Origin: an uncultured Acidobacteriia bacterium
Lineage (GTDB): Bacteria; Acidobacteriota; Terriglobia; Bryobacterales; Bryobacteraceae
Assembly (NCBI GenBank): GCA_903909435.1
Contig: CAIVVT010000157.1
Coordinates: 3,183 to 67,182, forward strand
DNA: 64,000 nucleotides
Reading direction: 5' to 3'
A program made the translations under genes and the position numbers. Positions 1 to 64,000 of the stretch are shown here, piece by piece. The notes below the pieces were generated by a model. It did not search any database and was not told the origin of the DNA. It saw only the letters and a list, made by a program, of their open reading frames with translations. Numbering within the stretch: the stretch's first letter is position 1; every line of letters starts with the position of its first letter.

Positions 1-507
1 CCGAATCCGTCGGGACCGGACGTCATCCTGCTGCTCTACACATCGCACCGTCCCGACCATTGGTGGCAGGCCGCCTTATGTGCGGTGACCGGCTCGCTGA
101 TCGGCTCGCTGGTGCTGTTCGAGATCGCCCGCCGGGGCGGCAGGAAGTATCTCGAAGACCACCTCAGCACGGGGCGCGGCAAGAAGTTCCGCGACTGGTT
201 CCGGCACTACGGCTTGGTCACGGTGTTCATACCCGCGCTGGTGCCCATTCCCATGCCGCTGAAGGCGTTCGAGATCTGTGCCGGCGCCTTGGGAGTCTCG
301 CGAGCCGCCTTCGTCATTACGTTCGTCGGGGCGCGCATCCCGCGCTATCTGGCCCTCTGCTGGCTGGGGCGCGGACTGCACGAAGAGCCGATCAAATTCC
401 TCAAAGCCAATTCGTTCAACTTCCTCTGGATCGCCCTGGCGACGCTGGCGTTTTGCGTGATTCTGGTGAAGGTCTCCGACCGCTATCGCAAGCCGCGCGA
501 GATTTAA
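1..507 (+). CDS. DedA/VTT (SNARE-associated) family membrane protein, 5' end outside window
   Basis: Frame is open from nt 1 (PNPSGPDVILLLYTSHRPDHWWQAALCAVTGSLIGSLVLFEIARRGGRKYLE...). It has alternating hydrophobic segments typical of DedA-type proteins. Stop at 505-507. Confidence 0.6.
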   Translation, partial: PNPSGPDVILLLYTSHRPDHWWQAALCAVTGSLIGSLVLFEIARRGGRKYLEDHLSTGRGKKFRDWFRHYGLVTVFIPALVPIPMPLKAFEICAGALGVSRAAFVITFVGARIPRYLALCWLGRGLHEEPIKFLKANSFNFLWIALATLAFCVILVKVSDRYRKPREI

Positions 508-585
508 CATCGGTCCGGGGCGGATTTGCCCCGCTCCGGGATTAGTATAAAAAAGACCCAAAACAGCCTCTTGGAGGGCACTGCC

Positions 586-3500
586 GTGCGTTCTTTCGTA
601 TTGATTGCGGGTGTGTGCGCACTGTGCGCGATCGCGGGCGCGGAGAGCCGGCCGGGCTACTACAGATTCCCGGCGCTCAGCGGGAAAACTATCGTCTTTA
701 CGGCGGAGGGCGACCTGTGGAGCGTGCCCGCGGAGGGCGGCACCGCGCGCAGGCTGACGACCTCGCCGGGTCAGGAGACGTCGGCTGCGATTTCGCCCGA
801 CGGCCGGACCATCGCGCTGGTGGCGGAATATGAGGGCCCGGCCGAGGTCTACACCATGCCCATTGACGGCGGGCAGCCGGTGCGGCAGACCTGGGACGGT
901 GGTGGCGCAACGGTGGCCGGCTGGACTCCGGACGGGAGAGTCATCTACCGCACCCGCAGATTCTCGACCCTGCCCGACGCGCAGCTGGTCGCACTCGACT
1001 TGAAGGGCGGCCGCGAGGTGATCCAACTGGCGCAAGCCTCCGATGCCAGCTTCGGCGTCGACGGCAAGACGATCTTCTTCACGCGCCTGCCGTTCCAGGG
1101 CAGCCAGACCAAGCGCTACCAGGGCGGGACGGCGCAAAACCTGTGGCGCTGGACGCCCGGCTCCGAGGCCGTGCCGCTGACCGCCGACTATGCGGGCACC
1201 TCCAAGAACCCGATGTTCTGGAAGGGCCGCGTGTACTTCCTGAGCGACCGCGACGGCATCACGAACGTCTGGTCGATGACGCCCGAAGGCAGGGACCTGA
1301 AGCAGCACACGCGGCACAAGGACTTCGACGCGCAATCGGCCTCGCTCTCCGAAGGGCGCATCGCCTACCAGTGCGGCGCGGACCTGTGGCTGTTGGATCT
1401 GAAGTCGGGCAAGGAGCTGCCTGTGCCGGTCACGCTCGCATCGGACTTCGAACAACTCCGTGAGCGCTGGGTGAAAAAGCCGGCGGACTACCTGAGTTCC
1501 GGGCACCTGGCTCCGGACGGCTCAGCGATGGTGTTCACGGCGCGCGGCGACGTGTTCGTGGCCCCGGCCAAACCCGGGCGGTTGGTGCGGGTGGCGCGCA
1601 AGTCGGGCGTACGCTTCCGCGACGCCCGTTTTTCAGCGGACGGGAAAAGCATCCTGGTGATTTCCACGGAGAGTGGCGAGACCGAGTTCTGGCGCTATCC
1701 GGCCAACGGCGTCGGCACTGGCGAGCGTTTGACCAACGACGCCGCGGTGCTGCGCTGGGACGGCCTGGCTTCGCCCGACGGTCAGTGGCTGGCACACACC
1801 GACAAGAACCAGAAGCTGTGGCTGCTGAACCTCAAGACCAAGGAAAACAAGCTGATCGCGCAGAGCATGGTAGACGACTTCCAGGATCTGGCCTGGTCGC
1901 CGGATAGCCAGTGGCTGGCGTTCGTGGAGGGCGCGAAAAACCTGATGGCCCAGTTGAAGCTGCTGAACGTTGCGACGGGCGCGATCACGGCTCTCACCAC
2001 CGATCGTTTCAACAGCGTCAGCCCGGCCTGGAGCGCGGATGGCGAGTGGCTCTATTTCCTCTCCGACCGCAATCTGAAGACGACCGTGTTCAGCCCGTGG
2101 GGTACGCGGCAGCCGGACCCGCATTTCGATCACACGGTGAAGATCTACCAACTTGCTTTGAAGAAGGGCTTACGCTCGCCATTTGAGCCGGCCGACGAGC
2201 TGCATCCCGAGGCGAAGCCCGACGACAAGAAGGCGGATGAGAAAGCCGGCGACAAGAAGAACGACGAGAAGAAACCGGAAGAGAAATCCGGGGACGCGAA
2301 GAAGGCCGACGACGCAAAGGAGAAAGCGGCGAAGATCAACCTCCAGATCGATCTGGACGGCATCTCGGCGCGCATCCGGGAAGTACCGGCGCCGGCCGGC
2401 AATTACGGGGATCTCGCCGCATTTGCAAGGCGGCTGTGCTGGATTTCGACAGGCGACGAGACGCCTCCTCAGCGAGCACTGACGTGCCTCGATATCGCCA
2501 ACAAGGGCGAGAAGCCGGAGACGGTGCTCGGCGACGTGCGGGGTTACGAGCTTTCGCAGGACGGCAAGAAACTGGCCGTGCGCAAAGAGCAGGATTATTA
2601 CGTCTTCGCTTCCGACGCAAAAGGCCCGGCTTTGGGGTCGCCCAAGGCGCTGAGCGATGCCAAGGTCGAGCTCTCGGGCTGGGAGTTCTCTGTGGAGCCG
2701 CGAGCCGAGTTTAAGGAGATGTTTGCCGACGCGTGGCGGCTGGAGCGCGACTACTTTTACGACCCGAACATGAACGGCGTCGATTGGAAAGCGATGCGCG
2801 CCAGGTACGAGCCGCTCGTTGAGCGCGTGACCGATCGGGCCGAACTCAACGACCTTCTGGCGCAGCTCGTGGGCGAGTTGAGCGCGCTGCACATCTTTGT
2901 CAACGGTGGCGATTTCCGCAAGACCCCGGACCCGGTCGGGGTGGGCTCGCTGGGCGCGGTACTGGAGCGGGTCGCCAACGCGGGCGGCTACGTGGTGAAA
3001 CACATCTACCGGCACGACCCGGACCTGCCGAACGAAGCTCCGCCACTCGCACGCCCCGGCTCGGAGGTGCGCGAAGGCGAGATCATTGCGCAGGTCGATG
3101 GTGCGGACGTGCTCTCGGTGCCCGACATCGGCGTGCTGCTGCGCGAAAAGGCCAACAAGCAAACGCTGCTGCAGGTGAAGGATCCAACTGCCGGCGGCAA
3201 GACGCGCGAGCTGCTGGTGAAGCCGGTTCCGGTCAGTGACGAATTCGAACTGCGCTACGCCGAGTGGGAGTTCGCGCGGCGGCAGAAGGTGGAGGAAATG
3301 GGCGGCGGCAAGATCGGGTACCTGCATCTGCGCGCCATGGGATCGGGTGACATGGAGCAGTTCGAGCGCGATTACTACCCGGTTTTCGACCGGCAGGCAC
3401 TGATTGTCGATGTGCGCCACAACGGCGGCGGCAACATCGACTCCTGGCTGCTGGGTAAGCTGCTGCGCAAAGCCTGGTTCTACTGGCAGCCGCGCGTGGG

Positions 3501-3921
3501 CCAACCCAGCAGCAACATGCAGTTCGCCTTCCGCGGACACATGGTGGTTTTGATGGACGAGCACACGGGCAGCGACGGGGAGGCCTTCGCCGAAGGCTTC
3601 CGGCGGCTCGGCCTGGGCAAGCTGATCGGCACGCGGACGTGGGGCGGCGAGATCTGGCTGAGCGCGCAGAATTCGCTCGCCGACCACGGCATAGCGACGG
3701 CCGCGGAAATTGGCGTCTACGGCCCCGAGGGCAAGTGGCTGATCGAGGGCCACGGCGTGGATCCGGACCTCGTTGTGGATAATCTGCCGCACGAGACCTT
3801 TGCGGGGAAAGACGCCCAGTTGGAGGCCGCCGTGAAGCACCTGGAGGAGTTGATCCGCAAGGATCCGCGCCAGGTACCGCCTCATCCGGCCTACCCCGAT
3901 AAGTCGCTGAAACAGCGATAG
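586..3921 (+). CDS. Tricorn-like protease (TolB/WD40-type beta-propellers + PDZ + S41 peptidase domain)
   Basis: ORF 526..3921. A GTG at 586 is preceded by GGAGGG (573-578) and opens a signal peptide (VRSFVLIAGVCALCAIAGA). N-terminal repeats are of the 'SPDG..IAF' TolB-propeller type. The C-terminus reads LHLRAMG...VDVRHNGGGNID...GSDGEAFA...GTRTWGG, typical of S41/tricorn core. Confidence 0.85.
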   Translation: MRSFVLIAGVCALCAIAGAESRPGYYRFPALSGKTIVFTAEGDLWSVPAEGGTARRLTTSPGQETSAAISPDGRTIALVAEYEGPAEVYTMPIDGGQPVRQTWDGGGATVAGWTPDGRVIYRTRRFSTLPDAQLVALDLKGGREVIQLAQASDASFGVDGKTIFFTRLPFQGSQTKRYQGGTAQNLWRWTPGSEAVPLTADYAGTSKNPMFWKGRVYFLSDRDGITNVWSMTPEGRDLKQHTRHKDFDAQSASLSEGRIAYQCGADLWLLDLKSGKELPVPVTLASDFEQLRERWVKKPADYLSSGHLAPDGSAMVFTARGDVFVAPAKPGRLVRVARKSGVRFRDARFSADGKSILVISTESGETEFWRYPANGVGTGERLTNDAAVLRWDGLASPDGQWLAHTDKNQKLWLLNLKTKENKLIAQSMVDDFQDLAWSPDSQWLAFVEGAKNLMAQLKLLNVATGAITALTTDRFNSVSPAWSADGEWLYFLSDRNLKTTVFSPWGTRQPDPHFDHTVKIYQLALKKGLRSPFEPADELHPEAKPDDKKADEKAGDKKNDEKKPEEKSGDAKKADDAKEKAAKINLQIDLDGISARIREVPAPAGNYGDLAAFARRLCWISTGDETPPQRALTCLDIANKGEKPETVLGDVRGYELSQDGKKLAVRKEQDYYVFASDAKGPALGSPKALSDAKVELSGWEFSVEPRAEFKEMFADAWRLERDYFYDPNMNGVDWKAMRARYEPLVERVTDRAELNDLLAQLVGELSALHIFVNGGDFRKTPDPVGVGSLGAVLERVANAGGYVVKHIYRHDPDLPNEAPPLARPGSEVREGEIIAQVDGADVLSVPDIGVLLREKANKQTLLQVKDPTAGGKTRELLVKPVPVSDEFELRYAEWEFARRQKVEEMGGGKIGYLHLRAMGSGDMEQFERDYYPVFDRQALIVDVRHNGGGNIDSWLLGKLLRKAWFYWQPRVGQPSSNMQFAFRGHMVVLMDEHTGSDGEAFAEGFRRLGLGKLIGTRTWGGEIWLSAQNSLADHGIATAAEIGVYGPEGKWLIEGHGVDPDLVVDNLPHETFAGKDAQLEAAVKHLEELIRKDPRQVPPHPAYPDKSLKQR

Positions 3922-3927
3922 CGCGCA

Positions 3928-4037
3928 GGGGCAAAATACACAAAACCGCATAAATTAGCGGTTCCGTCTGTAAGTGACTGATTAGTAAGGGCGTGTTTAT
4001 TGCAAACCGCTCAAATTAGCGGTTTGCTATTTGCCCC
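3928..4037. repeat. Pair of inverted ~40-nt palindromic elements (GGGGCAAATA..CAAACCGC-8nt-GCGGTTTG)
   Basis: Hairpins aaccgc/gcggtt (3944-3963) and gcaaaccgc/gcggtttgc (4002-4027). The outer ggggcaaaata (3928) and tatttgcccc (4037) are inverted. The same core recurs at 32199-32300. Confidence 0.6.
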
Positions 4038-4064
4038 GCCCGAAAATGCCGGCTGCCTCGCGGC

Positions 4065-4162
4065 TGTGGCGCACGCTTCAGCGTGCAGTGCCGCCACTCC
4101 TGTCGGCAGCTTTCCGGACGTGGACAAGAGTGTCCGAGCTGCACGCTGAAGCGTGCGCCACA
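4065..4162. repeat. Perfect 24-bp inverted repeat separated by a 50-nt spacer
   Basis: tgtggcgcacgcttcagcgtgcag (4065-4088) is the exact reverse complement of ctgcacgctgaagcgtgcgccaca (4139-4162). Each arm also contains its own palindrome, gcacgc-ttca-gcgtgc. Confidence 0.8.
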
Positions 4163-4194
4163 ACCGGCCGGGCGACAGTGGGAGTGCCCGTACG

Positions 4195-5325
4195 ATGACG
4201 ACCGGATATGATGCCTGTGTGCCTCTCATTCATCAACACGCCGTCCTGGGACTGCTGGCATTTGCACTGCTCGCGCCGCTGAGGGCGCAAGACCAGGCCG
4301 CGCCGGTGCGCCTGGCCGTGGCTGGCCTGGTCCATGGGCACGTGGACGGATTCCTGCGCGCCGCCAAGAGCCGCACGGACATTCAGATCGTCGGCATCTC
4401 GGATCCCGATGCAGCTTTGCGCCAGAAATATGCGGCAAAATTCGGCCTGCCGGAAGCGCTATTCTTTCCCAACCTGAGGACGATGCTGGAGCAATCGAAG
4501 CCGGAAGCCGTCGCGTCGTTCACCAGCACGTTCGATCATCCGGCCGTCGTGGAAGCCTGTGCACGCCGCCACGTCCACGTGATGATGGAGAAGCCGCTGG
4601 CCGTCGACGTGGCCGGCGCACGCGCCATCGAGCGCGCCTCGAAAGAGAGCGGCATTCAGGTGATCGTCAACTACGAGACCACCTGGTACCGCAGCCACGC
4701 TGCACTGAGGCAGTTGCTGAAGCAGCAGACCGCCGGCGGCGAGATCCGCAAGATGGTGGCGATGGACGGTCACGAGGGACCGAAGGAAATCGGCGTCGGC
4801 CCGGAGTTTCTCGGCTGGCTGACCGACCCTCTGAAGAACGGTGCGGGCGCACTGTTCGACTTCGGCTGCTACGGAGCCAACCTGATGACCTGGCTGATGG
4901 ATAACCAGCGGCCTGTTGCGGTCACGGCGATGACGCAAAGAATCAAGCCGCACATCTACTCCAAGGTGGATGATGAAGCGACCATCCTGATCGAGTACCC
5001 CAAGGCGCAGGGCATTGTGCAGGCCTCCTGGAACTGGCCGTTCAGCCGCAAGGATTTCGAAGTTTACGCCGAGCATGGGTATGCCAGCGCGGTCGGGGGC
5101 GGCACGCTGAAAGTGCGGTTGCCGGGCATGGCGCAGGAAGAGTTGCGTACGCCGCCTGAACTTCCCGAGATGGAGCGCGATTCAATCTCGTACCTGGCGG
5201 CCGTGGTGCGCGGGAAGCTGAAGCCAGCCGGTCTTTCGTCGCTTGAAAACAACGTGATTGTGACCGAGATTCTGTCCGCGGCGCGCGAGTCGGCCAGCAC
5301 CGGCAAGCGCGTGCCGCTGCGCTGA
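4195..5325 (+). CDS. Gfo/Idh/MocA family oxidoreductase, secreted
   Basis: ORF 4153..5325. ATG 4195 gives a signal-like N-terminus (MTTGYDACVPLIHQHAVLGLLAFALLAPLRAQ). This is followed by VRLAVAGLVHGHV (Rossmann start), HVMMEKPLA and the C-terminal alpha/beta domain typical of the family. Confidence 0.8.
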   Translation: MTTGYDACVPLIHQHAVLGLLAFALLAPLRAQDQAAPVRLAVAGLVHGHVDGFLRAAKSRTDIQIVGISDPDAALRQKYAAKFGLPEALFFPNLRTMLEQSKPEAVASFTSTFDHPAVVEACARRHVHVMMEKPLAVDVAGARAIERASKESGIQVIVNYETTWYRSHAALRQLLKQQTAGGEIRKMVAMDGHEGPKEIGVGPEFLGWLTDPLKNGAGALFDFGCYGANLMTWLMDNQRPVAVTAMTQRIKPHIYSKVDDEATILIEYPKAQGIVQASWNWPFSRKDFEVYAEHGYASAVGGGTLKVRLPGMAQEELRTPPELPEMERDSISYLAAVVRGKLKPAGLSSLENNVIVTEILSAARESASTGKRVPLR

Positions 5326-5429
5326 GGACGTGTCCTCCCGTGCAGTGGTCATGCATTCACGCCACTTACGATGGGAGATTACAATGCCGTACCCCGGTGG
5401 CGATCGCCATCCCTGCACCGCTCAAACGC

Positions 5430-6887
5430 TTAGTCGAATTTGATATCGGACTCGGCCGTGAACTTGCGATAGTTCTGGAAGCTGATGACGTTGCGGGAGC
5501 AACTGCCGCCACCGGACATGCAGCCCACGTTCTCGCTGCTGACAGGGAGTAGGGCGTTCTTTCCCAGGATGTTCACGTAGCCATACTCGACGGTGGACAG
5601 CGCGCTCTCGTAAGGGCAGCCGCGAGGCATGCTGGTGGTCCGCTGTTCGATGCGCAGGACACGCAGCGAGTCCTTGTCGATCCACAAGCTCCCCTTAAAG
5701 GCGACCCGATACTGGCGGCCGCTCGGCGATACCAGGACCCAGTGCGAGTTGTCTTCGGAGACGGCGAAGTCGAAGACGAAGGCCGGCCTGCCGCCGACCC
5801 GCTCCATGCGGCGTTTCGTGAAGCCGGCGTCGGTAGCGGGTGACAGGATGTCCTGCAGCGTGACCACCCACTCGCCCGTGGACCACGAGCCGGTACTCTC
5901 GATGGGGCGGTCGGTGGGTCGTCCGTTCACCTGGATATTGCGGTAATCTTCCTTGCCATCGACGCACACCAGGTCGGCCGTCACCACGTCCAGCTGACGC
6001 CAGTTTCCAGCATCCGCACTACCGGCATAGCGCGTGGTGACCTGCTTGACCAGGAAGTTGGGAAGATCGGCTGTGAAGGTGTCGGCCGCGGAGCGCGCCT
6101 CCAGAATGATGGCGTCCGTGGATAGCGACTCGGTCTCGGCCTCGCCGCGAATACGCGTGCGTTCGGCAGGTGCGGCGCCTGGCGCGGCAGTTCCCGATGT
6201 TCCCGCAGCGGGCGCTGTCGCCTCGGTGCCACCTACAGACGGACTGGCCGGGATCTCGCCAGGCTGACTGGGGTGCGTATTCATAAGGTCTTCGGCGGAG
6301 GGCGCGACCACCTTGGTTTGATCCAGCGGTTTGGTTGCGGCGGCTTTCTCCTCGGCTGACGCCGCCCGGGCGAAGACCACGTGCAAGGCCGTCTCCGGGT
6401 CGCCGGTGTCCACCTCGACGCTGATCTGATCGCCGGCGTGGATCAACGAATCGCGCATCACCTCGCCGGCCTTGTTCTTGAACTGAGTCTTGGCCACCAG
6501 GCGGAAGCGCAACAGGCGATTCTTGTCGGACTCGAGAATGAGTTCCTTTTCGCCCAGGCTGCGCATCGAGCCGTCCACCCAGGCCAGCATGATGCTGTTG
6601 GCCTTGCCGGCGGCATCGTCGGCCTTCGCCTCTTCCTTCTTTTCTTCCTTCGGCTTGCGCTTGGGCCAGTGGATTCGCGGGATCGGCAGCCCGCCTGGTC
6701 CTTGCGGGTACTGCTGCGGATACTGACCGGGCGGATATTGGCCGGGAGGATACTGGCCCGGCGGGTACTGACCGGGTGGATATTGGCCGGGAGGGTATTG
6801 ACCCGGGTAGGATTGGCCGAAGGCCAACGCAGCCGCGAAGGCAGCCAGCGGGACGCCGCGCGCGCGGAATACAGCCCTGAGTCGCAT
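5430..6887 (-). CDS. Secreted hypothetical protein with N-terminal (PGQYP)n repeat
   Basis: ORF 5430..6911. ATG at 6887 lies 9 nt downstream of GAGGAGG. Signal peptide is MRLRAVFRARGVPLAAFAAALAFGQ, followed by YPGQYPPGQYPPGQYPPGQYPPGQYPPGQYPQQYPQGPGG. The C-terminal ~250 aa are non-repetitive, and I do not recognise a family. Confidence 0.65.
   Translation of the reverse strand: MRLRAVFRARGVPLAAFAAALAFGQSYPGQYPPGQYPPGQYPPGQYPPGQYPPGQYPQQYPQGPGGLPIPRIHWPKRKPKEEKKEEAKADDAAGKANSIMLAWVDGSMRSLGEKELILESDKNRLLRFRLVAKTQFKNKAGEVMRDSLIHAGDQISVEVDTGDPETALHVVFARAASAEEKAAATKPLDQTKVVAPSAEDLMNTHPSQPGEIPASPSVGGTEATAPAAGTSGTAAPGAAPAERTRIRGEAETESLSTDAIILEARSAADTFTADLPNFLVKQVTTRYAGSADAGNWRQLDVVTADLVCVDGKEDYRNIQVNGRPTDRPIESTGSWSTGEWVVTLQDILSPATDAGFTKRRMERVGGRPAFVFDFAVSEDNSHWVLVSPSGRQYRVAFKGSLWIDKDSLRVLRIEQRTTSMPRGCPYESALSTVEYGYVNILGKNALLPVSSENVGCMSGGGSCSRNVISFQNYRKFTAESDIKFD
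6705..6820. repeat. 15-nt tandem repeat (about 7 units) encoding PGQYP
   Basis: Imperfect units ggRtaYtgRccNggN are visible on the + strand. They lie inside CDS 5430..6887. Confidence 0.8.
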
Positions 6888-7239
6888 CGCAACATCCCTC
6901 CTCGACTTCAATCATAGGACCAGCGCGGCAGCAACCGGTACTGCCAACGCCAGACGCACAGGGCGTCCCGGCGGTTGCCGCAAAGCGGCCGCGCGTGCCG
7001 TGGGGAAGGCGCCGGCAATCAACGCAGGTCGATGGGGCGCTGCCGTCTTACTGAGGGGTGTCAACCGAATCGAATCGCATGGGCCGAACCACGCAGGTCC
7101 GCACGCGCTTCTGGCGCATCGACTAAGCGGGCGGGTCAATTCCGGCGGAACTGCGTTTCAAGCGTCAGATCTCCGGGCCAACCCACCCGTGCGACGAGCG
7201 ATGCGCACTTCCGTCCTGCCCTGGACTCCGGAGCCTCTC

Positions 7240-7788
7240 CTACATGCCCGAAGTGGCTTTTTGCTCTTTAACCTGCAATTCGTTCACTACCTGCTGGACG
7301 TTGGGAACGCCGCTCGCGACCGACTCGGCCCGGGCGCGATTCTCAGGCGAGTTGACTTCGCCGGTGAGCGTGACCACGTGATTCTTGACACTGTACTTCA
7401 CGTGTTTTTGCAGCTTTGCGCTGATCAGCGCCGCGTCCAGATTGTCCTCTATCCCTTTGTCGAGAGCGCTATTGATCTCTTGGGCGGCAGCCTCGGCGCC
7501 GGCCGGGATCACGGCGATCTCGTTCGCCACAACCTGCGTGCCGGCCAGGGACTTGGCGATGGCCTCGGCTTGCGCCTTGTCGTTGTCCGTCGTCACGCGC
7601 CCGCCCAAGGTCACCACGCCTTTGTCACGGTCCTGGCTTACCGAGACGGCTTTGAAGCCGGCCTGGTCCAGAGTTGTGCGAACGCTGGCTGAAACATCCG
7701 CTGACTTTCGGGCGGTGGTAGAGCACCCCGCCAGCGTCCCGGCGGCCATCACAGCCAGCAATAACATCCACGATTTCAGGGTCTTCAT
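7240..7788 (-). CDS. BON domain lipoprotein (OsmY-like, two BON domains)
   Basis: Lipobox MKTLKSWMLLLAVMAAGTLAGCS. There are two units of the type 'V.V....GVVTLGG.V.T...K..AE.IA..V.G...V.N.I.V'. Confidence 0.8.
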   Translation of the reverse strand: MKTLKSWMLLLAVMAAGTLAGCSTTARKSADVSASVRTTLDQAGFKAVSVSQDRDKGVVTLGGRVTTDNDKAQAEAIAKSLAGTQVVANEIAVIPAGAEAAAQEINSALDKGIEDNLDAALISAKLQKHVKYSVKNHVVTLTGEVNSPENRARAESVASGVPNVQQVVNELQVKEQKATSGM

Positions 7789-8352
7789 ATTTGTCCTTCG
7801 TTACGGCATCGGTCGATATGCTTCAGAGCATGAGAAGGACCAAACTTCACGCCCTGAAGCATTTCCGTCCGTCCGGCACTCCATGGAGTGGCCCGCAGTC
7901 GACGGCGGATCAGGCGAATTCGTTGCCGTCACGATGCCGGCGGCATTTAGCAAGCGCATCTACCGTGCGGTTGAGCAGAAACTGCACGCGACGCAAAATA
8001 GGCTGCACGCCAGGAGTCGCTCCGGCCTCCTACCCGAGGATTTCTTTCAATCGCGCGCGTTGAACGGCGCGCCATCCAAGCCCCGGCGACTGGACCTCCA
8101 GATGCACTGTCAACGTCGTGCGCCGCCTCCCCACTCACAGGTCGAGAACAACTCCGGTTCGCTCCGGTCGGGGGCGAGGCAAAGCTGATCAGGGCTGGCT
8201 TGCGACGGGATTGATGTTCCAACTGGTGGCCGGTCCACCGAAGGCGCCAGCACGCGCGGCGGGCGGCATGCATCCTCTTTGGGCTGACCGCCAGTCGAGC
8301 GAATCAGTCCGGTACGCGAGAACGATCGAAGAATGCGAATAGAAAGCAGGAA

Positions 8353-8538
8353 ATAGCTACGAAACCAAGTACGAAAGACCAGATCGACGGCAAGATCCAC
8401 GAATTGAAGGGCGAGGTGAAAGAGAAGGTTGGGGAAATCACCAATAACCAAAAACTCGCGGAAGCGGGCCAGGAAGAGAAGCTTGCTGGCAAGGTGCAAA
8501 AGAAAATCGGCCAAGTCGAAAAAGTGTTTGAGAAATAG
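8353..8538 (+). CDS. CsbD family stress protein (start codon unresolved)
   Basis: Frame-1 translation ...TKDQIDGKIHELKGEVKEKVGEITNNQKLAEAGQEEKLAGKVQKKIGQVEKVFEK* is a clear CsbD-like sequence. There is no ATG/GTG/TTG in frame near the expected N-terminus, so it is absent from the ORF track. 8353 is an ATA codon just after AGGAA. Confidence 0.5.
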   Translation: MATKPSTKDQIDGKIHELKGEVKEKVGEITNNQKLAEAGQEEKLAGKVQKKIGQVEKVFEK

Positions 8539-8639
8539 GGATCGACACTTCCGTGCAGTGTCTGTCTCTGCACTTGAAGCAGCTGCTCGTTCCCAGCGTG
8601 CTTCGCCGCCACTAGTTGTTACCGCTGAATGAGGATGCC

Positions 8640-8852
8640 GTGAATAAGACGCTTGGGATAATACTGATCGCGCTTGGAATATTTGGACTTGCGTGGGGCG
8701 GCTTTACGTACACGACTCAGGAAAAAGTGGTTGACATCGGGCGAATTCACGCTACCCGTGAAAAAACACATGAGGTGCCGCTGCCTCCAATCGCTGGCGG
8801 GTTGGCGCTTATTGGCGGAATTGTGCTCCTCGTAGCAGGCAAGAAGGAATAA
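8640..8852 (+). CDS. Small 2-TM membrane protein, hypothetical
   Basis: ORF 8616..8852. GTG 8640 lies 4 nt after GAGGA. It has two hydrophobic helices (LGIILIALGIFGLAWGG and IAGGLALIGGIVLLVAG). Confidence 0.5.
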   Translation: MNKTLGIILIALGIFGLAWGGFTYTTQEKVVDIGRIHATREKTHEVPLPPIAGGLALIGGIVLLVAGKKE

Positions 8853-8901
8853 CTCCCATTCCAGCCGGGAACTGACGTTTCAAAGACAGAAAGACTCACT
8901 A

Positions 8902-9057
8902 ATGTTGATAATACTCATCGTTTTGTTGTTGGTGTTAGGCGGCGGCGGAGGCTACTACGGCCACAGTCGCTGGGGCTACGGCGGCGGCACGGGCATTGGT
9001 TTGGGAACCGTTTTGCTGGTCCTCCTGATTGCTTACTTGCTCGGGATGTTCCGTTAA
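8902..9057 (+). CDS. DUF3309-like small membrane protein (51 aa)
   Basis: Hand translation gives MLIILIVLLLVLGGGGGYYGHSRWGYGGGTGIGLGTVLLVLLIAYLLGMFR*. This is below the ORF-track length cutoff. The Gly/Tyr-rich loop between two helices is typical of this family. Confidence 0.6.
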   Translation: MLIILIVLLLVLGGGGGYYGHSRWGYGGGTGIGLGTVLLVLLIAYLLGMFR

Positions 9058-9872
9058 ATCCCTTCGGGCGCGACCCGGGTCGCGCACTCTCCTAAGCCGG
9101 TATCACACGAATGGGGCAGGCATTCAGTTCGGCGGGCGTTCGGTCCCGCTGGATGCCGCCCCGATTCGAAACTACTCGCTCCCGCCTGTCTAACTGCCTG
9201 TGCACCTTGTCAATCCAGAGTTCACCGTCCTCCAGACCACACCTTTTCCTTTCGGCCGCGCTGGCCTTTTTGAACCCAACAAGCACTCGACGGCCGCCAC
9301 TCCCCGCTCTTCGCTGATGGGTTTCTGCGCGCCCGTCGCGACGCTGCGATTCTCCTTCCCTCGCTCCTCTATTTCTTGACGGGGTTGCCGGTCCTTTCAC
9401 TCTCGGCGAGCCCGGTCAGGTCCGCTGGCAACGACCAAGTCCTTCGCGGTAATGACTCAGAACCCGGTTGTGTCTCCTTGCATTCGCCGCCAGTGCTGGG
9501 GTGACTTCGGGTCGCGCGCATCTACTCTCCTCGAAGCATCTGAAACTTCATCCAAAACAATCCCTGCAAGCACAACGCTCCCAGTTTCCAGCAAATCTTG
9601 CATCCTTCGGCAATAGCTGCATCAAACGCCGATCTAACGGCCAAGCTGGCATCTCCATGGGTGTCAACTCTGAATCGTCCTTATCCCCTAGTGATAAGAA
9701 GCCGGCCCGGCATTCAATGCGGCAATACTCGGGATTTTTGACCAACATCCTGGATTGGGCCTCGAACTGCTTCTCCTGCATTGTGCGATCAGCCAACCGA
9801 GGTCCGCAGGCAAATCGTCCGGCAGCGTGAAAAGCGGATTGTACAGAGTTTAAGTAAAAGGAGTTCGAGCAA

Positions 9873-10622
9873 ATGAGTGTATTTACGAGAGTAACGACAA
9901 CAGTATTAGGCTTGGCGCTATTGGGCGCAGTGACCTCACCGGCCGTGAAGGCTGACGAATGGAACAAGAAGACCGTGATCACCTTCAACGCACCTGTGGA
10001 GATACCGGGTGTGCACCAGAAGGGCTGGGGCGTGCTGCCCGCCGGCACTTACGTGTTCAAGATTCTGGATTCGCAGTCGGATCGCCACATTGTCCAGATC
10101 TTCGATAAGGACGAGACGCAGGTTTACGCCACGATCCTGGCCGTTCCGAACTTCCGCTTGCAGTCTACCGACAAGACCATCATGACCTTCGCGGAACGCC
10201 CGGCGGGCCAGCCCGAAGCGCTGCGGGCCTGGTTTTACCCCGGTCGCAATTGGGGCGAGGAATTCGTTTACGGCAAAACGATGGCGCTCGAACTCGCTAA
10301 GACTACCAATACGGCCGTACTCTATACGCCAGCCGAACTCCCGGTGGAAGTCGTCGAGCCGATCAAGACGGCGGACGAACCGGTCGTAGTGGTCATGAAG
10401 ACGGCGCCCCTAATGGCCGTCAAGCCGACCGGAGAAGATGTAGTGCTCGCCGAAGTGGTAACCCCGCCGCCGGCTGAGGTTGCCCCTGTTCAGGTTGCCG
10501 CAGCGCCGACCCCCGCGGAACTGCCCCACACGGCAAGCCCATTGGGATTGATCGCGTTGCTTGGCCTGCTTGCCCTGGGCGGGGCGTTGAGTCTGCGACT
10601 GCTGCAAAAGCAGATTGTCTAA
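9873..10622 (+). CDS. Secreted protein with C-terminal LPHTAS sorting-signal-like tail
   Basis: AAGGAG RBS upstream. Signal peptide ends ...AVKA. The C-terminus AELPHTASPLGLIALLGLLALGGALSLRLLQKQIV gives LPxT[AG] + hydrophobic helix + basic tail. Confidence 0.75.
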   Translation: MSVFTRVTTTVLGLALLGAVTSPAVKADEWNKKTVITFNAPVEIPGVHQKGWGVLPAGTYVFKILDSQSDRHIVQIFDKDETQVYATILAVPNFRLQSTDKTIMTFAERPAGQPEALRAWFYPGRNWGEEFVYGKTMALELAKTTNTAVLYTPAELPVEVVEPIKTADEPVVVVMKTAPLMAVKPTGEDVVLAEVVTPPPAEVAPVQVAAAPTPAELPHTASPLGLIALLGLLALGGALSLRLLQKQIV

Positions 10623-10870
10623 TTGGCCTGGCTCATCAGGCGGCGCGCCGGCTTCGAGGCGCGCCTGCGGGGCAGGGGAGGGAGATCTCCCCGAGGTAGC
10701 CTTCCGGATTGGCGCTCAACGTGCCATCAGGGACGCCTGAGAAGCACTGGCCGGCTCCAGTCCGGGTTGTGAAGTTCGCCGAACGAGTTGGCCCGACTTG
10801 CCTGGGTGGTTTGCCGCGCGCGGCTCAGTCAGCAGCACGAGTCACCGGTCAAGTCAGAAAGAGTTTAGCG

Positions 10871-11866
10871 ATGTCTACGAGACTGTCGCGGGCGGGAGAG
10901 CGACGACTGGGGAATGTGAACGCCCTCCTGCTTTTTTTGTTGGTCGCCCCGGTGGCGTCTGCCGGGCGGCAACCGCCTCCCTCGCAGCCGGATCGCGACA
11001 CGGACACGTTCAGGATCTCGATGGATGTCGCACTGGTCGTGTTGCACGCCACGGTGACCGACCGGCAGGGCGGGTTCGTCTCCAACCTGGAGCAGGGCGA
11101 TTTCGAAGTTTTCGAGGATGGTAAGCCGCAGGCGATCCGGGTGTTCACGAACGAAGATGTTCCGGTCACCGTGGGGCTGGTCATCGACCACAGCTCGAGC
11201 ATGCGCCCGAAGCTGGCGGAGGTGACCGTCGCGGCCAGCAGTTTCGTAAAGCACAGCAACCCTGAAGACGAGATGTTCGTAGTCAATTTCAACGAGCGCG
11301 TGTCGCTGGGCTTGCCGGCGAAGGTGAGATTCACGGATCGGATTGACCAGCTCCAAACTGCAATCACGGCCGCTCCGGCCGACGGCCAGACGGCGCTGTA
11401 TGACGCCATAGCCAAGGCTCTGGGCGAATTGTCGGCTGGCAGCCGGGATAAGAAGGTATTGATCGTGGTGAGCGATGGCGGTGACAATGCGAGTGCGCTC
11501 AACCGCGGGCAGATCATGAAGCTGGCACAGCGGTCGAGCGCGGTCATCTACACGATCGGCATCTTCGACGCGGACGATCCGGACCAGAACCCGGGTTTGC
11601 TCAAGCACCTGGCGCTGTTGACCGGCGGCGAGGCGTTCATCGTGAACGAGGTGAGTGGAATCGTCGCGATCTCCGAGCGCATCGCCCGCGACATCCGGCA
11701 TCAATACACCATCGGATTCGCTCCGGCTAATGCGGCTGGTGATGGAGCCTCCCATGCCATTCGGGTGCACGCTCAGGCCAAGGGTCACGAGAGAATGTCC
11801 GTCCGTGCGCGCACTAATTACGTAGCCGCCCCGGGTGCGGAACTCAACGAGAAGGGCGCCAGATGA
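10871..11866 (+). CDS. VWA domain protein (acidobacterial VWFA-related type)
   Basis: ORF 10709..11866. ATG 10871 gives a signal peptide (MSTRLSRAGERRLGNVNALLLFLLVAPVASA). MIDAS residues are VIDHSSSM ... GQTALYDAI ... VVSDGGDN. I recall the overall pattern from the TIGR03436-type family. Confidence 0.8.
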   Translation: MSTRLSRAGERRLGNVNALLLFLLVAPVASAGRQPPPSQPDRDTDTFRISMDVALVVLHATVTDRQGGFVSNLEQGDFEVFEDGKPQAIRVFTNEDVPVTVGLVIDHSSSMRPKLAEVTVAASSFVKHSNPEDEMFVVNFNERVSLGLPAKVRFTDRIDQLQTAITAAPADGQTALYDAIAKALGELSAGSRDKKVLIVVSDGGDNASALNRGQIMKLAQRSSAVIYTIGIFDADDPDQNPGLLKHLALLTGGEAFIVNEVSGIVAISERIARDIRHQYTIGFAPANAAGDGASHAIRVHAQAKGHERMSVRARTNYVAAPGAELNEKGAR

Positions 11867-12525
11867 GGTTCGCAGTTCACCATCACGCGATCGCACGGAT
11901 TTTGTTCTGGATGCAGGGCGGATTGTTCGCCTGTGGCGTCTTTATGCTGGGCTACTGCGGCTACGCAGTTACGGACGCCTGGGTTTTTCAAAGGCGCGAG
12001 AGCAGCGCTCTCGACCGCCTGCTGCGGGCCCGGAGCACAGTGAGTGAGGGTACCGCCAAGGAACCGCGGACAACGCCGCTGCAGGTCGCCCTGGCCGCCA
12101 GCGGGGCCGGATTGATCGGGAGAATTGAGATCCCGCGACTGCTGCTCTCCGCAGTCGTCGTCGAGGGCAGCGACTCAGGGACCTTCCGGCGCGCTGTAGG
12201 GCACGTCCCGGGAACGGCCTTGCCAGGACAGCCTGGCAACGTGGCGCTGGCGGGGCACAGGGACACTTTCTTTCGCTCGCTGCGCGAGTTGAGGGTCAAG
12301 GATGAGATCCAGCTTTCAACCCCGCAAGGTGACTTCAAGTACGAGGTCGAATCGCTGGCGGTTGTGGAGCCGGACTACGTGGAGGCGCTTGCTCCCTCGT
12401 CCGAGAACATGTTGACCCTGGTCACCTGTTATCCGTTTTCCTATATTGGGACCGCGCCCAAGCGCTTCATTGCCAGGGCCAGACAGGTGGCGCCCCAAAC
12501 GGTGCCGCCAACAAATGTGGAATGA
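11863..12525 (+). CDS. Sortase family transpeptidase
   Basis: N-terminal TM. His motif is LAGHRDTFF, Cys motif TLVTCYPF, Arg RFIARA. The start overlaps the VWA stop (ATGA). Confidence 0.8.
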   Translation: MRFAVHHHAIARILFWMQGGLFACGVFMLGYCGYAVTDAWVFQRRESSALDRLLRARSTVSEGTAKEPRTTPLQVALAASGAGLIGRIEIPRLLLSAVVVEGSDSGTFRRAVGHVPGTALPGQPGNVALAGHRDTFFRSLRELRVKDEIQLSTPQGDFKYEVESLAVVEPDYVEALAPSSENMLTLVTCYPFSYIGTAPKRFIARARQVAPQTVPPTNVE

Positions 12526-12565
12526 TCGAAAATAGCCGCCGGCGGCTGCCCGTGGGAGTCTGAAC

Positions 12566-13003
12566 GTGAAACACGCACCGGTTACTTGCGCCGCTCGAAT
12601 TCTCGTCATTGAAGACAACGCGTCGGATGTCTTCTTGCTCGAGCGAGCGCTGAGGAACCAGAACTTCAGTTTTGAGCTGGTTCATTTGCTGGACGGCGGC
12701 GAAGCTCTCGCCTTCATTCGCCAGCAGGGGCAGTACGCGTATGCGCCGATCCCTGATCTGATCCTGATGGACCTGAACCTCTCCAAGTACACGGGCGAGG
12801 AAATCCTGCGCGAGATTCGGGCAACCGATCATCTCGCCGGCATTCCCGTCTGTGCCTGGAGTTCGTCCGAGTCCCGGCGCGACCAGGCCTTACTGAAAGA
12901 GCTGGGAGTCGCCCGCTTCATCACCAAGCCTTCCGGCCTGGATCAGTTCATGGAGATAGGCGCAACCCTTAAAGGCATGCTGAACAATCCGCTTCCGGCT
13001 TGA
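12566..13003 (+). CDS. Single-domain response regulator (CheY-like receiver)
   Basis: ILVIEDNASDVFLL...DLILMDLNLSKYTGEEILREIR...KP; there is no output domain. Confidence 0.8.
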   Translation: MKHAPVTCAARILVIEDNASDVFLLERALRNQNFSFELVHLLDGGEALAFIRQQGQYAYAPIPDLILMDLNLSKYTGEEILREIRATDHLAGIPVCAWSSSESRRDQALLKELGVARFITKPSGLDQFMEIGATLKGMLNNPLPA

Positions 13004-13182
13004 TCCGCCCGAACCTGCCTCGCTTCCGGTTTGATTCCCCTCCAGATCCGAACTCCATTCGGCCGGAGGACCGTTCCGCCAATGCCGGCGCTCTCGACTG
13101 GTTTGTACGTAGGCACCGGCTTCGGTAGCGCGACCGTCCGTCCCCTTGAAAGTCACCTCAGAACCGGCCACACTCGTCGAGC

Positions 13183-13668
13183 TTACTCGTTCAAATGGCG
13201 GGAGTTGCGTAGGCTCATCGCCCTGCGCGCCTCGCTCTCCTGCTCTTTTTCCTTCGTCGCCGCCCGCTTGTCGTGTTCCTTCTTGCCGCGGCAAATGCCC
13301 AGCTCGCACTTCAGCAATCCGTGCTTCAGGTACATCTTCAACGGGATCAGCGTCAGGCCCTTCTCGAGGGCTTTGCCGGTGAGCTTGTCGATTTCCCGGC
13401 GGTGCAGCAGCAGCTTCCGCTTCTTTGTGGGCTCGTGGTTGAAGATGTTGCCGTGCGAGTATGGGCTGAAGTGCGAATTCATGAGCCAGGCCTCGCCGTT
13501 CACGACGTCCGCGTAGGAGTCGCGAATCTGCACCCGGCCCTCGCGCGCCGACTTGATCTCCGTCCCGGTGAGCACAAGTCCAGCCTCCAGCCGGTCGAGC
13601 ACGAAGTAGTCGTGGTACGCCTTGCGGTTGTCGGCGACGAGTTTGAAGGCTTCCTTCTGTTGGGGCAC
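13183..13668 (-). CDS. smpB: SsrA-binding protein SmpB
   Basis: NRKAYHDYFVLDRLEAGLVLTGTEIKS...NSHFSPYSHGNIFNHEPTKKRKLLLHRREIDKL...GLTLIPLKMY are canonical SmpB motifs. Confidence 0.9.
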   Translation of the reverse strand: MPQQKEAFKLVADNRKAYHDYFVLDRLEAGLVLTGTEIKSAREGRVQIRDSYADVVNGEAWLMNSHFSPYSHGNIFNHEPTKKRKLLLHRREIDKLTGKALEKGLTLIPLKMYLKHGLLKCELGICRGKKEHDKRAATKEKEQESEARRAMSLRNSRHLNE

Positions 13669-13800
13669 GGATTCACCTCCACGCCTGCCGGGCGGATTGC
13701 GTCAAGTATTCAGGGTGCAGAACGTCCCCGGCAGAGTGGACCGGCAACGACAAGAATAGCATGACGCACCCTCGGCAGGTCTTTTCGGATTGATCTTAAA

Positions 13801-16311
13801 ATGTTGAAGATGAACCGGTTAGTTGCGAAACTGATAGCCCCCGCGGCGATGTTGGCCGTGCTGCTGGCGCTGGCGCCACCCGTCGCGGCGCGGACCAAGA
13901 AAGGGGACAAACTTGCCGCCGAAGGGCTCAAGTTCGAAATGCAGCGGCAGTTTGACGAGGCGCTGGAGAAATACGAGCTTGCGCTCGCTTCCGACACCTC
14001 GGACATCAACTACCAGTTGATGATCCGCCGAGTGCGCTTCCAGGCCGGGCAGATGCACGTAAACGCCGGTTTGAAGCTGCGAACCGACGGCAAGCTCGAT
14101 GAGTCGCTGGCGGAGTTCAACAAGGCCTATACGATCGACCCGTCGTCCACTTCCTCCGAGCAGGAGCTTCGCCGTACGCTGCGCATGATCGAACGCGAGA
14201 AGCAGCGCCGGCAGCAAACCGGGGCGGAACTCGAACATCCGCAAGACAAGGGACTGACTCCCTCCCAGGTAGCGCGGAAAGAGTCCGAGCAGCGCGAGGC
14301 GGATATGACCGCCCCGCCTGAACTGAAATCGACCTCCAATCAGGCCCTCGACCTGAAGATCTCGAACCAGCCCGTGAGGACGCTCTACGAGACGGTGGGC
14401 AAAATGTCGGGACTCAATGTCCTGTTCGACTCCGACCTGCCGGTTGAACCGAACAAGAAGCTCTCCCTGGATCTGAAGAACTCCCAACTCGACGAAGCGC
14501 TCGATTACATCGCCCTGCTCACCCACACCTACTGGAAACCCGTCTCGGGAAATACCATTTTCGTGACGCAGGAAAGCGTCACCAAGCGCCGCGACTACGA
14601 GGACCACGTCACCCGCGTTTTCTACCTCAACAACATCACCTCGGCTCCGGAACTGCAGGAAGTCATGACCGCGGTCCGCACGGTCACTAACGTGCGCAAC
14701 ATCTTCCCGGTCAGCTCGCAGAACGCACTCGTAATCCGCGGCACCGCCGATCAGATCGCGCTGGCGGAGAAGATCATTCTGGACATCGACAAGCCCAAGT
14801 CCGAAGTGCTGGTGGACATGATCGTGATGGAGGTCAACGGGGATAAGACCCGCCAACTTGCAGCCACGGTTGCTCCCGGCGGCCTGAACATGTCTGCGAG
14901 TTCAACCCCCTCGGGCGGAACTTCGGTCACACTGAAGAAGCTCGGCAGTCTCGGGCTTGGCGATTGGACCACCACCATGCCCAGTGCTCTGCTGCAAGCT
15001 GCCTTGAGCGACACGCGCGCCAAGATCCTCACTTCGCCTCAACTGCGCGGTGTCGAGGGCCAGAAGGCGAGTCTCAAGATCGGCGACCGCTATCCCTACG
15101 CTTCGGGCAGTTTCTCTTCTCCCACCGCCAACACCAGCGGTGTCGCGTACGCGCAGACCCAGTTTCAGTTCGCCGATATCGGCGTGAATCTGGACCTCAC
15201 GCCGCGCATTCACGGTGCGGATGAAGTGACTCTGCAGGTCGAGTTCGAAATCTCGAACATCAGCCAGACCATCGACGTCGGCGGCGTATCCCAGCCTGTC
15301 ATCGGGCAGCGCAAAGTGAACCACATTATTCGCCTGCGGGAGGGCGAGGCCGCACTCATCGGCGGGTTGATGCAGGTCACGCAGACTTCCACGAAGAGCG
15401 GTTGGCCGGGTTTGATGGACATCCCGATCCTTGGGAAGTTGTTCACGAAATCGAATGTGGAGAACAAGACCGAGGACCTGCTGGTGGTGCTGATCCCGCA
15501 CATCATGCGTTCGCCCGATCTGACCGCCGCCAACATACGTGCGGTGGCTTCAGGCAACGACCAGATTTGGAAGGTCAACTACCGGCACCAGGCCGCTCCG
15601 GCCGGGTTGAAGCCGGGTGGGGCGCAAGACAAGGCTGCGCAGCCGGATGCCCAGCCGCGAGCCAGTGTCCCTGTGGCGACTGGTGCAGTCGTAGCCGGGC
15701 CTCCGCTCAACGCGGTGGCTCCCGTGCCCCCGCCACCGCCCGTTCAAGAAACTCCCGCCGCCGCACCCGATGCCCCGGCCCCGCCACCGACCGGCGCTCC
15801 CGGAGAGCTCTCCAGCCCGCCTCAGCCGGGCGAGGTGCCCCTGACGGCAATCAGCCCCGAACTGAAGGAGCCCGCCCAGCCCGCCCCAGTGCCGCCCGGA
15901 GCCGGGGTGGCGATGGTGGTCTCCGCGGCCGAGATCGCTCCAGGAGCCACCGTCACAGTGCAGGTGAACGTGACCAATGTGAAAGACCTCAGCGCCGCGC
16001 CCATGCGCTTGAAGTACGACGCCGCCGTGCTGAAGCTGGTCGAGGTCAAAGCGGGCGGCTTCCTTGGGGAGCTAGGCAAGCAGGTCATCTTCTCCGAAGT
16101 GCGCTCGCGACAGGGCGGGGAATCTAAAATCCAGCTGCAGCGCCTGGCCGGGGCAGGCGGCGTGGATGGTTCTGGTACTCTCCTCACGCTGAAATTTGAG
16201 GCAAAGAGCGCCGGTACCGCATCGATATCAGTGGTTGATTTCAGTCTGCGGGACTCCAAGCTCCAGTCGATTCAGGCGACTCCGCCGCAGACCTCGGTTG
16301 TCGTGAAGTAG
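13801..16311 (+). CDS. Secretin (GspD/PilQ family) with N-terminal TPR-like region, Pro-rich linker and C-terminal cohesin-like domain
   Basis: Secretin core is GVNLDLTPRI...VSQPVIGQRKVNHIIRLREGEAALIGGLMQ...GWPGLMDIPILGKLF...EDLLVVLIPHIM. The Pro/Ala linker spans about 15590-15900. The C-terminus ATVTVQVNVTNVKDLSAAPMRLKYDAAVLKLVEVKAGGFLG...GSGTLLTLKFEAKSAGTASISV is cohesin-like. Confidence 0.85.
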   Translation: MLKMNRLVAKLIAPAAMLAVLLALAPPVAARTKKGDKLAAEGLKFEMQRQFDEALEKYELALASDTSDINYQLMIRRVRFQAGQMHVNAGLKLRTDGKLDESLAEFNKAYTIDPSSTSSEQELRRTLRMIEREKQRRQQTGAELEHPQDKGLTPSQVARKESEQREADMTAPPELKSTSNQALDLKISNQPVRTLYETVGKMSGLNVLFDSDLPVEPNKKLSLDLKNSQLDEALDYIALLTHTYWKPVSGNTIFVTQESVTKRRDYEDHVTRVFYLNNITSAPELQEVMTAVRTVTNVRNIFPVSSQNALVIRGTADQIALAEKIILDIDKPKSEVLVDMIVMEVNGDKTRQLAATVAPGGLNMSASSTPSGGTSVTLKKLGSLGLGDWTTTMPSALLQAALSDTRAKILTSPQLRGVEGQKASLKIGDRYPYASGSFSSPTANTSGVAYAQTQFQFADIGVNLDLTPRIHGADEVTLQVEFEISNISQTIDVGGVSQPVIGQRKVNHIIRLREGEAALIGGLMQVTQTSTKSGWPGLMDIPILGKLFTKSNVENKTEDLLVVLIPHIMRSPDLTAANIRAVASGNDQIWKVNYRHQAAPAGLKPGGAQDKAAQPDAQPRASVPVATGAVVAGPPLNAVAPVPPPPPVQETPAAAPDAPAPPPTGAPGELSSPPQPGEVPLTAISPELKEPAQPAPVPPGAGVAMVVSAAEIAPGATVTVQVNVTNVKDLSAAPMRLKYDAAVLKLVEVKAGGFLGELGKQVIFSEVRSRQGGESKIQLQRLAGAGGVDGSGTLLTLKFEAKSAGTASISVVDFSLRDSKLQSIQATPPQTSVVVK

Positions 16312-16323
16312 AGTGGGCGCGTT

Positions 16324-16848
16324 TTGATGGAATTGACGTCACAAACGGGGTTTGAGCCGGGTACGGTCAAAACCGTGCGCCGGGCACGCAGCCGGCCGCG
16401 CGGCCTGACGTTGATCGAGTTGATCGTCGCCTTTACGATCCTGATGCTGCTCACCATGATGGCGCTGCCGCTGGCGCGCTACCGCGTGCGCCGTGAAAAG
16501 GAACGCGATTTGCGAATTGCGCTGCGCGAGATTCGCACGGCCATTGACAAGTACAAGGATGCTTGCGACAAAGGGACCCTTGGGACGCCAAAACTGGGCT
16601 CGGAGTGCTACCCCGAGACGTTGGAGGTGTTGGTGCAAGGCGTGAAGATCGCCAACGATGCGAACGGCAAGAAGATCAAGTTCCTGCGCCGCATCCCGCT
16701 GGATCCTTTCACCAAGCAAAGAGATTGGAACATGCGCAGCAATCAGGATGATCCCGACTCGCAGGGCTGGGGCGGGCAGAACGTGTTTGACGTGAACTCA
16801 AAAACTCTGGAGAGAGCGCCGGATGGGACACCCTATGCGGAGTGGTAA
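16324..16848 (+). CDS. Type II secretion/type IV pilus-like pseudopilin (prepilin N-terminal methylation motif)
   Basis: RG|LTLIELIVAFTILMLLTMMALP prepilin-type motif; C-terminus ...GTPYAEW. Confidence 0.75.
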   Translation: MMELTSQTGFEPGTVKTVRRARSRPRGLTLIELIVAFTILMLLTMMALPLARYRVRREKERDLRIALREIRTAIDKYKDACDKGTLGTPKLGSECYPETLEVLVQGVKIANDANGKKIKFLRRIPLDPFTKQRDWNMRSNQDDPDSQGWGGQNVFDVNSKTLERAPDGTPYAEW

Positions 16849-17230
16849 GAACTCCTTTGGCTTCACGCTGATCGAACTGATGGTCGTCATGGCGATCACT
16901 GCGATCCTGCTGGCCATGGCCATACCCATGTACCAGAAGTCCGTCGTGCGGGCGAAAGAGAGCGTGCTACGCCAGAACCTCTTCACCCTGCGGACCGTCA
17001 TCGACGAATTCACTTACGATAAAGCCAAGGCGCCTCAGTCGCTCACGGATCTTGTCAATGAAGGGTACCTGCGACAGGTTCCGGTCGATCCGATGACGGC
17101 CCAGGCGGACTGGTCCGTGGTCATGGAGGACGCCGTTTCCAGCGTCAACCAGACCGAGCCCGGCATCTTCGACGTCCGCAGCAAGAGTGACCGGAAGTCG
17201 CTCGAGGGCACGCCGTACAACGAGTGGTGA
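16823..17230 (+). CDS. GspG-like pseudopilin
   Basis: FG|FTLIELMVVMAITAILLAMAIPMY...DKAKAPQSLTDLVNEGYLRQVPVDPMT...GTPYNEW. An alternative start, ATG 16835, would give a 9-aa leader. It overlaps the previous gene. Confidence 0.8.
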   Translation: MGHPMRSGKNSFGFTLIELMVVMAITAILLAMAIPMYQKSVVRAKESVLRQNLFTLRTVIDEFTYDKAKAPQSLTDLVNEGYLRQVPVDPMTAQADWSVVMEDAVSSVNQTEPGIFDVRSKSDRKSLEGTPYNEW

Positions 17231-17667
17231 ACCCTACGCCGGGCCACGCCGCACCGCAACAGGGTGAACCCCCTTCTTTGATTGCGACATCCGTGCATCG
17301 TTCTGATGTGGGCGTAGCGGGGCTCTGCCCTGCCGGGCAGGCTCTCACGCTGCGCCTCGCGGCCAGGGGCTTGCGCGTCTCAGTGTGGGACGCTGCGGCT
17401 GGAAGCGTGCGGGAGTTCGTGGCTGGCCACGCCGCTGCACGCGGCGGATTGGTGGGCTATTCCGATTGCGATGACTTTGTCGAGTCGCTGGACCGGCCGC
17501 GCCGGATCGTGATCTTCTCATCGGAAACGTCGCCTGCTCCAGCCCCTCTGCGTGCGCCGCGACCGGATACGGACCGCTGGCTCGAATACCCCTCCGCTGT
17601 TAGCATTGAGGCCCGCTGCGCCGACTTGGACCTGTTGGAACTGACCCTGCTTTTCCAAATGGCCTGA
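17224..17667 (+). pseudogene. Remnant of a 6-phosphogluconate dehydrogenase-type NAD(P)-binding N-terminus
   Basis: Residues encoded at about 17305-17526 (DVGVAGLCPAGQALTLRLAARGLRVSVWD...FVAGHAAARGGLVGYSDCDDFVESLDRPRRIVIFSSE) align by eye with the Gnd N-terminus (IGLIGLAVMGQNLALN..GF.V.VYNR...EEFV.SLEKPRRI). Similarity stops after ~100 aa and the ORF ends at 147 aa. Confidence 0.4.
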
Positions 17668-17752
17668 CCCGCGCCCTCCCGCCGCTCTCATTCTCCAGAC
17701 CATTCCTGCGAACGGTCCCATGGGCCCAGCCGGCTCTCTCGTAGAATCGAAC

Positions 17753-19879
17753 ATGATGAAGTACCACTCTGCCGCTCTCCTGCTCGCCTGTCTGGCGGCG
17801 GCGCCCCACGCACTCGCACAGAGCGCCGCTGCTCCACACGCACTGGGGGTAGACGACTTGTTCGATGTCCGCGAAGCGCGCGATCCGCAGATCTCGCCCG
17901 ACGCCCGGTTCATTGCCTACGTGGTGACCTCCACCTCGCTACGGGAAGACAAGTCGGAGAAGCGCATCTTCATGCTGCCTGCCGCAGGCGGGGAAGTCAT
18001 TCCGCTGACGGCGGAGGGCGTGTCCTCCGAACATCCCCGCTGGTCGCCTGATGGCAAATTCCTCGCGTTTCTTTCCGAGCGCAACGAGGGCAAGACTCAG
18101 GTCCATCTGCTGAATATGCTTGGCGGCGAGGCCCAAAAGCTCACCGCAACGGTGCAGGATGTCTCCGACTTCCGCTGGTCGCCGGACGGCAAGCGGCTGG
18201 TGCTGGTCCTGCGCGATGCTTCCGTCGAGGAACTGGAAGCGGCGGCCACCCGGGCCCAAGAGGACGGAGCTCCAAAAGAGGCCGCTCCGAAGAAGCCCAA
18301 AGCCCAGCGCCCCTGGGTCATCGACCGCCTTCAATTCAAGGAAGATACTGCGGGGTACCTGGATCGCCGCCGCAACCACCTTTATGTCTTTGACGTCGCA
18401 ACCAAGTCGCTGGTCCAGGTGACTTCGGGCGATTTTGACGACGCGGAACCCGCCTGGTCGCCCGACGGAAAACTCCTCGCCTTTGCCAGCAATCGCTCCA
18501 AACCCGATCCCGACGCCTCCTACAACTGGAACATCTGGGTGGTCAGCGCAGGCAACACGGACAAAGGCTCGACGCTCACACGGGTGACGACCGGTCCCGG
18601 CGAAGCGCGCAGCCCGGATTGGTCGCCCGACGGCAAGTGGATCGCCTACACGGTGAACCTCGACCCGAAGCTGTTCCAGTACAGCACCAAACACGTTGCC
18701 GTTTCGCCCTCAGCCGGCGGCCCCGCGCGAGTCCTGACGCAGAAGCTCGACCGCATGACCTCCTCGCCCCGCTTTGCCAGGGATGGCCAGTCGATCTACT
18801 TCCAGGCTGACGACGACGGGGCCATCATCCTGGCGCGGGTGGGCGTCGCGGATGGTCAGGTCACGACGCTGGCCGGCGGCCGCGTGATGGTAGATGGCTA
18901 CTCGCTCGGTGCAGGCGGGAGCGTCGCGGCCAGCCTGTCCACGATGGACCGGCCCTTCGAGGTATTCAACGTGAGCGGCGGCAAACTGACGCGACTGTCC
19001 CACGAAAACGACGCCTGGATCTCGAAGCTCAGGCTGGCTGCCGGGGAATACGTGTCGTTCAAATCGAACGACGGAACGACGGTCCACGGCTACGTCTACA
19101 AGCCCGTCGATTACCTTGCAGGGAAGAAGTACCCGGCCATTCTCAGGCCGCACGGCGGCCCCGTCTGGGCGTACTACGCGGAATTCCAGGACCTCGCCCA
19201 ACTGCTGGCCGCGAACGGCTATGTCGTGCTGCTGCCCAACCCGCGCGGCTCGTCCGGATACGGGCAGGATTTCTGTAAAGCGATCTGGGCCGACTGGGGC
19301 AACAAGGACTACCAGGACGACATGGCCATGGTCAACTATGCAGTCGCTCAGGGCTATGCCGACGAGGACAAGCTGGGCGTCGGAGGCTGGTCCTACGGCG
19401 GGATTTCAACCGACTTTATCATCGCCCAGACCACCCGCTTCAAGGGCGCCATTGCGGGCGCGGGCGAGGCGGATTACAAGAGCATGTGGGGGCACGACAT
19501 GTACCAGCGCGACTACACCACCGAACTCGGGCTGCCCTGGGAGCATCCCGAGAATTGGGACCGGGTGAACTACCTGAAGAAGGTCAAGGACATCACGACG
19601 CCCACGCTGTTCGTGGGCGGGAATATCGACTGGAACGTGCCTATCCTGGGCGGCGAACAGATGTACCAATCGCTGAAAGCGCTGGGGCGGGAAACGCTGC
19701 TGGTGGTCTATCCCGACGAGCATCACGAGTTCAGAACGCCATCCCACATCCAGGACCTGAACCGGCGATTCCTGGCGTGGTACGCCCACTATGTGAAGGC
19801 TGACGGCACTCCGGCACGACCCGCGGAAGAGCCCGTTACGGAGTCCAGGCCGGCCAAAGCCACGGCGCCCGCGCACTGA
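17753..19879 (+). CDS. S9 family serine peptidase (beta-propeller + prolyl oligopeptidase/acylaminoacyl-peptidase catalytic domain)
   Basis: ORF 17720..19879; ATG 17753 gives signal peptide MMKYHSAALLLACLAAAPHALA. It has repeated 'SPDG..LAF' propeller motifs, the nucleophile motif GVGGWSYGG, and C-terminal D...H (YPDEHHEF). Confidence 0.85.
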   Translation: MMKYHSAALLLACLAAAPHALAQSAAAPHALGVDDLFDVREARDPQISPDARFIAYVVTSTSLREDKSEKRIFMLPAAGGEVIPLTAEGVSSEHPRWSPDGKFLAFLSERNEGKTQVHLLNMLGGEAQKLTATVQDVSDFRWSPDGKRLVLVLRDASVEELEAAATRAQEDGAPKEAAPKKPKAQRPWVIDRLQFKEDTAGYLDRRRNHLYVFDVATKSLVQVTSGDFDDAEPAWSPDGKLLAFASNRSKPDPDASYNWNIWVVSAGNTDKGSTLTRVTTGPGEARSPDWSPDGKWIAYTVNLDPKLFQYSTKHVAVSPSAGGPARVLTQKLDRMTSSPRFARDGQSIYFQADDDGAIILARVGVADGQVTTLAGGRVMVDGYSLGAGGSVAASLSTMDRPFEVFNVSGGKLTRLSHENDAWISKLRLAAGEYVSFKSNDGTTVHGYVYKPVDYLAGKKYPAILRPHGGPVWAYYAEFQDLAQLLAANGYVVLLPNPRGSSGYGQDFCKAIWADWGNKDYQDDMAMVNYAVAQGYADEDKLGVGGWSYGGISTDFIIAQTTRFKGAIAGAGEADYKSMWGHDMYQRDYTTELGLPWEHPENWDRVNYLKKVKDITTPTLFVGGNIDWNVPILGGEQMYQSLKALGRETLLVVYPDEHHEFRTPSHIQDLNRRFLAWYAHYVKADGTPARPAEEPVTESRPAKATAPAH

Positions 19880-19945
19880 GCAATCGGACCCGCGGCAGGC
19901 TGGTCCGCATGAAACGGTATACTGCCCATCAAAGGAGATTTTGAA

Positions 19946-21232
19946 TTGTCCTCGATGACACGACGGTCTTTCTATGTCGGCGCGGCTGCGGCCCTCTCCG
20001 CGACACGCGTGTTTGGCGCCAACGATCGCATTCGGGTTGGCATTGTCGGACTGGGTGGACGCGGGGGCGACCATCAGTCCTCCTACATGCGCATTCCCGA
20101 CGCGCAAGTGGCGGGTCTCTGCGACGTGAATCAGCCCGCGCGGGAGCGGGCGCAGGCGCGCATCACAAAGGCTGGCGGTGCCAAGGCGCAGGAGTTCGCC
20201 GACATGCGCGAGATGTTCGCCAACCCCGACATCGACGCCGTGTCGATCGCGACGCCCAACCACTGGCACGCACTGGCTTGCATCTGGGCCTGCGAGGCGG
20301 GCAAGGACGTGTACGTCGAGAAGCCGGCCAGCCACAATATCCACGAGGGCTTCCGCATGGTGGAAGTGGCCCGCAAGACGCAGCGCATGGTGCAGGTGGG
20401 CATGCAGAGCCGCAGCACGCCGCTGAAGATCCGCGCGATTCAGCTCATCCAAGGCGGGGCGATCGGCAAACTCTATGCCGCGAAGGGGCTGTGTTTCAAG
20501 CGCCGCAAGTCCATCGGCAAAGCTCCGCTGGAGGCCGTGCCGCCCGGCTTGGACTGGAGCATGTTCCTCGGTCCCGCCCAGATGAAGGAGTATTCCAAGA
20601 CCCGCTTTGCCTACAACTGGCACTGGTTCTGGGACACCGGCAATGGCGACATCGGCAATCAGGGCGTGCACGAAATGGACATCGCCCGCTGGGCGCTCGG
20701 GGACGTGGGCTTTCCAAAGACCGCTGTCTCGACGGGCGGAAAATTCGTCTATGACGACGATCAGGAAACCCCCAACACGCAGCTGGCGAGCCTTGGCTTC
20801 GGGGACCGCGAAATCAACTTCGAAGTGCGCGGCCTGCTGACGGGGCCGGAGGCGGGCTTGCCGGTCCAGAAAGGCAACACGGTCGGCAACATCTTCTTCG
20901 GCAGCGACGGCTGGATGTGGTTGGGCGACGGCTTCCAGATCTACAAAGGCGAGTCCAGCGAAAAGACGCTGGAGGAGAAGGACAAGGGGGGCGAGGACGG
21001 GACGGTTCTGCACATGAAGAACTTCCTCTCGGCCTGCCGCAGCCGCAACGTCAAGGACCTCAACGCCGACATCGCGATCGGTGCGACATCGGCCGCCTTC
21101 TGCCATCTGGCCAACATCAGCTACCGCACCGGGCGGGCGCTGCAGTGGGACGACGCGGCGAAGCATTTCGTGAACGATGCCGCCGCGGACCAACTGCTGA
21201 CGCGCAACTACCGCGCGCCGTACGTGGTCTGA
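19946..21232 (+). CDS. Gfo/Idh/MocA family oxidoreductase with Tat signal
   Basis: MTRRSFYVGAAAALSATRVFG twin-arginine signal; IRVGIVGLGGRG; VYVEKP; the family's C-terminal domain. Confidence 0.85.
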   Translation: MSSMTRRSFYVGAAAALSATRVFGANDRIRVGIVGLGGRGGDHQSSYMRIPDAQVAGLCDVNQPARERAQARITKAGGAKAQEFADMREMFANPDIDAVSIATPNHWHALACIWACEAGKDVYVEKPASHNIHEGFRMVEVARKTQRMVQVGMQSRSTPLKIRAIQLIQGGAIGKLYAAKGLCFKRRKSIGKAPLEAVPPGLDWSMFLGPAQMKEYSKTRFAYNWHWFWDTGNGDIGNQGVHEMDIARWALGDVGFPKTAVSTGGKFVYDDDQETPNTQLASLGFGDREINFEVRGLLTGPEAGLPVQKGNTVGNIFFGSDGWMWLGDGFQIYKGESSEKTLEEKDKGGEDGTVLHMKNFLSACRSRNVKDLNADIAIGATSAAFCHLANISYRTGRALQWDDAAKHFVNDAAADQLLTRNYRAPYVV

Positions 21233-21250
21233 GCCTCGCTGAAGCTCGAT

Positions 21251-21285
21251 GCTTATGGCGCACGCCGCCGCAGTGCGCCATAAGC
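21251..21285. terminator. 13-bp-stem hairpin between convergent genes (putative bidirectional terminator)
   Basis: gcttatggcgcac (21251-21263) / gtgcgccataagc (21273-21285) with a 9-nt loop. There is no clear U-tract. Confidence 0.55.
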
Positions 21286-21307
21286 GGAAGACATCAGCCG
21301 TCGAAGC

Positions 21308-22108
21308 TCACGTGCGCGTTTTCGCGTGCGGCGAGCGCGTCTCCAGCTTCAATCGCAGCCACACCGGCAGCCGGCGTCCGATGGCCACTATCAGCTTGTA
21401 ACGCCACCCCGGAATCACGATCAGCTTCCGGCTTGCGAGCGCGTTCAGCGACTCGTCCACCACGAACTCCGATGGCATCCAGAGCTGTTTGGGGACCGCA
21501 TTCCGGTCGCTTCCGAGCACGTCGTGAAACTCCGTGTAGGTGAATCCCGGGCATAGCGCCTGCACGTTGACCAGCGAGCCCATGCTGTCGAGTTCGACGC
21601 GCAGCCCTTCGCTGAAGTCGATCATCCAGCCCTTCGTGGCGCAATAGGAAACAGAGCCCGAGCTACGGAAGAATCCGGCCACGCTGGCGACGTTGACGAT
21701 GGCGCCCTCGCCCCGTTCGATCATCGCCGGCAGGACCGCGCGGGAGAGGCGCAGTGTCGCCATGATGTGCAGCTTGTGCATCTCCACTTGCCGCGCGTAG
21801 CCGGTCGAGTGAAACCAGCCCTTGGTGCCAAAGCCGGCGTTGTTGATCAGCAGGTCGATCGGCCCTTCCGATTCCAGACGCCTGGCGAAATCCTCGACTT
21901 GGATATCGTCGGCCAGGTCGGCGCAGAACGGCTCGACGCGCACGTGATAGGCCCGCTCCAGGTCCGCCTGCAGTTGCTCCAGCCGGTCCATGCGCCGCGC
22001 AGCCAGTAGCAGGTTGTATCCGCGCGCGGCGAGTTTGCGGGCAAAGACGGATCCCAGACCGCTGGATGCACCGGTGATCACGGCCAGGCGGGCGTCGTTT
22101 TGGGCCAT
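21308..22108 (-). CDS. SDR family oxidoreductase
   Basis: VITGASSGLG cofactor motif, NNAG, catalytic S...YCATK; hydrophobic C-terminal tail. Confidence 0.85.
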   Translation of the reverse strand: MAQNDARLAVITGASSGLGSVFARKLAARGYNLLLAARRMDRLEQLQADLERAYHVRVEPFCADLADDIQVEDFARRLESEGPIDLLINNAGFGTKGWFHSTGYARQVEMHKLHIMATLRLSRAVLPAMIERGEGAIVNVASVAGFFRSSGSVSYCATKGWMIDFSEGLRVELDSMGSLVNVQALCPGFTYTEFHDVLGSDRNAVPKQLWMPSEFVVDESLNALASRKLIVIPGWRYKLIVAIGRRLPVWLRLKLETRSPHAKTRT

Positions 22109-22345
22109 AGCTGAACAGGGACCTCGCTGGTCTCCTATCGTACCCGTCGAACGCCCGGAAGACTACCTATTGGTCCGCCGCGACGGCTCGCGTTGTGGCG
22201 CGGGCACCCGATCATACGCGTAAGATTCTCACGCTTTTTGAATGCCAGTTGAATTCCGTGGGAGTAGACTATCCGCGATGAGTTGTGGGATGTCCGCCGG
22301 GCATGTGCACCATTGCGCCAGCCCGCCGGACCGAAAGGCACGTCG

Positions 22346-24520
22346 ATGCGAATCGGAGTTGGGCATCTTGCCATCGCTGCCGCCGTCCTCTCCAGCGGCG
22401 TGCAGGCCGCGGAGAGCGACAAAGCGCCGTTCTACCAGCCGCCACAGTTGTTCGTCATGACCGGCTTCATCGCCAACACGACCAACGGAACATGGGGCAC
22501 CGATTTCGTCGGCTCGGGCGACTGGACGCCACAGAAACAAGTGGCCGCGGTCGCCGATTGGAACAGGGGACTCGGCAAAGACTACGACCCCGACAAGGAG
22601 CTTCTGGCGTTCAAGCGCGCCGGAGCGACGGGCATCATCTTCTACGACAAGTGGCACGACGGCCTGGTCGGCCATCGCACCGAACTCACCTCCTACATGA
22701 CGGAGCGCGACCTGGTCGGCCCCACCATACGAGCCGCGCGCAAGCTAGGGCTCAAGATCGTCGTCTATTACTCCGTGGGGCTCGACTCCAACCCCGACCC
22801 GCGCTTCAGAGCCTGGAACTGCCGCGATGCTCAGGGCCACCCCATGGGCCTGGCCTTCCCTACAGATTGGATGTCGTTCTATTCGCCCTACCGGCAATAT
22901 GTCATCGGCCACCTCGTCGAAATCCTGAAGCTGCACGGGCCGGTGGACGGCTTGTGGCTGGACCTTTACACCCAGCCCGTACCCTCTTACGACGCCTACA
23001 CGCGCGCGGCGTTTGAGCAGCGCTACGGCAAGCCCTTAGAGCGCGGGACGCGCCGCGAGCACACCGAATTCGAGATCGAAACCCGCCGCGAATTCCTGCA
23101 GGAAATCCGCCATGCTGTCACTGCCGTGCAGCCTGGCATCGCCCTCACCTACAACGGTTCGGGCAACCCGGACATGGCCGCCCCAGCGCTGGTCGATCGC
23201 GTGGACAAGCTGGTGGACTGGTTCTCCATGGAGGGCCACACCTGGGCGGGCATCGACCGTGGAGCCGCCGGCGGCCACAACGCCGACCGTCCGAGCGAGG
23301 TCGGGATTTTGCTCAGCTCCTCGTGGTACGTCCCGATGGAAGATGCGGCTCCGCCGCCCGCCATGACCGTGGACGAGGCCGTCGCCTCGGCCGCCTGGGC
23401 CTTCGTGCGTGGGGCGAACGTCTACGCCGCGCTGACGCCGGGCCATGCGGGCCGTTTCGATCAGGCCTCGGACGTGAAACTGCTCGGCGCGGTCGGCAGC
23501 TGGCTCGGGCAGAACCGGCAGTGGGTCGAGGGGGCGGTGCAATACGCCGACGCCGGCATTCTGCGCGGCGGCGTTGCTCCGGAGCTCCAACAGGTTCCGG
23601 CCGTGAGCGAACTGTGGCCGCTGACTTACCGCAACGCGGCGCCCCGGGGCGTCAGGCCCGGTGACGACCTCGACGCCGCCATCCGCCAGGCCGGTTACTT
23701 CACCGAGCTGCTGGGTACGGCATTCCCGCGCCGTACGGAAGACTGGAAGGCGTACCGCATGCTGGTGCTGCCCGAAAACGCCGTCGTGGACGACGCCACG
23801 GCGAGAAGCATACGCGAGTACGTGCGCGCCGGCGGCAAGCTGCTGGCGTTTGGAAACGCTTCCCGCCTCGACTCGCAGGGCGCACTGCGCGGCGAGTTCG
23901 CGCTCAGCGACGTCTTCGGGGTCAGCCTCGGCGGAGAGTTGCCGGGCTACAAGCGTCTCCGCCTCGATCCGGCGGCGGGACTGACGGCGCAGATCCGCGT
24001 GAACCCGGGTGCGCTGCGGGTCAAACCCACGACCGCCAGGGTGCTGGCGCAGTGGGACTCGGCCGGGGGCGCGCCCGCGATCCTCGAGAACGAGTTCGGG
24101 AAAGGCTCAGTGCTCTACCTGAGCGCCGACGAGATCTCCTGTGCGCAAAGCCCGGCGTTTGTCGAAGAGCTGACGGGCCGGCTGATCGGTGCGCCGGTGG
24201 TCAAGGTAAAGGGCGCGCGTCAATATGCCTTGCTGATGAACCGCCGGGGCAACGATCTGCTGCTGTACCTGTTCAATCGCTCCACGGGCTCGCGGGCCTA
24301 CACCGAGAGCGCCATGGTTCCGCAGAGCCTCGATCCGATTCCGCCCGAGCCGGTTGAGCTGGTCGTGGACACCCGCGTTCTGCAAGGCGTCAATACGGTC
24401 GAATTGCTGAGCGAGGGCCGGACGGCGCGGGCCAGCGTGCGGGCCGGGGAGACCCGGGCGTCGATCGATGCGGCGGGCTCGGTGACCACCGTGCGTCTCG
24501 CCCACAGTCGGGGGAAGTAA
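22346..24520 (+). CDS. Secreted glycoside-hydrolase-like protein (TIM-barrel-like N-terminus + GH42-type trimerisation/GATase1-like domain)
   Basis: ORF 22283..24520; ATG 22346 follows GAAAGG and gives a signal peptide (MRIGVGHLAIAAAVLSSGVQA). AGATGIIFYDKWHDGL is a fucosidase-like segment. YRMLVLPENAVVDDATARSIREYVRAGGKLLAFG resembles the beta-galactosidase trimerisation domain. Confidence 0.55.
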   Translation: MRIGVGHLAIAAAVLSSGVQAAESDKAPFYQPPQLFVMTGFIANTTNGTWGTDFVGSGDWTPQKQVAAVADWNRGLGKDYDPDKELLAFKRAGATGIIFYDKWHDGLVGHRTELTSYMTERDLVGPTIRAARKLGLKIVVYYSVGLDSNPDPRFRAWNCRDAQGHPMGLAFPTDWMSFYSPYRQYVIGHLVEILKLHGPVDGLWLDLYTQPVPSYDAYTRAAFEQRYGKPLERGTRREHTEFEIETRREFLQEIRHAVTAVQPGIALTYNGSGNPDMAAPALVDRVDKLVDWFSMEGHTWAGIDRGAAGGHNADRPSEVGILLSSSWYVPMEDAAPPPAMTVDEAVASAAWAFVRGANVYAALTPGHAGRFDQASDVKLLGAVGSWLGQNRQWVEGAVQYADAGILRGGVAPELQQVPAVSELWPLTYRNAAPRGVRPGDDLDAAIRQAGYFTELLGTAFPRRTEDWKAYRMLVLPENAVVDDATARSIREYVRAGGKLLAFGNASRLDSQGALRGEFALSDVFGVSLGGELPGYKRLRLDPAAGLTAQIRVNPGALRVKPTTARVLAQWDSAGGAPAILENEFGKGSVLYLSADEISCAQSPAFVEELTGRLIGAPVVKVKGARQYALLMNRRGNDLLLYLFNRSTGSRAYTESAMVPQSLDPIPPEPVELVVDTRVLQGVNTVELLSEGRTARASVRAGETRASIDAAGSVTTVRLAHSRGK

Positions 24521-24547
24521 GCAGCGAATGGTTGAGGAGAACCCTTT

Positions 24548-25669
24548 ATGAACACGCGCAGATCATTTCTCATGACCGCTTCCGCGCTCGGCGCGACCGC
24601 TTTGTGGGGCAAGCCGCAGCTGCCTCCCCCGGGCGGCATCAAGGCGTTTTGCATCGACTTCAACTGGCATCACGAGGACGGTCCGAAGACGTGGATCAAC
24701 GCCTTCGCGCGGCCGGGCCTGTGGGCCGACGCCAACCCCGAGCAGCACGTGGAGTGGTACCACGCGCTCGGCGCGAATGTGATCCAGACCTTCGCCGTCT
24801 CCTGCAATGGCTATGCCTGGTACAAAGGTGGAGCCGTCCCGCCTCAGCCCGGGTTGAAGTACGACTTCCTGCCCGAGATGGTCCGCCTGGGCCACAAGCG
24901 CGGCATGCTGGTGACGGGCTACTTCTGCGCGGGCGCCAACACGAAATTCGCCCAGGATCACCCCAGCCTCAGCTACGGGACGCCGGGCAACCTGCACATC
25001 CCCTTCACCGACGAATACCTGGCCTATCTCTCCCGCTCCATCGCCGACGCGGTGCGGCGCACCGGCCTGGATGGCTTCATGATCGACTGGATCTGGAACC
25101 CCGCCCCAGAACTCCGCAAGCAGGGCTGGATCGAGGCCGAGAAGAAGCTCTACATGCAGCTCACCGGGAAGCCGTTTCCGTCGGCAGGGCCGGCCGCCAG
25201 CGACCTGCTGGAGTACGAGCGCAAGGCCATCGAGCGCTGCTGGCGTGCCGTACGCAAGGCCGCTAAGGACGAGCGCAAGGACTGCATCCTCTGGCTCTCC
25301 TGCAACAACCTGACGGCGCCCACGGTCAACGGCGCAGACTGGCTCAAGGATGTCGACTGGGTGATGAACGAATCGCCCGACCGCGCCTTCTTCAACGCCG
25401 CCCGCCAGGCCGTGGGGCCGCAAACAAGAATGTTGCAGTGCCTGGTGGGCTGGGTGCAGCACGACGCGGCGACCTACCTTTCGGACAGGACCACGCAGGG
25501 CATCGACCTCTACGGCTTCGCCGAGCCGCGCGCCAACTCGCTGCCGCTGGGCGTGGAGGAGTACTTGAAGCGCGGTCCGCAGGGGTTCCCGGGCGCAACC
25601 GGGACGGCGCCCAACGACCGCAACATCGCCACTCTGGCGCGCTTCTACAATGGCCGGCCACTGCTATGA
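24548..25669 (+). CDS. Tat-exported glycoside-hydrolase-like TIM-barrel protein, hypothetical
   Basis: MNTRRSFLMTASALGATALWG Tat signal; FCIDFNWH...GANVIQTF...GMLVTGYF...GLDGFMIDWIWNP resembles GH-like (GHL) families. Confidence 0.55.
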   Translation: MNTRRSFLMTASALGATALWGKPQLPPPGGIKAFCIDFNWHHEDGPKTWINAFARPGLWADANPEQHVEWYHALGANVIQTFAVSCNGYAWYKGGAVPPQPGLKYDFLPEMVRLGHKRGMLVTGYFCAGANTKFAQDHPSLSYGTPGNLHIPFTDEYLAYLSRSIADAVRRTGLDGFMIDWIWNPAPELRKQGWIEAEKKLYMQLTGKPFPSAGPAASDLLEYERKAIERCWRAVRKAAKDERKDCILWLSCNNLTAPTVNGADWLKDVDWVMNESPDRAFFNAARQAVGPQTRMLQCLVGWVQHDAATYLSDRTTQGIDLYGFAEPRANSLPLGVEEYLKRGPQGFPGATGTAPNDRNIATLARFYNGRPLL

Positions 25670-26775
25670 AGATCAGCGACATCCGCATCCGCGTGTGCCG
25701 CAACCAGCGTCCCGCCACGACCGAGTCCGGGATGCGCACAGGCGGCCCATCGAGCTTCGATTTCCTCGTGATCAGCATAACGACCGACGAGGGGATCGAG
25801 GGCCACTCGTTCGGATTTGCCGGCCGCGGCGCGAGCATGGCGGGCGAGATCGCGAAGGAAGCGCTGCGCCCGTTCTTCCTGGGCAAAGACCCGCTGGCCC
25901 GGGAACGGCACTACCAGGACTTCAGGACCTACGACCGCTGGTGGAACCACGTGCCGGTCTACAGCTACGGCCCGTTCGATATCTGCCTGTGGGACATCGC
26001 GGCGAAGCTGGCGGGCCTGCCGCTTTACCGCCTGCTCGGGGAATACCGCAGCAAGGTGCCGGTCTACGCCAGCTCGTTCGTGCTCCCGGGACCGGAGGAC
26101 TACGCCCGCCAGGCACAGGCGGTGCAGCAGCGCGGCTGGCACGCCTACAAGGTGCACCCGCCCGGCGAGTTCGACCTCGATCTCGAAATCTACCGCGCCT
26201 GCCGCGAGGCGGTCGGTCCGGGCTTCCAGCTGATGGCGGACCCGGTCTGCGCCTACAACCACACCCAGGCGCTGCGCATGGGCCGGCAGCTCGAAAAGCT
26301 CGACTATTACTGGCTGGAGGAGCCGCTCTTCGACGTGGATTTCGGAGGCCTGCGCAAGCTGGCTGCCGCGCTGGACATTCCAATCTGCGGGACGGAAGTT
26401 CTGGCCGGCAACAACTACGCCACCGCCGAGTGCATCGCTACCGGCGTGGTGGACATCGTGCGCAGCGACGTGTCCTGGAAGCACGGCGTGACGGCGGTCA
26501 TGAAGACGGCCCATCTGGCCGAGTCCTTCGGCCTGAACTGCGAGGTCCACACGGCCATCTACCATCCCTTGGAGGTCGTGAATCTGCAGTGCTGCTGCGC
26601 TATGCGCAACTGCGAGTTCTTCGAGCTTTTGTATCCGCTGGAGTCGATGAACTTCGGAATGCGCACGCCCTTGCACATCGACAACGAGGGCTACGCGCAT
26701 CCGCCCGAGGCGCCGGGCAACGGCTTCGATCCCGATTGGGATCTGATCGACAATTCGACGGTGGCGGCCTTTTAG
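25666..26775 (+). CDS. Enolase-superfamily enzyme (mandelate racemase/muconate lactonizing family; sugar-acid dehydratase-like)
   Basis: The ORF track gives 25438..26775, but ATG 25666 (MKISDIRI...) overlaps the upstream stop as ATGA. Motifs: PLYRLLG, AYKVHPP, MADPVCAYNH...YYWLEEPL, ICGTE. Confidence 0.85.
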   Translation: MKISDIRIRVCRNQRPATTESGMRTGGPSSFDFLVISITTDEGIEGHSFGFAGRGASMAGEIAKEALRPFFLGKDPLARERHYQDFRTYDRWWNHVPVYSYGPFDICLWDIAAKLAGLPLYRLLGEYRSKVPVYASSFVLPGPEDYARQAQAVQQRGWHAYKVHPPGEFDLDLEIYRACREAVGPGFQLMADPVCAYNHTQALRMGRQLEKLDYYWLEEPLFDVDFGGLRKLAAALDIPICGTEVLAGNNYATAECIATGVVDIVRSDVSWKHGVTAVMKTAHLAESFGLNCEVHTAIYHPLEVVNLQCCCAMRNCEFFELLYPLESMNFGMRTPLHIDNEGYAHPPEAPGNGFDPDWDLIDNSTVAAF

Positions 26776-26913
26776 GGCCGGAATCCGGCTTCGTTCATGG
26801 CGTTGTTATCGAACTGGTTGTTAGATTGGAAAGCTGAACTTCGAACTGGCCGTGCGGGCCGGAGCTTATGGAGCTTCGCAGAATTCCGTGACGCGCGTGC
26901 ACTGCCATGTGGG

Positions 26914-27027
26914 GCAGGTTGTTAACCTGCGGCGGGTTGGCAGTCTGCCTGCCGGGCCTGCGAATGGGCCGTCCAGCGCCGGTAAGCAAACGGCGCGCAG
27001 GATGCCATCCTGCCCACAGCTTAAGCT
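26914..27027. repeat. Intergenic cluster of short perfect hairpins/palindromes
   Basis: gcaggtt-gtt-aacctgc (26914-26930), ggcag-tctgc-ctgcc (26939-26953), gcaggat-gcc-atcctgc (26997-27013), and the palindrome cagcttaagctg (27016-27027). Confidence 0.5.
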
Positions 27028-27152
27028 GAGTGTCACGGTAGGACGCTGGCCTCAATCGCCTTCGGCACTCGTGCGATGGTGACGGAGCAGCGAGCGGGTA
27101 GAAGCAGAGAGTTCGACGCGTTGCTTGCGAGTTGACCTGTTTGGAGGTGGGC

Positions 27153-28895
27153 ATGGATGGCTCCCGGGACGAGATCCTTGCACGGCTGGAGGAAGTCAGC
27201 CGGTCGGTCGAGGAGTTGAGGCAGCGCGTCGCGGCGCTTGAACTCGGCTCTGCCCCCGTGCGGACGCCAAAGCCTGCCGCCATGGAGGCCGTTCCGGCGC
27301 CGCCCCCCGTCGCGGAGCGGGACGAGTCTGTGGCCGCGCTCGAAGAAGAGGCCGGCCAGCTCGTGCCGCTGCTGGGACGCGGCCTGCTCGGATTGGCAGG
27401 CGCTTACCTGCTGCGCGCGCTCACTGAGGCGGGTGTGCTGCCCGGCGCGCTGGGACCATTCCTGGGTATGGCCTACGCGGCGCTGTGGCTGCTGCTGGCA
27501 TCGCGCAAGACCTCCGAGAAGGCCATCTACAGCGTGGTTCACGGAGTGACGGCCGTGCTGATCATGGCTCCGATGCTGTATGAGATGACCACGCGGTTTC
27601 ACCTGATCTCCGTGCGCGGGGCCTCGCTGGCCGTCGTCCTCTTCGCTGCCTTCGGGCTCGCCGTGGCGTGGCGCAAGTCGTCCGGCGCACTCGCCTGGAT
27701 CGTCACCCTGGCCTCGCTGGCCATTGCGACGGCGCTGTTCAGCGAGATGCACGATCTGCCGGCGTGGGTGGTGACCGTGCTCGCGATTGCCGCCGCCGTC
27801 GAAGTCTGCGCCTGCCGCGATCGCTGGCTGGGACTGCGCTGGATCGCGGCGCTGGCAGCGGATCTGGCCGTCGTCATGCTGACCGTGATCGCCTCGCGCG
27901 GACCCGCTACGGACCAGGTGGTGCAGACGCCGGCCCTGTGGCTCACGCTGACCCTGCAGTTCAGCCTGTTGACCGTCTATCTGGTCAGCACCGTGGACCG
28001 CACGCTGTTGCGCCGGCTGCAGGTTTCGCGCTTTGAAATCGGTCAGGCCGTAGCGGCATTCTGCGTGTCGATTGGCGGCGCGCTCAGTCTCACCGGATTG
28101 AATTCCGCCAGCGCCCACGGCGTCGGCGTGTTCTGTCTGGCTGGCGGCGCGGCATGCTATCTGGTCTCGTTCGCTTTCCTGGAGGGCACGGGCAAGCACG
28201 ACCGCAACTTCAACACCTATTCGACGTTGGCCCTGCTGCTCGCGACCATCGGTTTTCGCATCATGCTCTCCGCCGATGGTTTGGCGGGGGCATGGGCGGC
28301 GCTCACGGTCCTGGCCCTGCTGGCGGGCCTGCTCGCGGACCGCGACACGCTGCGCGTGCACAGCCTGATCTACATGGCGCAGGCCATCGAGTCGTCGCAC
28401 CTGATTCAGCAGTCCACCACGCGCGTGATTCACTCCGGCTCCGGCCAACCGGCAGAACCAACCCTGGGCTATTTCCTGGTCCTGCTCGCGGCGTTGCTAT
28501 GCTACGCCGCCTCCGCCACGCTTGGCCGGGGACGCCGCGCCCACTGGGTCGATCCCGTGGAGACGTTCGTGACCGCAGCGCTCGTCTGTTGGGGCGCTGC
28601 CGGGTTAGCCTCCGGCTGGCTGTCGGCGCACGTGACGGGCGTCGCGCCGGTTCGCACCGCGCTGCTCACCCTGCTCGCTCTGGGTGCCGGCTGGCTGGGT
28701 CGCCGCTACGAGCGGCGGGAACTGCTGCTGCTGGCCTACCCGCTGATGGCGATAGCGGGAGTGAAGCTGGTGGCGGAGGATCTGCAAGAGGGCCGCTCGC
28801 TGATCTTCGTGCTCTCGCTGCTGCTGTTCGGCGCCGGGCTGATGGTGCTGCCGGGGTTGCTGAGGAAGCGGGCCGGGCGCGCACAACCGTCGTGA
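27153..28895 (+). CDS. Polytopic membrane protein with N-terminal coiled coil (DUF2339-like)
   Basis: ORF 27132..28895; ATG 27153 follows GGAGGTGG. MDGSRDEILARLEEVSRSVEELRQRVAALE is followed by more than 12 hydrophobic helices. Confidence 0.6.
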   Translation: MDGSRDEILARLEEVSRSVEELRQRVAALELGSAPVRTPKPAAMEAVPAPPPVAERDESVAALEEEAGQLVPLLGRGLLGLAGAYLLRALTEAGVLPGALGPFLGMAYAALWLLLASRKTSEKAIYSVVHGVTAVLIMAPMLYEMTTRFHLISVRGASLAVVLFAAFGLAVAWRKSSGALAWIVTLASLAIATALFSEMHDLPAWVVTVLAIAAAVEVCACRDRWLGLRWIAALAADLAVVMLTVIASRGPATDQVVQTPALWLTLTLQFSLLTVYLVSTVDRTLLRRLQVSRFEIGQAVAAFCVSIGGALSLTGLNSASAHGVGVFCLAGGAACYLVSFAFLEGTGKHDRNFNTYSTLALLLATIGFRIMLSADGLAGAWAALTVLALLAGLLADRDTLRVHSLIYMAQAIESSHLIQQSTTRVIHSGSGQPAEPTLGYFLVLLAALLCYAASATLGRGRRAHWVDPVETFVTAALVCWGAAGLASGWLSAHVTGVAPVRTALLTLLALGAGWLGRRYERRELLLLAYPLMAIAGVKLVAEDLQEGRSLIFVLSLLLFGAGLMVLPGLLRKRAGRAQPS

Positions 28896-28943
28896 CCGTG
28901 GCTTTGGTTGCACGCGCCGCGATTGCTAAAATCGCATTACTCT

Positions 28944-29903
28944 ATGGCACGCAATTTCAAAGACCTATCGGAACAGGAGATCGTCGCGCTCGCCATCTCG
29001 CTCGAGGAGGAAGACGAGCGCATCTACGCGGATTTCGCCAACGGGTTGAACGAGACATATCCAGCTACGGCGCAAGTCTTCGAGGCCATGCGCGACGAGG
29101 AAGCCAACCACCGCCGCCGTCTGATCGAACTGCACCGCGCGAAATTCGGCGAGCACATCCCGCTGATCCGCCGCCAGGATGTCAAAGGCTTCGTCCAACG
29201 CAAGCCGGTATGGCTGATCCGACCGCTCGGCATCGCCACGGTGCGCAAGCAGACGGAGTTGATGGAGTTGGAGACGCGCCGCTTCTACGAGCGCGCGATG
29301 CAGCACGTCACCGACGCGAGTATCCGAAAGCTGCTGGGAGACCTGGCCGAGATAGAACGCCAGCATTCGGCTACCGCGGAATCGCTGGAGCACGAGCATC
29401 TGACCACCGACGCCCGCCACGAGGAGGACGCCACCAACCGCCGGCTGTTCGTCATGCAGGTGGTTCAGCCGGGTCTGGCCGGCTTGATGGACGGCTCGGT
29501 CTCCACGTTGGCCCCGGTCTTCGCCGCCGCCTTCGCCACGCACAGCAGCAAGGACGCCTTGCTGGTCGGCCTGGCCGCTTCTATCGGCGCGGGCATCTCG
29601 ATGGGTTTCGCCGAGGCACTCTCCGACGACGGCTCGCTCACCGGGCGCGGCCACCCCTGGGCGCGCGGTCTGGTCTGCGGAGCGATGACCACCGCGGGCG
29701 GTATCGGGCACACGCTGCCGTACCTGATTCCGGACTTCAAGCTCGCCACCGGCGCCGCCGTGGGCATCGTCGCCGTTGAGCTCGCGCTGATCAGCTGGAT
29801 CCGCCACCGGTACATGGACACGCCCATCGTGTCCGCCACGCTGCAGGTTGTGCTGGGCGGCATCCTGGTCTTTGTGACGGGCATTCTGATCGGCAATTCG
29901 TAG
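28944..29903 (+). CDS. mbfA: Erythrin (ferritin-like) + VIT1/CCC1 fusion, MbfA-like iron exporter
   Basis: The N-terminus MARNFKDLSEQEIVALAISLEEEDERIY...EEANHRRRL has ferritin-like E..H motifs. The C-terminus has GLMDGSVSTLAPVFAAA and TM helices typical of the VIT family. Confidence 0.75.
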   Translation: MARNFKDLSEQEIVALAISLEEEDERIYADFANGLNETYPATAQVFEAMRDEEANHRRRLIELHRAKFGEHIPLIRRQDVKGFVQRKPVWLIRPLGIATVRKQTELMELETRRFYERAMQHVTDASIRKLLGDLAEIERQHSATAESLEHEHLTTDARHEEDATNRRLFVMQVVQPGLAGLMDGSVSTLAPVFAAAFATHSSKDALLVGLAASIGAGISMGFAEALSDDGSLTGRGHPWARGLVCGAMTTAGGIGHTLPYLIPDFKLATGAAVGIVAVELALISWIRHRYMDTPIVSATLQVVLGGILVFVTGILIGNS

Positions 29904-30046
29904 CGCGAAAGTGGGGCGGCGAACGCGAGGCTCCCGGAAGAGTATCGCCGGACCAACGCTGATTGAGTCTCTCCATACGCAGCAACGCGCGCACGCTGCC
30001 ACAACTTTTACTTGCGCGCAAGCCCCGATAGCATACGCTGCTAAGA

Positions 30047-32068
30047 GTGACCCGCCGTACCGCCCTCTCAACGCTGCTGCTCGGAAGCGCGGCTTTTGGC
30101 TCGCCTCGATTTCGCGTCTACGCCCGCTGCCTGCCCGACTACCTGGCCGCGCTCGCACGCGACGCCTACGAGCGGCGCAATGCCGCGCTGGCGCTGGTCA
30201 AGACCCCGGCGGACGTGCGTGCGCGCCAGGAGTGGGTGCGCCGCACGCTGTGGGACCTGATCGGAGGCCAGAGCGAACGCACGCCGCTGGCGACGAAGCA
30301 GGCGGGCCGCTTCGAGCGCACCGGCTATCGCCTGGAGAAGCTCAGTTACGAGAGCCGTCCCGGGCTGCGCATCCCGGCGAATCTCTACATCCCGACCACG
30401 TCGCACGGCCCCTTCCCCGGCGTGCTGTTCCAGATGGGCCACAGCCTGAACGGGAAGGCCGCCGACACTTACCAGAAGTGCTGCCAGGGTCTGGCGCGGC
30501 TGGGCTACGTCGTGCTCGCCTTCGACCCGATGGGGCAAGGCGAACGCACTTACCTGCACGTTGGCGACGCCGACGAAGAGCACTCGCGCATAGGCCGCCA
30601 GATGCTGCTGGTGGGCGATTCGGCCACGCGCCTGCAGTTGTGGGACGCGGTGCGCAGTCTCGACGTTCTCGCGGGTCTGCCGATGGTCGATCCCAAACGC
30701 CTCGCCAGCATGGGGCAGTCGGGCGGAGCCACTTTGACCATGCTGCTGGCCGCCGTGGACGACCGCCTCGCCTGCGCCGTGGTCTCCTCCGGCAACACCG
30801 AAAACTTCGCCTGCGCCGGTTTCAATTCACCTGGTTCCACCGACGACGCGGAGCAGGATCTGGTGGGCTCCGGCCCGCTGGCGTTCGACCGTTGGGACCT
30901 GCTATACCCCATGGCGCCCAAGCCGCTGCTAATCACGGTGAGCGAGCGCGATTCGTTCGGCACTTACTCGCCGTCGTACCTGCAAAGCGGCGAAGAGGAG
31001 TTCGACAAGCTGCGCCGCATGTACGAAGTGTTGGGCGCGGCGGATCGCATCGAATGGAAAACCACGGGTCTGCCGCACGCGCTGACGCACCAGATGCGGC
31101 TGTACTCCTACGAGTTTCTGGAGCGCTGGCTGCACGGAGCGAAGGCCCCGGTGGCCGAACCGGACGTGCAGCCCGAACAGGACGAGCAGTTGCTCGCGGG
31201 CGTCCACGTCACGCGCATAGAAATGGCCCGGCCCACGCCCGGCCCGATCGACGCCGTAACGCTCCAATCCCTGTTGCGAATCGGGCCAGCCTCGCGACCC
31301 GCTGGCTCGATTCCGCTGATGCGGGATCAGGCCGAAGGCTGCAGCGTGGAGACCTTCGAGGTGGAGTCCGCACCCGGCGTGTTCCTGCCTGCCTACGCGT
31401 TCGTCCCGCTCGCTGGTGCGCCCAAGAAGCCGTTGTTGCTGATGCTCGAGGCAGGTGGCCGCACCCGCAATTGGCGCGAGGGCGGACTCTACCACCGGCT
31501 CGCTGGAGCGGGCTTTGTCGTGTGCGCTTTCGACGTGCGCGGTATCGGCGATCTGGCGCCTGAGGTCGGGCGCGGCAACCCGGGCTATGCCAGTCCGCAC
31601 GCGCTCGAAGAAGCCTATGCGTGGTCGTCCATGCTCCTCGGGCACTCCCTGTTGGGGCAGCGCGTGGAGGACATCCTGGCCATAAGGCAAGCCGTTCGGG
31701 ACTGGCGCGGCGAGGGCCGCCGGGTGATCCTCTGCGCGAACGGGCCCATGACGGTTCCCGCGCTGTGCGCGACCGCGCTCGACCCGTCCGGCCACACGAC
31801 CTATCTGGCGCACGGACTCGTCTCCTGGTCCAGCCTGCTCGACGACGACAACTACTCCGAGCCGTTCTCGAGTTTCCTGCCCGGCGTGCTCACCAAGACG
31901 GATCTGCCCTTCATCGCACGCCTCGCGCGGACCCATCTCGTCCTTGCCGGGGCCGTCAACGCGCGCGGCCAGGCCGTTCCCGCAGCGGACGTGCGCCAGC
32001 TTTACGGGCCGGGCGTCGAAGTCCGCAGCGACGCCGCGTGGGACGCCGGCGCGTTCATGTCGCTCTGA
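30047..32068 (+). CDS. Exported alpha/beta hydrolase (acetyl-xylan-esterase/dienelactone-hydrolase-like)
   Basis: MTRRTALSTLLLGSAAFG is Tat-like. YIP...PFPGVLFQMGH, the nucleophile elbow GQSGGA, and a second alpha/beta-like half. Confidence 0.7.
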   Translation: MTRRTALSTLLLGSAAFGSPRFRVYARCLPDYLAALARDAYERRNAALALVKTPADVRARQEWVRRTLWDLIGGQSERTPLATKQAGRFERTGYRLEKLSYESRPGLRIPANLYIPTTSHGPFPGVLFQMGHSLNGKAADTYQKCCQGLARLGYVVLAFDPMGQGERTYLHVGDADEEHSRIGRQMLLVGDSATRLQLWDAVRSLDVLAGLPMVDPKRLASMGQSGGATLTMLLAAVDDRLACAVVSSGNTENFACAGFNSPGSTDDAEQDLVGSGPLAFDRWDLLYPMAPKPLLITVSERDSFGTYSPSYLQSGEEEFDKLRRMYEVLGAADRIEWKTTGLPHALTHQMRLYSYEFLERWLHGAKAPVAEPDVQPEQDEQLLAGVHVTRIEMARPTPGPIDAVTLQSLLRIGPASRPAGSIPLMRDQAEGCSVETFEVESAPGVFLPAYAFVPLAGAPKKPLLLMLEAGGRTRNWREGGLYHRLAGAGFVVCAFDVRGIGDLAPEVGRGNPGYASPHALEEAYAWSSMLLGHSLLGQRVEDILAIRQAVRDWRGEGRRVILCANGPMTVPALCATALDPSGHTTYLAHGLVSWSSLLDDDNYSEPFSSFLPGVLTKTDLPFIARLARTHLVLAGAVNARGQAVPAADVRQLYGPGVEVRSDAAWDAGAFMSL

Positions 32069-32198
32069 TCGTGGGCAGGCCTCGTCCGGCGGTCACAAGC
32101 CAACGAAATATATCTGATCGAATCCTCTCAATCGGTTAGCAGCGACGCGGAGGCGCGTTGCACAATTCGACGCGCGCGACGGGATTACACTCCGGGTG

Positions 32199-32300
32199 CG
32201 AAAGGACAAACCGCTAGTTTGTGCGGTTTTCCTTTTCAAGCTGCTGAATCTAAACAGTCGATTTTTACAAACCGCTAATTCTGCCGGTTTGCCTTTTTCG
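32199..32300. repeat. Second pair of CAAACCGC-loop-GCGGTTTG hairpin elements
   Basis: gaaaggacaaaccgc-tagtttgt-gcggttttccttttc (32200-32237) and caaaccg-10nt-cggtttg (32268-32291). The 11-mer acaaaccgcta occurs twice here, and the core matches 3928-4037. Confidence 0.6.
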
Positions 32301-32347
32301 ACCCGAATTCAGAAGCTCGCCAGGCACACCAAAATGGAGGAAGAAAG

Positions 32348-33049
32348 ATGCAGGAATTGATCATCGAACCGACGCAGGAACTTGCGTCGGCGCAACAACA
32401 GCAGACGGGCGAGGCCATCGATCTGGGCATGTGGCTCGGGCGCAGGCAGGCCTTCGCGTTGATGGCGGGACGCTGCTCAGCGGCCGATGCCGAGTGCATT
32501 CGCGACATCCGCAAGCAGAAGCGTTACCGCACGCTGCAGATGACCTGGGAACAATTCTGCGGGGAACGGCTGGGCATCTCCCGCGCGACGGCGGATCAGA
32601 TCGTCCGGCAGTTGGAGGAGTTCGGCCCCGAGTTCTTTAAGCTGGCCCAGTTGACGCACGTCAATCCGGCCGAGTACCGGCGGCTGAAACTGGCCGTGCG
32701 CGGGAATGCCCTGCTGCACGCCGGCGAGGAGATTCCGATCGATGCGGAGAACGGTCCGCGCCTGGCGGCGGCTATCGAGGAACTGCGGCAGGCCGCGCGC
32801 GTCGAACCCGCGGCCGTCCCGGCGGAGCAAGCTCCGGTGACAGCCGAACGCCAGAAAGGGCCGCCTCCCGTTACTAGCGTGCAGCAGCGTCTCGAACTTG
32901 CGGACCGGAACCTGCGCGTCGCCGTTGCGGAATTCAAGCATCTGCGGGACACGCTGGAGGGATCGGCGGACCGCCTCCGCCTGCGCCGCATGGTCAGCCT
33001 GGGCAAAGTATGGTTCAGCTGTTTGCGGCACGACCTGCGATCTCAGTGA
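32348..33049 (+). CDS. Hypothetical protein with probable HTH segment
   Basis: GGAGGAAG RBS. WEQFCGERLGISRATADQIVRQLEEFG looks like a helix-turn-helix. I do not recognise a family. Confidence 0.5.
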   Translation: MQELIIEPTQELASAQQQQTGEAIDLGMWLGRRQAFALMAGRCSAADAECIRDIRKQKRYRTLQMTWEQFCGERLGISRATADQIVRQLEEFGPEFFKLAQLTHVNPAEYRRLKLAVRGNALLHAGEEIPIDAENGPRLAAAIEELRQAARVEPAAVPAEQAPVTAERQKGPPPVTSVQQRLELADRNLRVAVAEFKHLRDTLEGSADRLRLRRMVSLGKVWFSCLRHDLRSQ

Positions 33050-33190
33050 TCGCCGGAAACACGGGTCCACCCTGCCCCACAACCTGAAGCACGACGCCAT
33101 CCTGCGCCACGGACTGAATTGGTCGTAACCGGAGTGCGCAAACCTCATTAGATCGTCCATCGACGCTCGAAATCGTTTAACATACCTTGG

Positions 33191-34426
33191 ATGCAACCCA
33201 ACGGGCAAAGCACAATCAACCGCTGGTGGCGGGTCGTCGGTGGACTGTCGATGAATCTGGCGTTGGGGACGCTCTACGGTTGGAGCGTGTTCGTCGCTCC
33301 GCTCGAAGCGCGCTTCGGCTGGAAGCGGGCGCAAACCTCGATGGTGTTCACCATCGCCGTGATCGTGTTCGCGTTGAGCTTCGTGCTGGCGGGCCGGATT
33401 CAGGATAAATTCGGGCCGCTGCCGTGCTCGCTGGCGGGGGGCATCCTGGTCAGTCTGGGATTCTTCCTGTGCTCGTACACCACCAGCCTGACCTACCTTT
33501 ACATTTGTTTCGGAGTGATCGCCGGGCTGGGCAACGGCTTCGGTTACGCTACGCCGATCCCGGTGATGGCCAAGTGGTTCCCCGATAAGCGCGGCCTGGC
33601 CGTGGGGCTGGCGGTGGGCGGCTACGGAGCGGGGTCGGCGATCTTCGGACCGCTGTCGCAGTTGAAGTTGATCCCGGCTTATGGACTGCCCGCGACGTTT
33701 CAAATTCTGGGCGCGATCTTCTTCGTGATGACGCTGGTGGGAGCGTTGCTGCTGCGCAACCCGCCGGCCGGATACAAGCCTGCGGGATGGTCCCCGGCGC
33801 AGGTCAAGAGCGCCGCGGCCGCACGCGAATTCTCACCCGGCGAGATGCTGCGCACGCGCACTTTTTACCTGATGTGGGTGGGCTACGCGCTGGGCTGCTC
33901 GGCGGGCTTGATGGTGATCAGCCAACTGGTTCCCTTCGCCAAGAGCGTGGGTATCGCCGCGGCGGCGCTCTCGACTATGACGCTGGTGGTGGGCGCGTTT
34001 GGAAACGCCTCGGGACGCATCCTGTCGGGCTGGATGTCCGACCGGCTGGGGCGCATCAATGTCTTGCGCACGATGATCGGGATCTGCATCTTTGCGATGC
34101 CTGCGTTATATGCGGCCGGGAGCACGGTAGCGCTGCTGTACGCGGCCGTGTTCGTCGTTTACTGGTGCTACGGAACGCAGCTTTCGGTAAATGGCGTGGC
34201 GGCGGCGGACTTCTGGGGCACGAAGAATGCGGGCGTCAACTACGGAATCCTCTTCACGGCTTGGGGCGTGGCGGGCATCATCGGGCCGCGCATCGGCGGC
34301 GTGCTCTACGACCGTTATCACAACTATCAAGCCGCGTTTTATACCGCCGCCGGGCTGGCCGCAGTGGCTCTCTTATGCGAACTCGGCGCTCGCAGACCGG
34401 CCGTTATCGGAGTTGTGAGAGCGTAG
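33191..34426 (+). CDS. MFS transporter, oxalate/formate antiporter (OFA)-like
   Basis: RWWRVVGGLSMNLALGTLYGWSVFVAPLE...; 12 predicted helices; the GRI.D..G loop motif. Confidence 0.85.
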   Translation: MQPNGQSTINRWWRVVGGLSMNLALGTLYGWSVFVAPLEARFGWKRAQTSMVFTIAVIVFALSFVLAGRIQDKFGPLPCSLAGGILVSLGFFLCSYTTSLTYLYICFGVIAGLGNGFGYATPIPVMAKWFPDKRGLAVGLAVGGYGAGSAIFGPLSQLKLIPAYGLPATFQILGAIFFVMTLVGALLLRNPPAGYKPAGWSPAQVKSAAAAREFSPGEMLRTRTFYLMWVGYALGCSAGLMVISQLVPFAKSVGIAAAALSTMTLVVGAFGNASGRILSGWMSDRLGRINVLRTMIGICIFAMPALYAAGSTVALLYAAVFVVYWCYGTQLSVNGVAAADFWGTKNAGVNYGILFTAWGVAGIIGPRIGGVLYDRYHNYQAAFYTAAGLAAVALLCELGARRPAVIGVVRA

Positions 34427-34458
34427 CTTCGACTCCGGAGCGGCGCTTACCGTGTTGC

Positions 34459-34734
34459 TCAGTTGCGCGATCTGCCGCGCGCGCTGCCGCCCAAACCGCC
34501 CAGATCGATGATCACCGCGATCAGCAGCCACAGCAGATTGATCCCCGCCAGCGGCAGGTGACTGTTCATTTCCCAGGCGTAAACGATGGTGGTGAGAGGC
34601 AGGAAGAAGAAGCCGAGCAGCGGCACCAGCATACTGCCGTGGTAGGCGCGCTGCAGGTAGGACGAGAAGAACCACATCAACGCCAGGGCCAGGCGCGGAA
34701 ACACCAGAATGCCGAGCGCCACGAAGCAACACAT
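34459..34734 (-). CDS. Small hydrophobic membrane protein, hypothetical
   Basis: 91 aa with three clear hydrophobic helices and a basic C-terminus. It sits in an otherwise gene-free gap. No homology recognised. Confidence 0.45.
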   Translation of the reverse strand: MCCFVALGILVFPRLALALMWFFSSYLQRAYHGSMLVPLLGFFFLPLTTIVYAWEMNSHLPLAGINLLWLLIAVIIDLGGLGGSARGRSRN

Positions 34735-34958
34735 AACTGGCCTCCAAACGGGCAGTGCTAGTCCACGCAGTGCAAGGATACCAGAACCCCGGCCAGCGGG
34801 TCTGCGTCCATCGATTCAGGTCAACTCCGTGGGAAGCCGCCAGCTTCGGACCCGCTGAGACAACCGCTCGCGAGCATTCGGGGCCCGGCAACCAGGAGAC
34901 CGCTTTGTCCGGTTGCCGACCACCGGGCCTCTGAGCATAATGGAGGCGGAGGTCCACG

Positions 34959-36245
<1,287 letters not shown>

Positions 36246-36262
36246 TCCGGCTCAGTGATCGA

Positions 36263-36300
36263 GCGTGGCGCACGCTGCAGCGCTGGAGCGTGCGCCGCGC
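36263..36300. terminator. Hairpin between convergent gdhA and SelA-like gene
   Basis: gcgtggcgcacgct (36263-36276) / agcgtgcgccgcgc (36287-36300), 13 of 14 paired; no U-tract. Confidence 0.5.
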
Positions 36301-36312
36301 TGGTCAGCCTAA

Positions 36313-37917
36313 TCAGGTGCGATAGGCGTGCCGCGTGGCCGTCCACCTGGCGGAGCCGTATTCGCCCAAACCAACTTCTCCCGACATCGCCGGGCCATCC
36401 ACCGTTCCCGCGAAGCTGTAGTGCAGATTGGTCCCCTCGATGTGGTGTGCGCTGTGGAAGCGCACGGCGCTGCCTTCCACGACGCCCGTCAGATCGCCCT
36501 TGAGAATTTCGCCGCGGTGAATGCCGCTGAGTTGCGGGCCCTTCTGTTCAAACTCGATCTGGTGGGCGGAGGTGCCGTACAGGAACGTGAGTTTCACGTC
36601 CCAGACACCGCTGACATCCACCGCCGGGGCGAGGGCCGCCGGGAGTGCCGGAATGGCCGGCGGGTTGGAGAGCAGCGCGTGGAGCTTGCGGGCGACGACT
36701 TCGCTGTCTCCGGGCATCATCATGTAGGGCATGATGGTGAGCGAACTGGGAGTGTTGTCCCGCCGGTTGCCGGTTGCGTCTCCGACGATAATGCGGGGCT
36801 CGCCATCGAGCAGGATCTTCTGCGCCTCCTCCCCGGTGATTCCCACGGTCTTGCCGTCCCAACGGATCACGAGTTCCGGCGCGTGATTGGAAAGGTCTTC
36901 GGGCTGGCGGACGGAGGTGGTGACACTGGCGACCTTGGTCACTTGCGAACCGATCGCGTCAAGGTAGGATTGCCACGCCTTCCACTCCGCTTCGTGATCG
37001 CGTTTCACCCAGCATTCCACCGCGGTGAGCATGCCGATGATCTCTTCCTTGCCCACTTTGAGCGAGCGGCCGAAAGCGTGGTGCGGCGCGCTGTTGATCC
37101 AGGCGGCCTGCAGCAGGTCCTTAGGCCCGAGCAGCAGGCCGGCGCACTGCGGACCTCGCAGAATCTTGCCTCCGCTGTAAGCCACCATCGTCGCGCCGTG
37201 CGCGAGGTGAATGTTCGGGATGGTCAGGTTCTCCGCGGCGGCGTCCACGATCATCGGCACGCCGTGCTGCCGCGCGGCCCTGGCGACCTCCGGGATAGAG
37301 AGCGGCCCGCTTTCGGCGGCGGGACACGATAGCACGAGCACCATCGCGGTTTTGGCGTTGAAAGCGTTCTGCAATTGCTCCGCGGTTTCGACCTCAATCA
37401 TCTTCACGCCCAGCATCCGGACGGCATGGTCGTACTCGTTGCGGGAGTACCGGGGCATGATGACTTCGCTCTTCATGCCGGTGAGATCGGGCAGCCGCTG
37501 CATCCGCTCGGGGTTCGAGCCCGCGATGCAAGCCGCGGTGGCGTGCGTCAGGGCCGCCGCGCAGCCGGCCGTCACGATGCCCCATTCCGCTTGCGTCAGT
37601 TCCGCCAGTCGCTTGCTGACGGCGCCCATCAACTCGTCCAGGTGGACGTAGTGGTGCGATGCCGCTTCCATGGCGGTCTTGACTTCCGCGAGGCTTTGGG
37701 AGCCGCTGATGATGGTGTACGTACCTTTGCAGTTGATCAGCGGGCGAACCCCGATCGACGCATAAACGTTCGCGGAGGGAGTGGCGTTCCCGCCCGCCAC
37801 GGTTGCGTTCCGCGCGCCGTCGTGCGAGGCGTGCAGCAGGCTCTCGCCAGCCAGCAGGGCGCCGCCCAGCAACAAGCCCCGCCTGCTGGGGGATGGATGT
37901 GTCTGTGATTTCGACAT
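36313..37917 (-). CDS. Tat-exported SelA-like (fold-type I PLP) enzyme with extra C-terminal domain
   Basis: SRRGLLLGGALLAGE Tat motif. VAYSGGKILRGPQCAGLLLG resembles the SelA-family Lys region. There is a ~110-aa C-terminal beta-rich extension. Confidence 0.65.
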   Translation of the reverse strand: MSKSQTHPSPSRRGLLLGGALLAGESLLHASHDGARNATVAGGNATPSANVYASIGVRPLINCKGTYTIISGSQSLAEVKTAMEAASHHYVHLDELMGAVSKRLAELTQAEWGIVTAGCAAALTHATAACIAGSNPERMQRLPDLTGMKSEVIMPRYSRNEYDHAVRMLGVKMIEVETAEQLQNAFNAKTAMVLVLSCPAAESGPLSIPEVARAARQHGVPMIVDAAAENLTIPNIHLAHGATMVAYSGGKILRGPQCAGLLLGPKDLLQAAWINSAPHHAFGRSLKVGKEEIIGMLTAVECWVKRDHEAEWKAWQSYLDAIGSQVTKVASVTTSVRQPEDLSNHAPELVIRWDGKTVGITGEEAQKILLDGEPRIIVGDATGNRRDNTPSSLTIMPYMMMPGDSEVVARKLHALLSNPPAIPALPAALAPAVDVSGVWDVKLTFLYGTSAHQIEFEQKGPQLSGIHRGEILKGDLTGVVEGSAVRFHSAHHIEGTNLHYSFAGTVDGPAMSGEVGLGEYGSARWTATRHAYRT

Positions 37918-38220
37918 TGAGAACCTCCTGGTGTGCGCGACGTTGAAGTCGAATTGTCGATCCTAGTCAGATTCGGCCGGCGGTGTCAAAGGAGGGTGCA
38001 CCGAAATCGCGGCGTTTGGCTCGCCTTTGGGCTTGCGGCCGGTTGTGGGGTGCGTGCCTTGATGCCTGCCGGGCAGGGATGGCGTGGCCGGACATCAGGC
38101 CCAACATCAGGCATGGCAGCGTTGGCTGAAAGGTGTATCCTTTCATCTGGTCAGCTCATCTGATTTCCGCTTGCGGGAAGCGCAACGCAAGGTTTGTCGC
38201 AAACGCCGGGGAGGATATCC

Positions 38221-39732
38221 ATGCCGAGGTCCGACGAATTCGCTGAGGTAATGCTGGATGTCAGCGCGGGAGCGCTGCCAGTGGTGGCCGAACCGACGGA
38301 CGAGACGCCGTTCCGGATTCTGGTGGCCGGTGACTTCAGCGGTAGAGGGGCCCGCGCGAGTGCGCCGGACCGTGGGCGGCTGAAGCCGGTGCTGATCGAC
38401 CGGGACAATTTCGACGAGGTGCTGGCGGCGATGGGCGTGCAGTTGCGCCTGGGCCGGGAGGGCGACGCGGGGGCGACACTGCGCTTCCGGGAGCTGGATG
38501 ATTTTCATCCGGACCGGATCTACCAAAGTCTGGACATTTTCCGTGAGTTGCGGGCGATGCGGGAAGCGTTGGAAGACGCAACCTCGGGCTCGCAGGCCAT
38601 CGCCGAGGTGCGGGCCTGGGCGGGCTTGGGCGGCGGGAAAGCGACCCAGCAGGCCGAGCCGTCGCCTGCGCCAGAGAGCAGGACAGAGGCAACGTACTCG
38701 CCCGGGTTGGCCGGCGGAAGCCTGCTCGACGACATTCTGGACGCCAGCGAGCCGGAGGCTCCGTCGCGGGAGGAGCTGCCGCGCGACCCGCTGCAAGCGT
38801 TCATCCAAAACGCGCTGGCGCCGCACCTGGCTCCGCGGGAAGATCCGCAGGTGCCCGAGTTGCTCGCCCGGTTGGACGAGGCGGCGGGAACGCTGCTGCG
38901 GGCCATCCTGCACGGGCAGGAGTTTCAGGCGCTGGAGGCACGGTGGCGGGCTTTGTTCCAGATGATCCGGCGTCTGGAGACGGGCTCGCTGCTGAAGGTG
39001 TACGCGCTGGATCTGACGCGAGCGGAATTGGTGGAGGACCTGCAGTCCGGAGCGCTGGAAGCGACGGCGCTGCACCGGTTGCTGGTGGACGAGGTGGCCA
39101 GGGATCCGGACCACGGCGGATGGGCGGTGTTCGCGGGGCATTACGGTTTCGATCAATCCGGACGGGACACGGGACTGCTGCGAAGTCTGGGGCGGCTGGC
39201 TCGCGCGGCAGGGGCGGTGTTCCTGGCCGAGGGCGACCTGGGAGGAGGGCCAGAGGCGGCTGGGGACGACGGACCCTGGGGCGCGCTGCGGCGGTCGGCG
39301 GAGGCTTCCCATCTGGGGCTGGCATTGCCGCGCTACCTGCTGCGACTGCCCTACGGCCGGAAGACGGACGAGGTGGAGAGCATCCGGTTTGAAGAGATTC
39401 CGGGGGCGCCGGCGCACGGGGACTACCTGTGGGGCAACCCGGCGCTGGTGTGCGCGACTCTGCTGGGCGAGGCGTTCAGCGAGGACGGCTGGCAGATGCG
39501 GCCAGTCACGGCGAGGGCGTATGGCGATATGCCGCTGCACGTTTACGAAGAGGCAGGCGAGTCCAAGCTGAGGCCGTGCGTGGAACTGGCGCTGACTCCG
39601 CCCGACGCGGAGTGGGCGCTTGGCGAGGGCTACATGCCGCTGATCTGGCTGCGAGGGCAGGACTCCATCCGGTTGGTTCGCTTCCAGTCGATTGCCGATC
39701 CGGCGGCCGATCTGGCGGGACGCTGGGGCTAG
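38221..39732 (+). CDS. Fused TssB(VipA)-like / TssC(VipB)-like contractile-sheath-domain protein
   Basis: ORF 38194..39732; ATG 38221 is 6 nt after GGAGG. TssB-like segment: PFRILVAGDFSGR...PVLIDRDNFDEVLAAMGV...LRFRELDDFHPDRIY. TssC-like segment: AILHGQEFQALEARWRALFQMI...LALPRYLLRLPYG...YLWGNPALVCATLL. Confidence 0.7.
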   Translation: MPRSDEFAEVMLDVSAGALPVVAEPTDETPFRILVAGDFSGRGARASAPDRGRLKPVLIDRDNFDEVLAAMGVQLRLGREGDAGATLRFRELDDFHPDRIYQSLDIFRELRAMREALEDATSGSQAIAEVRAWAGLGGGKATQQAEPSPAPESRTEATYSPGLAGGSLLDDILDASEPEAPSREELPRDPLQAFIQNALAPHLAPREDPQVPELLARLDEAAGTLLRAILHGQEFQALEARWRALFQMIRRLETGSLLKVYALDLTRAELVEDLQSGALEATALHRLLVDEVARDPDHGGWAVFAGHYGFDQSGRDTGLLRSLGRLARAAGAVFLAEGDLGGGPEAAGDDGPWGALRRSAEASHLGLALPRYLLRLPYGRKTDEVESIRFEEIPGAPAHGDYLWGNPALVCATLLGEAFSEDGWQMRPVTARAYGDMPLHVYEEAGESKLRPCVELALTPPDAEWALGEGYMPLIWLRGQDSIRLVRFQSIADPAADLAGRWG

Positions 39733-39857
39733 ACCCGCGCCCGTGCGCCGCGCGACAGCCGGCAGCGCGGCTGGGCTCCCGCCAATCTCCGCTTGTATGC
39801 GGGCGCAAGATTGACTATGCTACTCAACAAGGGGACGAACAGCGTCTCAACGATTTT

Positions 39858-39926
39858 ATGAACGTACCGGTTCAGAGCCTTCTCATTACCCTGGCGGCGG
39901 CGATTATTATCGTCGGCTCCGCCTGA
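39858..39926 (+). CDS. Ile/Val/Leu-rich leader peptide (22 aa)
   Basis: MNVPVQSLLITLAAAIIIVGSA*. It lies upstream of the ACT-protein/ilvA unit and is directly followed by an intrinsic terminator. Confidence 0.6.
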   Translation: MNVPVQSLLITLAAAIIIVGSA

Positions 39927-39965
39927 GACGGCCTGTATTCGGGAGATTCTAACTCGAGTTTCTAA

Positions 39966-40009
39966 AGGGCCCCGGGCGGATCGAACTCCGCACCGGGGCT
40001 CTTTTTTTT
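39966..40009 (+). terminator. Intrinsic terminator / attenuator
   Basis: gccccgggcgga (39969-39980) pairs with tccgc-a-ccggggc (39987-39999). It is followed by tcTTTTTTTTgg (40000-40011). Confidence 0.75.
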
Positions 40010-40078
40010 GGTCCACAGTCCATGAGCCGGAGCCGATCTGGAAATCGGCGTTGCAAGGGCGAGGAAGACGAGGAGAGT

Positions 40079-40426
40079 ATGCGACAGACGATCCGAGTTT
40101 GGGTTGAAGATAAGCACGGCGCGCTGCTGCGGGTGGCCGGCATCATCTCGGCCAAGGGCGCCAACATCCATTCGCTCACGGTCGCCCCCGACCCGTGGGA
40201 GGAGGGCGTCTCGCGGATCACCATCGTCTCCGACCTGGAACCACGGCTGCACCAGCGCGTGGTGAATGAGATGAACCGGCTGGTCAACGTGTTCCTGGCC
40301 GTGGATGTGACCGGCAATCCGCGCGACGTGGCCGCGTCCGCCTCGCCCGTGCGCCGGCAAGCGGCGCTGCCGGTGATGGCTCCGGTTGCGGCGGACGCTC
40401 AGCTTGCCCAGGAGCAGGCGTGGTAA
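40079..40426 (+). CDS. Stand-alone ACT domain protein (IlvN/IlvH-like regulatory subunit)
   Basis: ORF 40022..40426; ATG 40079 follows GAGGAG. IRVWVEDKHGALLRVAGIISAKGANIHSLTV...RITIV...QRVVNEMNRLVNV matches the acetolactate-synthase small-subunit ACT pattern. Its stop overlaps the ilvA start. Confidence 0.7.
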   Translation: MRQTIRVWVEDKHGALLRVAGIISAKGANIHSLTVAPDPWEEGVSRITIVSDLEPRLHQRVVNEMNRLVNVFLAVDVTGNPRDVAASASPVRRQAALPVMAPVAADAQLAQEQAW

Positions 40427-41628
40427 GCCGCAAGAGCATTCAGGCTGCCGCGGAGCGCATCGCGGGCGGAGTCTACGAGTCGCCGCTGGTCTTCTCCGAG
40501 CACCTGTCCGGCATCACCGGCAATGCCATCTACCTGAAGCTAGAGAACCAGCAGATGACGGGTTCGTTCAAGGAGCGCGGCGCGTTGAACCGCATCCTGA
40601 CGCTGACGGAATCCGAACGGCGCCGGGGCGTGATTGCGGCCTCGGCCGGCAACCACGCGCAGGCCGTGGCCTATCACGCGGTGCGGCGCGGCATTCCCGC
40701 CGAGATCTGGATGCCGCGCCACACTCCGCTGATCAAGACCTCGGCCACGCGCGGCTACGGCGCGGAGGTGGTACTGGCGGGCCAGAACTACGACGAGGCG
40801 TGCGAGGGCGCGCTGCGGCGCAGCAAGGAAAGCGGCGCCACGTTTCTGCACGCGTTCGACGACGAGGAAGTCATTGCGGGGCAGGGCACGCTCGGTCTGG
40901 AGATCCTGCGCCAACAGCCTGCGCTCGACGCGATTGTCGTCCCGGTCGGCGGCGGTGGACTGATCGGCGGGCTGGCCTGCGCGGTGAAACAGACCCGTCC
41001 GGAGGTTGAGGTGATCGGCGTGCAAACCGCCAAGCTGCCCTCGATGCAGGCGGCGCTGGAGCGCAACGAGCCGGTGACCCTGCCGGCCGAGGCCACGCTC
41101 GCCGACGGCATCGCCGTGCGCCGGGCGGGCAGCCTGACCCTGCCGCTGGTGCGCGAGTATGTGGACCGGATGGTGAGCGTAGACGAGGAAGAATTGGCGA
41201 CGGCGATTCTGACCCTGCTCGAACGCGAGAAGAGCCTGGCCGAGGGAGCCGGGGCCGCGGCGCTGGCAGCCGTCCTGCACCACAAGACCGGTCATCGCGG
41301 CAAGCGCATTTGCGTGGTGATTTCGGGGGGCAACCTGGACGTGAACCTGCTCGCGCGCATCATCGAACGCGGACTGGTCAGGGACGGCCGGCGGCTGCGT
41401 CTGCGCATCCGCCTGCAGGACTATCCCGGCGAACTGGAGCGGCTGGCCTCGACCATCGCCAAATGCAATGCGAACATCGTCGAGACGTTGCACAACCGGG
41501 CCCATTACGGCGTCAGCCTGGGCGAAACGGCCATCGACGTGACGCTGGAGACGCGCGGCCGCGAGCATTGCAACGAGATCTACGGCGCGCTGGAAACGGC
41601 CAATTACCCGTTCAGCGTGATCGAATAG
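40420..41628 (+). CDS. ilvA: Threonine ammonia-lyase (threonine dehydratase)
   Basis: YLKLENQQMTGSFKERGALN is the PLP-Lys motif. ASAGNHAQAVA; GGGGLIGG; a C-terminal ACT-like regulatory domain of ~80 aa. Confidence 0.88.
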   Translation: MVSRKSIQAAAERIAGGVYESPLVFSEHLSGITGNAIYLKLENQQMTGSFKERGALNRILTLTESERRRGVIAASAGNHAQAVAYHAVRRGIPAEIWMPRHTPLIKTSATRGYGAEVVLAGQNYDEACEGALRRSKESGATFLHAFDDEEVIAGQGTLGLEILRQQPALDAIVVPVGGGGLIGGLACAVKQTRPEVEVIGVQTAKLPSMQAALERNEPVTLPAEATLADGIAVRRAGSLTLPLVREYVDRMVSVDEEELATAILTLLEREKSLAEGAGAAALAAVLHHKTGHRGKRICVVISGGNLDVNLLARIIERGLVRDGRRLRLRIRLQDYPGELERLASTIAKCNANIVETLHNRAHYGVSLGETAIDVTLETRGREHCNEIYGALETANYPFSVIE

Positions 41629-41747
41629 CCGTTCCTCAGCGGGCGACGGACACTCGGCCTGACGGCGACGATTAATTCCTCGCAATGCCAGTTTCCAGCC
41701 TAGTGGTATCTGGACTTTCAGCGTAATAATGGGTCTGGAGGTCCGAA

Positions 41748-43388
41748 ATGCTCCACCACCTGGCACAGCGTCTGGTGGTTCCTCTGACCATCATCGTGGT
41801 AGCCGTAGCGGCTTTTTCAGGGCTCTACACCGTCGCCGGCGAAGAGCGTCAGATGCTGCGGATGATGAGCGAAGGGGCCGACCAGCTATCGCGCAGCATC
41901 ACGAGCGCGACGTGGCATGCCATGCTCGCCGACCGCCGCGAAGACGCATACCAGGTGATGCACACGATTGCCCAGAAGCAGGGCATCGATCACATCCGGA
42001 TGTTCAACCGGAACGGACTGCTGACCTTCTCCACAAAGCCCGAAGAGATCAGCCACCAGAAGGACCGCAGCCTGGAAACCTGCTCGGGCTGCCACGTCAG
42101 CGCCCTGCCGCTGCAGCAGATGGACCTGTCGTGGCGCACGCAGATCCTGAAGAAGCCGGACGGCCAGAGGAGTCTGGACATGGTGACTCCGATCTTCAAC
42201 GAGCCCTCCTGCAGTCAGGCCGACTGCCACGCCCACCCGGCTTCGTTAAAGGTCCTGGGCCTGGTCGACGTGCGGCTCAGCCTGCACAACGTCGATGCCG
42301 AACTGGCCACCATGAAGCTGCGCGTGCTGGTGCGCGTGCTGGTGGAGATCGGGTTGATCAGCCTGTTCATCGTCCTGTTCACGCGGCACTTCGTTGCGCG
42401 TCCACTGATGGAACTGGTCAGCAGTGCGCAAGCCATCAGCCAGATGAACCTGGACCGGCCTGTCCAGGTCACGGACGGCAGCGACGAAATATCGCATCTG
42501 GCGCGCGCCTTCGAGGTGATGCGCGAGAGCCTGAAGTCGGCGCACGAGGAGATCCTGCGGTTCACCCAGACGCTCGAAGACAAGGTGGAGGAGCGCAGCA
42601 GGCAACTGCAGGCCGCTCAGCAGAAGCTGCAGTACAACGACCGGCTGGCCTCGCTCGGGACGCTGGCGGCGAGCGTGGCGCACGAGATCAACAACCCGAT
42701 TGCCGGCGTGCTGAACCTCAGCATGTTGATGCAGCGCATTTTGAAGGACGACGGGATACCGGCGGGACGCGTGGCAGAGTTCCGCCGCTATCTGGCCCAG
42801 GTGACCCACGAGACCTCGCGCGTCGGCCATATCGTGAGCGATCTGCTTTCGTTCAGCCGGCGGGGCAAGCCGCAACGCAGCGCGGCCGACCTGAGCCGGT
42901 TAGTGCGGACGACGGTGTCGCTGGTGGATCACAAGCTGAAGCTGGCCAACATCGCGCTCGATTTGCAACTGGCCGAGAACCTGCCGAGCGTGCACTGCGA
43001 CGGCGGCCAGATTCAACAGGTGGTACTGAACCTGGTGCTGAACGCCTCCGAGTCGATGCACTCGCACGGGTCGGGAACAGTTACGGTGAAGACCTGGGCG
43101 GGCGAAGAAGGCAATTCCGTGAAGCTCAGCGTCGCGGACACGGGCGAGGGCATTCCGCCCGAGGTGCTGCCGCGCATCTTCGACCCGTTTTTCACCACCA
43201 AGCCGGACGGGAAGGGCGTGGGGTTGGGACTCGCGGTCTCCTACGGAATCGTGCAGGCGCACAGCGGCGAGATCGAGGCCCGGAGCGAGCCCGGCGAGGG
43301 AACCGTGTTCACGCTGACACTACCCCTGCAGCCGCCGCCGTCGAAGTCGCCTGGCGAACAGCCCCCGGTGGAGCCGCTGCGGGCATGA
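41748..43388 (+). CDS. Sensor histidine kinase (periplasmic Cys/His-motif domain, HAMP, HisKA, HATPase_c)
   Basis: There are two TM helices. The periplasmic loop carries CSGCH and CSQADCH. H-box is LAASVAHEINNP; N box NLVLNASES; G boxes DTGEGI and GVGLGLAV. Confidence 0.85.
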   Translation: MLHHLAQRLVVPLTIIVVAVAAFSGLYTVAGEERQMLRMMSEGADQLSRSITSATWHAMLADRREDAYQVMHTIAQKQGIDHIRMFNRNGLLTFSTKPEEISHQKDRSLETCSGCHVSALPLQQMDLSWRTQILKKPDGQRSLDMVTPIFNEPSCSQADCHAHPASLKVLGLVDVRLSLHNVDAELATMKLRVLVRVLVEIGLISLFIVLFTRHFVARPLMELVSSAQAISQMNLDRPVQVTDGSDEISHLARAFEVMRESLKSAHEEILRFTQTLEDKVEERSRQLQAAQQKLQYNDRLASLGTLAASVAHEINNPIAGVLNLSMLMQRILKDDGIPAGRVAEFRRYLAQVTHETSRVGHIVSDLLSFSRRGKPQRSAADLSRLVRTTVSLVDHKLKLANIALDLQLAENLPSVHCDGGQIQQVVLNLVLNASESMHSHGSGTVTVKTWAGEEGNSVKLSVADTGEGIPPEVLPRIFDPFFTTKPDGKGVGLGLAVSYGIVQAHSGEIEARSEPGEGTVFTLTLPLQPPPSKSPGEQPPVEPLRA

Positions 43389-43963
43389 GCGGGTTGCGGG
43401 TGACTCCGCTGGAGCGTCTCGACGAGCCGCTGCTGGCGGCTATCCGGGAATCGCTGCGGCAGGGTTTTGGCATTGAGGTGGAGCCAGGAAAGAATCTTGG
43501 CGAACCCGGGTTTGCGTGGGACGGCGAGCGCGGGCAGTACAACGCGCCATTGATCCTGCGTTATCTGCTGGACTTGCCCGCGGTCGATTCCGCCGTCGAT
43601 TCCGCAAAGGTGCTGGCCGTGACGGGCGTGGATCTGTATATCCCGATGCTGAGTTTCGTCTACGGGCAGGCGCAGCTCGGAGGACGGGTGGCGGTGGTTT
43701 CCGTGGCGCGACTGAAACCTGAGTTCTACAGCCTGGCGCCGGACGGGGAATTGCTGGAGGTCAGGGCGCGCAAAGAGGCCCTGCACGAGGTTGGGCATCT
43801 GTTCGGCCTGGTTCATTGTCCGGACCCGAGTTGCGCCATGGCGCTGTCGACGGGCGTCCGACAGTTGGACCGAAAGCAGCCGTCGTTGTGCGCGAGTTGC
43901 GCGGCGCTGGCGAGTGAGGGACGCAATGCGGCGGGGGCCGGCAAGCGGGGAGACAAACGATGA
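43385..43963 (+). CDS. Archaemetzincin-like zinc metalloprotease (M54)
   Basis: HEVGHLFGLVHCPDPSCAM...LCASC gives HExxHxxGxxH plus a Cys4-type motif. The start overlaps the kinase stop (ATGA), and its stop overlaps the regulator start (ATGA). The 744-aa ORF in the track is only real for its last 192 aa. Confidence 0.8.
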   Translation: MSGLRVTPLERLDEPLLAAIRESLRQGFGIEVEPGKNLGEPGFAWDGERGQYNAPLILRYLLDLPAVDSAVDSAKVLAVTGVDLYIPMLSFVYGQAQLGGRVAVVSVARLKPEFYSLAPDGELLEVRARKEALHEVGHLFGLVHCPDPSCAMALSTGVRQLDRKQPSLCASCAALASEGRNAAGAGKRGDKR

Positions 43964-45312
43964 AGACACAGTGGCAAATTCTGGTAGTGGACGACGAAGA
44001 GGTGATGCGCGACTCGCTCGGCGCCTGGCTCGGCGAGGACGGCTACACGGTCGAGACCGCCGCCTCCGGCCGGGCCGCGATTGACGCTGCGCGGCGCAAA
44101 GACTACGCCATGTACTTCATCGACCTGAAGATGCCGGGCGGCATCGACGGGATCGAAACGATGATGGAGATCCGGCGGCTGCACCCCGACGCCTCGATCA
44201 TCATCATCACGGCCTACGCGACGGTGGATACGGCTATCACGGCGATGAAGGAAGGCGCGCAGGAGTACATCGTCAAGCCCTGCAACCCGGAAGAGATTTC
44301 GCTGCTGGTGAACCGCATCATCAAAGTGAAAAACCTGCAGCGCGAGAACACGATTTTGCGCAAGAAGCTGACCCGCCAATACCGCTTCGGGGACATTATC
44401 AGCAAGAACGCGCAAATGCAGGAGATCTTCTCGCTGGCGAGCGACGTGGCCAGCCTGCGCAGCACGGTGCTGGTGCAGGGCGAGAGCGGAACGGGCAAGG
44501 AACTGATCGCGCGAGCCATCCACTTCTCCGGGGACCGGGCCGCCAAGCCGTTCGTCGCGGTCTCCTGCGCCGCGCTCGCCGAATCGCTGCTCGAAAGCGA
44601 ACTGTTCGGCCACGAGAAAGGGTCGTTCACGGGAGCCAGCGAGCAGCGCAAGGGCAAGTTCGAAATGGCCGACGGCGGGACTCTGTTTCTCGACGAGATC
44701 GGGGACATCTCTCCGAAGCTGCAAGTGGACTTGCTGCGCGTGCTGCAGGAGCGCGCGTTCTATCGCGTGGGCGGCTCCAGCGAAGTGCGGGTGGACGCGC
44801 GTGTCATCGCCGCCAGCAAAGTGGACCTGCGGGAAGCAGTGCAGCAGGGGCGTTTCCGCGACGACCTGTACTACCGGCTGAACGTGATTGAAATCCACGT
44901 GCCGCCCCTGCGCAGCCGGCGCGAAGATATTCCCTTGCTGGCGCACCACTTCCTGGAGCGGCTGGCGCCCGAGCTGCGAAAAGAAATCTCGGACATCTCG
45001 GAAGGCGCCCTGCGGCTGCTGATGGACTACGCCTGGCCGGGCAACGTGCGCGAACTGGAGAACTCGGTGGAACGGGCCATGGTCACCTGCCGGGGCCACG
45101 TGCTGACGGAGGACGATTTTGCGTTCCTGGCCCGCGCGGGCAACGGGCACACCTGGACGCCTCCCGACGTCAGCCTGGAGGAGATGGAGAAGTTGATGAT
45201 CGAGGCGGCGCTCGACCGCAAGGGCGGCAACGTCAAAGAGGCGGCCGTCGGATTGGGCATCGACCGTTCGACGCTGTACGAGAAGATCAAGCGCTACGAA
45301 ATCCGCCGCTGA
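43960..45312 (+). CDS. Sigma-54-dependent response regulator (NtrC/AtoC family)
   Basis: Receiver ILVVDDEE...FIDLKMPG; AAA+ GESGTGKE, GAFTGA-like GSFTGA, ESELFGHEKG; C-terminal Fis-type HTH. Confidence 0.9.
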   Translation: MKTQWQILVVDDEEVMRDSLGAWLGEDGYTVETAASGRAAIDAARRKDYAMYFIDLKMPGGIDGIETMMEIRRLHPDASIIIITAYATVDTAITAMKEGAQEYIVKPCNPEEISLLVNRIIKVKNLQRENTILRKKLTRQYRFGDIISKNAQMQEIFSLASDVASLRSTVLVQGESGTGKELIARAIHFSGDRAAKPFVAVSCAALAESLLESELFGHEKGSFTGASEQRKGKFEMADGGTLFLDEIGDISPKLQVDLLRVLQERAFYRVGGSSEVRVDARVIAASKVDLREAVQQGRFRDDLYYRLNVIEIHVPPLRSRREDIPLLAHHFLERLAPELRKEISDISEGALRLLMDYAWPGNVRELENSVERAMVTCRGHVLTEDDFAFLARAGNGHTWTPPDVSLEEMEKLMIEAALDRKGGNVKEAAVGLGIDRSTLYEKIKRYEIRR

Positions 45313-45396
45313 CGGCGGTGCTGTCCGCCAGCGGTCCATCCAACGGCTCAGCCCTGGCCAGCCTCTGAAGCATAACGCCCAGGAGTCTGCACTACC

Positions 45397-46635
45397 ATGG
45401 ATGGAATGTATCTACGCACGCTTGGACTCACGGCCGTTGCGCTCACCGCGCTGCTTCCAGCCTCCGCTCAAAAGAAGACGTGGACCGACGCCGAAGTGAT
45501 GAAGGTTCATCGCTCCGCGTTGCTGATCGACACGCACAACGACGTCACCAGCAAGACCGTGGACGGGTTCGATATCGGCCCGCTGGCCAAGGACGGCCAC
45601 ACGGACGTAGTGCGCATGAAACAAGGCGGGCAGGGCGGCATTTTCTTCGCCGTGTATGTGGGCGCAGACAACGTCGAGGGGAACCGCTCGGCGCACCGAA
45701 CCCTGCAGATGATCGACACCGTGCGGCACGACATCATCGATGGCCATCCGAACGACTTCGCATTCGCCGGCTCGGTGGCTGAGGTTCTGGCCGCCCGCAA
45801 GCACGGCAAGATCGCCGCGCTGATGGGCATCGAGGGCGGGCACGCGATTGAAGACGACGTGCGTCTGCTGCGCGACTACTACGCGCTTGGGATCCGCTAC
45901 ATGACTCTGACGCACACCAACAACAACACGTGGGCGACGTCTTCCGGCGACAAGGCGCGTCCCGAAGGCGAGCCTAAGGGCCTGACGGAGCTCGGCAAGC
46001 AAGTGGTACACGAGATGAACCGGCTGGGCGTAATGGTGGACATCTCGCACGTCTCCGACGCGACGTTTTGGGACGTGCTGGCGGCCAGCGAGGCACCGCC
46101 GTTCGCCTCCCACTCCTCGTGCCGCGCGATCTCGAATATCCCGCGCAACATGACCGATGAGATGATCCAGGCCCTGACGAAAAAAGGCGGCCTCGTGCAG
46201 ATCAACTTCGGCTGTGAATTCCTGAGCCAGAAGGCGGCGGACTCTTCACCGATGGGCAACCCGGCCGCGATGGCGAAGATTCAGGCGCAATTGAAAGAGA
46301 TCAAAGATCCCAAAGAACGCCATGCCGCCATGGAGAAGATCCGCGAGGATCTGAGTTCCAAAACGGTGCGCGCCACGATCGACGACGTGGTCGCGAACAT
46401 CGATCACATCAAGCAAATAGCCGGTGTGGATGCGGTCGGCTTAGGGAGCGATTTCGACGGCGTTGGCTGCACTCCCGTCGGTCTGGACGACGTTTCAAAA
46501 TGGCCGAATCTGACCAGAAAACTGCTCGAAAAGGGGTATTCCGCCGCTGAAATCCGCAAGATCTACGGCGGAAACCTGCTGCGCGTGATGGGCACCGCTG
46601 AGAAGACTTCCGCGCGCCTGCGAGCCAGCCGCTAA
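45397..46635 (+). CDS. Membrane dipeptidase (M19, renal dipeptidase family)
   Basis: Signal peptide; LIDTHNDV, GIEGGHAIE, LTHTNNN, VDISHVSD, GLGSDFDG. Confidence 0.85.
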   Translation: MDGMYLRTLGLTAVALTALLPASAQKKTWTDAEVMKVHRSALLIDTHNDVTSKTVDGFDIGPLAKDGHTDVVRMKQGGQGGIFFAVYVGADNVEGNRSAHRTLQMIDTVRHDIIDGHPNDFAFAGSVAEVLAARKHGKIAALMGIEGGHAIEDDVRLLRDYYALGIRYMTLTHTNNNTWATSSGDKARPEGEPKGLTELGKQVVHEMNRLGVMVDISHVSDATFWDVLAASEAPPFASHSSCRAISNIPRNMTDEMIQALTKKGGLVQINFGCEFLSQKAADSSPMGNPAAMAKIQAQLKEIKDPKERHAAMEKIREDLSSKTVRATIDDVVANIDHIKQIAGVDAVGLGSDFDGVGCTPVGLDDVSKWPNLTRKLLEKGYSAAEIRKIYGGNLLRVMGTAEKTSARLRASR

Positions 46636-46709
46636 GAGACGCACGAGCCGGAAATTCGATCCAGGAGTGCCGCGGGAGACCGACCTGGGGATTGCCCCTG
46701 ATTAGGATA

Positions 46710-47798
46710 TCAGCCCACGGGCTGTTGCTGGCTCAGGCAGTGCAGTGTGCCGTAGCCGAGCACTAGATCGACGGCGTGGATACCGACCACTTCGCGATCC
46801 TTGAAGAGCTCGCCGAGAATCCCCAGCGCGACCCGGTCGTTCGGATCGTTGAAGGTCGGGACGATCACGGCGGCGTTCGAGATGTAAAAGTTGGCGTAGC
46901 TGGCGGGCAGGCGGTCGCCATCAAAGGTGATCGGCTTCGGCATCGGGAGCGCGACCACTTCGGGTTTCGATCCATCTTCCAGCCGGAAGTCCCGCACCCG
47001 CTCCCAGTTTTCCGCGAGCGGTTTGTAGTTGATGTCCTTGCGGTTGTCTTCGCGGATGAGGACCAGAGTGTTCGCGTTCACAAACCGGCAGATGTCGTCC
47101 ACGTGCCCGTGGGTGTCGTCTCCGACGACGCCGCCGCCGAGCCAGAGGACGTTGGTCACGCCCAGGTACTTGCGCAGCGTGCCCTCGAATTCGCTCTTCG
47201 AGAGGCCGGGATTGCGCACCTGTGTTTGCGGGTCGAGATAGCATTCCTCGGTGGTGAGCAGTGAGCCGCGCCCGTTGACGTCGATGCCTCCTCCCTCCAG
47301 CACGAACTTGCGCTCACCGGATCGCGAATCGAACAATTGCTTGCCCAAGTGTTTGGCGGCCATTACGGGGACGCGGCGGTCTTTTTGCCAGTCCTCGTAC
47401 TTTGCCCACGCGTTGAAATGAAAATGCACGATGGCCGTCTCGCGCCTGCCCTTCGAGCGCTTCACGAAGACCGGTCCGCTATCTCGCATCCAGCCTCGAT
47501 TGGTGGGGTGCACGATGAACTCGACGCGCGAGAGGTCTGCGCCGGCGCGCGTGAGGTAGCGGCTGGCCAGTTTCGCTTCGGATTTCGAACCCACCAGCAT
47601 TCGCACCAGCTCGCCCGCCGATATCTTCCTGACCATTTCGCCGTAGACCCAGCGGATTGTGTCGAGCTTGTCGGGCCAATCGGTCGGGTTATGCGGCCAA
47701 CCGAGCCAGGTCGCGGCATGCTTCTCCCACTCGGCCGGCATGCGGTAGCCGAGCGCCGCGGGGGTTGGCTCGATTGTGTTGTTCAAACGGGACATCAA
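46710..47798 (-). CDS. aguA: Agmatine deiminase
   Basis: YRMPAEWEKHAATWLGWPH, WMRDSGP, DDTHGHVDD, and the C-terminal GTLHCLSQQQP catalytic Cys motif. Confidence 0.85.
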   Translation of the reverse strand: MMSRLNNTIEPTPAALGYRMPAEWEKHAATWLGWPHNPTDWPDKLDTIRWVYGEMVRKISAGELVRMLVGSKSEAKLASRYLTRAGADLSRVEFIVHPTNRGWMRDSGPVFVKRSKGRRETAIVHFHFNAWAKYEDWQKDRRVPVMAAKHLGKQLFDSRSGERKFVLEGGGIDVNGRGSLLTTEECYLDPQTQVRNPGLSKSEFEGTLRKYLGVTNVLWLGGGVVGDDTHGHVDDICRFVNANTLVLIREDNRKDINYKPLAENWERVRDFRLEDGSKPEVVALPMPKPITFDGDRLPASYANFYISNAAVIVPTFNDPNDRVALGILGELFKDREVVGIHAVDLVLGYGTLHCLSQQQPVG

Positions 47799-47870
47799 TG
47801 TTGAGGATAGTTCGAGGTGCGAGCGCGCGTCTATCGCTTAAACTGATAAGTGCAGCATCGGAACTCAACC

Positions 47871-49085
47871 ATGGCCAAGAAGACCACCACCCCCGCAAAA
47901 CGCTACCGCGAAGACATGACCGAGATGCCCGACTGGATGAAGAAGAAGAAGTGCCCGAACCGCGACAAATTCATGTCCGGTCCGCGCATTCTCCCCAAGA
48001 ACATCAAGGGCAAGGAGAAGCTCGCCGATCTGATCGACAGCACTTTCCTGGCATACAATTCGGCGCGCCTGAAGGAAGGCTGTCAGCTCTTCACGCAGAA
48101 GATGCTGGAGCCCGATGTGACGATTGGCATGAGTCTTTCCGGTGCATTGACGCCGGCCGGTCTGGGCTGCTCCTCCATCGTGCCCTTGATCAAGGCGGGG
48201 TTCGTCGATTGGATCGTTTCCACGGGAGCGATTCTGTATCACGACATGCACTTCGCGTTGAACTATCCGGTGATGGTAGGCGACCACAAGATGGACGACA
48301 CGGAGTTGCGCAACAACGACATCGTGCGCGTTTACGACGTGCTGATCGGCTACAGCGATTGCCTGATGGCGACGGACGAGATCCTGCGAGAAATGCTGAT
48401 TCAGCCCGAATTCCAGAAGGAAATGGGCACGCCTGAATTGCATTATCTGCTGGGCAAGTACTGCGCTGAGTGGGAACGTAAAGCGGGACTAAAGGACGTC
48501 TCCGTGCTGGCGGCGGCTTACCGCGCCGGCGTGCCTTGCTTCACTTCGTCACCCGGCGATTCCACCATCGGAATGAACGTCGCCGGCGTGGAGTTGCGCG
48601 GTAACAAACTGCGCCTGAATCCCTCGATCGACGTCAACGAATCGACGGCCATCGTGCTGGCGGCGAAGCGTTCCGGTGGCAAGAGCGCCGTGGTTCTCTG
48701 GGGCGGCGGCAGTCCGAAGAATTTCATGCTCCAGACCGAGCCGCAGATCCAGGAAGTGCTGCGCATTAAGGAATTTGGCCAGGATTACTTCCTGCAGGTG
48801 ACTGACGCGCGGCCCGACACGGGCGGCCTGAGCGGCGCCACGCCGAGCGAGGCAGTAAGTTGGGGCAAGGTGGATCCCGACCGTCTGCCCGACGCGGTGG
48901 TCTGCTACACCGACACGACCATCGCGATGCCGCTACTGACTTACTACGCGCTCTCACGCCGCCCGGCCCGCAAGCTGCGCCGGTTGTACGACCAGCGCGG
49001 CGCGATGGTGAAGGCGCTCACTAAGGAGTACTTCGCCCACAACAAGGTGAAGATGCTTGACGGTTCAGCGCCGGAACTCGACTAG
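47871..49085 (+). CDS. Deoxyhypusine synthase family protein (homospermidine-synthase-like)
   Basis: ORF 47850..49085; ATG 47871. [53 protein letters not shown] is the DHS-like pattern. Confidence 0.8.
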
Positions 49086-49638
49086 AGCGCCAAGCCGCTG
49101 CTTTGAACCGTGGGACTTGAAGCGGATTGGCCTCGGCGGGGTTAGCCTCCGCTCCAGGCGGCTGCATGCGCCAAGAGGAGCGGAGCATGTGTCAGCGAGC
49201 TTGACAGAGCCTATCCCGCTCAGAATGCGATCGCGAGTATCACTTCGGGCACCAGCCGAAACGGCTGTGGGAGGACACGCCCGGCCAAGCCAGCCGGCAA
49301 TTCGGTGCAATCTGGACCGAAAGTCTCGTTTGAGACATGGCCGAGTTGAAGAACCGGGGACTCGTTGTTGATGCTGTCTGCATGCTGAATCTGCGCCCGT
49401 CGTCGTTGACTGCCGGAAAGGTCGAGGTCCCTTAGGAGGCGAGGGAGCTGTTTGGCCAGGAATGCGTTGCCGATGTTAACATGAAGGGGCGACGGGCAGC
49501 AGAGCTTGGACCGGCAGGTTCTGAGTTCCAATTACCATGCGATTGCATGGGCAGGTTCCAGGCTTGTCCAGTGCGAATCCAGCGCGGCACGAGAGTTCAG
49601 CTGCTGGGATGGTCTGTCATTGGTTGCAACAAAAGGTC

Positions 49639-49714
49639 GCCGGCGTAGCTCAGTAGGTAGAGCATCTGATTTGTAATCAGAGGGTCGCAGGTTCAATTCC
49701 TGTCGCCGGCTCCA
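49639..49714 (+). tRNA. tRNA-Thr (anticodon TGT)
   Basis: Hand-folded cloverleaf: acceptor GCCGGCG/CGCCGGC, D arm GCTC-AGTAGGTA-GAGC, anticodon arm TCTGA-TTTGTAA-TCAGA, T arm GCAGG-TTCAATT-CCTGT, encoded CCA. Confidence 0.9.
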
Positions 49715-50214
49715 TAAACCAGTCTCGGACCTGCAACCCCTCACAGGATGACGGGCTTGGGCGGTATGCGGGACGGCCCCAGTTCGCACACGGCGACATG
49801 GATTGCACTACCCGGTTCTTCCTCGGGGATGTGGTGGGGGCTTCCGAAGTGGTCGAACCTTTCGAACTCCAGAAGGCCGTACTCCAGAAGGAAGCCACGC
49901 ATACGAAAGATTTGGATTTCCCGGCCAACCACCGCCCTGAGCGAGGTGGTGCAATCCGACTCATTCATGCGTCGCAAATGGCTATTGCATGTTCGGATCG
50001 GAGTTGACGCGGCGCACGGATCGGTCGCGCGTTGCTGTGGCCAGGATGCGTTCGCCCCATCCGTAGGTAAACCAAAGCTGGTAACGCACCTTGAGGCGCC
50101 GAACGCGTTGATCCGAGTGTGCTGTTGGCCGCGGACCGCGCCGTTCGCTTGCCCACTTTTCGTTTCCGACCCCAGTGCTTCGAATTCGCGCCGGCGGCGG
50201 GAGTGCGGCCCTCC

Positions 50215-50700
50215 ACGTGCTCAACTGCTCGACGCTGGCCCTCACCGGCCACCTGGGTGTAGGCGCCAAGAATCATAGCAGGCGAGGCATGCCGCAGTTG
50301 CCACTGGATATCCTTCCTGATGGTGCCGTTGTGTGCGAGCATTGCCCTGCTGAAGCGGAACATCTGATCGTTCAACAGGCGTACGAGCGTTGACGGATGG
50401 CGTGCCGAGATTCGACGAGCGCAATCAGTACCGCCCTTCGGTCAGAGGGTGCACCTGCCCCATCTCCAATTACGCGATCGGCAACCCCCACTTAACTGAG
50501 GATGGACCTGCGATTGACGACCGGTTCGAAATGCTCCAATCCAGAGGAAATGCGCAGGAACCAGGTAGAAAGGCTCAACCACGTGGGAGCCCGGCAGGAG
50601 CGCATACAATTTGGGGGGGTGAGGAGACTTGCAGGCCAGGAACTGGCTCCCACTTTGCCGTTTTCAGCTTGTTGGCATGGTTCCAGAAGATCGGGGCCGC
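50215..50700 (-). pseudogene. Frameshifted/truncated tyrosine recombinase (integrase) remnant
   Basis: Minus-strand fragments sit in different frames. One is ...LWIGAFRTGRQSQV (box-I-like). Another is FRFSRAMLAHNGTIRKDIQWQLRHASPAMILGAYTQV..RRAVE (box II H-x-x-R...Y-like). It lies ~0.5 kb from the tRNA-Thr 3' end. Coordinates are approximate. Confidence 0.55.
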
Positions 50701-50767
50701 GTTCGCGGCCCCGTATCCCCGACTATCGAGATTGAAGAGGCTCAAACCTCCCTATTGCTGGCGGGAA

Positions 50768-53700
50768 TCAATCGTCGCTGTCGCGTTTGGGAGCGCCCGT
50801 ATTGACGACAGACATTGCCTCCAAGTAGAGCCGCTTCTGCGCCTGCTTGTAACTGCGAGCATTCAATCGGTGCTGCTGTGCCGCGGTGGCGTGCAGTTCG
50901 TCAGCCTGGATTGAGAGCCGTGCCAGCATTCCGAGACGAAGGCTGTCGCGATCGGGAGAGGAAGTGTCGAGGCGTGAGGAGAGTCTCCAGATCTTCCCGC
51001 CCTCGGGGTGGGAACGGTATGTCACCGTCCGCGTTGGCGTGAAACTCGCCGCGGGGATCTTGTTGTAAGAGCCCTGGAACAGGTCACGCAAGTCCGTGGC
51101 GATCAGGTCATGAATATTGTTTGGAGGCAGCCCCAGCAGCAACTCCTCCGTCTTGACGATGGAGGCCGTGGAGTAATGGCGCAGCCCGATGTAGCCGGGT
51201 TTGGCGAAGGGGCTCACCACAACAAGGGAGTTGCGGTGCGGGTGGATGTGGTCGAGCGAAGACTGAGAGTCGTCGTAAGTGATGAAGATCGCGCTGCCGG
51301 TATTGGTTGCCGCGTCGTAGTATACGGGGCTTTGCATTATGTGCTGGACGATCATGCCCATGCCGACATCGCCGTCAGCCACCTGTTGCATCGGTCCTGC
51401 GGTGACCACTGACTTGTTAGGCGCCTGAACACCGCCCGTGTGGTCGTTGGGCACATAGATGTAAAGCAACTGCGGCAGGGTATCGGCAGCGAGCATGTTG
51501 TCGAAGTCCTGAATGAACTCCTGCGCCCGGCGCTGGTCAGAAATGTTGAAGTTGTAACCAGGGTAGTTGCGGTCCAGGCGAGGCTCGCCATTGGAATTAC
51601 GGCCTCCGAGAATCGCCAGAACCGGCAGGGAGAGGAAGTACGACTGGCCCAGCCCGAGCGTAGGCGAATCGACATCGCCGACATTCTGCAGCGGCACAAC
51701 CAAGCTCGCATTATCGGCCTGCAGGGCAGGATAGCCGAGCTTCCCGCTGGGTTGGTCATTCAGCGTTGTCGGCGCGCTCGACCCAGTATCCGTTCCCTCG
51801 ATGCGGATCAATGCACCGTAGTCTTTGAAACTGACGCCATTGCGCGCCGCATTGTTGAAGATGTATCCACTCTCCGGGTAGTCCTCGGGCTCGAAGTTCT
51901 TGTTGACCAACAGGCCCCGCCCGCTCTTCACCAGTAGCGTCTTTTCGGTGTAATCCGTGGCGGTGCCGGAAGCGCAGAACTGGTGGCCAGCATCACTTTC
52001 TTCCGAGTCGGAGTAGAAGTTTGCGGCGGTGGCGAAGTTCGTCGCCAGCCACTGGTAATTCAGCGATACGCCAGTGTATTGCTTGTTTGTATAGGGTTTG
52101 CCGGTCTTGTCGTTGAAGGTCGTGCTGGCAAACACTCCGAAATGGCCGGCTTGATTGCCCAGCATGGAATCGAACGTCTTGTTCTCATGGAGGATGAAGA
52201 AGACGTGCTTGATCTTCTGGGAAGCACCGCCGCCGGCCGGAACTACTGAAGTGTCCGAGGGCGAGTTCAGGGCGAAGTTGTTCGCCAGTACGGTCGTGTT
52301 ATCCACAATCGTGGATTTCAGGTTGACCTTCTGAACTGTGCCAAACATGTAGTTGCTGTCGACTCCGCTGAATGACGCAACTCCCGTCGTTGCGGCAGCC
52401 TGGGTCGTATCGGTAGCGGGATTGATGTCCTCCGCGATGCCCTTGGCCGAGGCAATGTAGAGCGCGCTGCCATCCTGGCTGACGGCCAGCGCCGAGGGAA
52501 ACCACGCGGTAGGAATGCGGCCAAGTATGGCGGGCTTGAGCGGATTCGTCACGTCGAGCACGGCTACAGAATTCAGACCGGCTTCGGCAACGTACAGGCG
52601 GGTGTTGTCCGGAGACACGCTCAGCGCATTCGGATACGTCCCGTGGATCTTCGAGCGGGAGGATTGGTTCTGAAAGGTGAGTGGTGATAGGTCGAAGTCG
52701 GGCAGCTTCCTGGCATTGTGAACCAGCATCATGCCTAGGCTGTCGTCGTTGGACTTGGCAACGAAGAGTACCTCGATGTCGCCCTTGCGCACAATCGCGG
52801 TCGCCGAGGGGTGAGTTCCGCCGACCTGGCTCTCGGCGTCGATGTCGGTGCCGTGGTAGATCGAGCCCAGCGGTTCCAGCAAGGCCCCATTGCCGCCCGG
52901 TGCGGCGAGGATGGATACGGAAGAGGTCTTGGGTGCCGGACCGCTGGTATCGGTCACAGGGACATAGAAGCCACCGGGCTGATTCACTCCGCCGTCAAAG
53001 AAGCCATCCAACGCGCCTCCGCCCGTTGGAGAGAGCGCTACGAGATTGCCGTTCGAGTCGTACTGCGGGTTCGCGAACTTGTATGCGGTGACTCCCCAAT
53101 TGGATACCATAACCCGGTCGCCGGCCTTGCTGACTGAGACGGAGTAAGGGAAGTAGCCAACCGGGATCTGTTTTACCACCGACATCGCGGCCGTATCAAT
53201 CACGGCTACACTGTTGTCTCCGTTGCAGGCGACATACAAGAACCTACCATCTGGACTGAGTGCCGAACCGGCGGGGAAGCTGATGTGATCGCCAGAGCGG
53301 GACATTCCTGAAGGAACGGGTGGCAGGTTGCCGTTGGCATCCTTGGTCGTGAACGCCGCGGAGGGCGCATGGTTGCTCACAAACCCCGCGTTGTTCGGCG
53401 TGATCGGGGTGATCACGACATGCGCTGGAGTAGCGGCGGAGATCGTGCCAGTCGAGGAAATCGTGTAGATCTTGACGTCGTTGTCGGGCCCACCCGAAGC
53501 CCATACTGTGTAAGGGCCCGCGCCGGTGGCCTGCAGGCCGATGAAGTATGCCCCGGTAGCAATGGAGGAGACGACGGCCATGCTCGAAGTGTCCACGACC
53601 GAGAGCGAGTAGAAGCCCGAATTGGCCGTACTCTGGAGCGAAGCGAACCCGCCCTCGCGTTCGTCGTCGTTAGTCGTCACCAGGTATCGACCATCCGGCG

Positions 53701-54010
53701 TTAAGGCAAGTCCGAGAGGATTCATGCCGACTTGCGCCACCGTGCCCGCCGGCTTGATGATGCGGCCGTTGGGCAGAACGCCATTGTAGTAGCTGCCGAA
53801 TTTGCTCGGCCCAGCGAAGAGTTCCGCCGCCGAGAAGACTCCCTTTTCAGAGGTGCCGTATACGGGTGCGGTGATTGCCCCCCAGTTCGTCACATCGATT
53901 ACCGGACTCTGCGCGTATCCAACCGGCACAACCAGTGCGGCGGCCAGAAGAATGGAAACTACCCCGCGCAGGGGACGGAAGCTGAGATTACTCGCTTTGC
54001 TTTGATTCAT
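50768..54010 (-). CDS. Secreted beta-propeller (YncE/YVTN-like) fused to phosphoesterase (phospholipase C/acid phosphatase family) domain
   Basis: ORF 50768..54109; ATG 54010 gives signal peptide MNQSKASNLSFRPLRGVVSILLAAALVVPVGYA. It has repeated 'SPDG..LYVA...NSVAV.D' blades. KIKHVFFILHENKTFDSMLG and later DHTG motifs are typical of the phosphoesterase family. Confidence 0.8.
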   Translation of the reverse strand: MNQSKASNLSFRPLRGVVSILLAAALVVPVGYAQSPVIDVTNWGAITAPVYGTSEKGVFSAAELFAGPSKFGSYYNGVLPNGRIIKPAGTVAQVGMNPLGLALTPDGRYLVTTNDDEREGGFASLQSTANSGFYSLSVVDTSSMAVVSSIATGAYFIGLQATGAGPYTVWASGGPDNDVKIYTISSTGTISAATPAHVVITPITPNNAGFVSNHAPSAAFTTKDANGNLPPVPSGMSRSGDHISFPAGSALSPDGRFLYVACNGDNSVAVIDTAAMSVVKQIPVGYFPYSVSVSKAGDRVMVSNWGVTAYKFANPQYDSNGNLVALSPTGGGALDGFFDGGVNQPGGFYVPVTDTSGPAPKTSSVSILAAPGGNGALLEPLGSIYHGTDIDAESQVGGTHPSATAIVRKGDIEVLFVAKSNDDSLGMMLVHNARKLPDFDLSPLTFQNQSSRSKIHGTYPNALSVSPDNTRLYVAEAGLNSVAVLDVTNPLKPAILGRIPTAWFPSALAVSQDGSALYIASAKGIAEDINPATDTTQAAATTGVASFSGVDSNYMFGTVQKVNLKSTIVDNTTVLANNFALNSPSDTSVVPAGGGASQKIKHVFFILHENKTFDSMLGNQAGHFGVFASTTFNDKTGKPYTNKQYTGVSLNYQWLATNFATAANFYSDSEESDAGHQFCASGTATDYTEKTLLVKSGRGLLVNKNFEPEDYPESGYIFNNAARNGVSFKDYGALIRIEGTDTGSSAPTTLNDQPSGKLGYPALQADNASLVVPLQNVGDVDSPTLGLGQSYFLSLPVLAILGGRNSNGEPRLDRNYPGYNFNISDQRRAQEFIQDFDNMLAADTLPQLLYIYVPNDHTGGVQAPNKSVVTAGPMQQVADGDVGMGMIVQHIMQSPVYYDAATNTGSAIFITYDDSQSSLDHIHPHRNSLVVVSPFAKPGYIGLRHYSTASIVKTEELLLGLPPNNIHDLIATDLRDLFQGSYNKIPAASFTPTRTVTYRSHPEGGKIWRLSSRLDTSSPDRDSLRLGMLARLSIQADELHATAAQQHRLNARSYKQAQKRLYLEAMSVVNTGAPKRDSDD

Positions 54011-54422
54011 CCGGTTTGTCCTTTCAGGCGGTCCGCGGTTGCTTTCTCTGAAGCTCGCGCCGCGCGTGCTGACCCGCAGCACGCCGTGTAGACGATAGCG
54101 TGGTGACATGAATCTGAGATTAGGGATCGGTTACTACTGTGTATATACGCTTAACATCGTGATCGCATCCGATCCGCCGATTGCTTGACGAGTAATCGAA
54201 GAGGTACTTCCGTGGTGGGCGCGAAGAGCCTCGACCACTGGTTCTCAGCGATCGCCCAGGTTAGCGCACGCTTACGGTCGCTTCATGGCCAGCGCTATGG
54301 GCAGACGCTACGTGCCCGACTGGAGGGGTTGAGGTTGGATGATTGATAGTGCTGTACCTGCTGATTGTGCTCTATTTGTGATCCAGGATTAACTTCGCTT
54401 TGGCAGACTGAACGCTTATCTG

Positions 54423-57404
54423 ATGTCCCCGGAGGTCGGTGTGCGTCTGTTCCCGTTCGTCTGCGCCATTCTTGTTCTGGCGGCACAAATGGATGCCCAG
54501 TCCGGCCGCTCAGCGCTTACCGGCACGGTTCGTGATCAAAGCGGCGGGTTCATTCCGTCGGCGGTGGTGCGGGCCGTACAGCCGGCTACTGGACTAGTGC
54601 GAGAGACAGTCACCAACAATGAGGGCAACTACCAGATCGGAGGGATGCCCGTTGGCCGTTACCGGATCACAATCGCCAAAGCCGGGTTTGCTCCGCTCAG
54701 TTTCGAGGAGGTGGATCAGCCGATTGGGCTGACTCGAACGCTTGACGCGACGCTTACAGTCGCCGGTAAGGGGGACCAAGTGGCCGTTGTGGCGTCCCTC
54801 GTGCAACTTGACCAGACGACCGCTTCGCTGGGCGGTCGTATCGAGCGGCAGCAGGTCGCAGGGTTGCCCTTGAATGGACGCAATTGGTCGGGCATGACGG
54901 CATTGGTCCCGGGAGCGATAGACTCCGGCGGCAGCAACATGAAATCCATCCGCTTCGCTGGCCGTGCGCTCGACGACAACAACTTCACGTTGGATGGTGT
55001 AGACGCGACCGGCGTTCTCAACCAGGCCCAGCGCGGGCAAGGACGATTGACGATTCCAACCGAATCGATTTCGGAATTCCGCGTCGAGTCGATGCTCTAC
55101 GCGTCGGAGCTGGGCGGAGCCGCGGGAGGGCAGGTGTCCATCGCCTCGCCTTCCGGCACGAACCAGTTTCATGGCAGCCTGTTCGAATACTTTCGCAACG
55201 ACGTCCTCAACGCTCGCACACCCTTCGACCCGGCCGAGCGCCCGCCTTTCCGCTTGAACCAGTACGGCGGCAGTTTAGGTGGGCCGATCGCGCATGACCG
55301 AACATTCTTTTTCGTCGATTACGAGGGCTATCATCAGCGATTGGGGCAAACGCTGACAGGCTTCGTGCCAAGCGACGCTTTCCGCAGATCGGCCGTCGAT
55401 TCTGTTGCCCCCATTCTCACAACCTACCCGGCGGGAAACGGGCCCCTGGTTGACCCAAATATAGCGACTTACCGATTCCAAGGATCGCAAAACGTCGATG
55501 AGAACACAGGCATGGCGCGTGTGGATCACAGCTTTCGAGGTAGCCTAACCGGATTCGTGCGATACAACGTGGACGAGGCTTTGTCGCATGTACCTATAGG
55601 CAACATCGGGCTCCGGCAGAACATCGACACGCAGCCGCAAAACGGCGTTGCCGAAATTCTCCATACGTTATCGCCGCGAATGACAAATGAATACAAATTC
55701 GGGTTCAATCAGGAGATCACGCACACAGTGAATCGCTCGCCGCTGGCATACACGATTTCAGCTCCTGGGTTCAGTCCCATTACGGCCGGGTCTACTAAGG
55801 ATGAACGAGGCGCGACACTATCCGGAATCGACAACCTGAGTCTGGTGCGCGGCCGTCACGTGCTGAAAGCCGGCGTCGAGTTGCGCTATGTGGAGATGGG
55901 CCAGGGGAATTCATTCAGCGGCACGATAACGTACTCCACGCTGGCAAATCTAGCGGCGAACAAGCTTGACAAGGGTACCCAAACCGCATTACTGCCGATG
56001 AAGCATCAGCGCAAGACGCAGGTTTTCGCCTACGTGCAGGACGAATACAAACTCACGCCTAACCTCACTCTCAACATGGGATTGCGTTACGAGTTTTACA
56101 ACGTGTTCCACGAGACCGAAAATCGTGCAATTCCATTTGACTTTGCGACATGCGGGCCGCCAGGCTACTGTGCTCGAGGCAGTGACTTCACATTTCCGAA
56201 TCTCCATGACCTCGACCCGCGCGTTGCGCTGGCTTGGTCTCCAAAAGTACTCAAAGGAAGAACGGTGGTTCGAGCGGGAGCAGGCATCTACCACGGGGAC
56301 GGGCAACTCGACGACCAGAACCTGCCGATCGCTAACGACGTGCACAGGTACAGCCTGACGCGGGTCAGTTTTCCCTCGTTATCCTATCCGATCGATTCGT
56401 ATCTTCAGCAAGCAACGGGTGTGGTGACGCCGCGGTTGCTCGATCGCAAGCGCAAGGACATGTACGTAAGCCAGTGGGGGGTATCCCTGCAACAGGATCT
56501 CAGCCATAGCTTGATGGGCACGCTTTCGTATGCGGGCAGCAAAGGCACAGACTTGTTGACGACCAGCGATGTAAATGCCATCAACCCGGCGACCGGTGCA
56601 CGACCATATCCAAACTTCGGGATCGTCGAATACCGGGGCAACACGAGTAACAGCGACTACAACGCGCTCCAACTCTCCGCACAGCGGTACTTCCAGCGGG
56701 GGCTCTCGCTCGGTGCGAACTACATGTGGTCGCACTCGATCAACGACGGTTCGATTGGCGGAGGCGAAGCCGTCTTCCCGCAGTTCCTGAATTGCCGGGC
56801 GTGCGAACGCGCATCGAGCGACCAGGACGTAAGGCACGTGTTCACGACCAATTCCGTTTATTCACTGCCCTTCGGACAGGGTAGGCGTTACCTGGGTGCC
56901 CGTAGCATCGGGCGAGTGTTGCTGGGCGGTTGGCAACTCGCGACCATCGCCTCGGCGCGCAGCGGGTTGCCGGTCAACGTAACCGTGGATCGCGGTTCGA
57001 GCGACCTGATTGACGGGTACAATACGAATCAACGCCCGAACATATTACCAGGTGTTGCACTGACGCCGGCGGACGGATCGTCACCGGGCCTTTGGATCAA
57101 CCCGCTGGCCTTCGCAGTGCCCGCAAATGGCGCCTGGGGCAACGCAGGCCGCAATCTGGTGCGTGCACCGCCGGCTTGGCAAGTGGATCTAAACCTCAGC
57201 CGGAGGATCCCGGTTACGGAGACGGCCAGTTTGCAGGTCCGCGCTGAAGTGTTCAATCTATTCAATCACCCGCAATATGGCTCTCCTCTCGCGGACATTT
57301 CCGCACCATCAACCTTCGGTCGAATAACAACACTGGTCAACACCGGACCCACAGGAACCAGCACACCCCGCCAGATTCAATTTGCTTTGCGGTTGGGGTT
57401 CTGA
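54423..57404 (+). CDS. TonB-dependent receptor with N-terminal carboxypeptidase-regulatory-like domain
   Basis: LTGTVRDQSGGFIPSAVVRAV...TNNEGNYQIGGMPVGRYRITIAKAGF is CarboxypepD_reg-like. It also has a plug region, a long beta-barrel, and a C-terminal ...PRQIQFALRLGF with terminal aromatic residue. Confidence 0.85.
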   Translation: MSPEVGVRLFPFVCAILVLAAQMDAQSGRSALTGTVRDQSGGFIPSAVVRAVQPATGLVRETVTNNEGNYQIGGMPVGRYRITIAKAGFAPLSFEEVDQPIGLTRTLDATLTVAGKGDQVAVVASLVQLDQTTASLGGRIERQQVAGLPLNGRNWSGMTALVPGAIDSGGSNMKSIRFAGRALDDNNFTLDGVDATGVLNQAQRGQGRLTIPTESISEFRVESMLYASELGGAAGGQVSIASPSGTNQFHGSLFEYFRNDVLNARTPFDPAERPPFRLNQYGGSLGGPIAHDRTFFFVDYEGYHQRLGQTLTGFVPSDAFRRSAVDSVAPILTTYPAGNGPLVDPNIATYRFQGSQNVDENTGMARVDHSFRGSLTGFVRYNVDEALSHVPIGNIGLRQNIDTQPQNGVAEILHTLSPRMTNEYKFGFNQEITHTVNRSPLAYTISAPGFSPITAGSTKDERGATLSGIDNLSLVRGRHVLKAGVELRYVEMGQGNSFSGTITYSTLANLAANKLDKGTQTALLPMKHQRKTQVFAYVQDEYKLTPNLTLNMGLRYEFYNVFHETENRAIPFDFATCGPPGYCARGSDFTFPNLHDLDPRVALAWSPKVLKGRTVVRAGAGIYHGDGQLDDQNLPIANDVHRYSLTRVSFPSLSYPIDSYLQQATGVVTPRLLDRKRKDMYVSQWGVSLQQDLSHSLMGTLSYAGSKGTDLLTTSDVNAINPATGARPYPNFGIVEYRGNTSNSDYNALQLSAQRYFQRGLSLGANYMWSHSINDGSIGGGEAVFPQFLNCRACERASSDQDVRHVFTTNSVYSLPFGQGRRYLGARSIGRVLLGGWQLATIASARSGLPVNVTVDRGSSDLIDGYNTNQRPNILPGVALTPADGSSPGLWINPLAFAVPANGAWGNAGRNLVRAPPAWQVDLNLSRRIPVTETASLQVRAEVFNLFNHPQYGSPLADISAPSTFGRITTLVNTGPTGTSTPRQIQFALRLGF

Positions 57405-57560
57405 CCCACAGCGTGAAGCGGGGGCTCGCCGACGCCCAATAGCCTCCAAGTCCGGCTTCATTGCGATCTGGGTGCGGGACGTCAGCCGCGCTGCACAGTG
57501 CGCTGCGAAAAGCTGCCAGAGTAACTGAGAGAGTCACCAACGGACTTGGCGCGGGCTCGC

Positions 57561-58211
57561 TTAATCCAGTAGTTTCAGCTTTATGTTTCGGAAGGTGATC
57601 TCGTAGCCTTCCGCTTCCAGGCCGAGGTATCCTCTGCGCAGGGCGATTCCCTCTATCTCGTTCACTAGCATGCCGTTGACCGAGAGCGTGATCTTGTCGC
57701 CCTGTACGCCCACTTCGTAGAGATTCCATTCGCCGGCCGGTTTTACCCGGTTTTCTTTCATCTGCTTGATCAAGTTAAATGACCCGATGGCTCCAGCTGT
57801 GAGGTTGGTTCCAAACAGATAGCCTCCTGTGGGACCAGTTTGTGCCTGCACCCATAGCTCTCCGAATCTCGACAGCCGCACTCCGATGCCACTGTTGTAT
57901 TTCTTGGGCTCTTCGGCTCTTGGAGTGAAGCGCCATTCCACCTGAAGCACGAAATCGCCGAGTTCCTTGTCGTAGCGGAGCCATTCGTGGCCACCCTCAC
58001 CGGTGCAGATCAACGTCTGCTCAGCTGCGTCAACGCGCCACTGCAGTTTGGGTTTCAGCCCATCCACCGGTGGGATCGGAATGCGGATCCAGCCTTTCAG
58101 GCTTTCATCCGGGAGGATGCTGACCCAGTCGCCTGCCATGGCGACGCCGGAGCATAGGAGAATTCCGAGGGGTATCGTGCAGGCAATTCGGGCAAGGAGA
58201 TTCAGTCGCAT
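57561..58211 (-). CDS. DUF1080 (3-keto-disaccharide hydrolase / LamG-like) domain protein
   Basis: Signal peptide; W......W.V.....L...........L.Y...GDFVLQVEWR..., GYLGLEAEGYEITFRNIKL is the typical C-terminus. Confidence 0.8.
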   Translation of the reverse strand: MRLNLLARIACTIPLGILLCSGVAMAGDWVSILPDESLKGWIRIPIPPVDGLKPKLQWRVDAAEQTLICTGEGGHEWLRYDKELGDFVLQVEWRFTPRAEEPKKYNSGIGVRLSRFGELWVQAQTGPTGGYLFGTNLTAGAIGSFNLIKQMKENRVKPAGEWNLYEVGVQGDKITLSVNGMLVNEIEGIALRRGYLGLEAEGYEITFRNIKLKLLD

Positions 58212-58417
58212 GTATCAATCCTACGGCCTCGAGGCCGCTTGTAGAGCGGGGGAGCTTTCAGCGACCCGGGCTTCACTCGATCTGAAACGTCCCAAAGTAG
58301 CGTGCGATTTGGAGACCGCCCTTCACGCGGGAGCCCGTTCCGTGTCCTGAGCGGCAAGGTCAGAGGGATGAATCCATCACCATGATAGACGTGAGGCGTA
58401 GCGCCACCGTGCTGCCG

Positions 58418-60082
58418 CTACGTTTCAAGAAAACAGGCCGGAACGAACGAAATGTCGCTTGCCTCCCGCACAGCCAGCCGGATCTGCGATTCGAGGATGT
58501 CGCGGGGCACAGGATTGCGATAGTCCCGAAGGGCTTCAGCTATGGCGGCAAACGGATCCAGGCTGGTGGTCCGTGAGATGCGGTAAATCTTGACCGCTAA
58601 AGCCTCCGCAGCGCCAGGCGTCAGCAGCGCAGGCACCACGGTTTCGATGGCAGCGAAACTGCTGTCTCCGATCTCCATGCCGCGCGCACGGCAAAGTGCC
58701 TGGATCAGATCGAAGCCCTCTCTCGCCGTGGTCGTGGGGAACAGCGGGATCTTTACGTCGATACGTCCGGGGCGCTTCAGATCGACCTCGATCAGGTCGG
58801 GGCGGCTTGAGGCGAGAACCCAGATGATCTTGCCGCGGTTGCCGCTGCGCCCCATCTCCTCAGCGAGCATCGAGTAGACGCGCCCCGAAACGCCAGAATC
58901 GCTGGTTGCTGAGTCGCGCCGGCCCAGCGCCTGGTCGGCCTCGTCCACGAACACGTAGCAGCGCCCAAGGGCGTGAAGCAAACGGAAGATCTTCTCGAGA
59001 TTGCCTTCCGTGGAGCCTACCCACTTGTCGCGGAAGTTCTTCATCTTGACGATGGGCACTCTGGCTTCTCCGGCCAGACATTCGACCAGGAAAGTTTTGC
59101 CCGTGCCGACCGGACCGCAGATCAAGTAGCCCTTTGGAAGCGCATTCAGGTCGCTCTGCGCCCACAGCGTGAGGTCCTGGCGTAGCCACGCCTTCACCTT
59201 CTCCAGCCCATAGAGGTCGTCAAGCGTGCGCTGAGGCTCGATGAATTCAATCAGCCCGTTACAGTCATTCTCGACGATCGACTTCTTGAGACTCACGACA
59301 TCGCCCGAATCGAGCTTCCTTCTGACATGCGCCTTGGCCAGGATCGTCCGCTCCACCGCCCCGAGCGTCGCGCCGGTGAGCTGTGCCGCAACCGCGGGGA
59401 TGGCCCCCTCATCGACGACGCCAGGATGCTGCGCCGCCAGCAATTCCAACGCGCTGCCGAGGTGTTCCGTTATCGGAAGCGGCACCCGGATTCGAGAGGT
59501 GCGCAAGTTGTTGGCCACCAGCGGATGCAGGTCGTGCAGGTTCTCGCAAACCAGGAATGTCGCCAGCGTGTGCCCCGTCAACAGGTCTTCGTTGGCCCAG
59601 TCGCGGATGAGCGTGACCATGGCGCCTAATTCATAGTCCGTCGATGCCGGCGTTGCCGGCATCACAAGATCCGCGCCAAATACGATGCAGGCAACTTGCA
59701 GCCGCGCTTGGTTGAGGCGTGCCAGGTTGGCGCAATACCGGAAGTAGTGCGTCAGCAGATCGACGGCCGCCCGGGGCGCTCGGGGCAAGGCCGGCGCGTC
59801 CTTCATGTTTGGCCAGTTGGAAAACGTCTGGCCGCCTTTGTCGATCCTGATCCCGCTGCCCAGATCGTAGGAGAGCACGACGTCGAAGCGCGGAAGTAGA
59901 ACATCCAGCAGGAAGCTCTTGAGGTCCCCGATGCGCGGCTCGAGCGCCGCTGGAATCAAGATGCGATCCTGAACGTCGCCATGGACGATGAATTGGTTGG
60001 AAGCGTTGCTTTCGTAAAGCTCGATGAGTTCGACCGCCCAGGCCGGCAGGAGCGGCGCGACTTTGGTCTCGCTCGCGGCCAC
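58418..60082 (-). CDS. Two-lobed AAA+ ATPase: degenerate N-terminal lobe + classic-clade AAA module
   Basis: Walker A ICGPVGTGKTF, Walker B CYVFVDEADQ, second-region-of-homology-like DLKRPGRIDVKI. The N-terminal ~280 aa (…NQFIVHGDVQDRI…) have no P-loop. The GTG start overlaps the upstream stop (TAGTG). Confidence 0.85.
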   Translation of the reverse strand: MAASETKVAPLLPAWAVELIELYESNASNQFIVHGDVQDRILIPAALEPRIGDLKSFLLDVLLPRFDVVLSYDLGSGIRIDKGGQTFSNWPNMKDAPALPRAPRAAVDLLTHYFRYCANLARLNQARLQVACIVFGADLVMPATPASTDYELGAMVTLIRDWANEDLLTGHTLATFLVCENLHDLHPLVANNLRTSRIRVPLPITEHLGSALELLAAQHPGVVDEGAIPAVAAQLTGATLGAVERTILAKAHVRRKLDSGDVVSLKKSIVENDCNGLIEFIEPQRTLDDLYGLEKVKAWLRQDLTLWAQSDLNALPKGYLICGPVGTGKTFLVECLAGEARVPIVKMKNFRDKWVGSTEGNLEKIFRLLHALGRCYVFVDEADQALGRRDSATSDSGVSGRVYSMLAEEMGRSGNRGKIIWVLASSRPDLIEVDLKRPGRIDVKIPLFPTTTAREGFDLIQALCRARGMEIGDSSFAAIETVVPALLTPGAAEALAVKIYRISRTTSLDPFAAIAEALRDYRNPVPRDILESQIRLAVREASDISFVPACFLET

Positions 60083-60912
60083 TACTGTGCCTCCGTGGTT
60101 CCGGTCGTCTTGGCAAGCGGCGCTCCGAAGGCGTGATCGAGGTCCGAAACCGCCGACTGGGATTCACCGAAGATCGAGGCGCCCGCGAGGTTGGTAGCCA
60201 ACTCGATGTCGGTGGCGATCGTCTGGGGCTTGCCTTGGATAATCGCGTTCTCGATCATCAGGTCCAGTTGCGCTTCGATTCGAGTGAGGTCGCTCTCGAC
60301 CTCCTCGGTCGATTGTGCGCGGCGCGCTATGTTGGCGAGGCGCTCGCGCAGGATGTTGATGGTCGCTGTCCGAGACTGCCGCAGCGAGTCCGAATCGCTT
60401 GCGTCCTTGTTCCCCGCAGTTAGCAGCTCAATGCGTTTCTGAAGGTCCACTTCGGTTTCGGCGCTCTTGGTCGAGAGTAGATTGTGCTCCGCGACCAGAA
60501 GTTTGAGATAGACCCATTCCAGCCGCCATAAGGCGTCTCTATTCGCCTCGAGCACAAACTCGTCGGCCTGCTGGTTGCGAAAGATCTCGGACACCTGGCG
60601 GCACTTCGCGGAGAGTCGAAGGAGTCGTTGCTGCGACTCTGCCGGGAGAGTCGTGATCAGCAGTCGGCGTTTCTGCTCGGCATCGTTTTCGTCGAGTCGC
60701 ACGTCAGCCGCTTCGACCAACTTCTGAAAGCGCGGATTGGTCGCAAGCAGGAAGAGCAGGGCGGTTTCCAGGCCTACCCCCAGCAGCCAGAACGTGGGCT
60801 CGGCGAATCCCAGGATTCCCAAGCCGACGACGCCCAATAAGTTCACAGGTACCTGCCCCAGAGCCGGCACCGGCACTCTTAAGAAGAACGCGGCTTTGAT
60901 ATAACGCAACAC
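60082..60912 (-). CDS. 2-TM membrane protein with long cytoplasmic coiled-coil, hypothetical
   Basis: Hydrophobic helices are VNLLGVVGLGILGF and FWLLGVGLETALLFLLA. They are followed by ~200 aa of heptad-like, charged sequence. Confidence 0.65.
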   Translation of the reverse strand: MLRYIKAAFFLRVPVPALGQVPVNLLGVVGLGILGFAEPTFWLLGVGLETALLFLLATNPRFQKLVEAADVRLDENDAEQKRRLLITTLPAESQQRLLRLSAKCRQVSEIFRNQQADEFVLEANRDALWRLEWVYLKLLVAEHNLLSTKSAETEVDLQKRIELLTAGNKDASDSDSLRQSRTATINILRERLANIARRAQSTEEVESDLTRIEAQLDLMIENAIIQGKPQTIATDIELATNLAGASIFGESQSAVSDLDHAFGAPLAKTTGTTEAQ

Positions 60913-60950
60913 GTCAATGAAGGCAGTCCGTCAACAGGCTCTCGACGCCT

Positions 60951-61724
60951 TCAGTTCTGTTCCGGGAGGCCCGGTTCCCGGGTCTTGGCCGGGCCCATTG
61001 AACGGGTGGATGGGTCGGCGACCGGGTTGCCCGGAGTGGGGGATTCGAGCGTGATGCCTTCCTTTGCTGCGAAGTCGGCCAGAGCCTGATCCTGGAGTGC
61101 GTGCGTCTCGGCTTCCTTCACCTCGACCTGCGACATGTCCATTGAGTCGCGCGCCACGCGGACGCGGCCAGCGGCCTTTTCACGCTCCGATTCGACCATC
61201 CCCGACAAGCGGTCCAGGGTGTCGCCCGCGCCTCCGATCTGCGACACCATGCCGGAAGCCATCTCGGTCAACTCGGCCATGGCACGCTTCATCTTCAGGT
61301 CGCTGATGCCGGCTCGGAGGGTCTCAATCTTTGCTTTGGCCGTAGACACGGCCACGTCCCGGGAACGGATCAGCTCTTTGTAGGTCGTCTCGGCCTGCTC
61401 CAATTGCCGCCGGTTCTCTTCGAGTTCGCGCTCGACTGTCTGCAGTCGCAGGGCATACTGCCCCGCGGCATCGCGATTGCCGGCCCGCAGATTGGCGCCG
61501 GCCTTGGCGCGCAGATCCCGCTGCTCGCTCTCCTGTTTCCGCACCTGCGTCATTAGCCGCTCGCACAAGCCTGCGTGTGATACCAGACCCTGGTTGTACT
61601 GTGCAATCTGCTTGCGCAGGTTCTCAGTTTCCACTTCAAGGAGTGCTTCCGGATTCTGCTTTTCAAGGCCTGAAATGAAAAGGCTCAGGAAGCCACGGAA
61701 CAAATTCGCGATTCGGTTGAACAT
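60951..61724 (-). CDS. pspA: PspA/IM30 family protein (bacterial ESCRT-III superfamily)
   Basis: ORF 60951..61748; ATG 61724 gives MFNRIANLFRGFLSLFISGLEKQNPEALLE..., the typical PspA amphipathic N-terminus. It has a long coiled coil with ...A..AL..G..DLA..AL-like pattern (LRAGNRDAAGQYALRL), then a Pro-rich ~45-aa tail. Confidence 0.85.
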   Translation of the reverse strand: MFNRIANLFRGFLSLFISGLEKQNPEALLEVETENLRKQIAQYNQGLVSHAGLCERLMTQVRKQESEQRDLRAKAGANLRAGNRDAAGQYALRLQTVERELEENRRQLEQAETTYKELIRSRDVAVSTAKAKIETLRAGISDLKMKRAMAELTEMASGMVSQIGGAGDTLDRLSGMVESEREKAAGRVRVARDSMDMSQVEVKEAETHALQDQALADFAAKEGITLESPTPGNPVADPSTRSMGPAKTREPGLPEQN

Positions 61725-61760
61725 ACAGTCAAAACTCCCGCGCTCCACTCACAACACCCA

Positions 61761-62963
61761 TCATCTGCCCGCCTGCGTCCGCTGCCAACTGGTCAGCAGA
61801 TTGTTCACGACCTCGGCCCGGGGCGGCTCGCAGATCCTGCCCACGTCAATCTGCACACCGTACTTGGCGAATTGCACGAACGGACTTCCCGGGAACTTTA
61901 CCGGAACACTCGGGTTGCCGGGCCGGAAGCCGTGGATCAACGATTCCTTCTGCACGCGCTCGCTGAGCAGAAAGTCCAGGAACGCCTGTGCGGCCTTACG
62001 CTGCTCCGGACTGCTCCACGTGGCGTTGAGGATGTAGTAGGGCGTGTCGTTCCAGGCGTTGTATTCAGGGTAAACTACCCGCAACTGTCCCCAGCGCCCC
62101 TCGGCGTTCCGCAGGTAGTCCATAGCGACGCTTTCGTAGACCAACAGGGTGTCATAGGATGACGGCCCCTTCAGCACCATCTCGCGCATCATGTTACCCG
62201 TGCTGTCGGAAGTGCCCGCGACGCCGCGTTCCAGTTTCTCCAGCCATTCCTGGAATTGGACGTTGACGATGTCCTTCAGTGTCAGGTCACGCGCCTTTCC
62301 TGAATACGAGTACGCCGCCAGAACCAGAGTCATCACGCCCGAGTTCGATTGATTGGGCTGCGTATGGCCAAATTTGAAGAACCCCCACTCAGGCTTGGCC
62401 GCAATCGCCTCCCATCCGCCCTTCTGCTGCTGAGCTTCGGCGATCGTGGCAAAGGAAAGCTTCTGGTACTTCTTCACAAACTCCACATAGCGCTCCTCCC
62501 ACATGACGAACACCATCGGGGTCAGGGCCAACGGCTCTTCCCGCACGATCGGGTTAGTGTTGTACTTCAGCTGCCAGTCCGTGACGAAGCTCTCCTTGTA
62601 AAGCGAACTTGCGGGCGACCACACGTTGATGCGCTGATCCCCGGCGAGCACGGCACGTGCTCCGTCCAGCGAGCCCATTGGAATCAGATTGATCCCGATA
62701 TCGCGCCCCTGTGAAGTGTTCGCGAACTCGCCGACGGCCCACTCCAGCCAGCGCTTCTTCTCCGTCCCATATGCGATTCCGATTTGCACGGCGGCGCCTG
62801 AGGGGTTCACGGCCACGCCCGCGGTTCCGGCACCGCTCCCGCCGAAGGGCCAACGGATGCCGGCAGTCTTGCCAAAGCGGTAGAACGCACCGGCCAGGCA
62901 GGCTGCGACGAACAGAAAAATGAACAGTTTTCCGAGCAGAGTGAGCTTTGGTCCGTCAGCCAT
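61761..62963 (-). CDS. TM-anchored periplasmic substrate-binding-protein-like protein
   Basis: N-terminal anchor LLGKLFIFLFVAACLAGAF, then a PBP-type fold pattern (...INVWSPASS..., ...FGHTQPNQSNSG..., ...HGFRPGNP...). It is paralogous to the N-terminal half of the next gene. Confidence 0.65.
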   Translation of the reverse strand: MADGPKLTLLGKLFIFLFVAACLAGAFYRFGKTAGIRWPFGGSGAGTAGVAVNPSGAAVQIGIAYGTEKKRWLEWAVGEFANTSQGRDIGINLIPMGSLDGARAVLAGDQRINVWSPASSLYKESFVTDWQLKYNTNPIVREEPLALTPMVFVMWEERYVEFVKKYQKLSFATIAEAQQQKGGWEAIAAKPEWGFFKFGHTQPNQSNSGVMTLVLAAYSYSGKARDLTLKDIVNVQFQEWLEKLERGVAGTSDSTGNMMREMVLKGPSSYDTLLVYESVAMDYLRNAEGRWGQLRVVYPEYNAWNDTPYYILNATWSSPEQRKAAQAFLDFLLSERVQKESLIHGFRPGNPSVPVKFPGSPFVQFAKYGVQIDVGRICEPPRAEVVNNLLTSWQRTQAGR

Positions 62964-62971
62964 TGTGTCCT

Positions 62972-64000
62972 CTAAAAGAAGGTCGAAACGTCGCGAAATA
63001 CGCTGACAATGGTGTCCGGATTGCCTTCGTAGGACTTGGCCTGAGTTGCTTCAGCAAGCTGCCTCAACAGGTCCTTGCGCGCATCCCGGCCGTAGGCAAT
63101 GGTGAAGACCCGGATCGTGTTGGTCTCCCCGTTAAAGCGGACCAGTTCCAACAGCTTGTCGAACCGAATTTTGCTGTTGGTATCCTCCCCGTCCGTGAGC
63201 ACCACAACAGCCTGTATCTTCTTGCCTTCGCGGCGACTGGTCTTCAGCAGCCTGTAGGCTTCCTCAATCGAATCGTAAAGATTCGTTTCGCCGCCTGCGA
63301 AGAGGGACTCGATCTGCGCGTTCGCCTTCCGCTTGCCGTCCGGCCCCATCGGGGTATTTTGAATGGCCCAGGCGTAGCCCGTATTGAACGGGAGGAACGA
63401 CAGCGTGTCGGCGTCGCTCATGATCGATATGAATTGCTTCGCGCCGCGTTTCGCATTTTCGAGTTTGCCCTGCTCATTCATACTGCCAGACGTATCGAGC
63501 ACGAGCACCACCTCGGAGGTCTTCTTCTTCGTTTGCCAGAGCTTGAGGATTCTATCGATAACCTCGACCGCGGGAACTTCAAGCGTGGTCTTCGGTTCGC
63601 TCGGGTCGATTCCATGCTCCGGATCCAGTGGCGCTCCCGCCTTCACATCGACGGATGCGGGGCGGAAGCCATATGTCAGGGCCCGTTCCTGTTGCGGCTT
63701 TTCGAGCAAATAGTGGATATACAGCGCCGCCGCTTCCCTGTGCTCTGGAGTTACCCAGTCCCTTTCGACAATACCGATTGGATGATCGCTCCAGAACGTA
63801 CCCTCCTTCGGGTAGATGGCAACCACGGGGAAGGCGAGGCTCTTCTCAGCGTAGGACTCCACTACCATGCTCTCGTAAAGCACAGCGGCGGAAAGATACT
63901 CGGGGCCGTTAGCGAACATCCTGCGGCCGAAAAACCCGGTGGAACTGCCGTAGTGCACAACCGATTGCTCAATGGCGCCGACGAATTCACCCGTCGCCGG
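62972..64000 (-). CDS. SBP-like domain fused to C-terminal VWA domain (5' end outside window)
   Basis: The frame stays open to nt 64000 (…PATGEFVGAIEQSVVHYGSS…). The SBP-like part ends in YGFRPASVDV. VWA MIDAS is VLVLDTSGSM ... GGETNLYDSI ... VLTDGEDT. Confidence 0.75.
   Translation of the reverse strand, partial: PATGEFVGAIEQSVVHYGSSTGFFGRRMFANGPEYLSAAVLYESMVVESYAEKSLAFPVVAIYPKEGTFWSDHPIGIVERDWVTPEHREAAALYIHYLLEKPQQERALTYGFRPASVDVKAGAPLDPEHGIDPSEPKTTLEVPAVEVIDRILKLWQTKKKTSEVVLVLDTSGSMNEQGKLENAKRGAKQFISIMSDADTLSFLPFNTGYAWAIQNTPMGPDGKRKANAQIESLFAGGETNLYDSIEEAYRLLKTSRREGKKIQAVVVLTDGEDTNSKIRFDKLLELVRFNGETNTIRVFTIAYGRDARKDLLRQLAEATQAKSYEGNPDTIVSVFRDVSTFF

What the first reader, a model, noticed from the sequence alone, without database searches (positions are those of the whole stretch)
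38221..39732. Solitary fused TssB-TssC-like sheath protein, apparently lacking the TssC C-terminal region, with no other T6SS/CIS genes nearby
One 503-aa ORF carries TssB/VipA hallmarks at its N-terminus (PFRILVAGDFSGR, IDRDNFDEVL, LRFRELDDFHPD). An Ala/Gly/Pro-rich linker follows, and then TssC/VipB hallmarks (ILHGQEFQALEARWRAL, LPRYLLRLPYG, YLWGNPALVCA). In canonical T6SS these are two separate proteins. TssC continues for more than 100 aa beyond the point where this ORF stops, and that C-terminal part contributes to the inter-subunit handshake. The flanking genes are a SelA-like enzyme and the ilv leader. No Hcp, VgrG, baseplate, membrane-complex or ClpV genes occur anywhere in the 64 kb. 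Three explanations are possible: a minimal sheath-derived scaffold with a new role, an accessory subunit of a T6SS encoded elsewhere, or a decayed relic that happens to remain open.
Basis: partly seen in the sequence, partly recalled or inferred. Interest (0 to 1): 0.7.

Follow-up and report, generated by a model that had tools for sequence, protein, structure and literature searches.

The report
Orphan fused, truncated T6SS sheath paralogue
This gene encodes a single-chain copy of the outer two-thirds of a type VI secretion sheath subunit that lacks the part needed to build a sheath; it belongs to a large, conserved and apparently unstudied family that usually accompanies complete secretion systems, but here it sits alone.

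Summary
ORF 38221-39732 (+) encodes 503 aa: a TssB/VipA-like part (residues 26-122), a variable linker, then TssC/VipB domains 3 and 2. It stops about 125-130 aa before a canonical TssC ends, so the inner "handshake" domain 1 is missing. No other T6SS or CIS gene lies in the 64 kb.

It is not a relic. dN/dS is 0.23-0.33. At least 88 homologues share the same fusion and the same truncation point, and all end in one conserved tail (RFQSIA.P...L.GRW). The family forms one clade, separate from canonical TssC. It occurs in Acidobacteriota, Desulfobacterota and Roseobacter plasmids.

In 27 of 48 well-flanked loci the gene sits in or beside a T6SS cluster. In at least 22 loci that cluster has its own canonical tssC, usually with tssB. 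So it is an extra accessory paralogue and not a displaced sheath gene.

The linker keeps the same LLD-type helix as the co-encoded TssC N-terminus, which is the ClpV-recruiting element in studied systems.

Best reading: a non-polymerising sheath mimic that acts on T6SS sheath or ClpV dynamics, encoded here away from its T6SS. Whether this genome has a T6SS could not be tested. I found no paper on the family.

The parts
38221..39732 (+). Complete CDS (503 aa plus stop) of the fused TssB-TssC(delta domain 1) sheath paralogue
   Evidence: ORF list; Pfam PF05591 + PF05943; start supported by the family alignment; dN/dS 0.23-0.33
38221..38295 (+). N-terminal arm, residues 1-25. Predicted disordered and only moderately conserved (M..p.sfg.v.l.v..g). 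Possible counterpart of the TssB beta1 donor strand (RVQITYDVETG in canonical TssB)
   Evidence: pLDDT ~41 for residues 1-18; mean top-residue frequency 0.38. The resemblance to TssB beta1 is by eye only; hhalign starts at beta2, so homology is inconclusive
38296..38586 (+). TssB/VipA-like core, residues 26-122 (beta2-beta3 of sheath domain 2 plus helices of domain 3)
   Evidence: PF05591 E 1.7e-14, profile 23-125/155; canonical-TssB HMM nodes 32-131 of 174; hhalign probability 99%
38587..38700 (+). Variable Ala/Gly/Pro-rich linker, residues 123-160, replacing the TssB C-terminus
   Evidence: pLDDT <50 for residues 138-187; lowest conservation in the protein and 25% gaps
38701..38748 (+). Conserved LLD-type helix (GGSLLDDILDAS), residues 161-176. 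Counterpart of the N-terminal ClpV-recruiting helix of TssC
   Evidence: Aligns with VipB 'GSLLDEIMAQ'. Same motif as the co-encoded canonical TssC 'ESSLLDQIVEQGRF'. L168 and L169 are >=90% conserved. Role of this helix in ClpV recruitment is from PMC5048182
38749..39681 (+). TssC/VipB N-terminal region, residues 177-487 (sheath domains 3 and 2)
   Evidence: PF05943 E 5e-37. AF2 pLDDT mostly >90. Foldseek TssC1 5n8n_B E 3e-19, VipB 3j9g, M. xanthus TssC 5urw
39682..39729 (+). Family-specific conserved C-terminal tail, residues 488-503 (RFQSIADPAADLAGRWG), ending where canonical TssC enters domain 1
   Evidence: Most conserved segment of the protein, mean top-residue frequency 0.69. LxGxW present in 78 of 85 members. 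Unlike the canonical C-terminal donor strand VSLRLVAELP

Best explanation
The gene encodes a member of an ancient, conserved family of accessory T6SS sheath paralogues. One chain reproduces the middle and outer layers of a TssB-TssC protomer (sheath domains 2 and 3), including the TssC N-terminal helix that recruits ClpV. It lacks the inner domain 1, which accepts neighbours' beta-strand arms, contacts the tube and carries the C-terminal donor strand.

Such a protein cannot build or extend a sheath lattice on its own (inference from the solved sheath structures). It should still be recognised by partners that read the sheath surface. I propose it acts as a non-polymerising sheath mimic that modulates T6SS sheath dynamics. 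The most likely mode is engaging ClpV through the LLD helix, either recruiting it or titrating it. A second possible mode is docking on a sheath end or on TssE and blocking further subunit addition.

In this genome the gene is a monocistronic orphan. Its T6SS partner, if present, is encoded more than 24-38 kb away.

Shown: the architecture, the conservation, the T6SS linkage of the family and the retention of the motif.
Inferred: inability to polymerise, ClpV binding, and action in trans on a distant T6SS.
For: Architecture and truncation.

Purifying selection: dN/dS 0.23-0.33.

Fixed end point: all 88 family members stop at TssC HMM node 328-374 of 496, and none is full length. The C-tail is conserved.

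T6SS linkage: 39 of 85 loci, and 27 of 48 loci with >=8 kb on both flanks, have T6SS genes within 10 kb. There are four recurring arrangements:
- fused-tssB-tssC-hcp-tagJ-tssA-tssE-F-G-clpV in Terriglobia;
- tssA-B-C-hcp-tssE-F-G-clpV-fused-vgrG in Desulfobacterota;
- the same clpV...fused-vgrG slot on an annotated Leisingera plasmid;
- tssK-x-tssK-tssL-tssM-fused in Bryobacterales, the sister clade of the window's clade.

Coexistence with canonical TssC in at least 22 loci.

Single origin: the fused clade and the canonical clade are reciprocally monophyletic, and same-locus identity is only 0.35.

LLD helix: it matches the co-encoded TssC N-terminal helix. It is retained in 38/39 linked and 37/46 solitary members. 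It is multiplied into arrays in the Leisingera homologue.

Published roles: the TssC N-terminal helix in ClpV recruitment (PMC5048182); domain 1 and the C-terminus in the handshake (PMC5807055; PMC5813253).

Variable position: related Bryobacteraceae carry the tssK-L-M operon without the fused gene next to it.
Against: - No T6SS gene lies in the 64 kb window, and the whole genome could not be examined. A partner T6SS is therefore assumed, not shown.
- The window's closest relatives (L001, L006-L009) are all solitary.
- ClpV binding, capping and lack of polymerisation are all untested inferences.
- The N-terminal arm's homology to the TssB donor strand is not supported by profile alignment.
- The conserved C-tail has no identified partner.
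- The tree is a simple NJ tree with midpoint root and no support values.
Confidence: 0.6

Rival explanations
1. In the solitary lineages, including this window, the protein has been exapted for a T6SS-independent role. Examples would be a scaffold or an adaptor for another Clp-type AAA+ unfoldase. No T6SS exists in the genome.
For: There are no T6SS genes in 64 kb. The whole clade around the window is solitary, in varied neighbourhoods. 21 of 48 well-flanked loci are solitary. Purifying selection persists. One Bryobacterales lineage has a stand-alone Clp D2-type AAA+ gene directly upstream.
Against: Solitary and T6SS-linked members are interleaved in the tree, and the sister clade is T6SS-linked. 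The solitary clade keeps the LLD helix that matches canonical TssC, and also keeps the family C-tail. Related genomes have T6SS operons with the fused gene not adjacent, so trans-encoding is plausible. There is no recurrent non-T6SS partner apart from loose synteny with a GFO/IDH/MocA oxidoreductase.
Confidence: 0.2
2. It is a chain-terminating or initiating sheath subunit. It docks by its TssB-like N-terminal strand on free domain-1 acceptor sites at the distal sheath end, or on TssE at the baseplate. Because it offers no acceptor itself, it caps the lattice or sets sheath length. This is a sub-variant of the best explanation with a different main partner.
For: The subunit linkers point toward the baseplate, so the distal ring exposes free acceptors, and TssE is a domain-1-like acceptor (PMC5813253). 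The protein keeps a semi-conserved, disordered N-terminal segment with an alternating hydrophobic pattern. The gene lies directly upstream of tssB in 10 loci.
Against: Profile alignment does not detect homology of the N-arm to TssB beta1, and it is among the less conserved regions. The C-tail does not resemble the TssC donor strand. Without domain 1 it has little surface to hold on to the inner layer.
Confidence: 0.12
3. It is a decaying remnant of a tssB-tssC pair that happens to remain open, or an assembly or annotation artefact.
For: The protein is truncated relative to TssC and scores below the NCBIfam equivalog cut-offs. It is isolated from other T6SS genes.
Against: dN/dS is 0.23-0.33. 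More than 85 orthologues from several phyla share an identical architecture and end point. The C-terminus is highly conserved. The AF2 fold is confident. No frameshifted C-terminal remnant exists.
Confidence: 0.02
4. It is the functional sheath, displaced or minimal, of a T6SS that lacks separate tssB/tssC.
For: It contains both TssB-like and TssC-like parts.
Against: It lacks domain 1 and the C-terminal strand that form the handshake and contact the tube. TssC's C-terminus is reported to be needed for tubule formation (abstract of PMC3597794, listed). Wherever a T6SS cluster is seen next to a family member, canonical tssB/tssC are also present or lie divergently adjacent.
Confidence: 0.03

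Closest known systems
Canonical T6SS sheath heterodimer TssB/TssC (VipA/VipB, HsiB1/HsiC1; PDB 3J9G, 5N8N, 5URW, 5MXN)
   Same: Homologous TssB core and homologous TssC domains 3 and 2. Same fold by Foldseek (E 1e-17 to 3e-19). Same LLD-type N-terminal TssC helix. Encoded in the same gene clusters in many genomes.
   Different: One polypeptide instead of two. It lacks TssC domain 1 (about 125-130 aa; no PF18945 hit) and the C-terminal donor strand. The TssB C-terminus is replaced by a disordered linker. It has its own conserved C-terminal L.GRW tail. It is only ~35% identical to the co-encoded TssC and forms a separate clade. Its scores are far below the NCBIfam equivalog cut-offs.
TssC40 / ImpD (Atu4340) of Agrobacterium tumefaciens, a second TssC homologue in the imp operon
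   Same: An additional TssC-family protein encoded in a T6SS cluster beside the true sheath pair. It is not redundant with TssC41 and is required for Hcp secretion, and its role is unexplained (PMC3702570). This is a precedent for a specialised sheath paralogue.
   Different: It is listed only under the TssC COG and not the TssB COG (PMC2660368), so it is apparently not a TssB fusion. I could not obtain its sequence, so its relationship to this family, its domain content and its truncation status are untested.
TssE (gp25-like sheath initiator)
   Same: Also a partial sheath subunit used as a T6SS component.
   Different: It is the structural complement. TssE resembles only sheath domain 1, the strand acceptor. 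This protein has only domains 2 and 3 and no acceptor.
Sheath-stabilising or sheath-stopping accessory proteins TagA, TagB, TagJ
   Same: Lineage-specific T6SS accessory proteins that modulate sheath assembly or ClpV recruitment (PMC10433429, PMC5048182). TagJ is co-encoded in many clusters that hold the fused gene.
   Different: They are unrelated in sequence and fold; none derives from the sheath itself.
Specialised sheath paralogues of extracellular contractile injection systems (several sheath genes per locus, such as Afp2/3/4 and Pvc2/3/4; from my own knowledge)
   Same: The idea that a paralogous sheath protein occupies a special position in the machine.
   Different: Those paralogues keep the conserved inner handshake domain and polymerise. 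Foldseek similarity here is only remote (E ~1e-4, TM ~0.3).

Membership tests
Canonical T6SS sheath (TssB + TssC) | TssB/VipA domain (PF05591) | tested here: met
   E 1.7e-14, residues 26-122
Canonical T6SS sheath (TssB + TssC) | TssC N-terminal sheath domain (PF05943) | tested here: met
   E 5e-37, reaching profile position 299/301; Foldseek to TssC chains E<=1e-16
Canonical T6SS sheath (TssB + TssC) | TssC C-terminal gp25-like domain 1 with handshake strands (PF18945) | tested here: not met
   No Pfam hit. The TssC HMM match ends at node 365/496. The same holds in all 88 relatives. No remnant in the window
Canonical T6SS sheath (TssB + TssC) | Scores above the NCBIfam equivalog cut-offs (TIGR03355, TIGR03358) | tested here: not met
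   137.1 vs 271.5 bits and 45.3 vs 97.25 bits
Canonical T6SS sheath (TssB + TssC) | Two separate subunits encoded by adjacent genes | tested here: not met
   Single ORF. The fusion is conserved in the top 120 database hits
Canonical T6SS sheath (TssB + TssC) | Polymerises around Hcp into a contractile tube | not testable with these tools
   Inferred to be impossible without domain 1 (PMC5807055)
T6SS gene cluster component (this locus) | Co-located with T6SS core genes | tested here: not met
   None in the 64 kb. The whole genome was not available
T6SS-associated accessory protein (family level) | Recurrent, conserved placement in or beside T6SS clusters across lineages | tested here: met
   27/48 well-flanked loci. 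Four recurring arrangements in Terriglobia, Bryobacterales, Desulfobacterota and Roseobacter plasmids
T6SS-associated accessory protein (family level) | Genome-wide co-occurrence with a T6SS when the gene is solitary | tested here: inconclusive
   A TssM search and contig look-ups could not link the solitary genomes to a T6SS
ClpV-recognised sheath subunit | N-terminal TssC helix that binds the ClpV N-domain | tested here: inconclusive
   The sequence motif is present and matches the co-encoded TssC. Binding itself is not testable here
Fused TssB-TssC(delta domain 1) paralogue family (defined in this work) | VipA + linker with LLD helix + VipB N-domain, ending in RFQSIA.P...L.GRW; a clade separate from canonical TssC | tested here: met
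   Alignment A1. The window groups with L001 and L006-L009
TssC40/ImpD-type second TssC | Sequence orthology to Atu4340 | not tested
   Sequence not obtainable. The two plasmid clusters inspected (L089, L090) had no ImpD
Phage/eCIS tail sheath | Phage sheath domains, including the conserved C-terminal domain | tested here: not met
   No Pfam hit. Only remote Foldseek hits, E~1e-4, TM<=0.3
Known anti-phage defence system component | Match to a PADLOC model | tested here: not met
   No hit at E<=0.01

The most novel reading that the evidence does not exclude
The family is an ancient, so far unrecognised class of non-polymerising sheath mimic. In the solitary clades, including this window, it has become independent of the T6SS and works with another partner, for example a Clp-type unfoldase, as a stand-alone scaffold or adaptor. 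This would be the first sheath-derived protein with a function outside a contractile injection machine.
Probability: 0.15. Interest if true: 0.8.

Novelty: new variant of a known kind. Interest (0 to 1): 0.6.

Why it matters
T6SS sheath assembly, length control and ClpV-driven recycling are explained today with TssA, TagA/B/J and ClpV. No sheath-derived regulator is part of that picture.

This is a widespread, strongly conserved protein. It is literally a sheath protomer without its polymerisation domain, it still carries the ClpV handle, and it is encoded inside T6SS clusters of soil Acidobacteriota, Desulfobacterota and marine Roseobacters. That points to an unstudied layer of control in non-model T6SSs.

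It is directly testable in tractable hosts such as Leisingera and Phaeobacter.

It also matters for annotation. Databases label these proteins 'contractile sheath large subunit' or 'ImpC'. That mislabels orphan copies as evidence of a sheath and could inflate T6SS counts in metagenomes.

Tried and rejected
- The conserved C-tail as a mimic of the TssC C-terminal donor strand: rejected, no similarity (L.GRW vs VSLRLVAELP).
- Homology of the N-terminal 25 residues to the TssB beta1 arm: hhalign starts only at beta2. Left as inconclusive.
- A frameshifted or displaced TssC C-terminal domain in the window: none.
- Riboswitch or known RNA around the gene: no Rfam hit in 36000-42000 at E<=0.1.
- Literature: ten full-text searches found no description of a fused or truncated sheath paralogue. 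The 2023 T6SS review lists none.
- Obtaining an ImpD/TssC40 sequence from plasmid-borne clusters: the R. etli and V. parahaemolyticus clusters had no second TssC.
- Linking solitary-clade genomes to a T6SS through a TssM search and contig look-ups: no link found. This instead revealed tssK-L-M operons without the fused gene.
- PADLOC: no hit.
- The GFO/IDH/MocA oxidoreductase beside several solitary copies: treated as local synteny, not as a functional partner.
- Contigs labelled Promethearchaeota, Cytophagia or Dormibacterota among the hits: likely binning errors, not used as evidence of range.
Full report
**1. The observation**

The window contains an ORF at 38194 (TTG) or 38221 (ATG) to 39732 on the + strand. 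The ATG at 38221 gives 503 aa. It is the likely start, because the N-terminal Met and the following residues align across 52 homologues.

Pfam finds T6SS_VipA (PF05591, residues 26-122, E 1.7e-14) and VipB (PF05943, E 5e-37, running to profile position 299 of 301). It finds no VipB_2. NCBIfam hits the TssC and TssB equivalogs at less than half their cut-off scores: 137 vs 271.5 bits and 45 vs 97 bits. Against PDB sequences, residues 162-494 align with residues ~15-361 of TssC/VipB chains that are 473-494 residues long. Residues 24-118 align with TssB/VipA.

An HMM built from canonical TssC proteins of related loci matches only up to node 365 of 496. So about 125-130 C-terminal residues are missing. 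No trace of that domain exists in any frame of the window.

tblastn with every Hcp, VgrG, TssA/E/F/G/K/L/M, ClpV and TagJ ORF from 87 related loci finds nothing else in the window. Pfam scans of 33 window proteins show no T6SS or phage-like CIS family.

**2. It is not a relic**

dN/dS against four relatives (42-75% identity) is 0.23-0.33.

A search of 5.8 billion proteins returned 2,136 hits. The best 120 are 329-525 aa long. 118 of them carry PF05591 + PF05943, and the other two (329 and 383 aa) cover only part of the query. A scan of GTDB species genomes found at least 540 relatives. The best 80 are all of this type.

In all 88 loci examined there is exactly one such protein. Its match to the canonical TssC profile always ends at node 328-374 of 496, with only 8-53 further residues. 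None is full length.

The proteins all end in the same tail, RFQSIA.P...L.GRW, which is the most conserved segment of the whole protein.

On 281 shared columns, the fused proteins (86) and canonical TssC (25) form reciprocally monophyletic groups. A fused protein is only ~35% identical to the TssC encoded in the same locus (simple NJ tree, no support values). The fusion and truncation is therefore one old event, not repeated decay.

**3. What is kept and what is lost**

Published sheath structures divide the protomer into three domains (PMC5807055):
- Domain 1: inner layer, built from TssC C-terminal strands, and the site of the inter-subunit handshake.
- Domain 2: middle layer, TssB beta2-3 interlaced with TssC strands.
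- Domain 3: outer helices, including the TssC N-terminal region targeted by ClpV.

The AlphaFold2 model is confident (mean pLDDT 80.3, pTM 0.78). The exceptions are residues 1-18 and the linker, residues 138-187. Foldseek's best matches are TssC chains of five T6SS sheaths, E 3e-19 to 6e-16, over ~310-340 columns.

The protein thus equals domains 2 and 3 of a protomer in one chain. It lacks domain 1 and the C-terminal donor strand.

In the otherwise variable linker there is a conserved helix, GGSLLDDILDAS, with L168 and L169 >=90% conserved. It aligns with the VipB N-terminus GSLLDEIMAQ. [quoted passage not shown] This helix is the element through which ClpV is recruited to contracted sheaths (PMC5048182).

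The N-terminal 25 residues are disordered and moderately conserved. By eye they resemble the TssB beta1 arm, but profile alignment does not support this.

**4. Genomic context of the family**

All-against-all clustering of ORFs from 88 loci, followed by Pfam naming of the conserved clusters, shows recurring arrangements:

- (A) Terriglobia and others: fused-tssB-tssC-hcp-tagJ-tssA-tssE-tssF-tssG-clpV. Often tssK/L/M, a PpkA-like kinase and a PP2C phosphatase lie upstream.
- (B) Desulfobacterota: tssA-tssB-tssC-hcp-tssE-F-G-clpV-fused-vgrG.
- (C) Bryobacterales: tssK-x-tssK-tssL-tssM-fused, with canonical tssB divergently upstream (L012).
- (D) Solitary copies.

A tblastn search of plasmids added Roseobacter-group plasmids. 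On a Leisingera plasmid annotated by NCBI, the homologous module lies between clpV (tssH) and vgrG in a complete cluster.

Of 85 non-redundant loci, 39 have T6SS genes within 10 kb. Of the 48 with at least 8 kb on both sides, 27 do. At least 22 loci hold canonical TssC as well. The protein is therefore an extra component, not the sheath itself and not a displaced sheath gene.

The contexts are interleaved in the family tree. The window's gene falls in an all-solitary clade (L001, L006-L009; Bryobacterales, Solibacter, Paludibaculum). That clade is sister to the clade where the gene follows tssM.

Two further Bryobacteraceae genomes have the same tssK-L-M operon without the fused gene beside it. 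The gene's position relative to the T6SS therefore varies among close relatives.

**5. The local unit**

The upstream gene is divergent, a PLP enzyme at 36313-37917 on the - strand.

Downstream lies a 22-codon Ile/Leu/Val-rich ORF (39859-39927). After it comes a GC-rich hairpin with a T-run (39986-40008). This precedes an ACT-domain gene and a threonine-dehydratase-like gene.

The fused gene is thus most likely transcribed alone.

**6. Mechanism**

Shown: a conserved, selected protein that is a sheath protomer minus its polymerisation domain. It carries the TssC N-terminal helix motif and is genetically tied to T6SS clusters in many lineages.

Inferred: without domain 1 it cannot accept neighbours' strands, donate the C-terminal strand or contact Hcp. 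It therefore cannot extend a sheath (PMC5807055; PMC5813253).

My preferred model is a sheath mimic that engages sheath-reading partners, first of all ClpV through the LLD helix, to recruit it or titrate it. Three observations support this:
- The helix stands out against the variable linker and is kept in 38/39 linked and 37/46 solitary members.
- clpV is the most frequent same-strand gene immediately upstream (7 loci; tssM in 3). tssB (10 loci) and vgrG (4 loci) are the most frequent immediately downstream.
- The Leisingera homologue surrounds the module with about 780 aa of acidic, Lys/Arg-free sequence made of dozens of LD(G/D)L-type repeats, and has an acidic tail ending in AALLDDL. This looks like a multivalent array of the same short motif.

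A second possibility is capping or initiating. Subunit linkers point toward the baseplate, so the distal ring exposes free acceptors, and TssE is itself a domain-1-like acceptor. A subunit with a donor arm but no acceptor would terminate the lattice. The evidence for a functional donor arm is weak, and the C-tail is not donor-like.

The partner of the highly conserved C-tail is unknown.

**7. Comparison with what is known**

The protein is a homologue of TssB and TssC, but it fails defining features of the canonical sheath: it has no domain 1, it scores below the equivalog cut-offs, and it is fused.

The nearest precedent is TssC40/ImpD of Agrobacterium. That is a second TssC homologue, non-redundant with TssC41, required for Hcp secretion, and of unknown role (PMC3702570). 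It is listed under the TssC COG only. I could not obtain its sequence, so any relationship is untested.

Ten literature searches and a 2023 review revealed no description of a fused, domain-1-less sheath paralogue. Databases call these proteins 'contractile sheath large subunit', 'sheath domain-containing protein' or 'ImpC'.

**8. Verdict**

The finding is real. The relic and displaced-sheath readings are rejected. The protein belongs to a large, apparently uncharacterised family of T6SS-associated sheath paralogues, and this copy is an orphan.

The main open point is whether this genome, and the other solitary-clade genomes, encode a T6SS elsewhere. I could not test this with the available scans.

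Novelty: a new variant of a known kind. Interest 0.6.

Noticed in passing
window 39859-40008 (+): A 22-codon ORF, MNVPVQSLLITLAAAIIIVGSA, is followed by a GC-rich hairpin and a T-run (39986-40008). It lies just upstream of an ACT-domain (AHAS small-subunit-like) gene at 40022-40426 and a PALP/threonine-dehydratase-like gene at 40420-41628. This is a plausible branched-chain amino-acid leader-peptide attenuator. There is no Rfam match.
   Followed up: partly
L088 13592-17704 (Leisingera methylohalidivorans plasmid NC_023136.1, WP_342667109.1): The Roseobacter homologue is annotated as a 1,370 aa protein. The fused sheath module (VipA 800-895, VipB 981-1264) is preceded by ~780 aa with 35% Asp/Glu and no Lys/Arg, built of dozens of VLDGL/LDDLLGSL/LDALLGGL-type repeats. 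It is followed by an acidic tail ending in AALLDDL. This may be a multivalent array of the LLD motif. Whether the long N-terminal ORF is really translated was not checked.
   Followed up: partly
L049 1247-2428, L051 8646-9851, L057 8758-9930, L062 4449-5729: In one Bryobacterales lineage, a stand-alone ~390 aa Clp D2-type AAA+ protein (AAA_2 + ClpB_D2-small, with no N-domain or D1) lies directly upstream of an otherwise solitary fused gene.
   Followed up: partly
L091 and L092 (Bryobacteraceae contigs of 981,655 and 452,158 bp): Both carry tssK-x-tssK-tssL-tssM operons like those that end with the fused gene in sister genomes, but here they lack it. The next gene is a BlaI-like repressor in L091 and an FHA+SLT protein in L092. 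An unnamed ~430-750 aa gene with no Pfam hit (two Pfam-scanned examples, in L003 and L004) is conserved on the opposite strand between the two tssK copies.
   Followed up: no
L066 5688-9940 and L078 5692-9923: In the Terriglobia-type clusters, two conserved proteins without any Pfam domain (~897 aa on the - strand and ~441 aa on the + strand) sit between the PpkA-like kinase and the fused gene. They are candidate further accessory components.
   Followed up: no
window 58421-64000 (-): A gene string of VWA protein, solute-binding protein, PspA/IM30-family protein (60954-61748), an unknown 276 aa protein, and a 554 aa classic AAA (PF00004) ATPase with weak IetA-like PADLOC hits. A PspA/ESCRT-III-like protein beside an AAA ATPase may be worth a look.
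   Followed up: no
window 13801-17664 (+): A secretin with a C-terminal cohesin domain (836 aa), followed by three small ORFs. This is an unusual secretin architecture. It is unrelated to T6SS.
   Followed up: no
window 36313-37917 (-): The 'SelA-like' neighbour is a 534 aa PLP-dependent enzyme. It has only weak, sub-threshold SelA similarity and comparable hits to Cys/Met-metabolism and class-V aminotransferase families (weak SspA/DndA-like in PADLOC). Its C-terminal ~200 aa have no family match above Pfam's cut-off.
   Followed up: partly
L032, L064, L078: Family members on contigs binned as Promethearchaeota, Cytophagia and Dormibacterota. L078 carries a full acidobacterial-type T6SS cluster. 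These are probably binning errors or recent transfers.
   Followed up: no

Follow-up and report, generated by a model that had tools for sequence, protein, structure and literature searches.

A PspA operon with a predicted Cdc48/Afg2-like tandem-AAA ATPase in an uncultured Acidobacteriia bacterium

Organisation of the locus

The window (the whole 64,000-nt stretch of DNA analysed here, from a soil bacterium) ends within a cluster of five co-directional genes, all on the minus strand, which ORF translation placed exactly where a preliminary description of the sequence had drawn them. In transcription order, they encode an SBP-VWA lipoprotein (62972 to beyond 64000; the part inside the window, 62972..64000, corresponds to the 3' 343 codons), a TM-anchored SBP paralogue (61761-62963, 400 aa), PspA (60951-61724, 257 aa from an ATG start), a 2-TM helical protein hereafter called TMCC (60082-60912, 276 aa) and an ATPase (58418-60082, 554 aa). 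The genes are tightly packed, with successive spacings of 8 nt, 12 or 36 nt and 38 nt, followed by a TAGTG overlap, read directly in the sequence, between the TMCC stop codon and the ATPase start codon. Public contigs identical to this region extended it past nt 64000 and provided the start of the first gene, with a full product of 579 aa (L001 8253-9992). On its 5' side, 280 nt separate it from a divergent TonB-dependent-receptor-like gene, and the operon therefore consists of exactly five genes. As the preliminary description had noted for the canonical psp partners, Pfam searches of the operon products and of 10 kb on either side detected no PspF, PspB, PspC or Lia domains; permeases, ABC ATPases and OmpA domains were likewise absent from the operon and its flanks.

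A tandem-AAA ATPase with a degenerate first domain

The ATPase starts directly with an AAA-like domain, D1 (aa 13-280; 59243..60046, minus strand), with no N-terminal double-psi-barrel domain before it, and continues with D2 (aa 281-554 plus the stop codon; 58418..59242, minus strand). D2 is an intact classic-clade AAA module. The AAA family PF00004 matched this half of the protein only (aa 320-446, E=2e-22, Pfam), and the translation contains the Walker A motif GPVGTGKT (aa 323-330), the pore loop 1 KWVG (aa 353-356), the Walker B residues DE (aa 380-381, in VFVDEAD) and the Arg fingers RPGR (aa 437-440, in RPGRID), all of them invariant in 118 homologues. D1 has lost its P-loop, as previously suspected: QFIVHGDVQDR stands in place of GPPGTGKT, and both Walker A and Walker B are gone, although Foldseek aligned this half as a D1 domain. 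Despite this loss, D1 is strongly conserved (cross-phylum column identity of 0.68) and specific to the family, with matches in only 528 representative clusters.

The predicted structure of the ATPase aligned over its full length with D1-D2 of Afg2, Cdc48 and Rix7 (Foldseek, 574-600 columns, E about 1e-19 to 1e-21), and the closest solved relatives of D2 by sequence were VAT, Afg2 and Cdc48 D2. The best sequence and full-length structural matches thus come from the Cdc48/p97/VAT, Afg2/Drg1 and Rix7 group, with which the protein shares the tandem D1-D2 layout, an SRH with Arg fingers and an aromatic pore loop, whereas it differs in the missing double-psi barrel, the lost Walker motifs of D1 and a length of only 554 aa. 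On this comparison, which includes a predicted model, the ATPase is a Cdc48/Afg2-like tandem AAA protein with a degenerate D1 and a D2 that retains all catalytic and substrate-threading residues.

The preliminary description had called it Vps4/Cdc48-style, of which only the second half holds. Membership in the Vps4 family was rejected, since Pfam detected neither MIT nor Vps4_C and the protein has a tandem rather than a single AAA cassette. With the NCBIfam models it scored 40 bits for CdvC (cut-off 650), 66 for FtsH and 72 for CDC48 (cut-off 803).

A divergent PspA with a conserved tail

The product of 60951-61724 matched PF04012 (PspA_IM30) with 49 bits (E=7.7e-13, Pfam cut-off of 33.9 bits) over profile positions 2-216 of 220, which bears out its earlier identification as PspA. 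PF04012 was also the sole Pfam match in all 17 PspA orthologues tested across phyla. The 257-aa ATG start agrees with public gene calls, and an alternative GTG lies upstream at 61748. The protein begins with an N-terminal amphipathic helix (MFNRIANLFRGFLSLFISGLEK, within 60951..61724, minus strand); direct reading shows helix alpha0 followed by the (D/N)PE..L start of alpha1 (MFNRIANLFRGFLSLFISGLEKQNPEALLE), a sequence that is colinear with the N-terminus of E. coli PspA and nearly invariant in the family.

The PspA domain closes with the helix motif ALADFAA (aa 214-220; 61065..61085, minus strand), which is invariant in 17/17 aligned orthologues and also conserved over 68 PspA loci. It is followed by a variable Pro/Ser/Ala linker and then by RSMGP (aa 241-245; 60990..61004, minus strand), for which the family consensus is K[ST]MGP. 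The PspAs that accompany this ATPase share this tail layout of conserved helix, variable linker and K[ST]MGP, and the final motif occurs in nearly all 68 ATPase-linked PspAs across phyla; it is kept, as QKTMGP, even beside an ATPase only 31% identical in D1. These features make the K[ST]MGP tail a candidate ATPase-recognition signal.

By its sequence, the PspA subfamily at this locus appears divergent. Among solved structures, its profile retrieved no chain of PspA, Vipp1 or ESCRT-III with E<=1, in a test whose power is lowered by coiled-coil composition, and the comparison with E. coli PspA gave P=0.36 (hhalign), also of low power given the single-sequence template and the coiled-coil composition.

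TMCC and the putative periplasmic proteins

TMCC (60082..60912, minus strand) consists of a hydrophobic helix hairpin, formed by two short helices (aa 23-35 and 40-58) in which N24 and E49 are invariant, followed by ~215 aa of cytoplasmic helices. It had no Pfam or NCBIfam match and belongs to no known family, and we found 928 homologues. Its AF2 model is all-helical (pLDDT 74) and had no Foldseek match with E<0.1, nor was any ESCRT-III chain among the Foldseek matches. A Snf7 or PspA Pfam match at E<=1 was found in none of 117 family members, and hhalign gave P=0.06-0.08 against the PspA of the locus and P=0.32 against E. coli PspA.

The complete SBP-VWA protein comprises a signal peptide, a lipobox-like sequence (...VGC|K), an SBP-like domain and a VWA domain with an intact MIDAS. 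Its truncated version in the window already matched VWA (3e-14), VWA_2, VWA_3 and SBP_bac_8 (1e-6) in Pfam, and DTSGS...T...TDG is present in the translation, so that the fusion stands as first described. Among its orthologues, the lipobox Cys is conserved, the MIDAS DxSGS occurs in 54/62 and TDG in 54/54. Because it carries a signal peptide with a lipobox, the VWA protein is predicted to be exported.

In the SBP paralogue (61761..62963, minus strand), a single TM helix separates a short, conserved N-terminus on the cytoplasmic side (MADGPKLT.LGK) from an SBP-like domain in the periplasm. The protein matched SBP_bac_11 (1.1e-12) and SBP_bac_8 (1e-7), and its similarity of 150 bits to the SBP-VWA protein agrees with the paralogy initially proposed; it had no relative among solved structures.

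Conservation of the operon across genomes

PspA lies just upstream of the ATPase in 68 of the 74 informative genome loci (92%), which span at least eight phyla, so the recurrent linkage expected from the preliminary description is real. The pair persists at 35%, 31% and 26% D1 identity. The complete five-gene order was found in 24 genomes and 44 metagenome contigs. The latter come from a reciprocal scan seeded with PspA, in which the order was whole in 44 of 80 metagenome loci; 35 of the other 36 keep a consistent contiguous part of it, and the remaining one (L159) has the AAA gene before TMCC. Dozens of independent genomes and contigs show this gene order, far more than chance would produce.

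The five genes are co-conserved, but universality is limited to PspA and the ATPase; TMCC, like the SBP/VWA pair, is an accessory restricted to certain lineages. TMCC is not represented in about 30 PspA-ATPase loci, and the SBP genes, restricted to Terriglobia and some Verrucomicrobiota, are missing from most of them. Apart from these five, every neighbouring gene family is confined to about 10 of 80 loci at most. Distant relatives of the ATPase are accompanied instead by FHA/HEAT proteins, or by a 2-TM helical protein plus VWA/OmpA proteins without PspA; 2-TM helical proteins can thus occur directly upstream of these ATPases even where PspA is lacking.

Comparison with known systems

The idea of an AAA protein remodelling PspA, which the preliminary description had put forward, has a precedent. 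Ravi et al. 2024 (mSystems 9:e00847-23, PMC11237479, main text and Text S2.2/Table S3) described PspA with an 'inactive-classical-AAA + classical-AAA' protein, in operons that also hold a 'divergent Snf7' TM protein and a solute-binding protein, and proposed ATP-dependent remodelling analogous to Snf7-Vps4. Their examples include AEY64321.1 (Clostridium) and OGG56892.1 (Handelsmanbacteria), and they reported related operons with an ABC ATPase and a permease, the longer form of which has a PBPB+OmpA solute-binding protein.

Our locus shares with this class a PspA beside a two-AAA protein with an inactive N-terminal copy, a helical, TM-anchored protein encoded immediately before the ATPase and an exported PBPB-type solute-binding protein. 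In contrast, its gene order differs, it has no ABC ATPase, permease or OmpA, and it encodes an SBP-VWA lipoprotein together with a second, TM-anchored SBP paralogue, so that VWA replaces OmpA. What is new here with respect to that class is that an SBP-VWA lipoprotein stands where OmpA would be and that an ABC transporter is lacking; neither the main text nor the supplement (Text S2.2/Table S3) of Ravi et al. mentions vWA. The 'divergent Snf7' label was not reproduced for TMCC by Pfam, hhalign or Foldseek.

The resemblance to ESCRT-III/Vps4 (CdvB/CdvC) comprises an ESCRT-III-superfamily polymer gene adjoining a classic-clade AAA gene, a flexible C-terminal tail of the polymer subunit that ends in a short conserved motif, comparable to the MIM, and a K-W-x-G pore loop in the ATPase. 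However, the ATPase studied here has two AAA domains instead of one and lacks the MIT, the Vps4 beta-domain and the C-terminal helix, and the polymer belongs to the PspA branch, not the Snf7 branch. The PspA-ATPase pairing probably arose independently of ESCRT-III/Vps4. Reviews still list the ATPase partner of bacterial ESCRT-III systems as missing, and the protein encoded here is a good candidate for that role.

With the classical Psp (PspF-ABC) and Lia (LiaIH) systems, the locus has in common a PspA-family effector and, in the case of Psp, an AAA+ protein encoded beside pspA, although PspF is a sigma-54 enhancer-binding AAA+ protein with an HTH and not a classic-clade unfoldase. In Lia, the 2-TM protein LiaI anchors LiaH, and the 2-TM TMCC could anchor PspA in a similar way.

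Proposed function and alternatives

We propose, in a reading that seems to us evenly poised between right and wrong, that the products of this locus form a machine of bacterial origin, built like Cdc48, which uses ATP to turn over PspA. PspA would polymerise on the cytoplasmic face of the inner membrane via its N-terminal amphipathic helix. The ATPase would form a hexamer whose degenerate but conserved D1 ring may serve as scaffold or docking surface; it would capture the flexible PspA tail, thread it through the D2 KWVG pore loops and extract subunits, thereby disassembling, recycling or remodelling the polymer, as Vps4 does for ESCRT-III. TMCC would most likely be the membrane anchor or receptor that brings PspA and/or the ATPase to the membrane, a role comparable to that of LiaI towards LiaH. 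The SBP-VWA lipoprotein and the SBP paralogue would form an accessory periplasmic module, probably with a sensing or tethering function in the envelope, and the envelope state may pass inward through the conserved TM helix and cytoplasmic N-terminal peptide of the SBP. We infer these roles of TMCC and of the SBP/VWA proteins only from topology and gene order.

ATP-driven remodelling is itself something that we infer, as is any contact between PspA and the ATPase. In its favour, Ravi et al. (PMC11237479) independently reached the same functional reading. Against it, no domain for substrate recognition such as MIT or Cdc48-N can be discerned in the ATPase; the profile of the divergent PspA subfamily misses solved PspA/Vipp1 and E. 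coli PspA; six of the 74 loci have no PspA upstream; and distant relatives of the ATPase pair with other proteins. Furthermore, in PspA-PspF, the one studied PspA-AAA+ pair, the roles are reversed: PspA inhibits the ATPase.

An extended version of the turnover model is tentative, and we consider it rather doubtful. It would see in these loci an independently arisen functional counterpart of ESCRT-III/Vps4 in at least eight phyla, in which an unfoldase reads K[ST]MGP and drives a PspA polymer cycle, the engine being wired in Terriglobia via the 2-TM adaptor and the SBP to the SBP-VWA protein. If it were true, a periplasmically sensed envelope state would control ATP-driven membrane remodelling in Terriglobia.

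The inhibitory PspA-PspF relation, the only one between PspA and an AAA+ protein studied by experiment, suggests another possibility: PspA might be a regulator or adaptor of the ATPase and not its substrate. It would bind, silence or target the unfoldase, with membrane stress causing release or recruitment, and the ATPase would have as its clients membrane proteins that are damaged or mislocalised, in a Cdc48/Msp1/FtsH-like role in extraction or quality control. The Cdc48/Afg2-like fold, typical of a group that extracts and unfolds many clients, and the distant family members without PspA fit this idea. However, the operon encodes no protease or other downstream quality-control partner, the linkage with PspA is very tight, and flexible tails with a short conserved motif at their end typically belong to threaded substrates or docking peptides, so that we hold this alternative to be unlikely.

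A chaperone role of the ATPase in assembly or insertion, in which it would unfold or prime PspA and/or TMCC for membrane loading or co-polymerisation and build rather than dismantle, seems distinctly improbable. The overlap between the TMCC stop and the ATPase start suggests coupled translation and fixed stoichiometry, and the 2-TM proteins upstream of PspA-free relatives point the same way, but most classic-clade AAA proteins that have aromatic pore loops work as motors for unfolding or disassembly, and many PspA-ATPase loci do without TMCC. A solute sensing or uptake system built around the two SBP-family proteins, with PspA and the ATPase merely protecting the membrane during transport, would recall the transporter-containing operons of Ravi et al. 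(PMC11237479); it is very improbable given the lack of a permease and of an ABC ATPase in the operon and its flanks, the absence of SBP genes from most PspA-ATPase loci and the low recurrence of every other neighbour family. Least credible of all is anti-phage defence or mobile-element cargo, with AAA+ and VWA acting jointly as in MoxR-VWA or Ietn-like systems: although the AAA module had weak IetA-model matches and one distant PspA-ATPase pair occurs in a phage-like contig with TerD/TerC, an RNA ligase and an HNH protein, the PADLOC matches reflect generic AAA similarity only and the other four proteins have none, a viral-contig scan found nothing, MoxR-VWA pairs combine a MoxR-type AAA+ (AAA_3/AAA_5) with a cytoplasmic VWA partner whereas here Pfam matched PF00004 and no AAA_3/AAA_5 and the VWA protein is predicted to be exported away from a cytoplasmic ATPase, and the operon is flanked by chromosomal housekeeping or nutrient genes in stable synteny.

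A five-gene operon linking PspA to a tandem AAA ATPase

All five open reading frames that the preliminary description had placed on the minus strand at the end of the window were found there, and Pfam upheld each of its domain assignments. The ATPase gene (58418–60082, 554 aa) lies last in transcription order and is preceded by the genes for TMCC, a helical protein with two transmembrane (TM) segments (60082–60912, 276 aa), PspA (60951–61724, 257 aa counted from an ATG, with a GTG also at 61748), a solute-binding-protein (SBP)-like protein (61761–62963, 400 aa; Pfam SBP_bac_11 and SBP_bac_8) and an SBP-VWA fusion that runs past the window edge at 64000 and whose truncated product matched VWA, VWA_2, VWA_3 and SBP_bac_8. 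The tight packing is likewise present in the sequence, with intergenic gaps of 8 nt, 12 or 36 nt and 38 nt and a TAGTG in which the TMCC stop overlaps the ATPase start. An exact-sequence look-up retrieved identical DNA from 17 public metagenome contigs, which allowed us to recover the sequence beyond 64000. The complete first gene encodes 579 aa; upstream, a 280-nt gap separates it from a TonB-dependent-receptor-like gene in divergent orientation, and the downstream neighbour of the operon encodes a DUF1080/3-keto-disaccharide hydrolase. Because of these boundaries on both sides, the operon consists of exactly five genes. As previously claimed, none of the canonical psp partners (PspF, PspB, PspC, Lia) is among them.

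Promoter and terminator scans of the locus yielded signals at chance level, and 32 orthologous upstream regions, searched by k-mer, yielded a −10-like TACAAT in 13 of them and no operator or sigma-54 element. The downstream flank (window 50768–58211) encodes a 1113-aa phosphoesterase/beta-propeller-like protein, a 993-aa CarboxypepD_reg and OMP-barrel (TonB-dependent-like) protein and the DUF1080 protein, and the upstream flank past the window a further CarboxypepD_reg and OMP-barrel-type receptor and a Phosphodiest enzyme. None of the flank genes on either side was co-conserved with the operon in other genomes.

Conservation of the gene order

We scanned one genome per species with two motifs specific to D1, the N-terminal AAA half of the ATPase (D2 being the C-terminal one), and detected the family in 243 species. 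Six-frame ORFs from the best 80 loci, which came from Acidobacteriota, Planctomycetota, Verrucomicrobiota, Abditibacteriota, Armatimonadota, Sumerlaeota, Rokubacteria and Pseudomonadota MAGs, were then searched with the five window proteins. In 74 loci the available DNA reached far enough upstream to judge the position of PspA, and in 68 of these the ATPase gene has a PspA gene in the same orientation just upstream. The full order (SBP-VWA, SBP, PspA, TMCC, ATPase) occurred in 24 loci (a further two are truncated at contig ends), mostly from Terriglobia, Acidoferrales or Solibacter-like genomes, with three from Verrucomicrobiota and two from MAGs labelled Pseudomonadota. Seven loci (Bryobacterales, Thermoanaerobaculia) had PspA, TMCC and ATPase without the SBP genes, four (Sumerlaeota, Planctomycetota) a weak TMCC relative upstream of PspA, and ~30 the PspA-ATPase pair alone. 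Both the linkage and the five-gene order, whose conservation the preliminary description had proposed to check, therefore recur across phyla.

A reciprocal metagenome scan seeded with PspA-specific motifs gave a similar picture, with the five genes in the same order on 44 contigs and a consistent contiguous part of that order on 35 of the other 36, which were too short for five genes. On the single exception (L159) the AAA gene is listed ahead of TMCC, which may be due to overlapping ORF boundaries. All-vs-all ORF clustering found no further neighbour family in more than ~10 of the 80 loci; one apparent extra cluster turned out to be antisense shadow ORFs over pspA.

A Cdc48-like ATPase with a nucleotide-free D1

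The Pfam match of the ATPase (AAA PF00004, 2e-22) is limited to aa 320–446. Across 118 aligned homologues, the D2 Walker A (G323-PVGTGK-T330), pore-loop-1 motif (K353-W-V-G356), Walker B (D380-E381) and RPGR Arg-finger motif (aa 437–440) are invariant or nearly so, and the closest sequence relatives of D2 are VAT, Afg2 and Cdc48 D2. An AlphaFold2 model of the protein (pLDDT 80.8, pTM 0.72) aligned along the D1-D2 tandems of Afg2/Drg1, Cdc48/p97 and Rix7 over 574–600 columns (E ~1e-19 to 1e-21), which makes the N-terminal half an AAA-like D1. This lobe, which had already looked degenerate in the preliminary description, indeed lacks a P-loop, with QFIVHGDVQDR in place of GPPGTGKT. Its mean column identity across phyla is 0.68, versus 0.62 for the D2 lid; despite the missing P-loop, D1 is not decaying, and is constrained and nucleotide-free.

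The family is large (6911 database clusters at E ≤ 1e-10, the best 120 of which are 62–100% identical over their full length). D1 is family-specific: it was matched by only 528 of 1.84 billion representative proteins (E ≤ 1e-3), and the full-length proteins among these matches are nearly all 530–610 aa long. We placed the ATPase by ranking HMM scores and folds. NCBIfam bit scores (CDC48 72, FtsH 66, PAN 56, CdvC/Vps4 40) were all far under the family cut-offs. Besides this low score, the protein differs from Vps4/CdvC in its tandem build and in having neither an MIT nor a Vps4 C-terminal domain, and from Cdc48 proper in its dead D1 and the absence of an N domain. It is thus a Cdc48-like tandem AAA protein without N domain, and not a member of the Vps4 family.

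Distant relatives of the ATPase

More distant members help to delimit the core of the system. One with 35% D1 identity again follows PspA, and one with 26% is preceded by a PspA C-terminal fragment. At 31% D1 identity, a metagenome contig (L172, 1898–6620; Logan SRR25158211) carries the order TerD, TerC, TerD, PspA, ATPase, its PspA retaining the ALAKFAA helix and a QKTMGP tail. This associates the pair with membrane-stress genes of the tellurite type and possibly with mobile DNA. Also encoded on this contig are an HNH protein, an RNA ligase and numerous short ORFs of no known kind, which make it look phage-like; a viral origin of the pair was discarded after a viral-contig scan returned no matches.

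Two members with 27% identity have other contexts. In L173 (GCA_041306545.1, 33–6716) there is no PspA at the locus, and the upstream genes encode a 597-aa exported SBP-like protein, a VWA protein with signal peptide and C-terminal TM helix, a TM, SBP-like and OmpA protein, and a 226-aa 2-TM helical protein overlapping the ATPase start, an arrangement that seems to be a deep counterpart of TMCC together with the exported module. In L168 (GCA_046766455.1, 390–7472) the ATPase (823 aa) has an N-terminal extension of ~250 aa and is preceded by two FHA-domain proteins, a HEAT-like protein and two proteins of no known kind. The 275-aa protein directly upstream of this ATPase starts ...YLEGRANVFLLHGAVGDF, resembling the D1 start, and may be a stand-alone D1-like paralogue. 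From these contexts it follows that the core is the ATPase with a helical, membrane-directed partner, which is usually PspA and sometimes a 2-TM helical protein, both being present in the window. Exported SBP, VWA or OmpA proteins are a recurrent accessory module.

PspA and its conserved tail

The gene at 60951–61724, on whose identity the whole proposal depended, encodes a protein that matched PspA_IM30 at E = 7.7e-13 (49 bits versus a curated cut-off of 33.9; profile positions 2–216 of 220), and 17 of 17 orthologues passed the curated PspA/IM30 HMM. A profile of the subfamily had no significant match to solved PspA, Vipp1 or ESCRT-III chains, nor to E. coli PspA. The window protein belongs to a remote branch of its family, whose ESCRT-III fold is putative.

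An alignment of 68 ATPase-linked PspAs revealed a near-invariant N-terminal amphipathic helix (MFKRL.NL.RGF.GLFISGLEK.NPEALLE) and, where the Pfam domain ends, a helix without variation (EQ.ALADQALADFAAKEGI). Next come a variable Pro/Ser/Ala-rich linker of 15–25 residues and then, a few residues short of the C-terminus, the consensus K[ST]MGP. The window PspA has RSMGP (aa 241–245), and the motif is kept as QKTMGP in a PspA paired with an ATPase of 31% D1 identity. ESCRT-III proteins offer MIM motifs to Vps4 on such a flexible linker with a conserved peptide, and many AAA+ substrates offer initiation tags by the same layout. By analogy, the tail is a candidate recognition or threading signal.

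TMCC and the exported proteins

We detected 928 homologues of TMCC. At the start of the protein, two short hydrophobic helices (aa 23–35, 13 residues, and aa 40–58, 19 residues) form a hairpin in which the polar residues N24 and E49 are invariant, and ~215 residues of helices follow (AF2 pLDDT 74). Prediction puts both termini in the cytoplasm. Instead of truly crossing the membrane twice, the segment aa 23–58 may form a re-entrant or monotopic hairpin, and its buried Glu may have a function. The protein has no match in Pfam or NCBIfam; 117 members searched against Pfam at E ≤ 1 produced only coiled-coil noise (e.g., Spectrin_4, KwaB), and the profile did not match any PDB sequence. Ravi et al. 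(2024; PMC11237479) labelled the protein in the equivalent position SIG+TM+Snf7. We did not accept TMCC as a divergent Snf7/PspA, as this relationship was not reproduced by Pfam, PDB profile, hhalign or Foldseek. The best hhalign signal was with the PspA family of the locus (P = 0.06–0.08; 47 columns, TMCC 124–170 on the start of PspA alpha1), P being 0.32 with E. coli PspA, and the best Foldseek E value was 0.17, on generic BAR or coiled-coil folds.

Nearly all SBP-VWA orthologues have an N-terminal signal peptide that closes with a lipobox-like ...G/A-C-K/N, and the MIDAS, the VWA metal site, is retained in them (DxSGS in 54 of 62, TDG in 54 of 54). SBP-VWA is thus, by its predicted signals, an exported lipoprotein. 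In the second SBP, its paralogue (150 bits), a cytoplasmic N-terminal peptide (MADGPKLT.LGK) is conserved, as is the one TM helix; this product alone has conserved segments in both the periplasm and the cytoplasm, which makes it the most plausible conduit between them. The 400-aa SBP has no relative among solved structures, and matches of SBP-VWA to them were confined to the VWA domain, with none for the SBP part, so that a ligand cannot be deduced for either. In a Deltaproteobacteria MAG (L034, 6160–10607), with neither TMCC nor the second SBP, the SBP-VWA gene lies downstream of the ATPase and not upstream of PspA, and the accessory module is therefore open to rearrangement.

Possible function and relation to known systems

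The best-supported reading of the locus is an ATP-driven PspA cycle at the inner membrane, on which our confidence is evenly divided. It builds on the domain identities, the intact motor residues, the D1-D2 fold, the tight reciprocal linkage, the tail motif and the export signals, from which we infer all the physical contacts and the direction of action. PspA would polymerise at the inner membrane, where the hexameric tandem AAA protein would dock via D1 and thread the PspA tail through the D2 pore, pulling out subunits so that the polymer is remodelled or recycled. TMCC might anchor or nucleate the assembly, and the exported SBP-VWA/SBP pair might be a lineage-specific sensor or tether. The Vps4-style remodelling suggested in the preliminary description is a reasonable but unproven proposal that is not new in concept, and its motor is not of the Vps4 family.

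Alternatively, PspA might regulate or target the ATPase, as it does with PspF, which we consider unlikely. Somewhat more doubtful is a role of the ATPase in chaperoning the assembly of PspA or TMCC. The locus could also be a solute system with PspA as a bystander, which is highly improbable; no ABC transporter is encoded in the operon. A defence or mobile-element function is hardly credible, PADLOC matches on the ATPase being to generic AAA only.

An ATP-dependent remodelling comparable to Snf7-Vps4 was already proposed by Ravi et al. (2024; PMC11237479), who noted that the PspA-tandem-AAA pair may be embedded in larger operons that also encode an ABC ATPase and a permease, a TM Snf7 and a solute-binding protein of the PBPB+OmpA type. 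The window operon is a variant member of this class, in which an SBP-VWA lipoprotein and a TM-anchored SBP replace the transporter and OmpA domain; vWA is unmentioned in their paper and in the supplement consulted. Our literature search retrieved no experimental study of the PspA-tandem-AAA pair. The wider field has yet to absorb the prediction: a 2025 review considered a Vps4-like ATPase seemingly missing from bacteria, Makarova et al. (2024) restricted ESCRT systems to archaea and eukaryotes, and Liu et al. (2021) left the existence of an equivalent ATPase undecided. For an energy-consuming remodelling partner of the bacterial ESCRT-III proteins PspA and Vipp1, this pair is the best genomic candidate. 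New here are the quantified cross-phylum linkage of PspA and ATPase, the modelled full-length Cdc48/Afg2-like fold with its constrained, nucleotide-free D1, the K[ST]MGP tail conserved on ATPase-linked PspAs, and the predicted lipoprotein and signal-anchor topology of the SBP/VWA pair. The system is of a kind already predicted and should not greatly surprise specialists, but it makes the question of a bacterial ESCRT-III ATPase directly testable. The locus type is compact and very widespread, with hundreds of soil-metagenome copies, and can be probed by mutation at the PspA tail motif, at the KWVG pore loop and Walker B residue of the ATPase, on its conserved D1 surface and at the MIDAS. Should the ATPase indeed disassemble PspA, Cdc48-like ancestors would have given rise to ATP-driven ESCRT-III cycling on at least two occasions, and the locus would provide a tractable minimal system for polymer-driven membrane repair.

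Other genes in the window

Elsewhere on the plus strand, a gene for a 385-aa VWA-domain protein lies directly 5' of a sortase gene (PF04203, 3.5e-30) at 10709–12525; the two are a sortase-target-like pair unrelated to the PspA operon. At 13801–16311, also on the plus strand, an 836-aa secretin (Secretin, Secretin_N, STN, TPR) carries a C-terminal cohesin domain, an unusual fusion.
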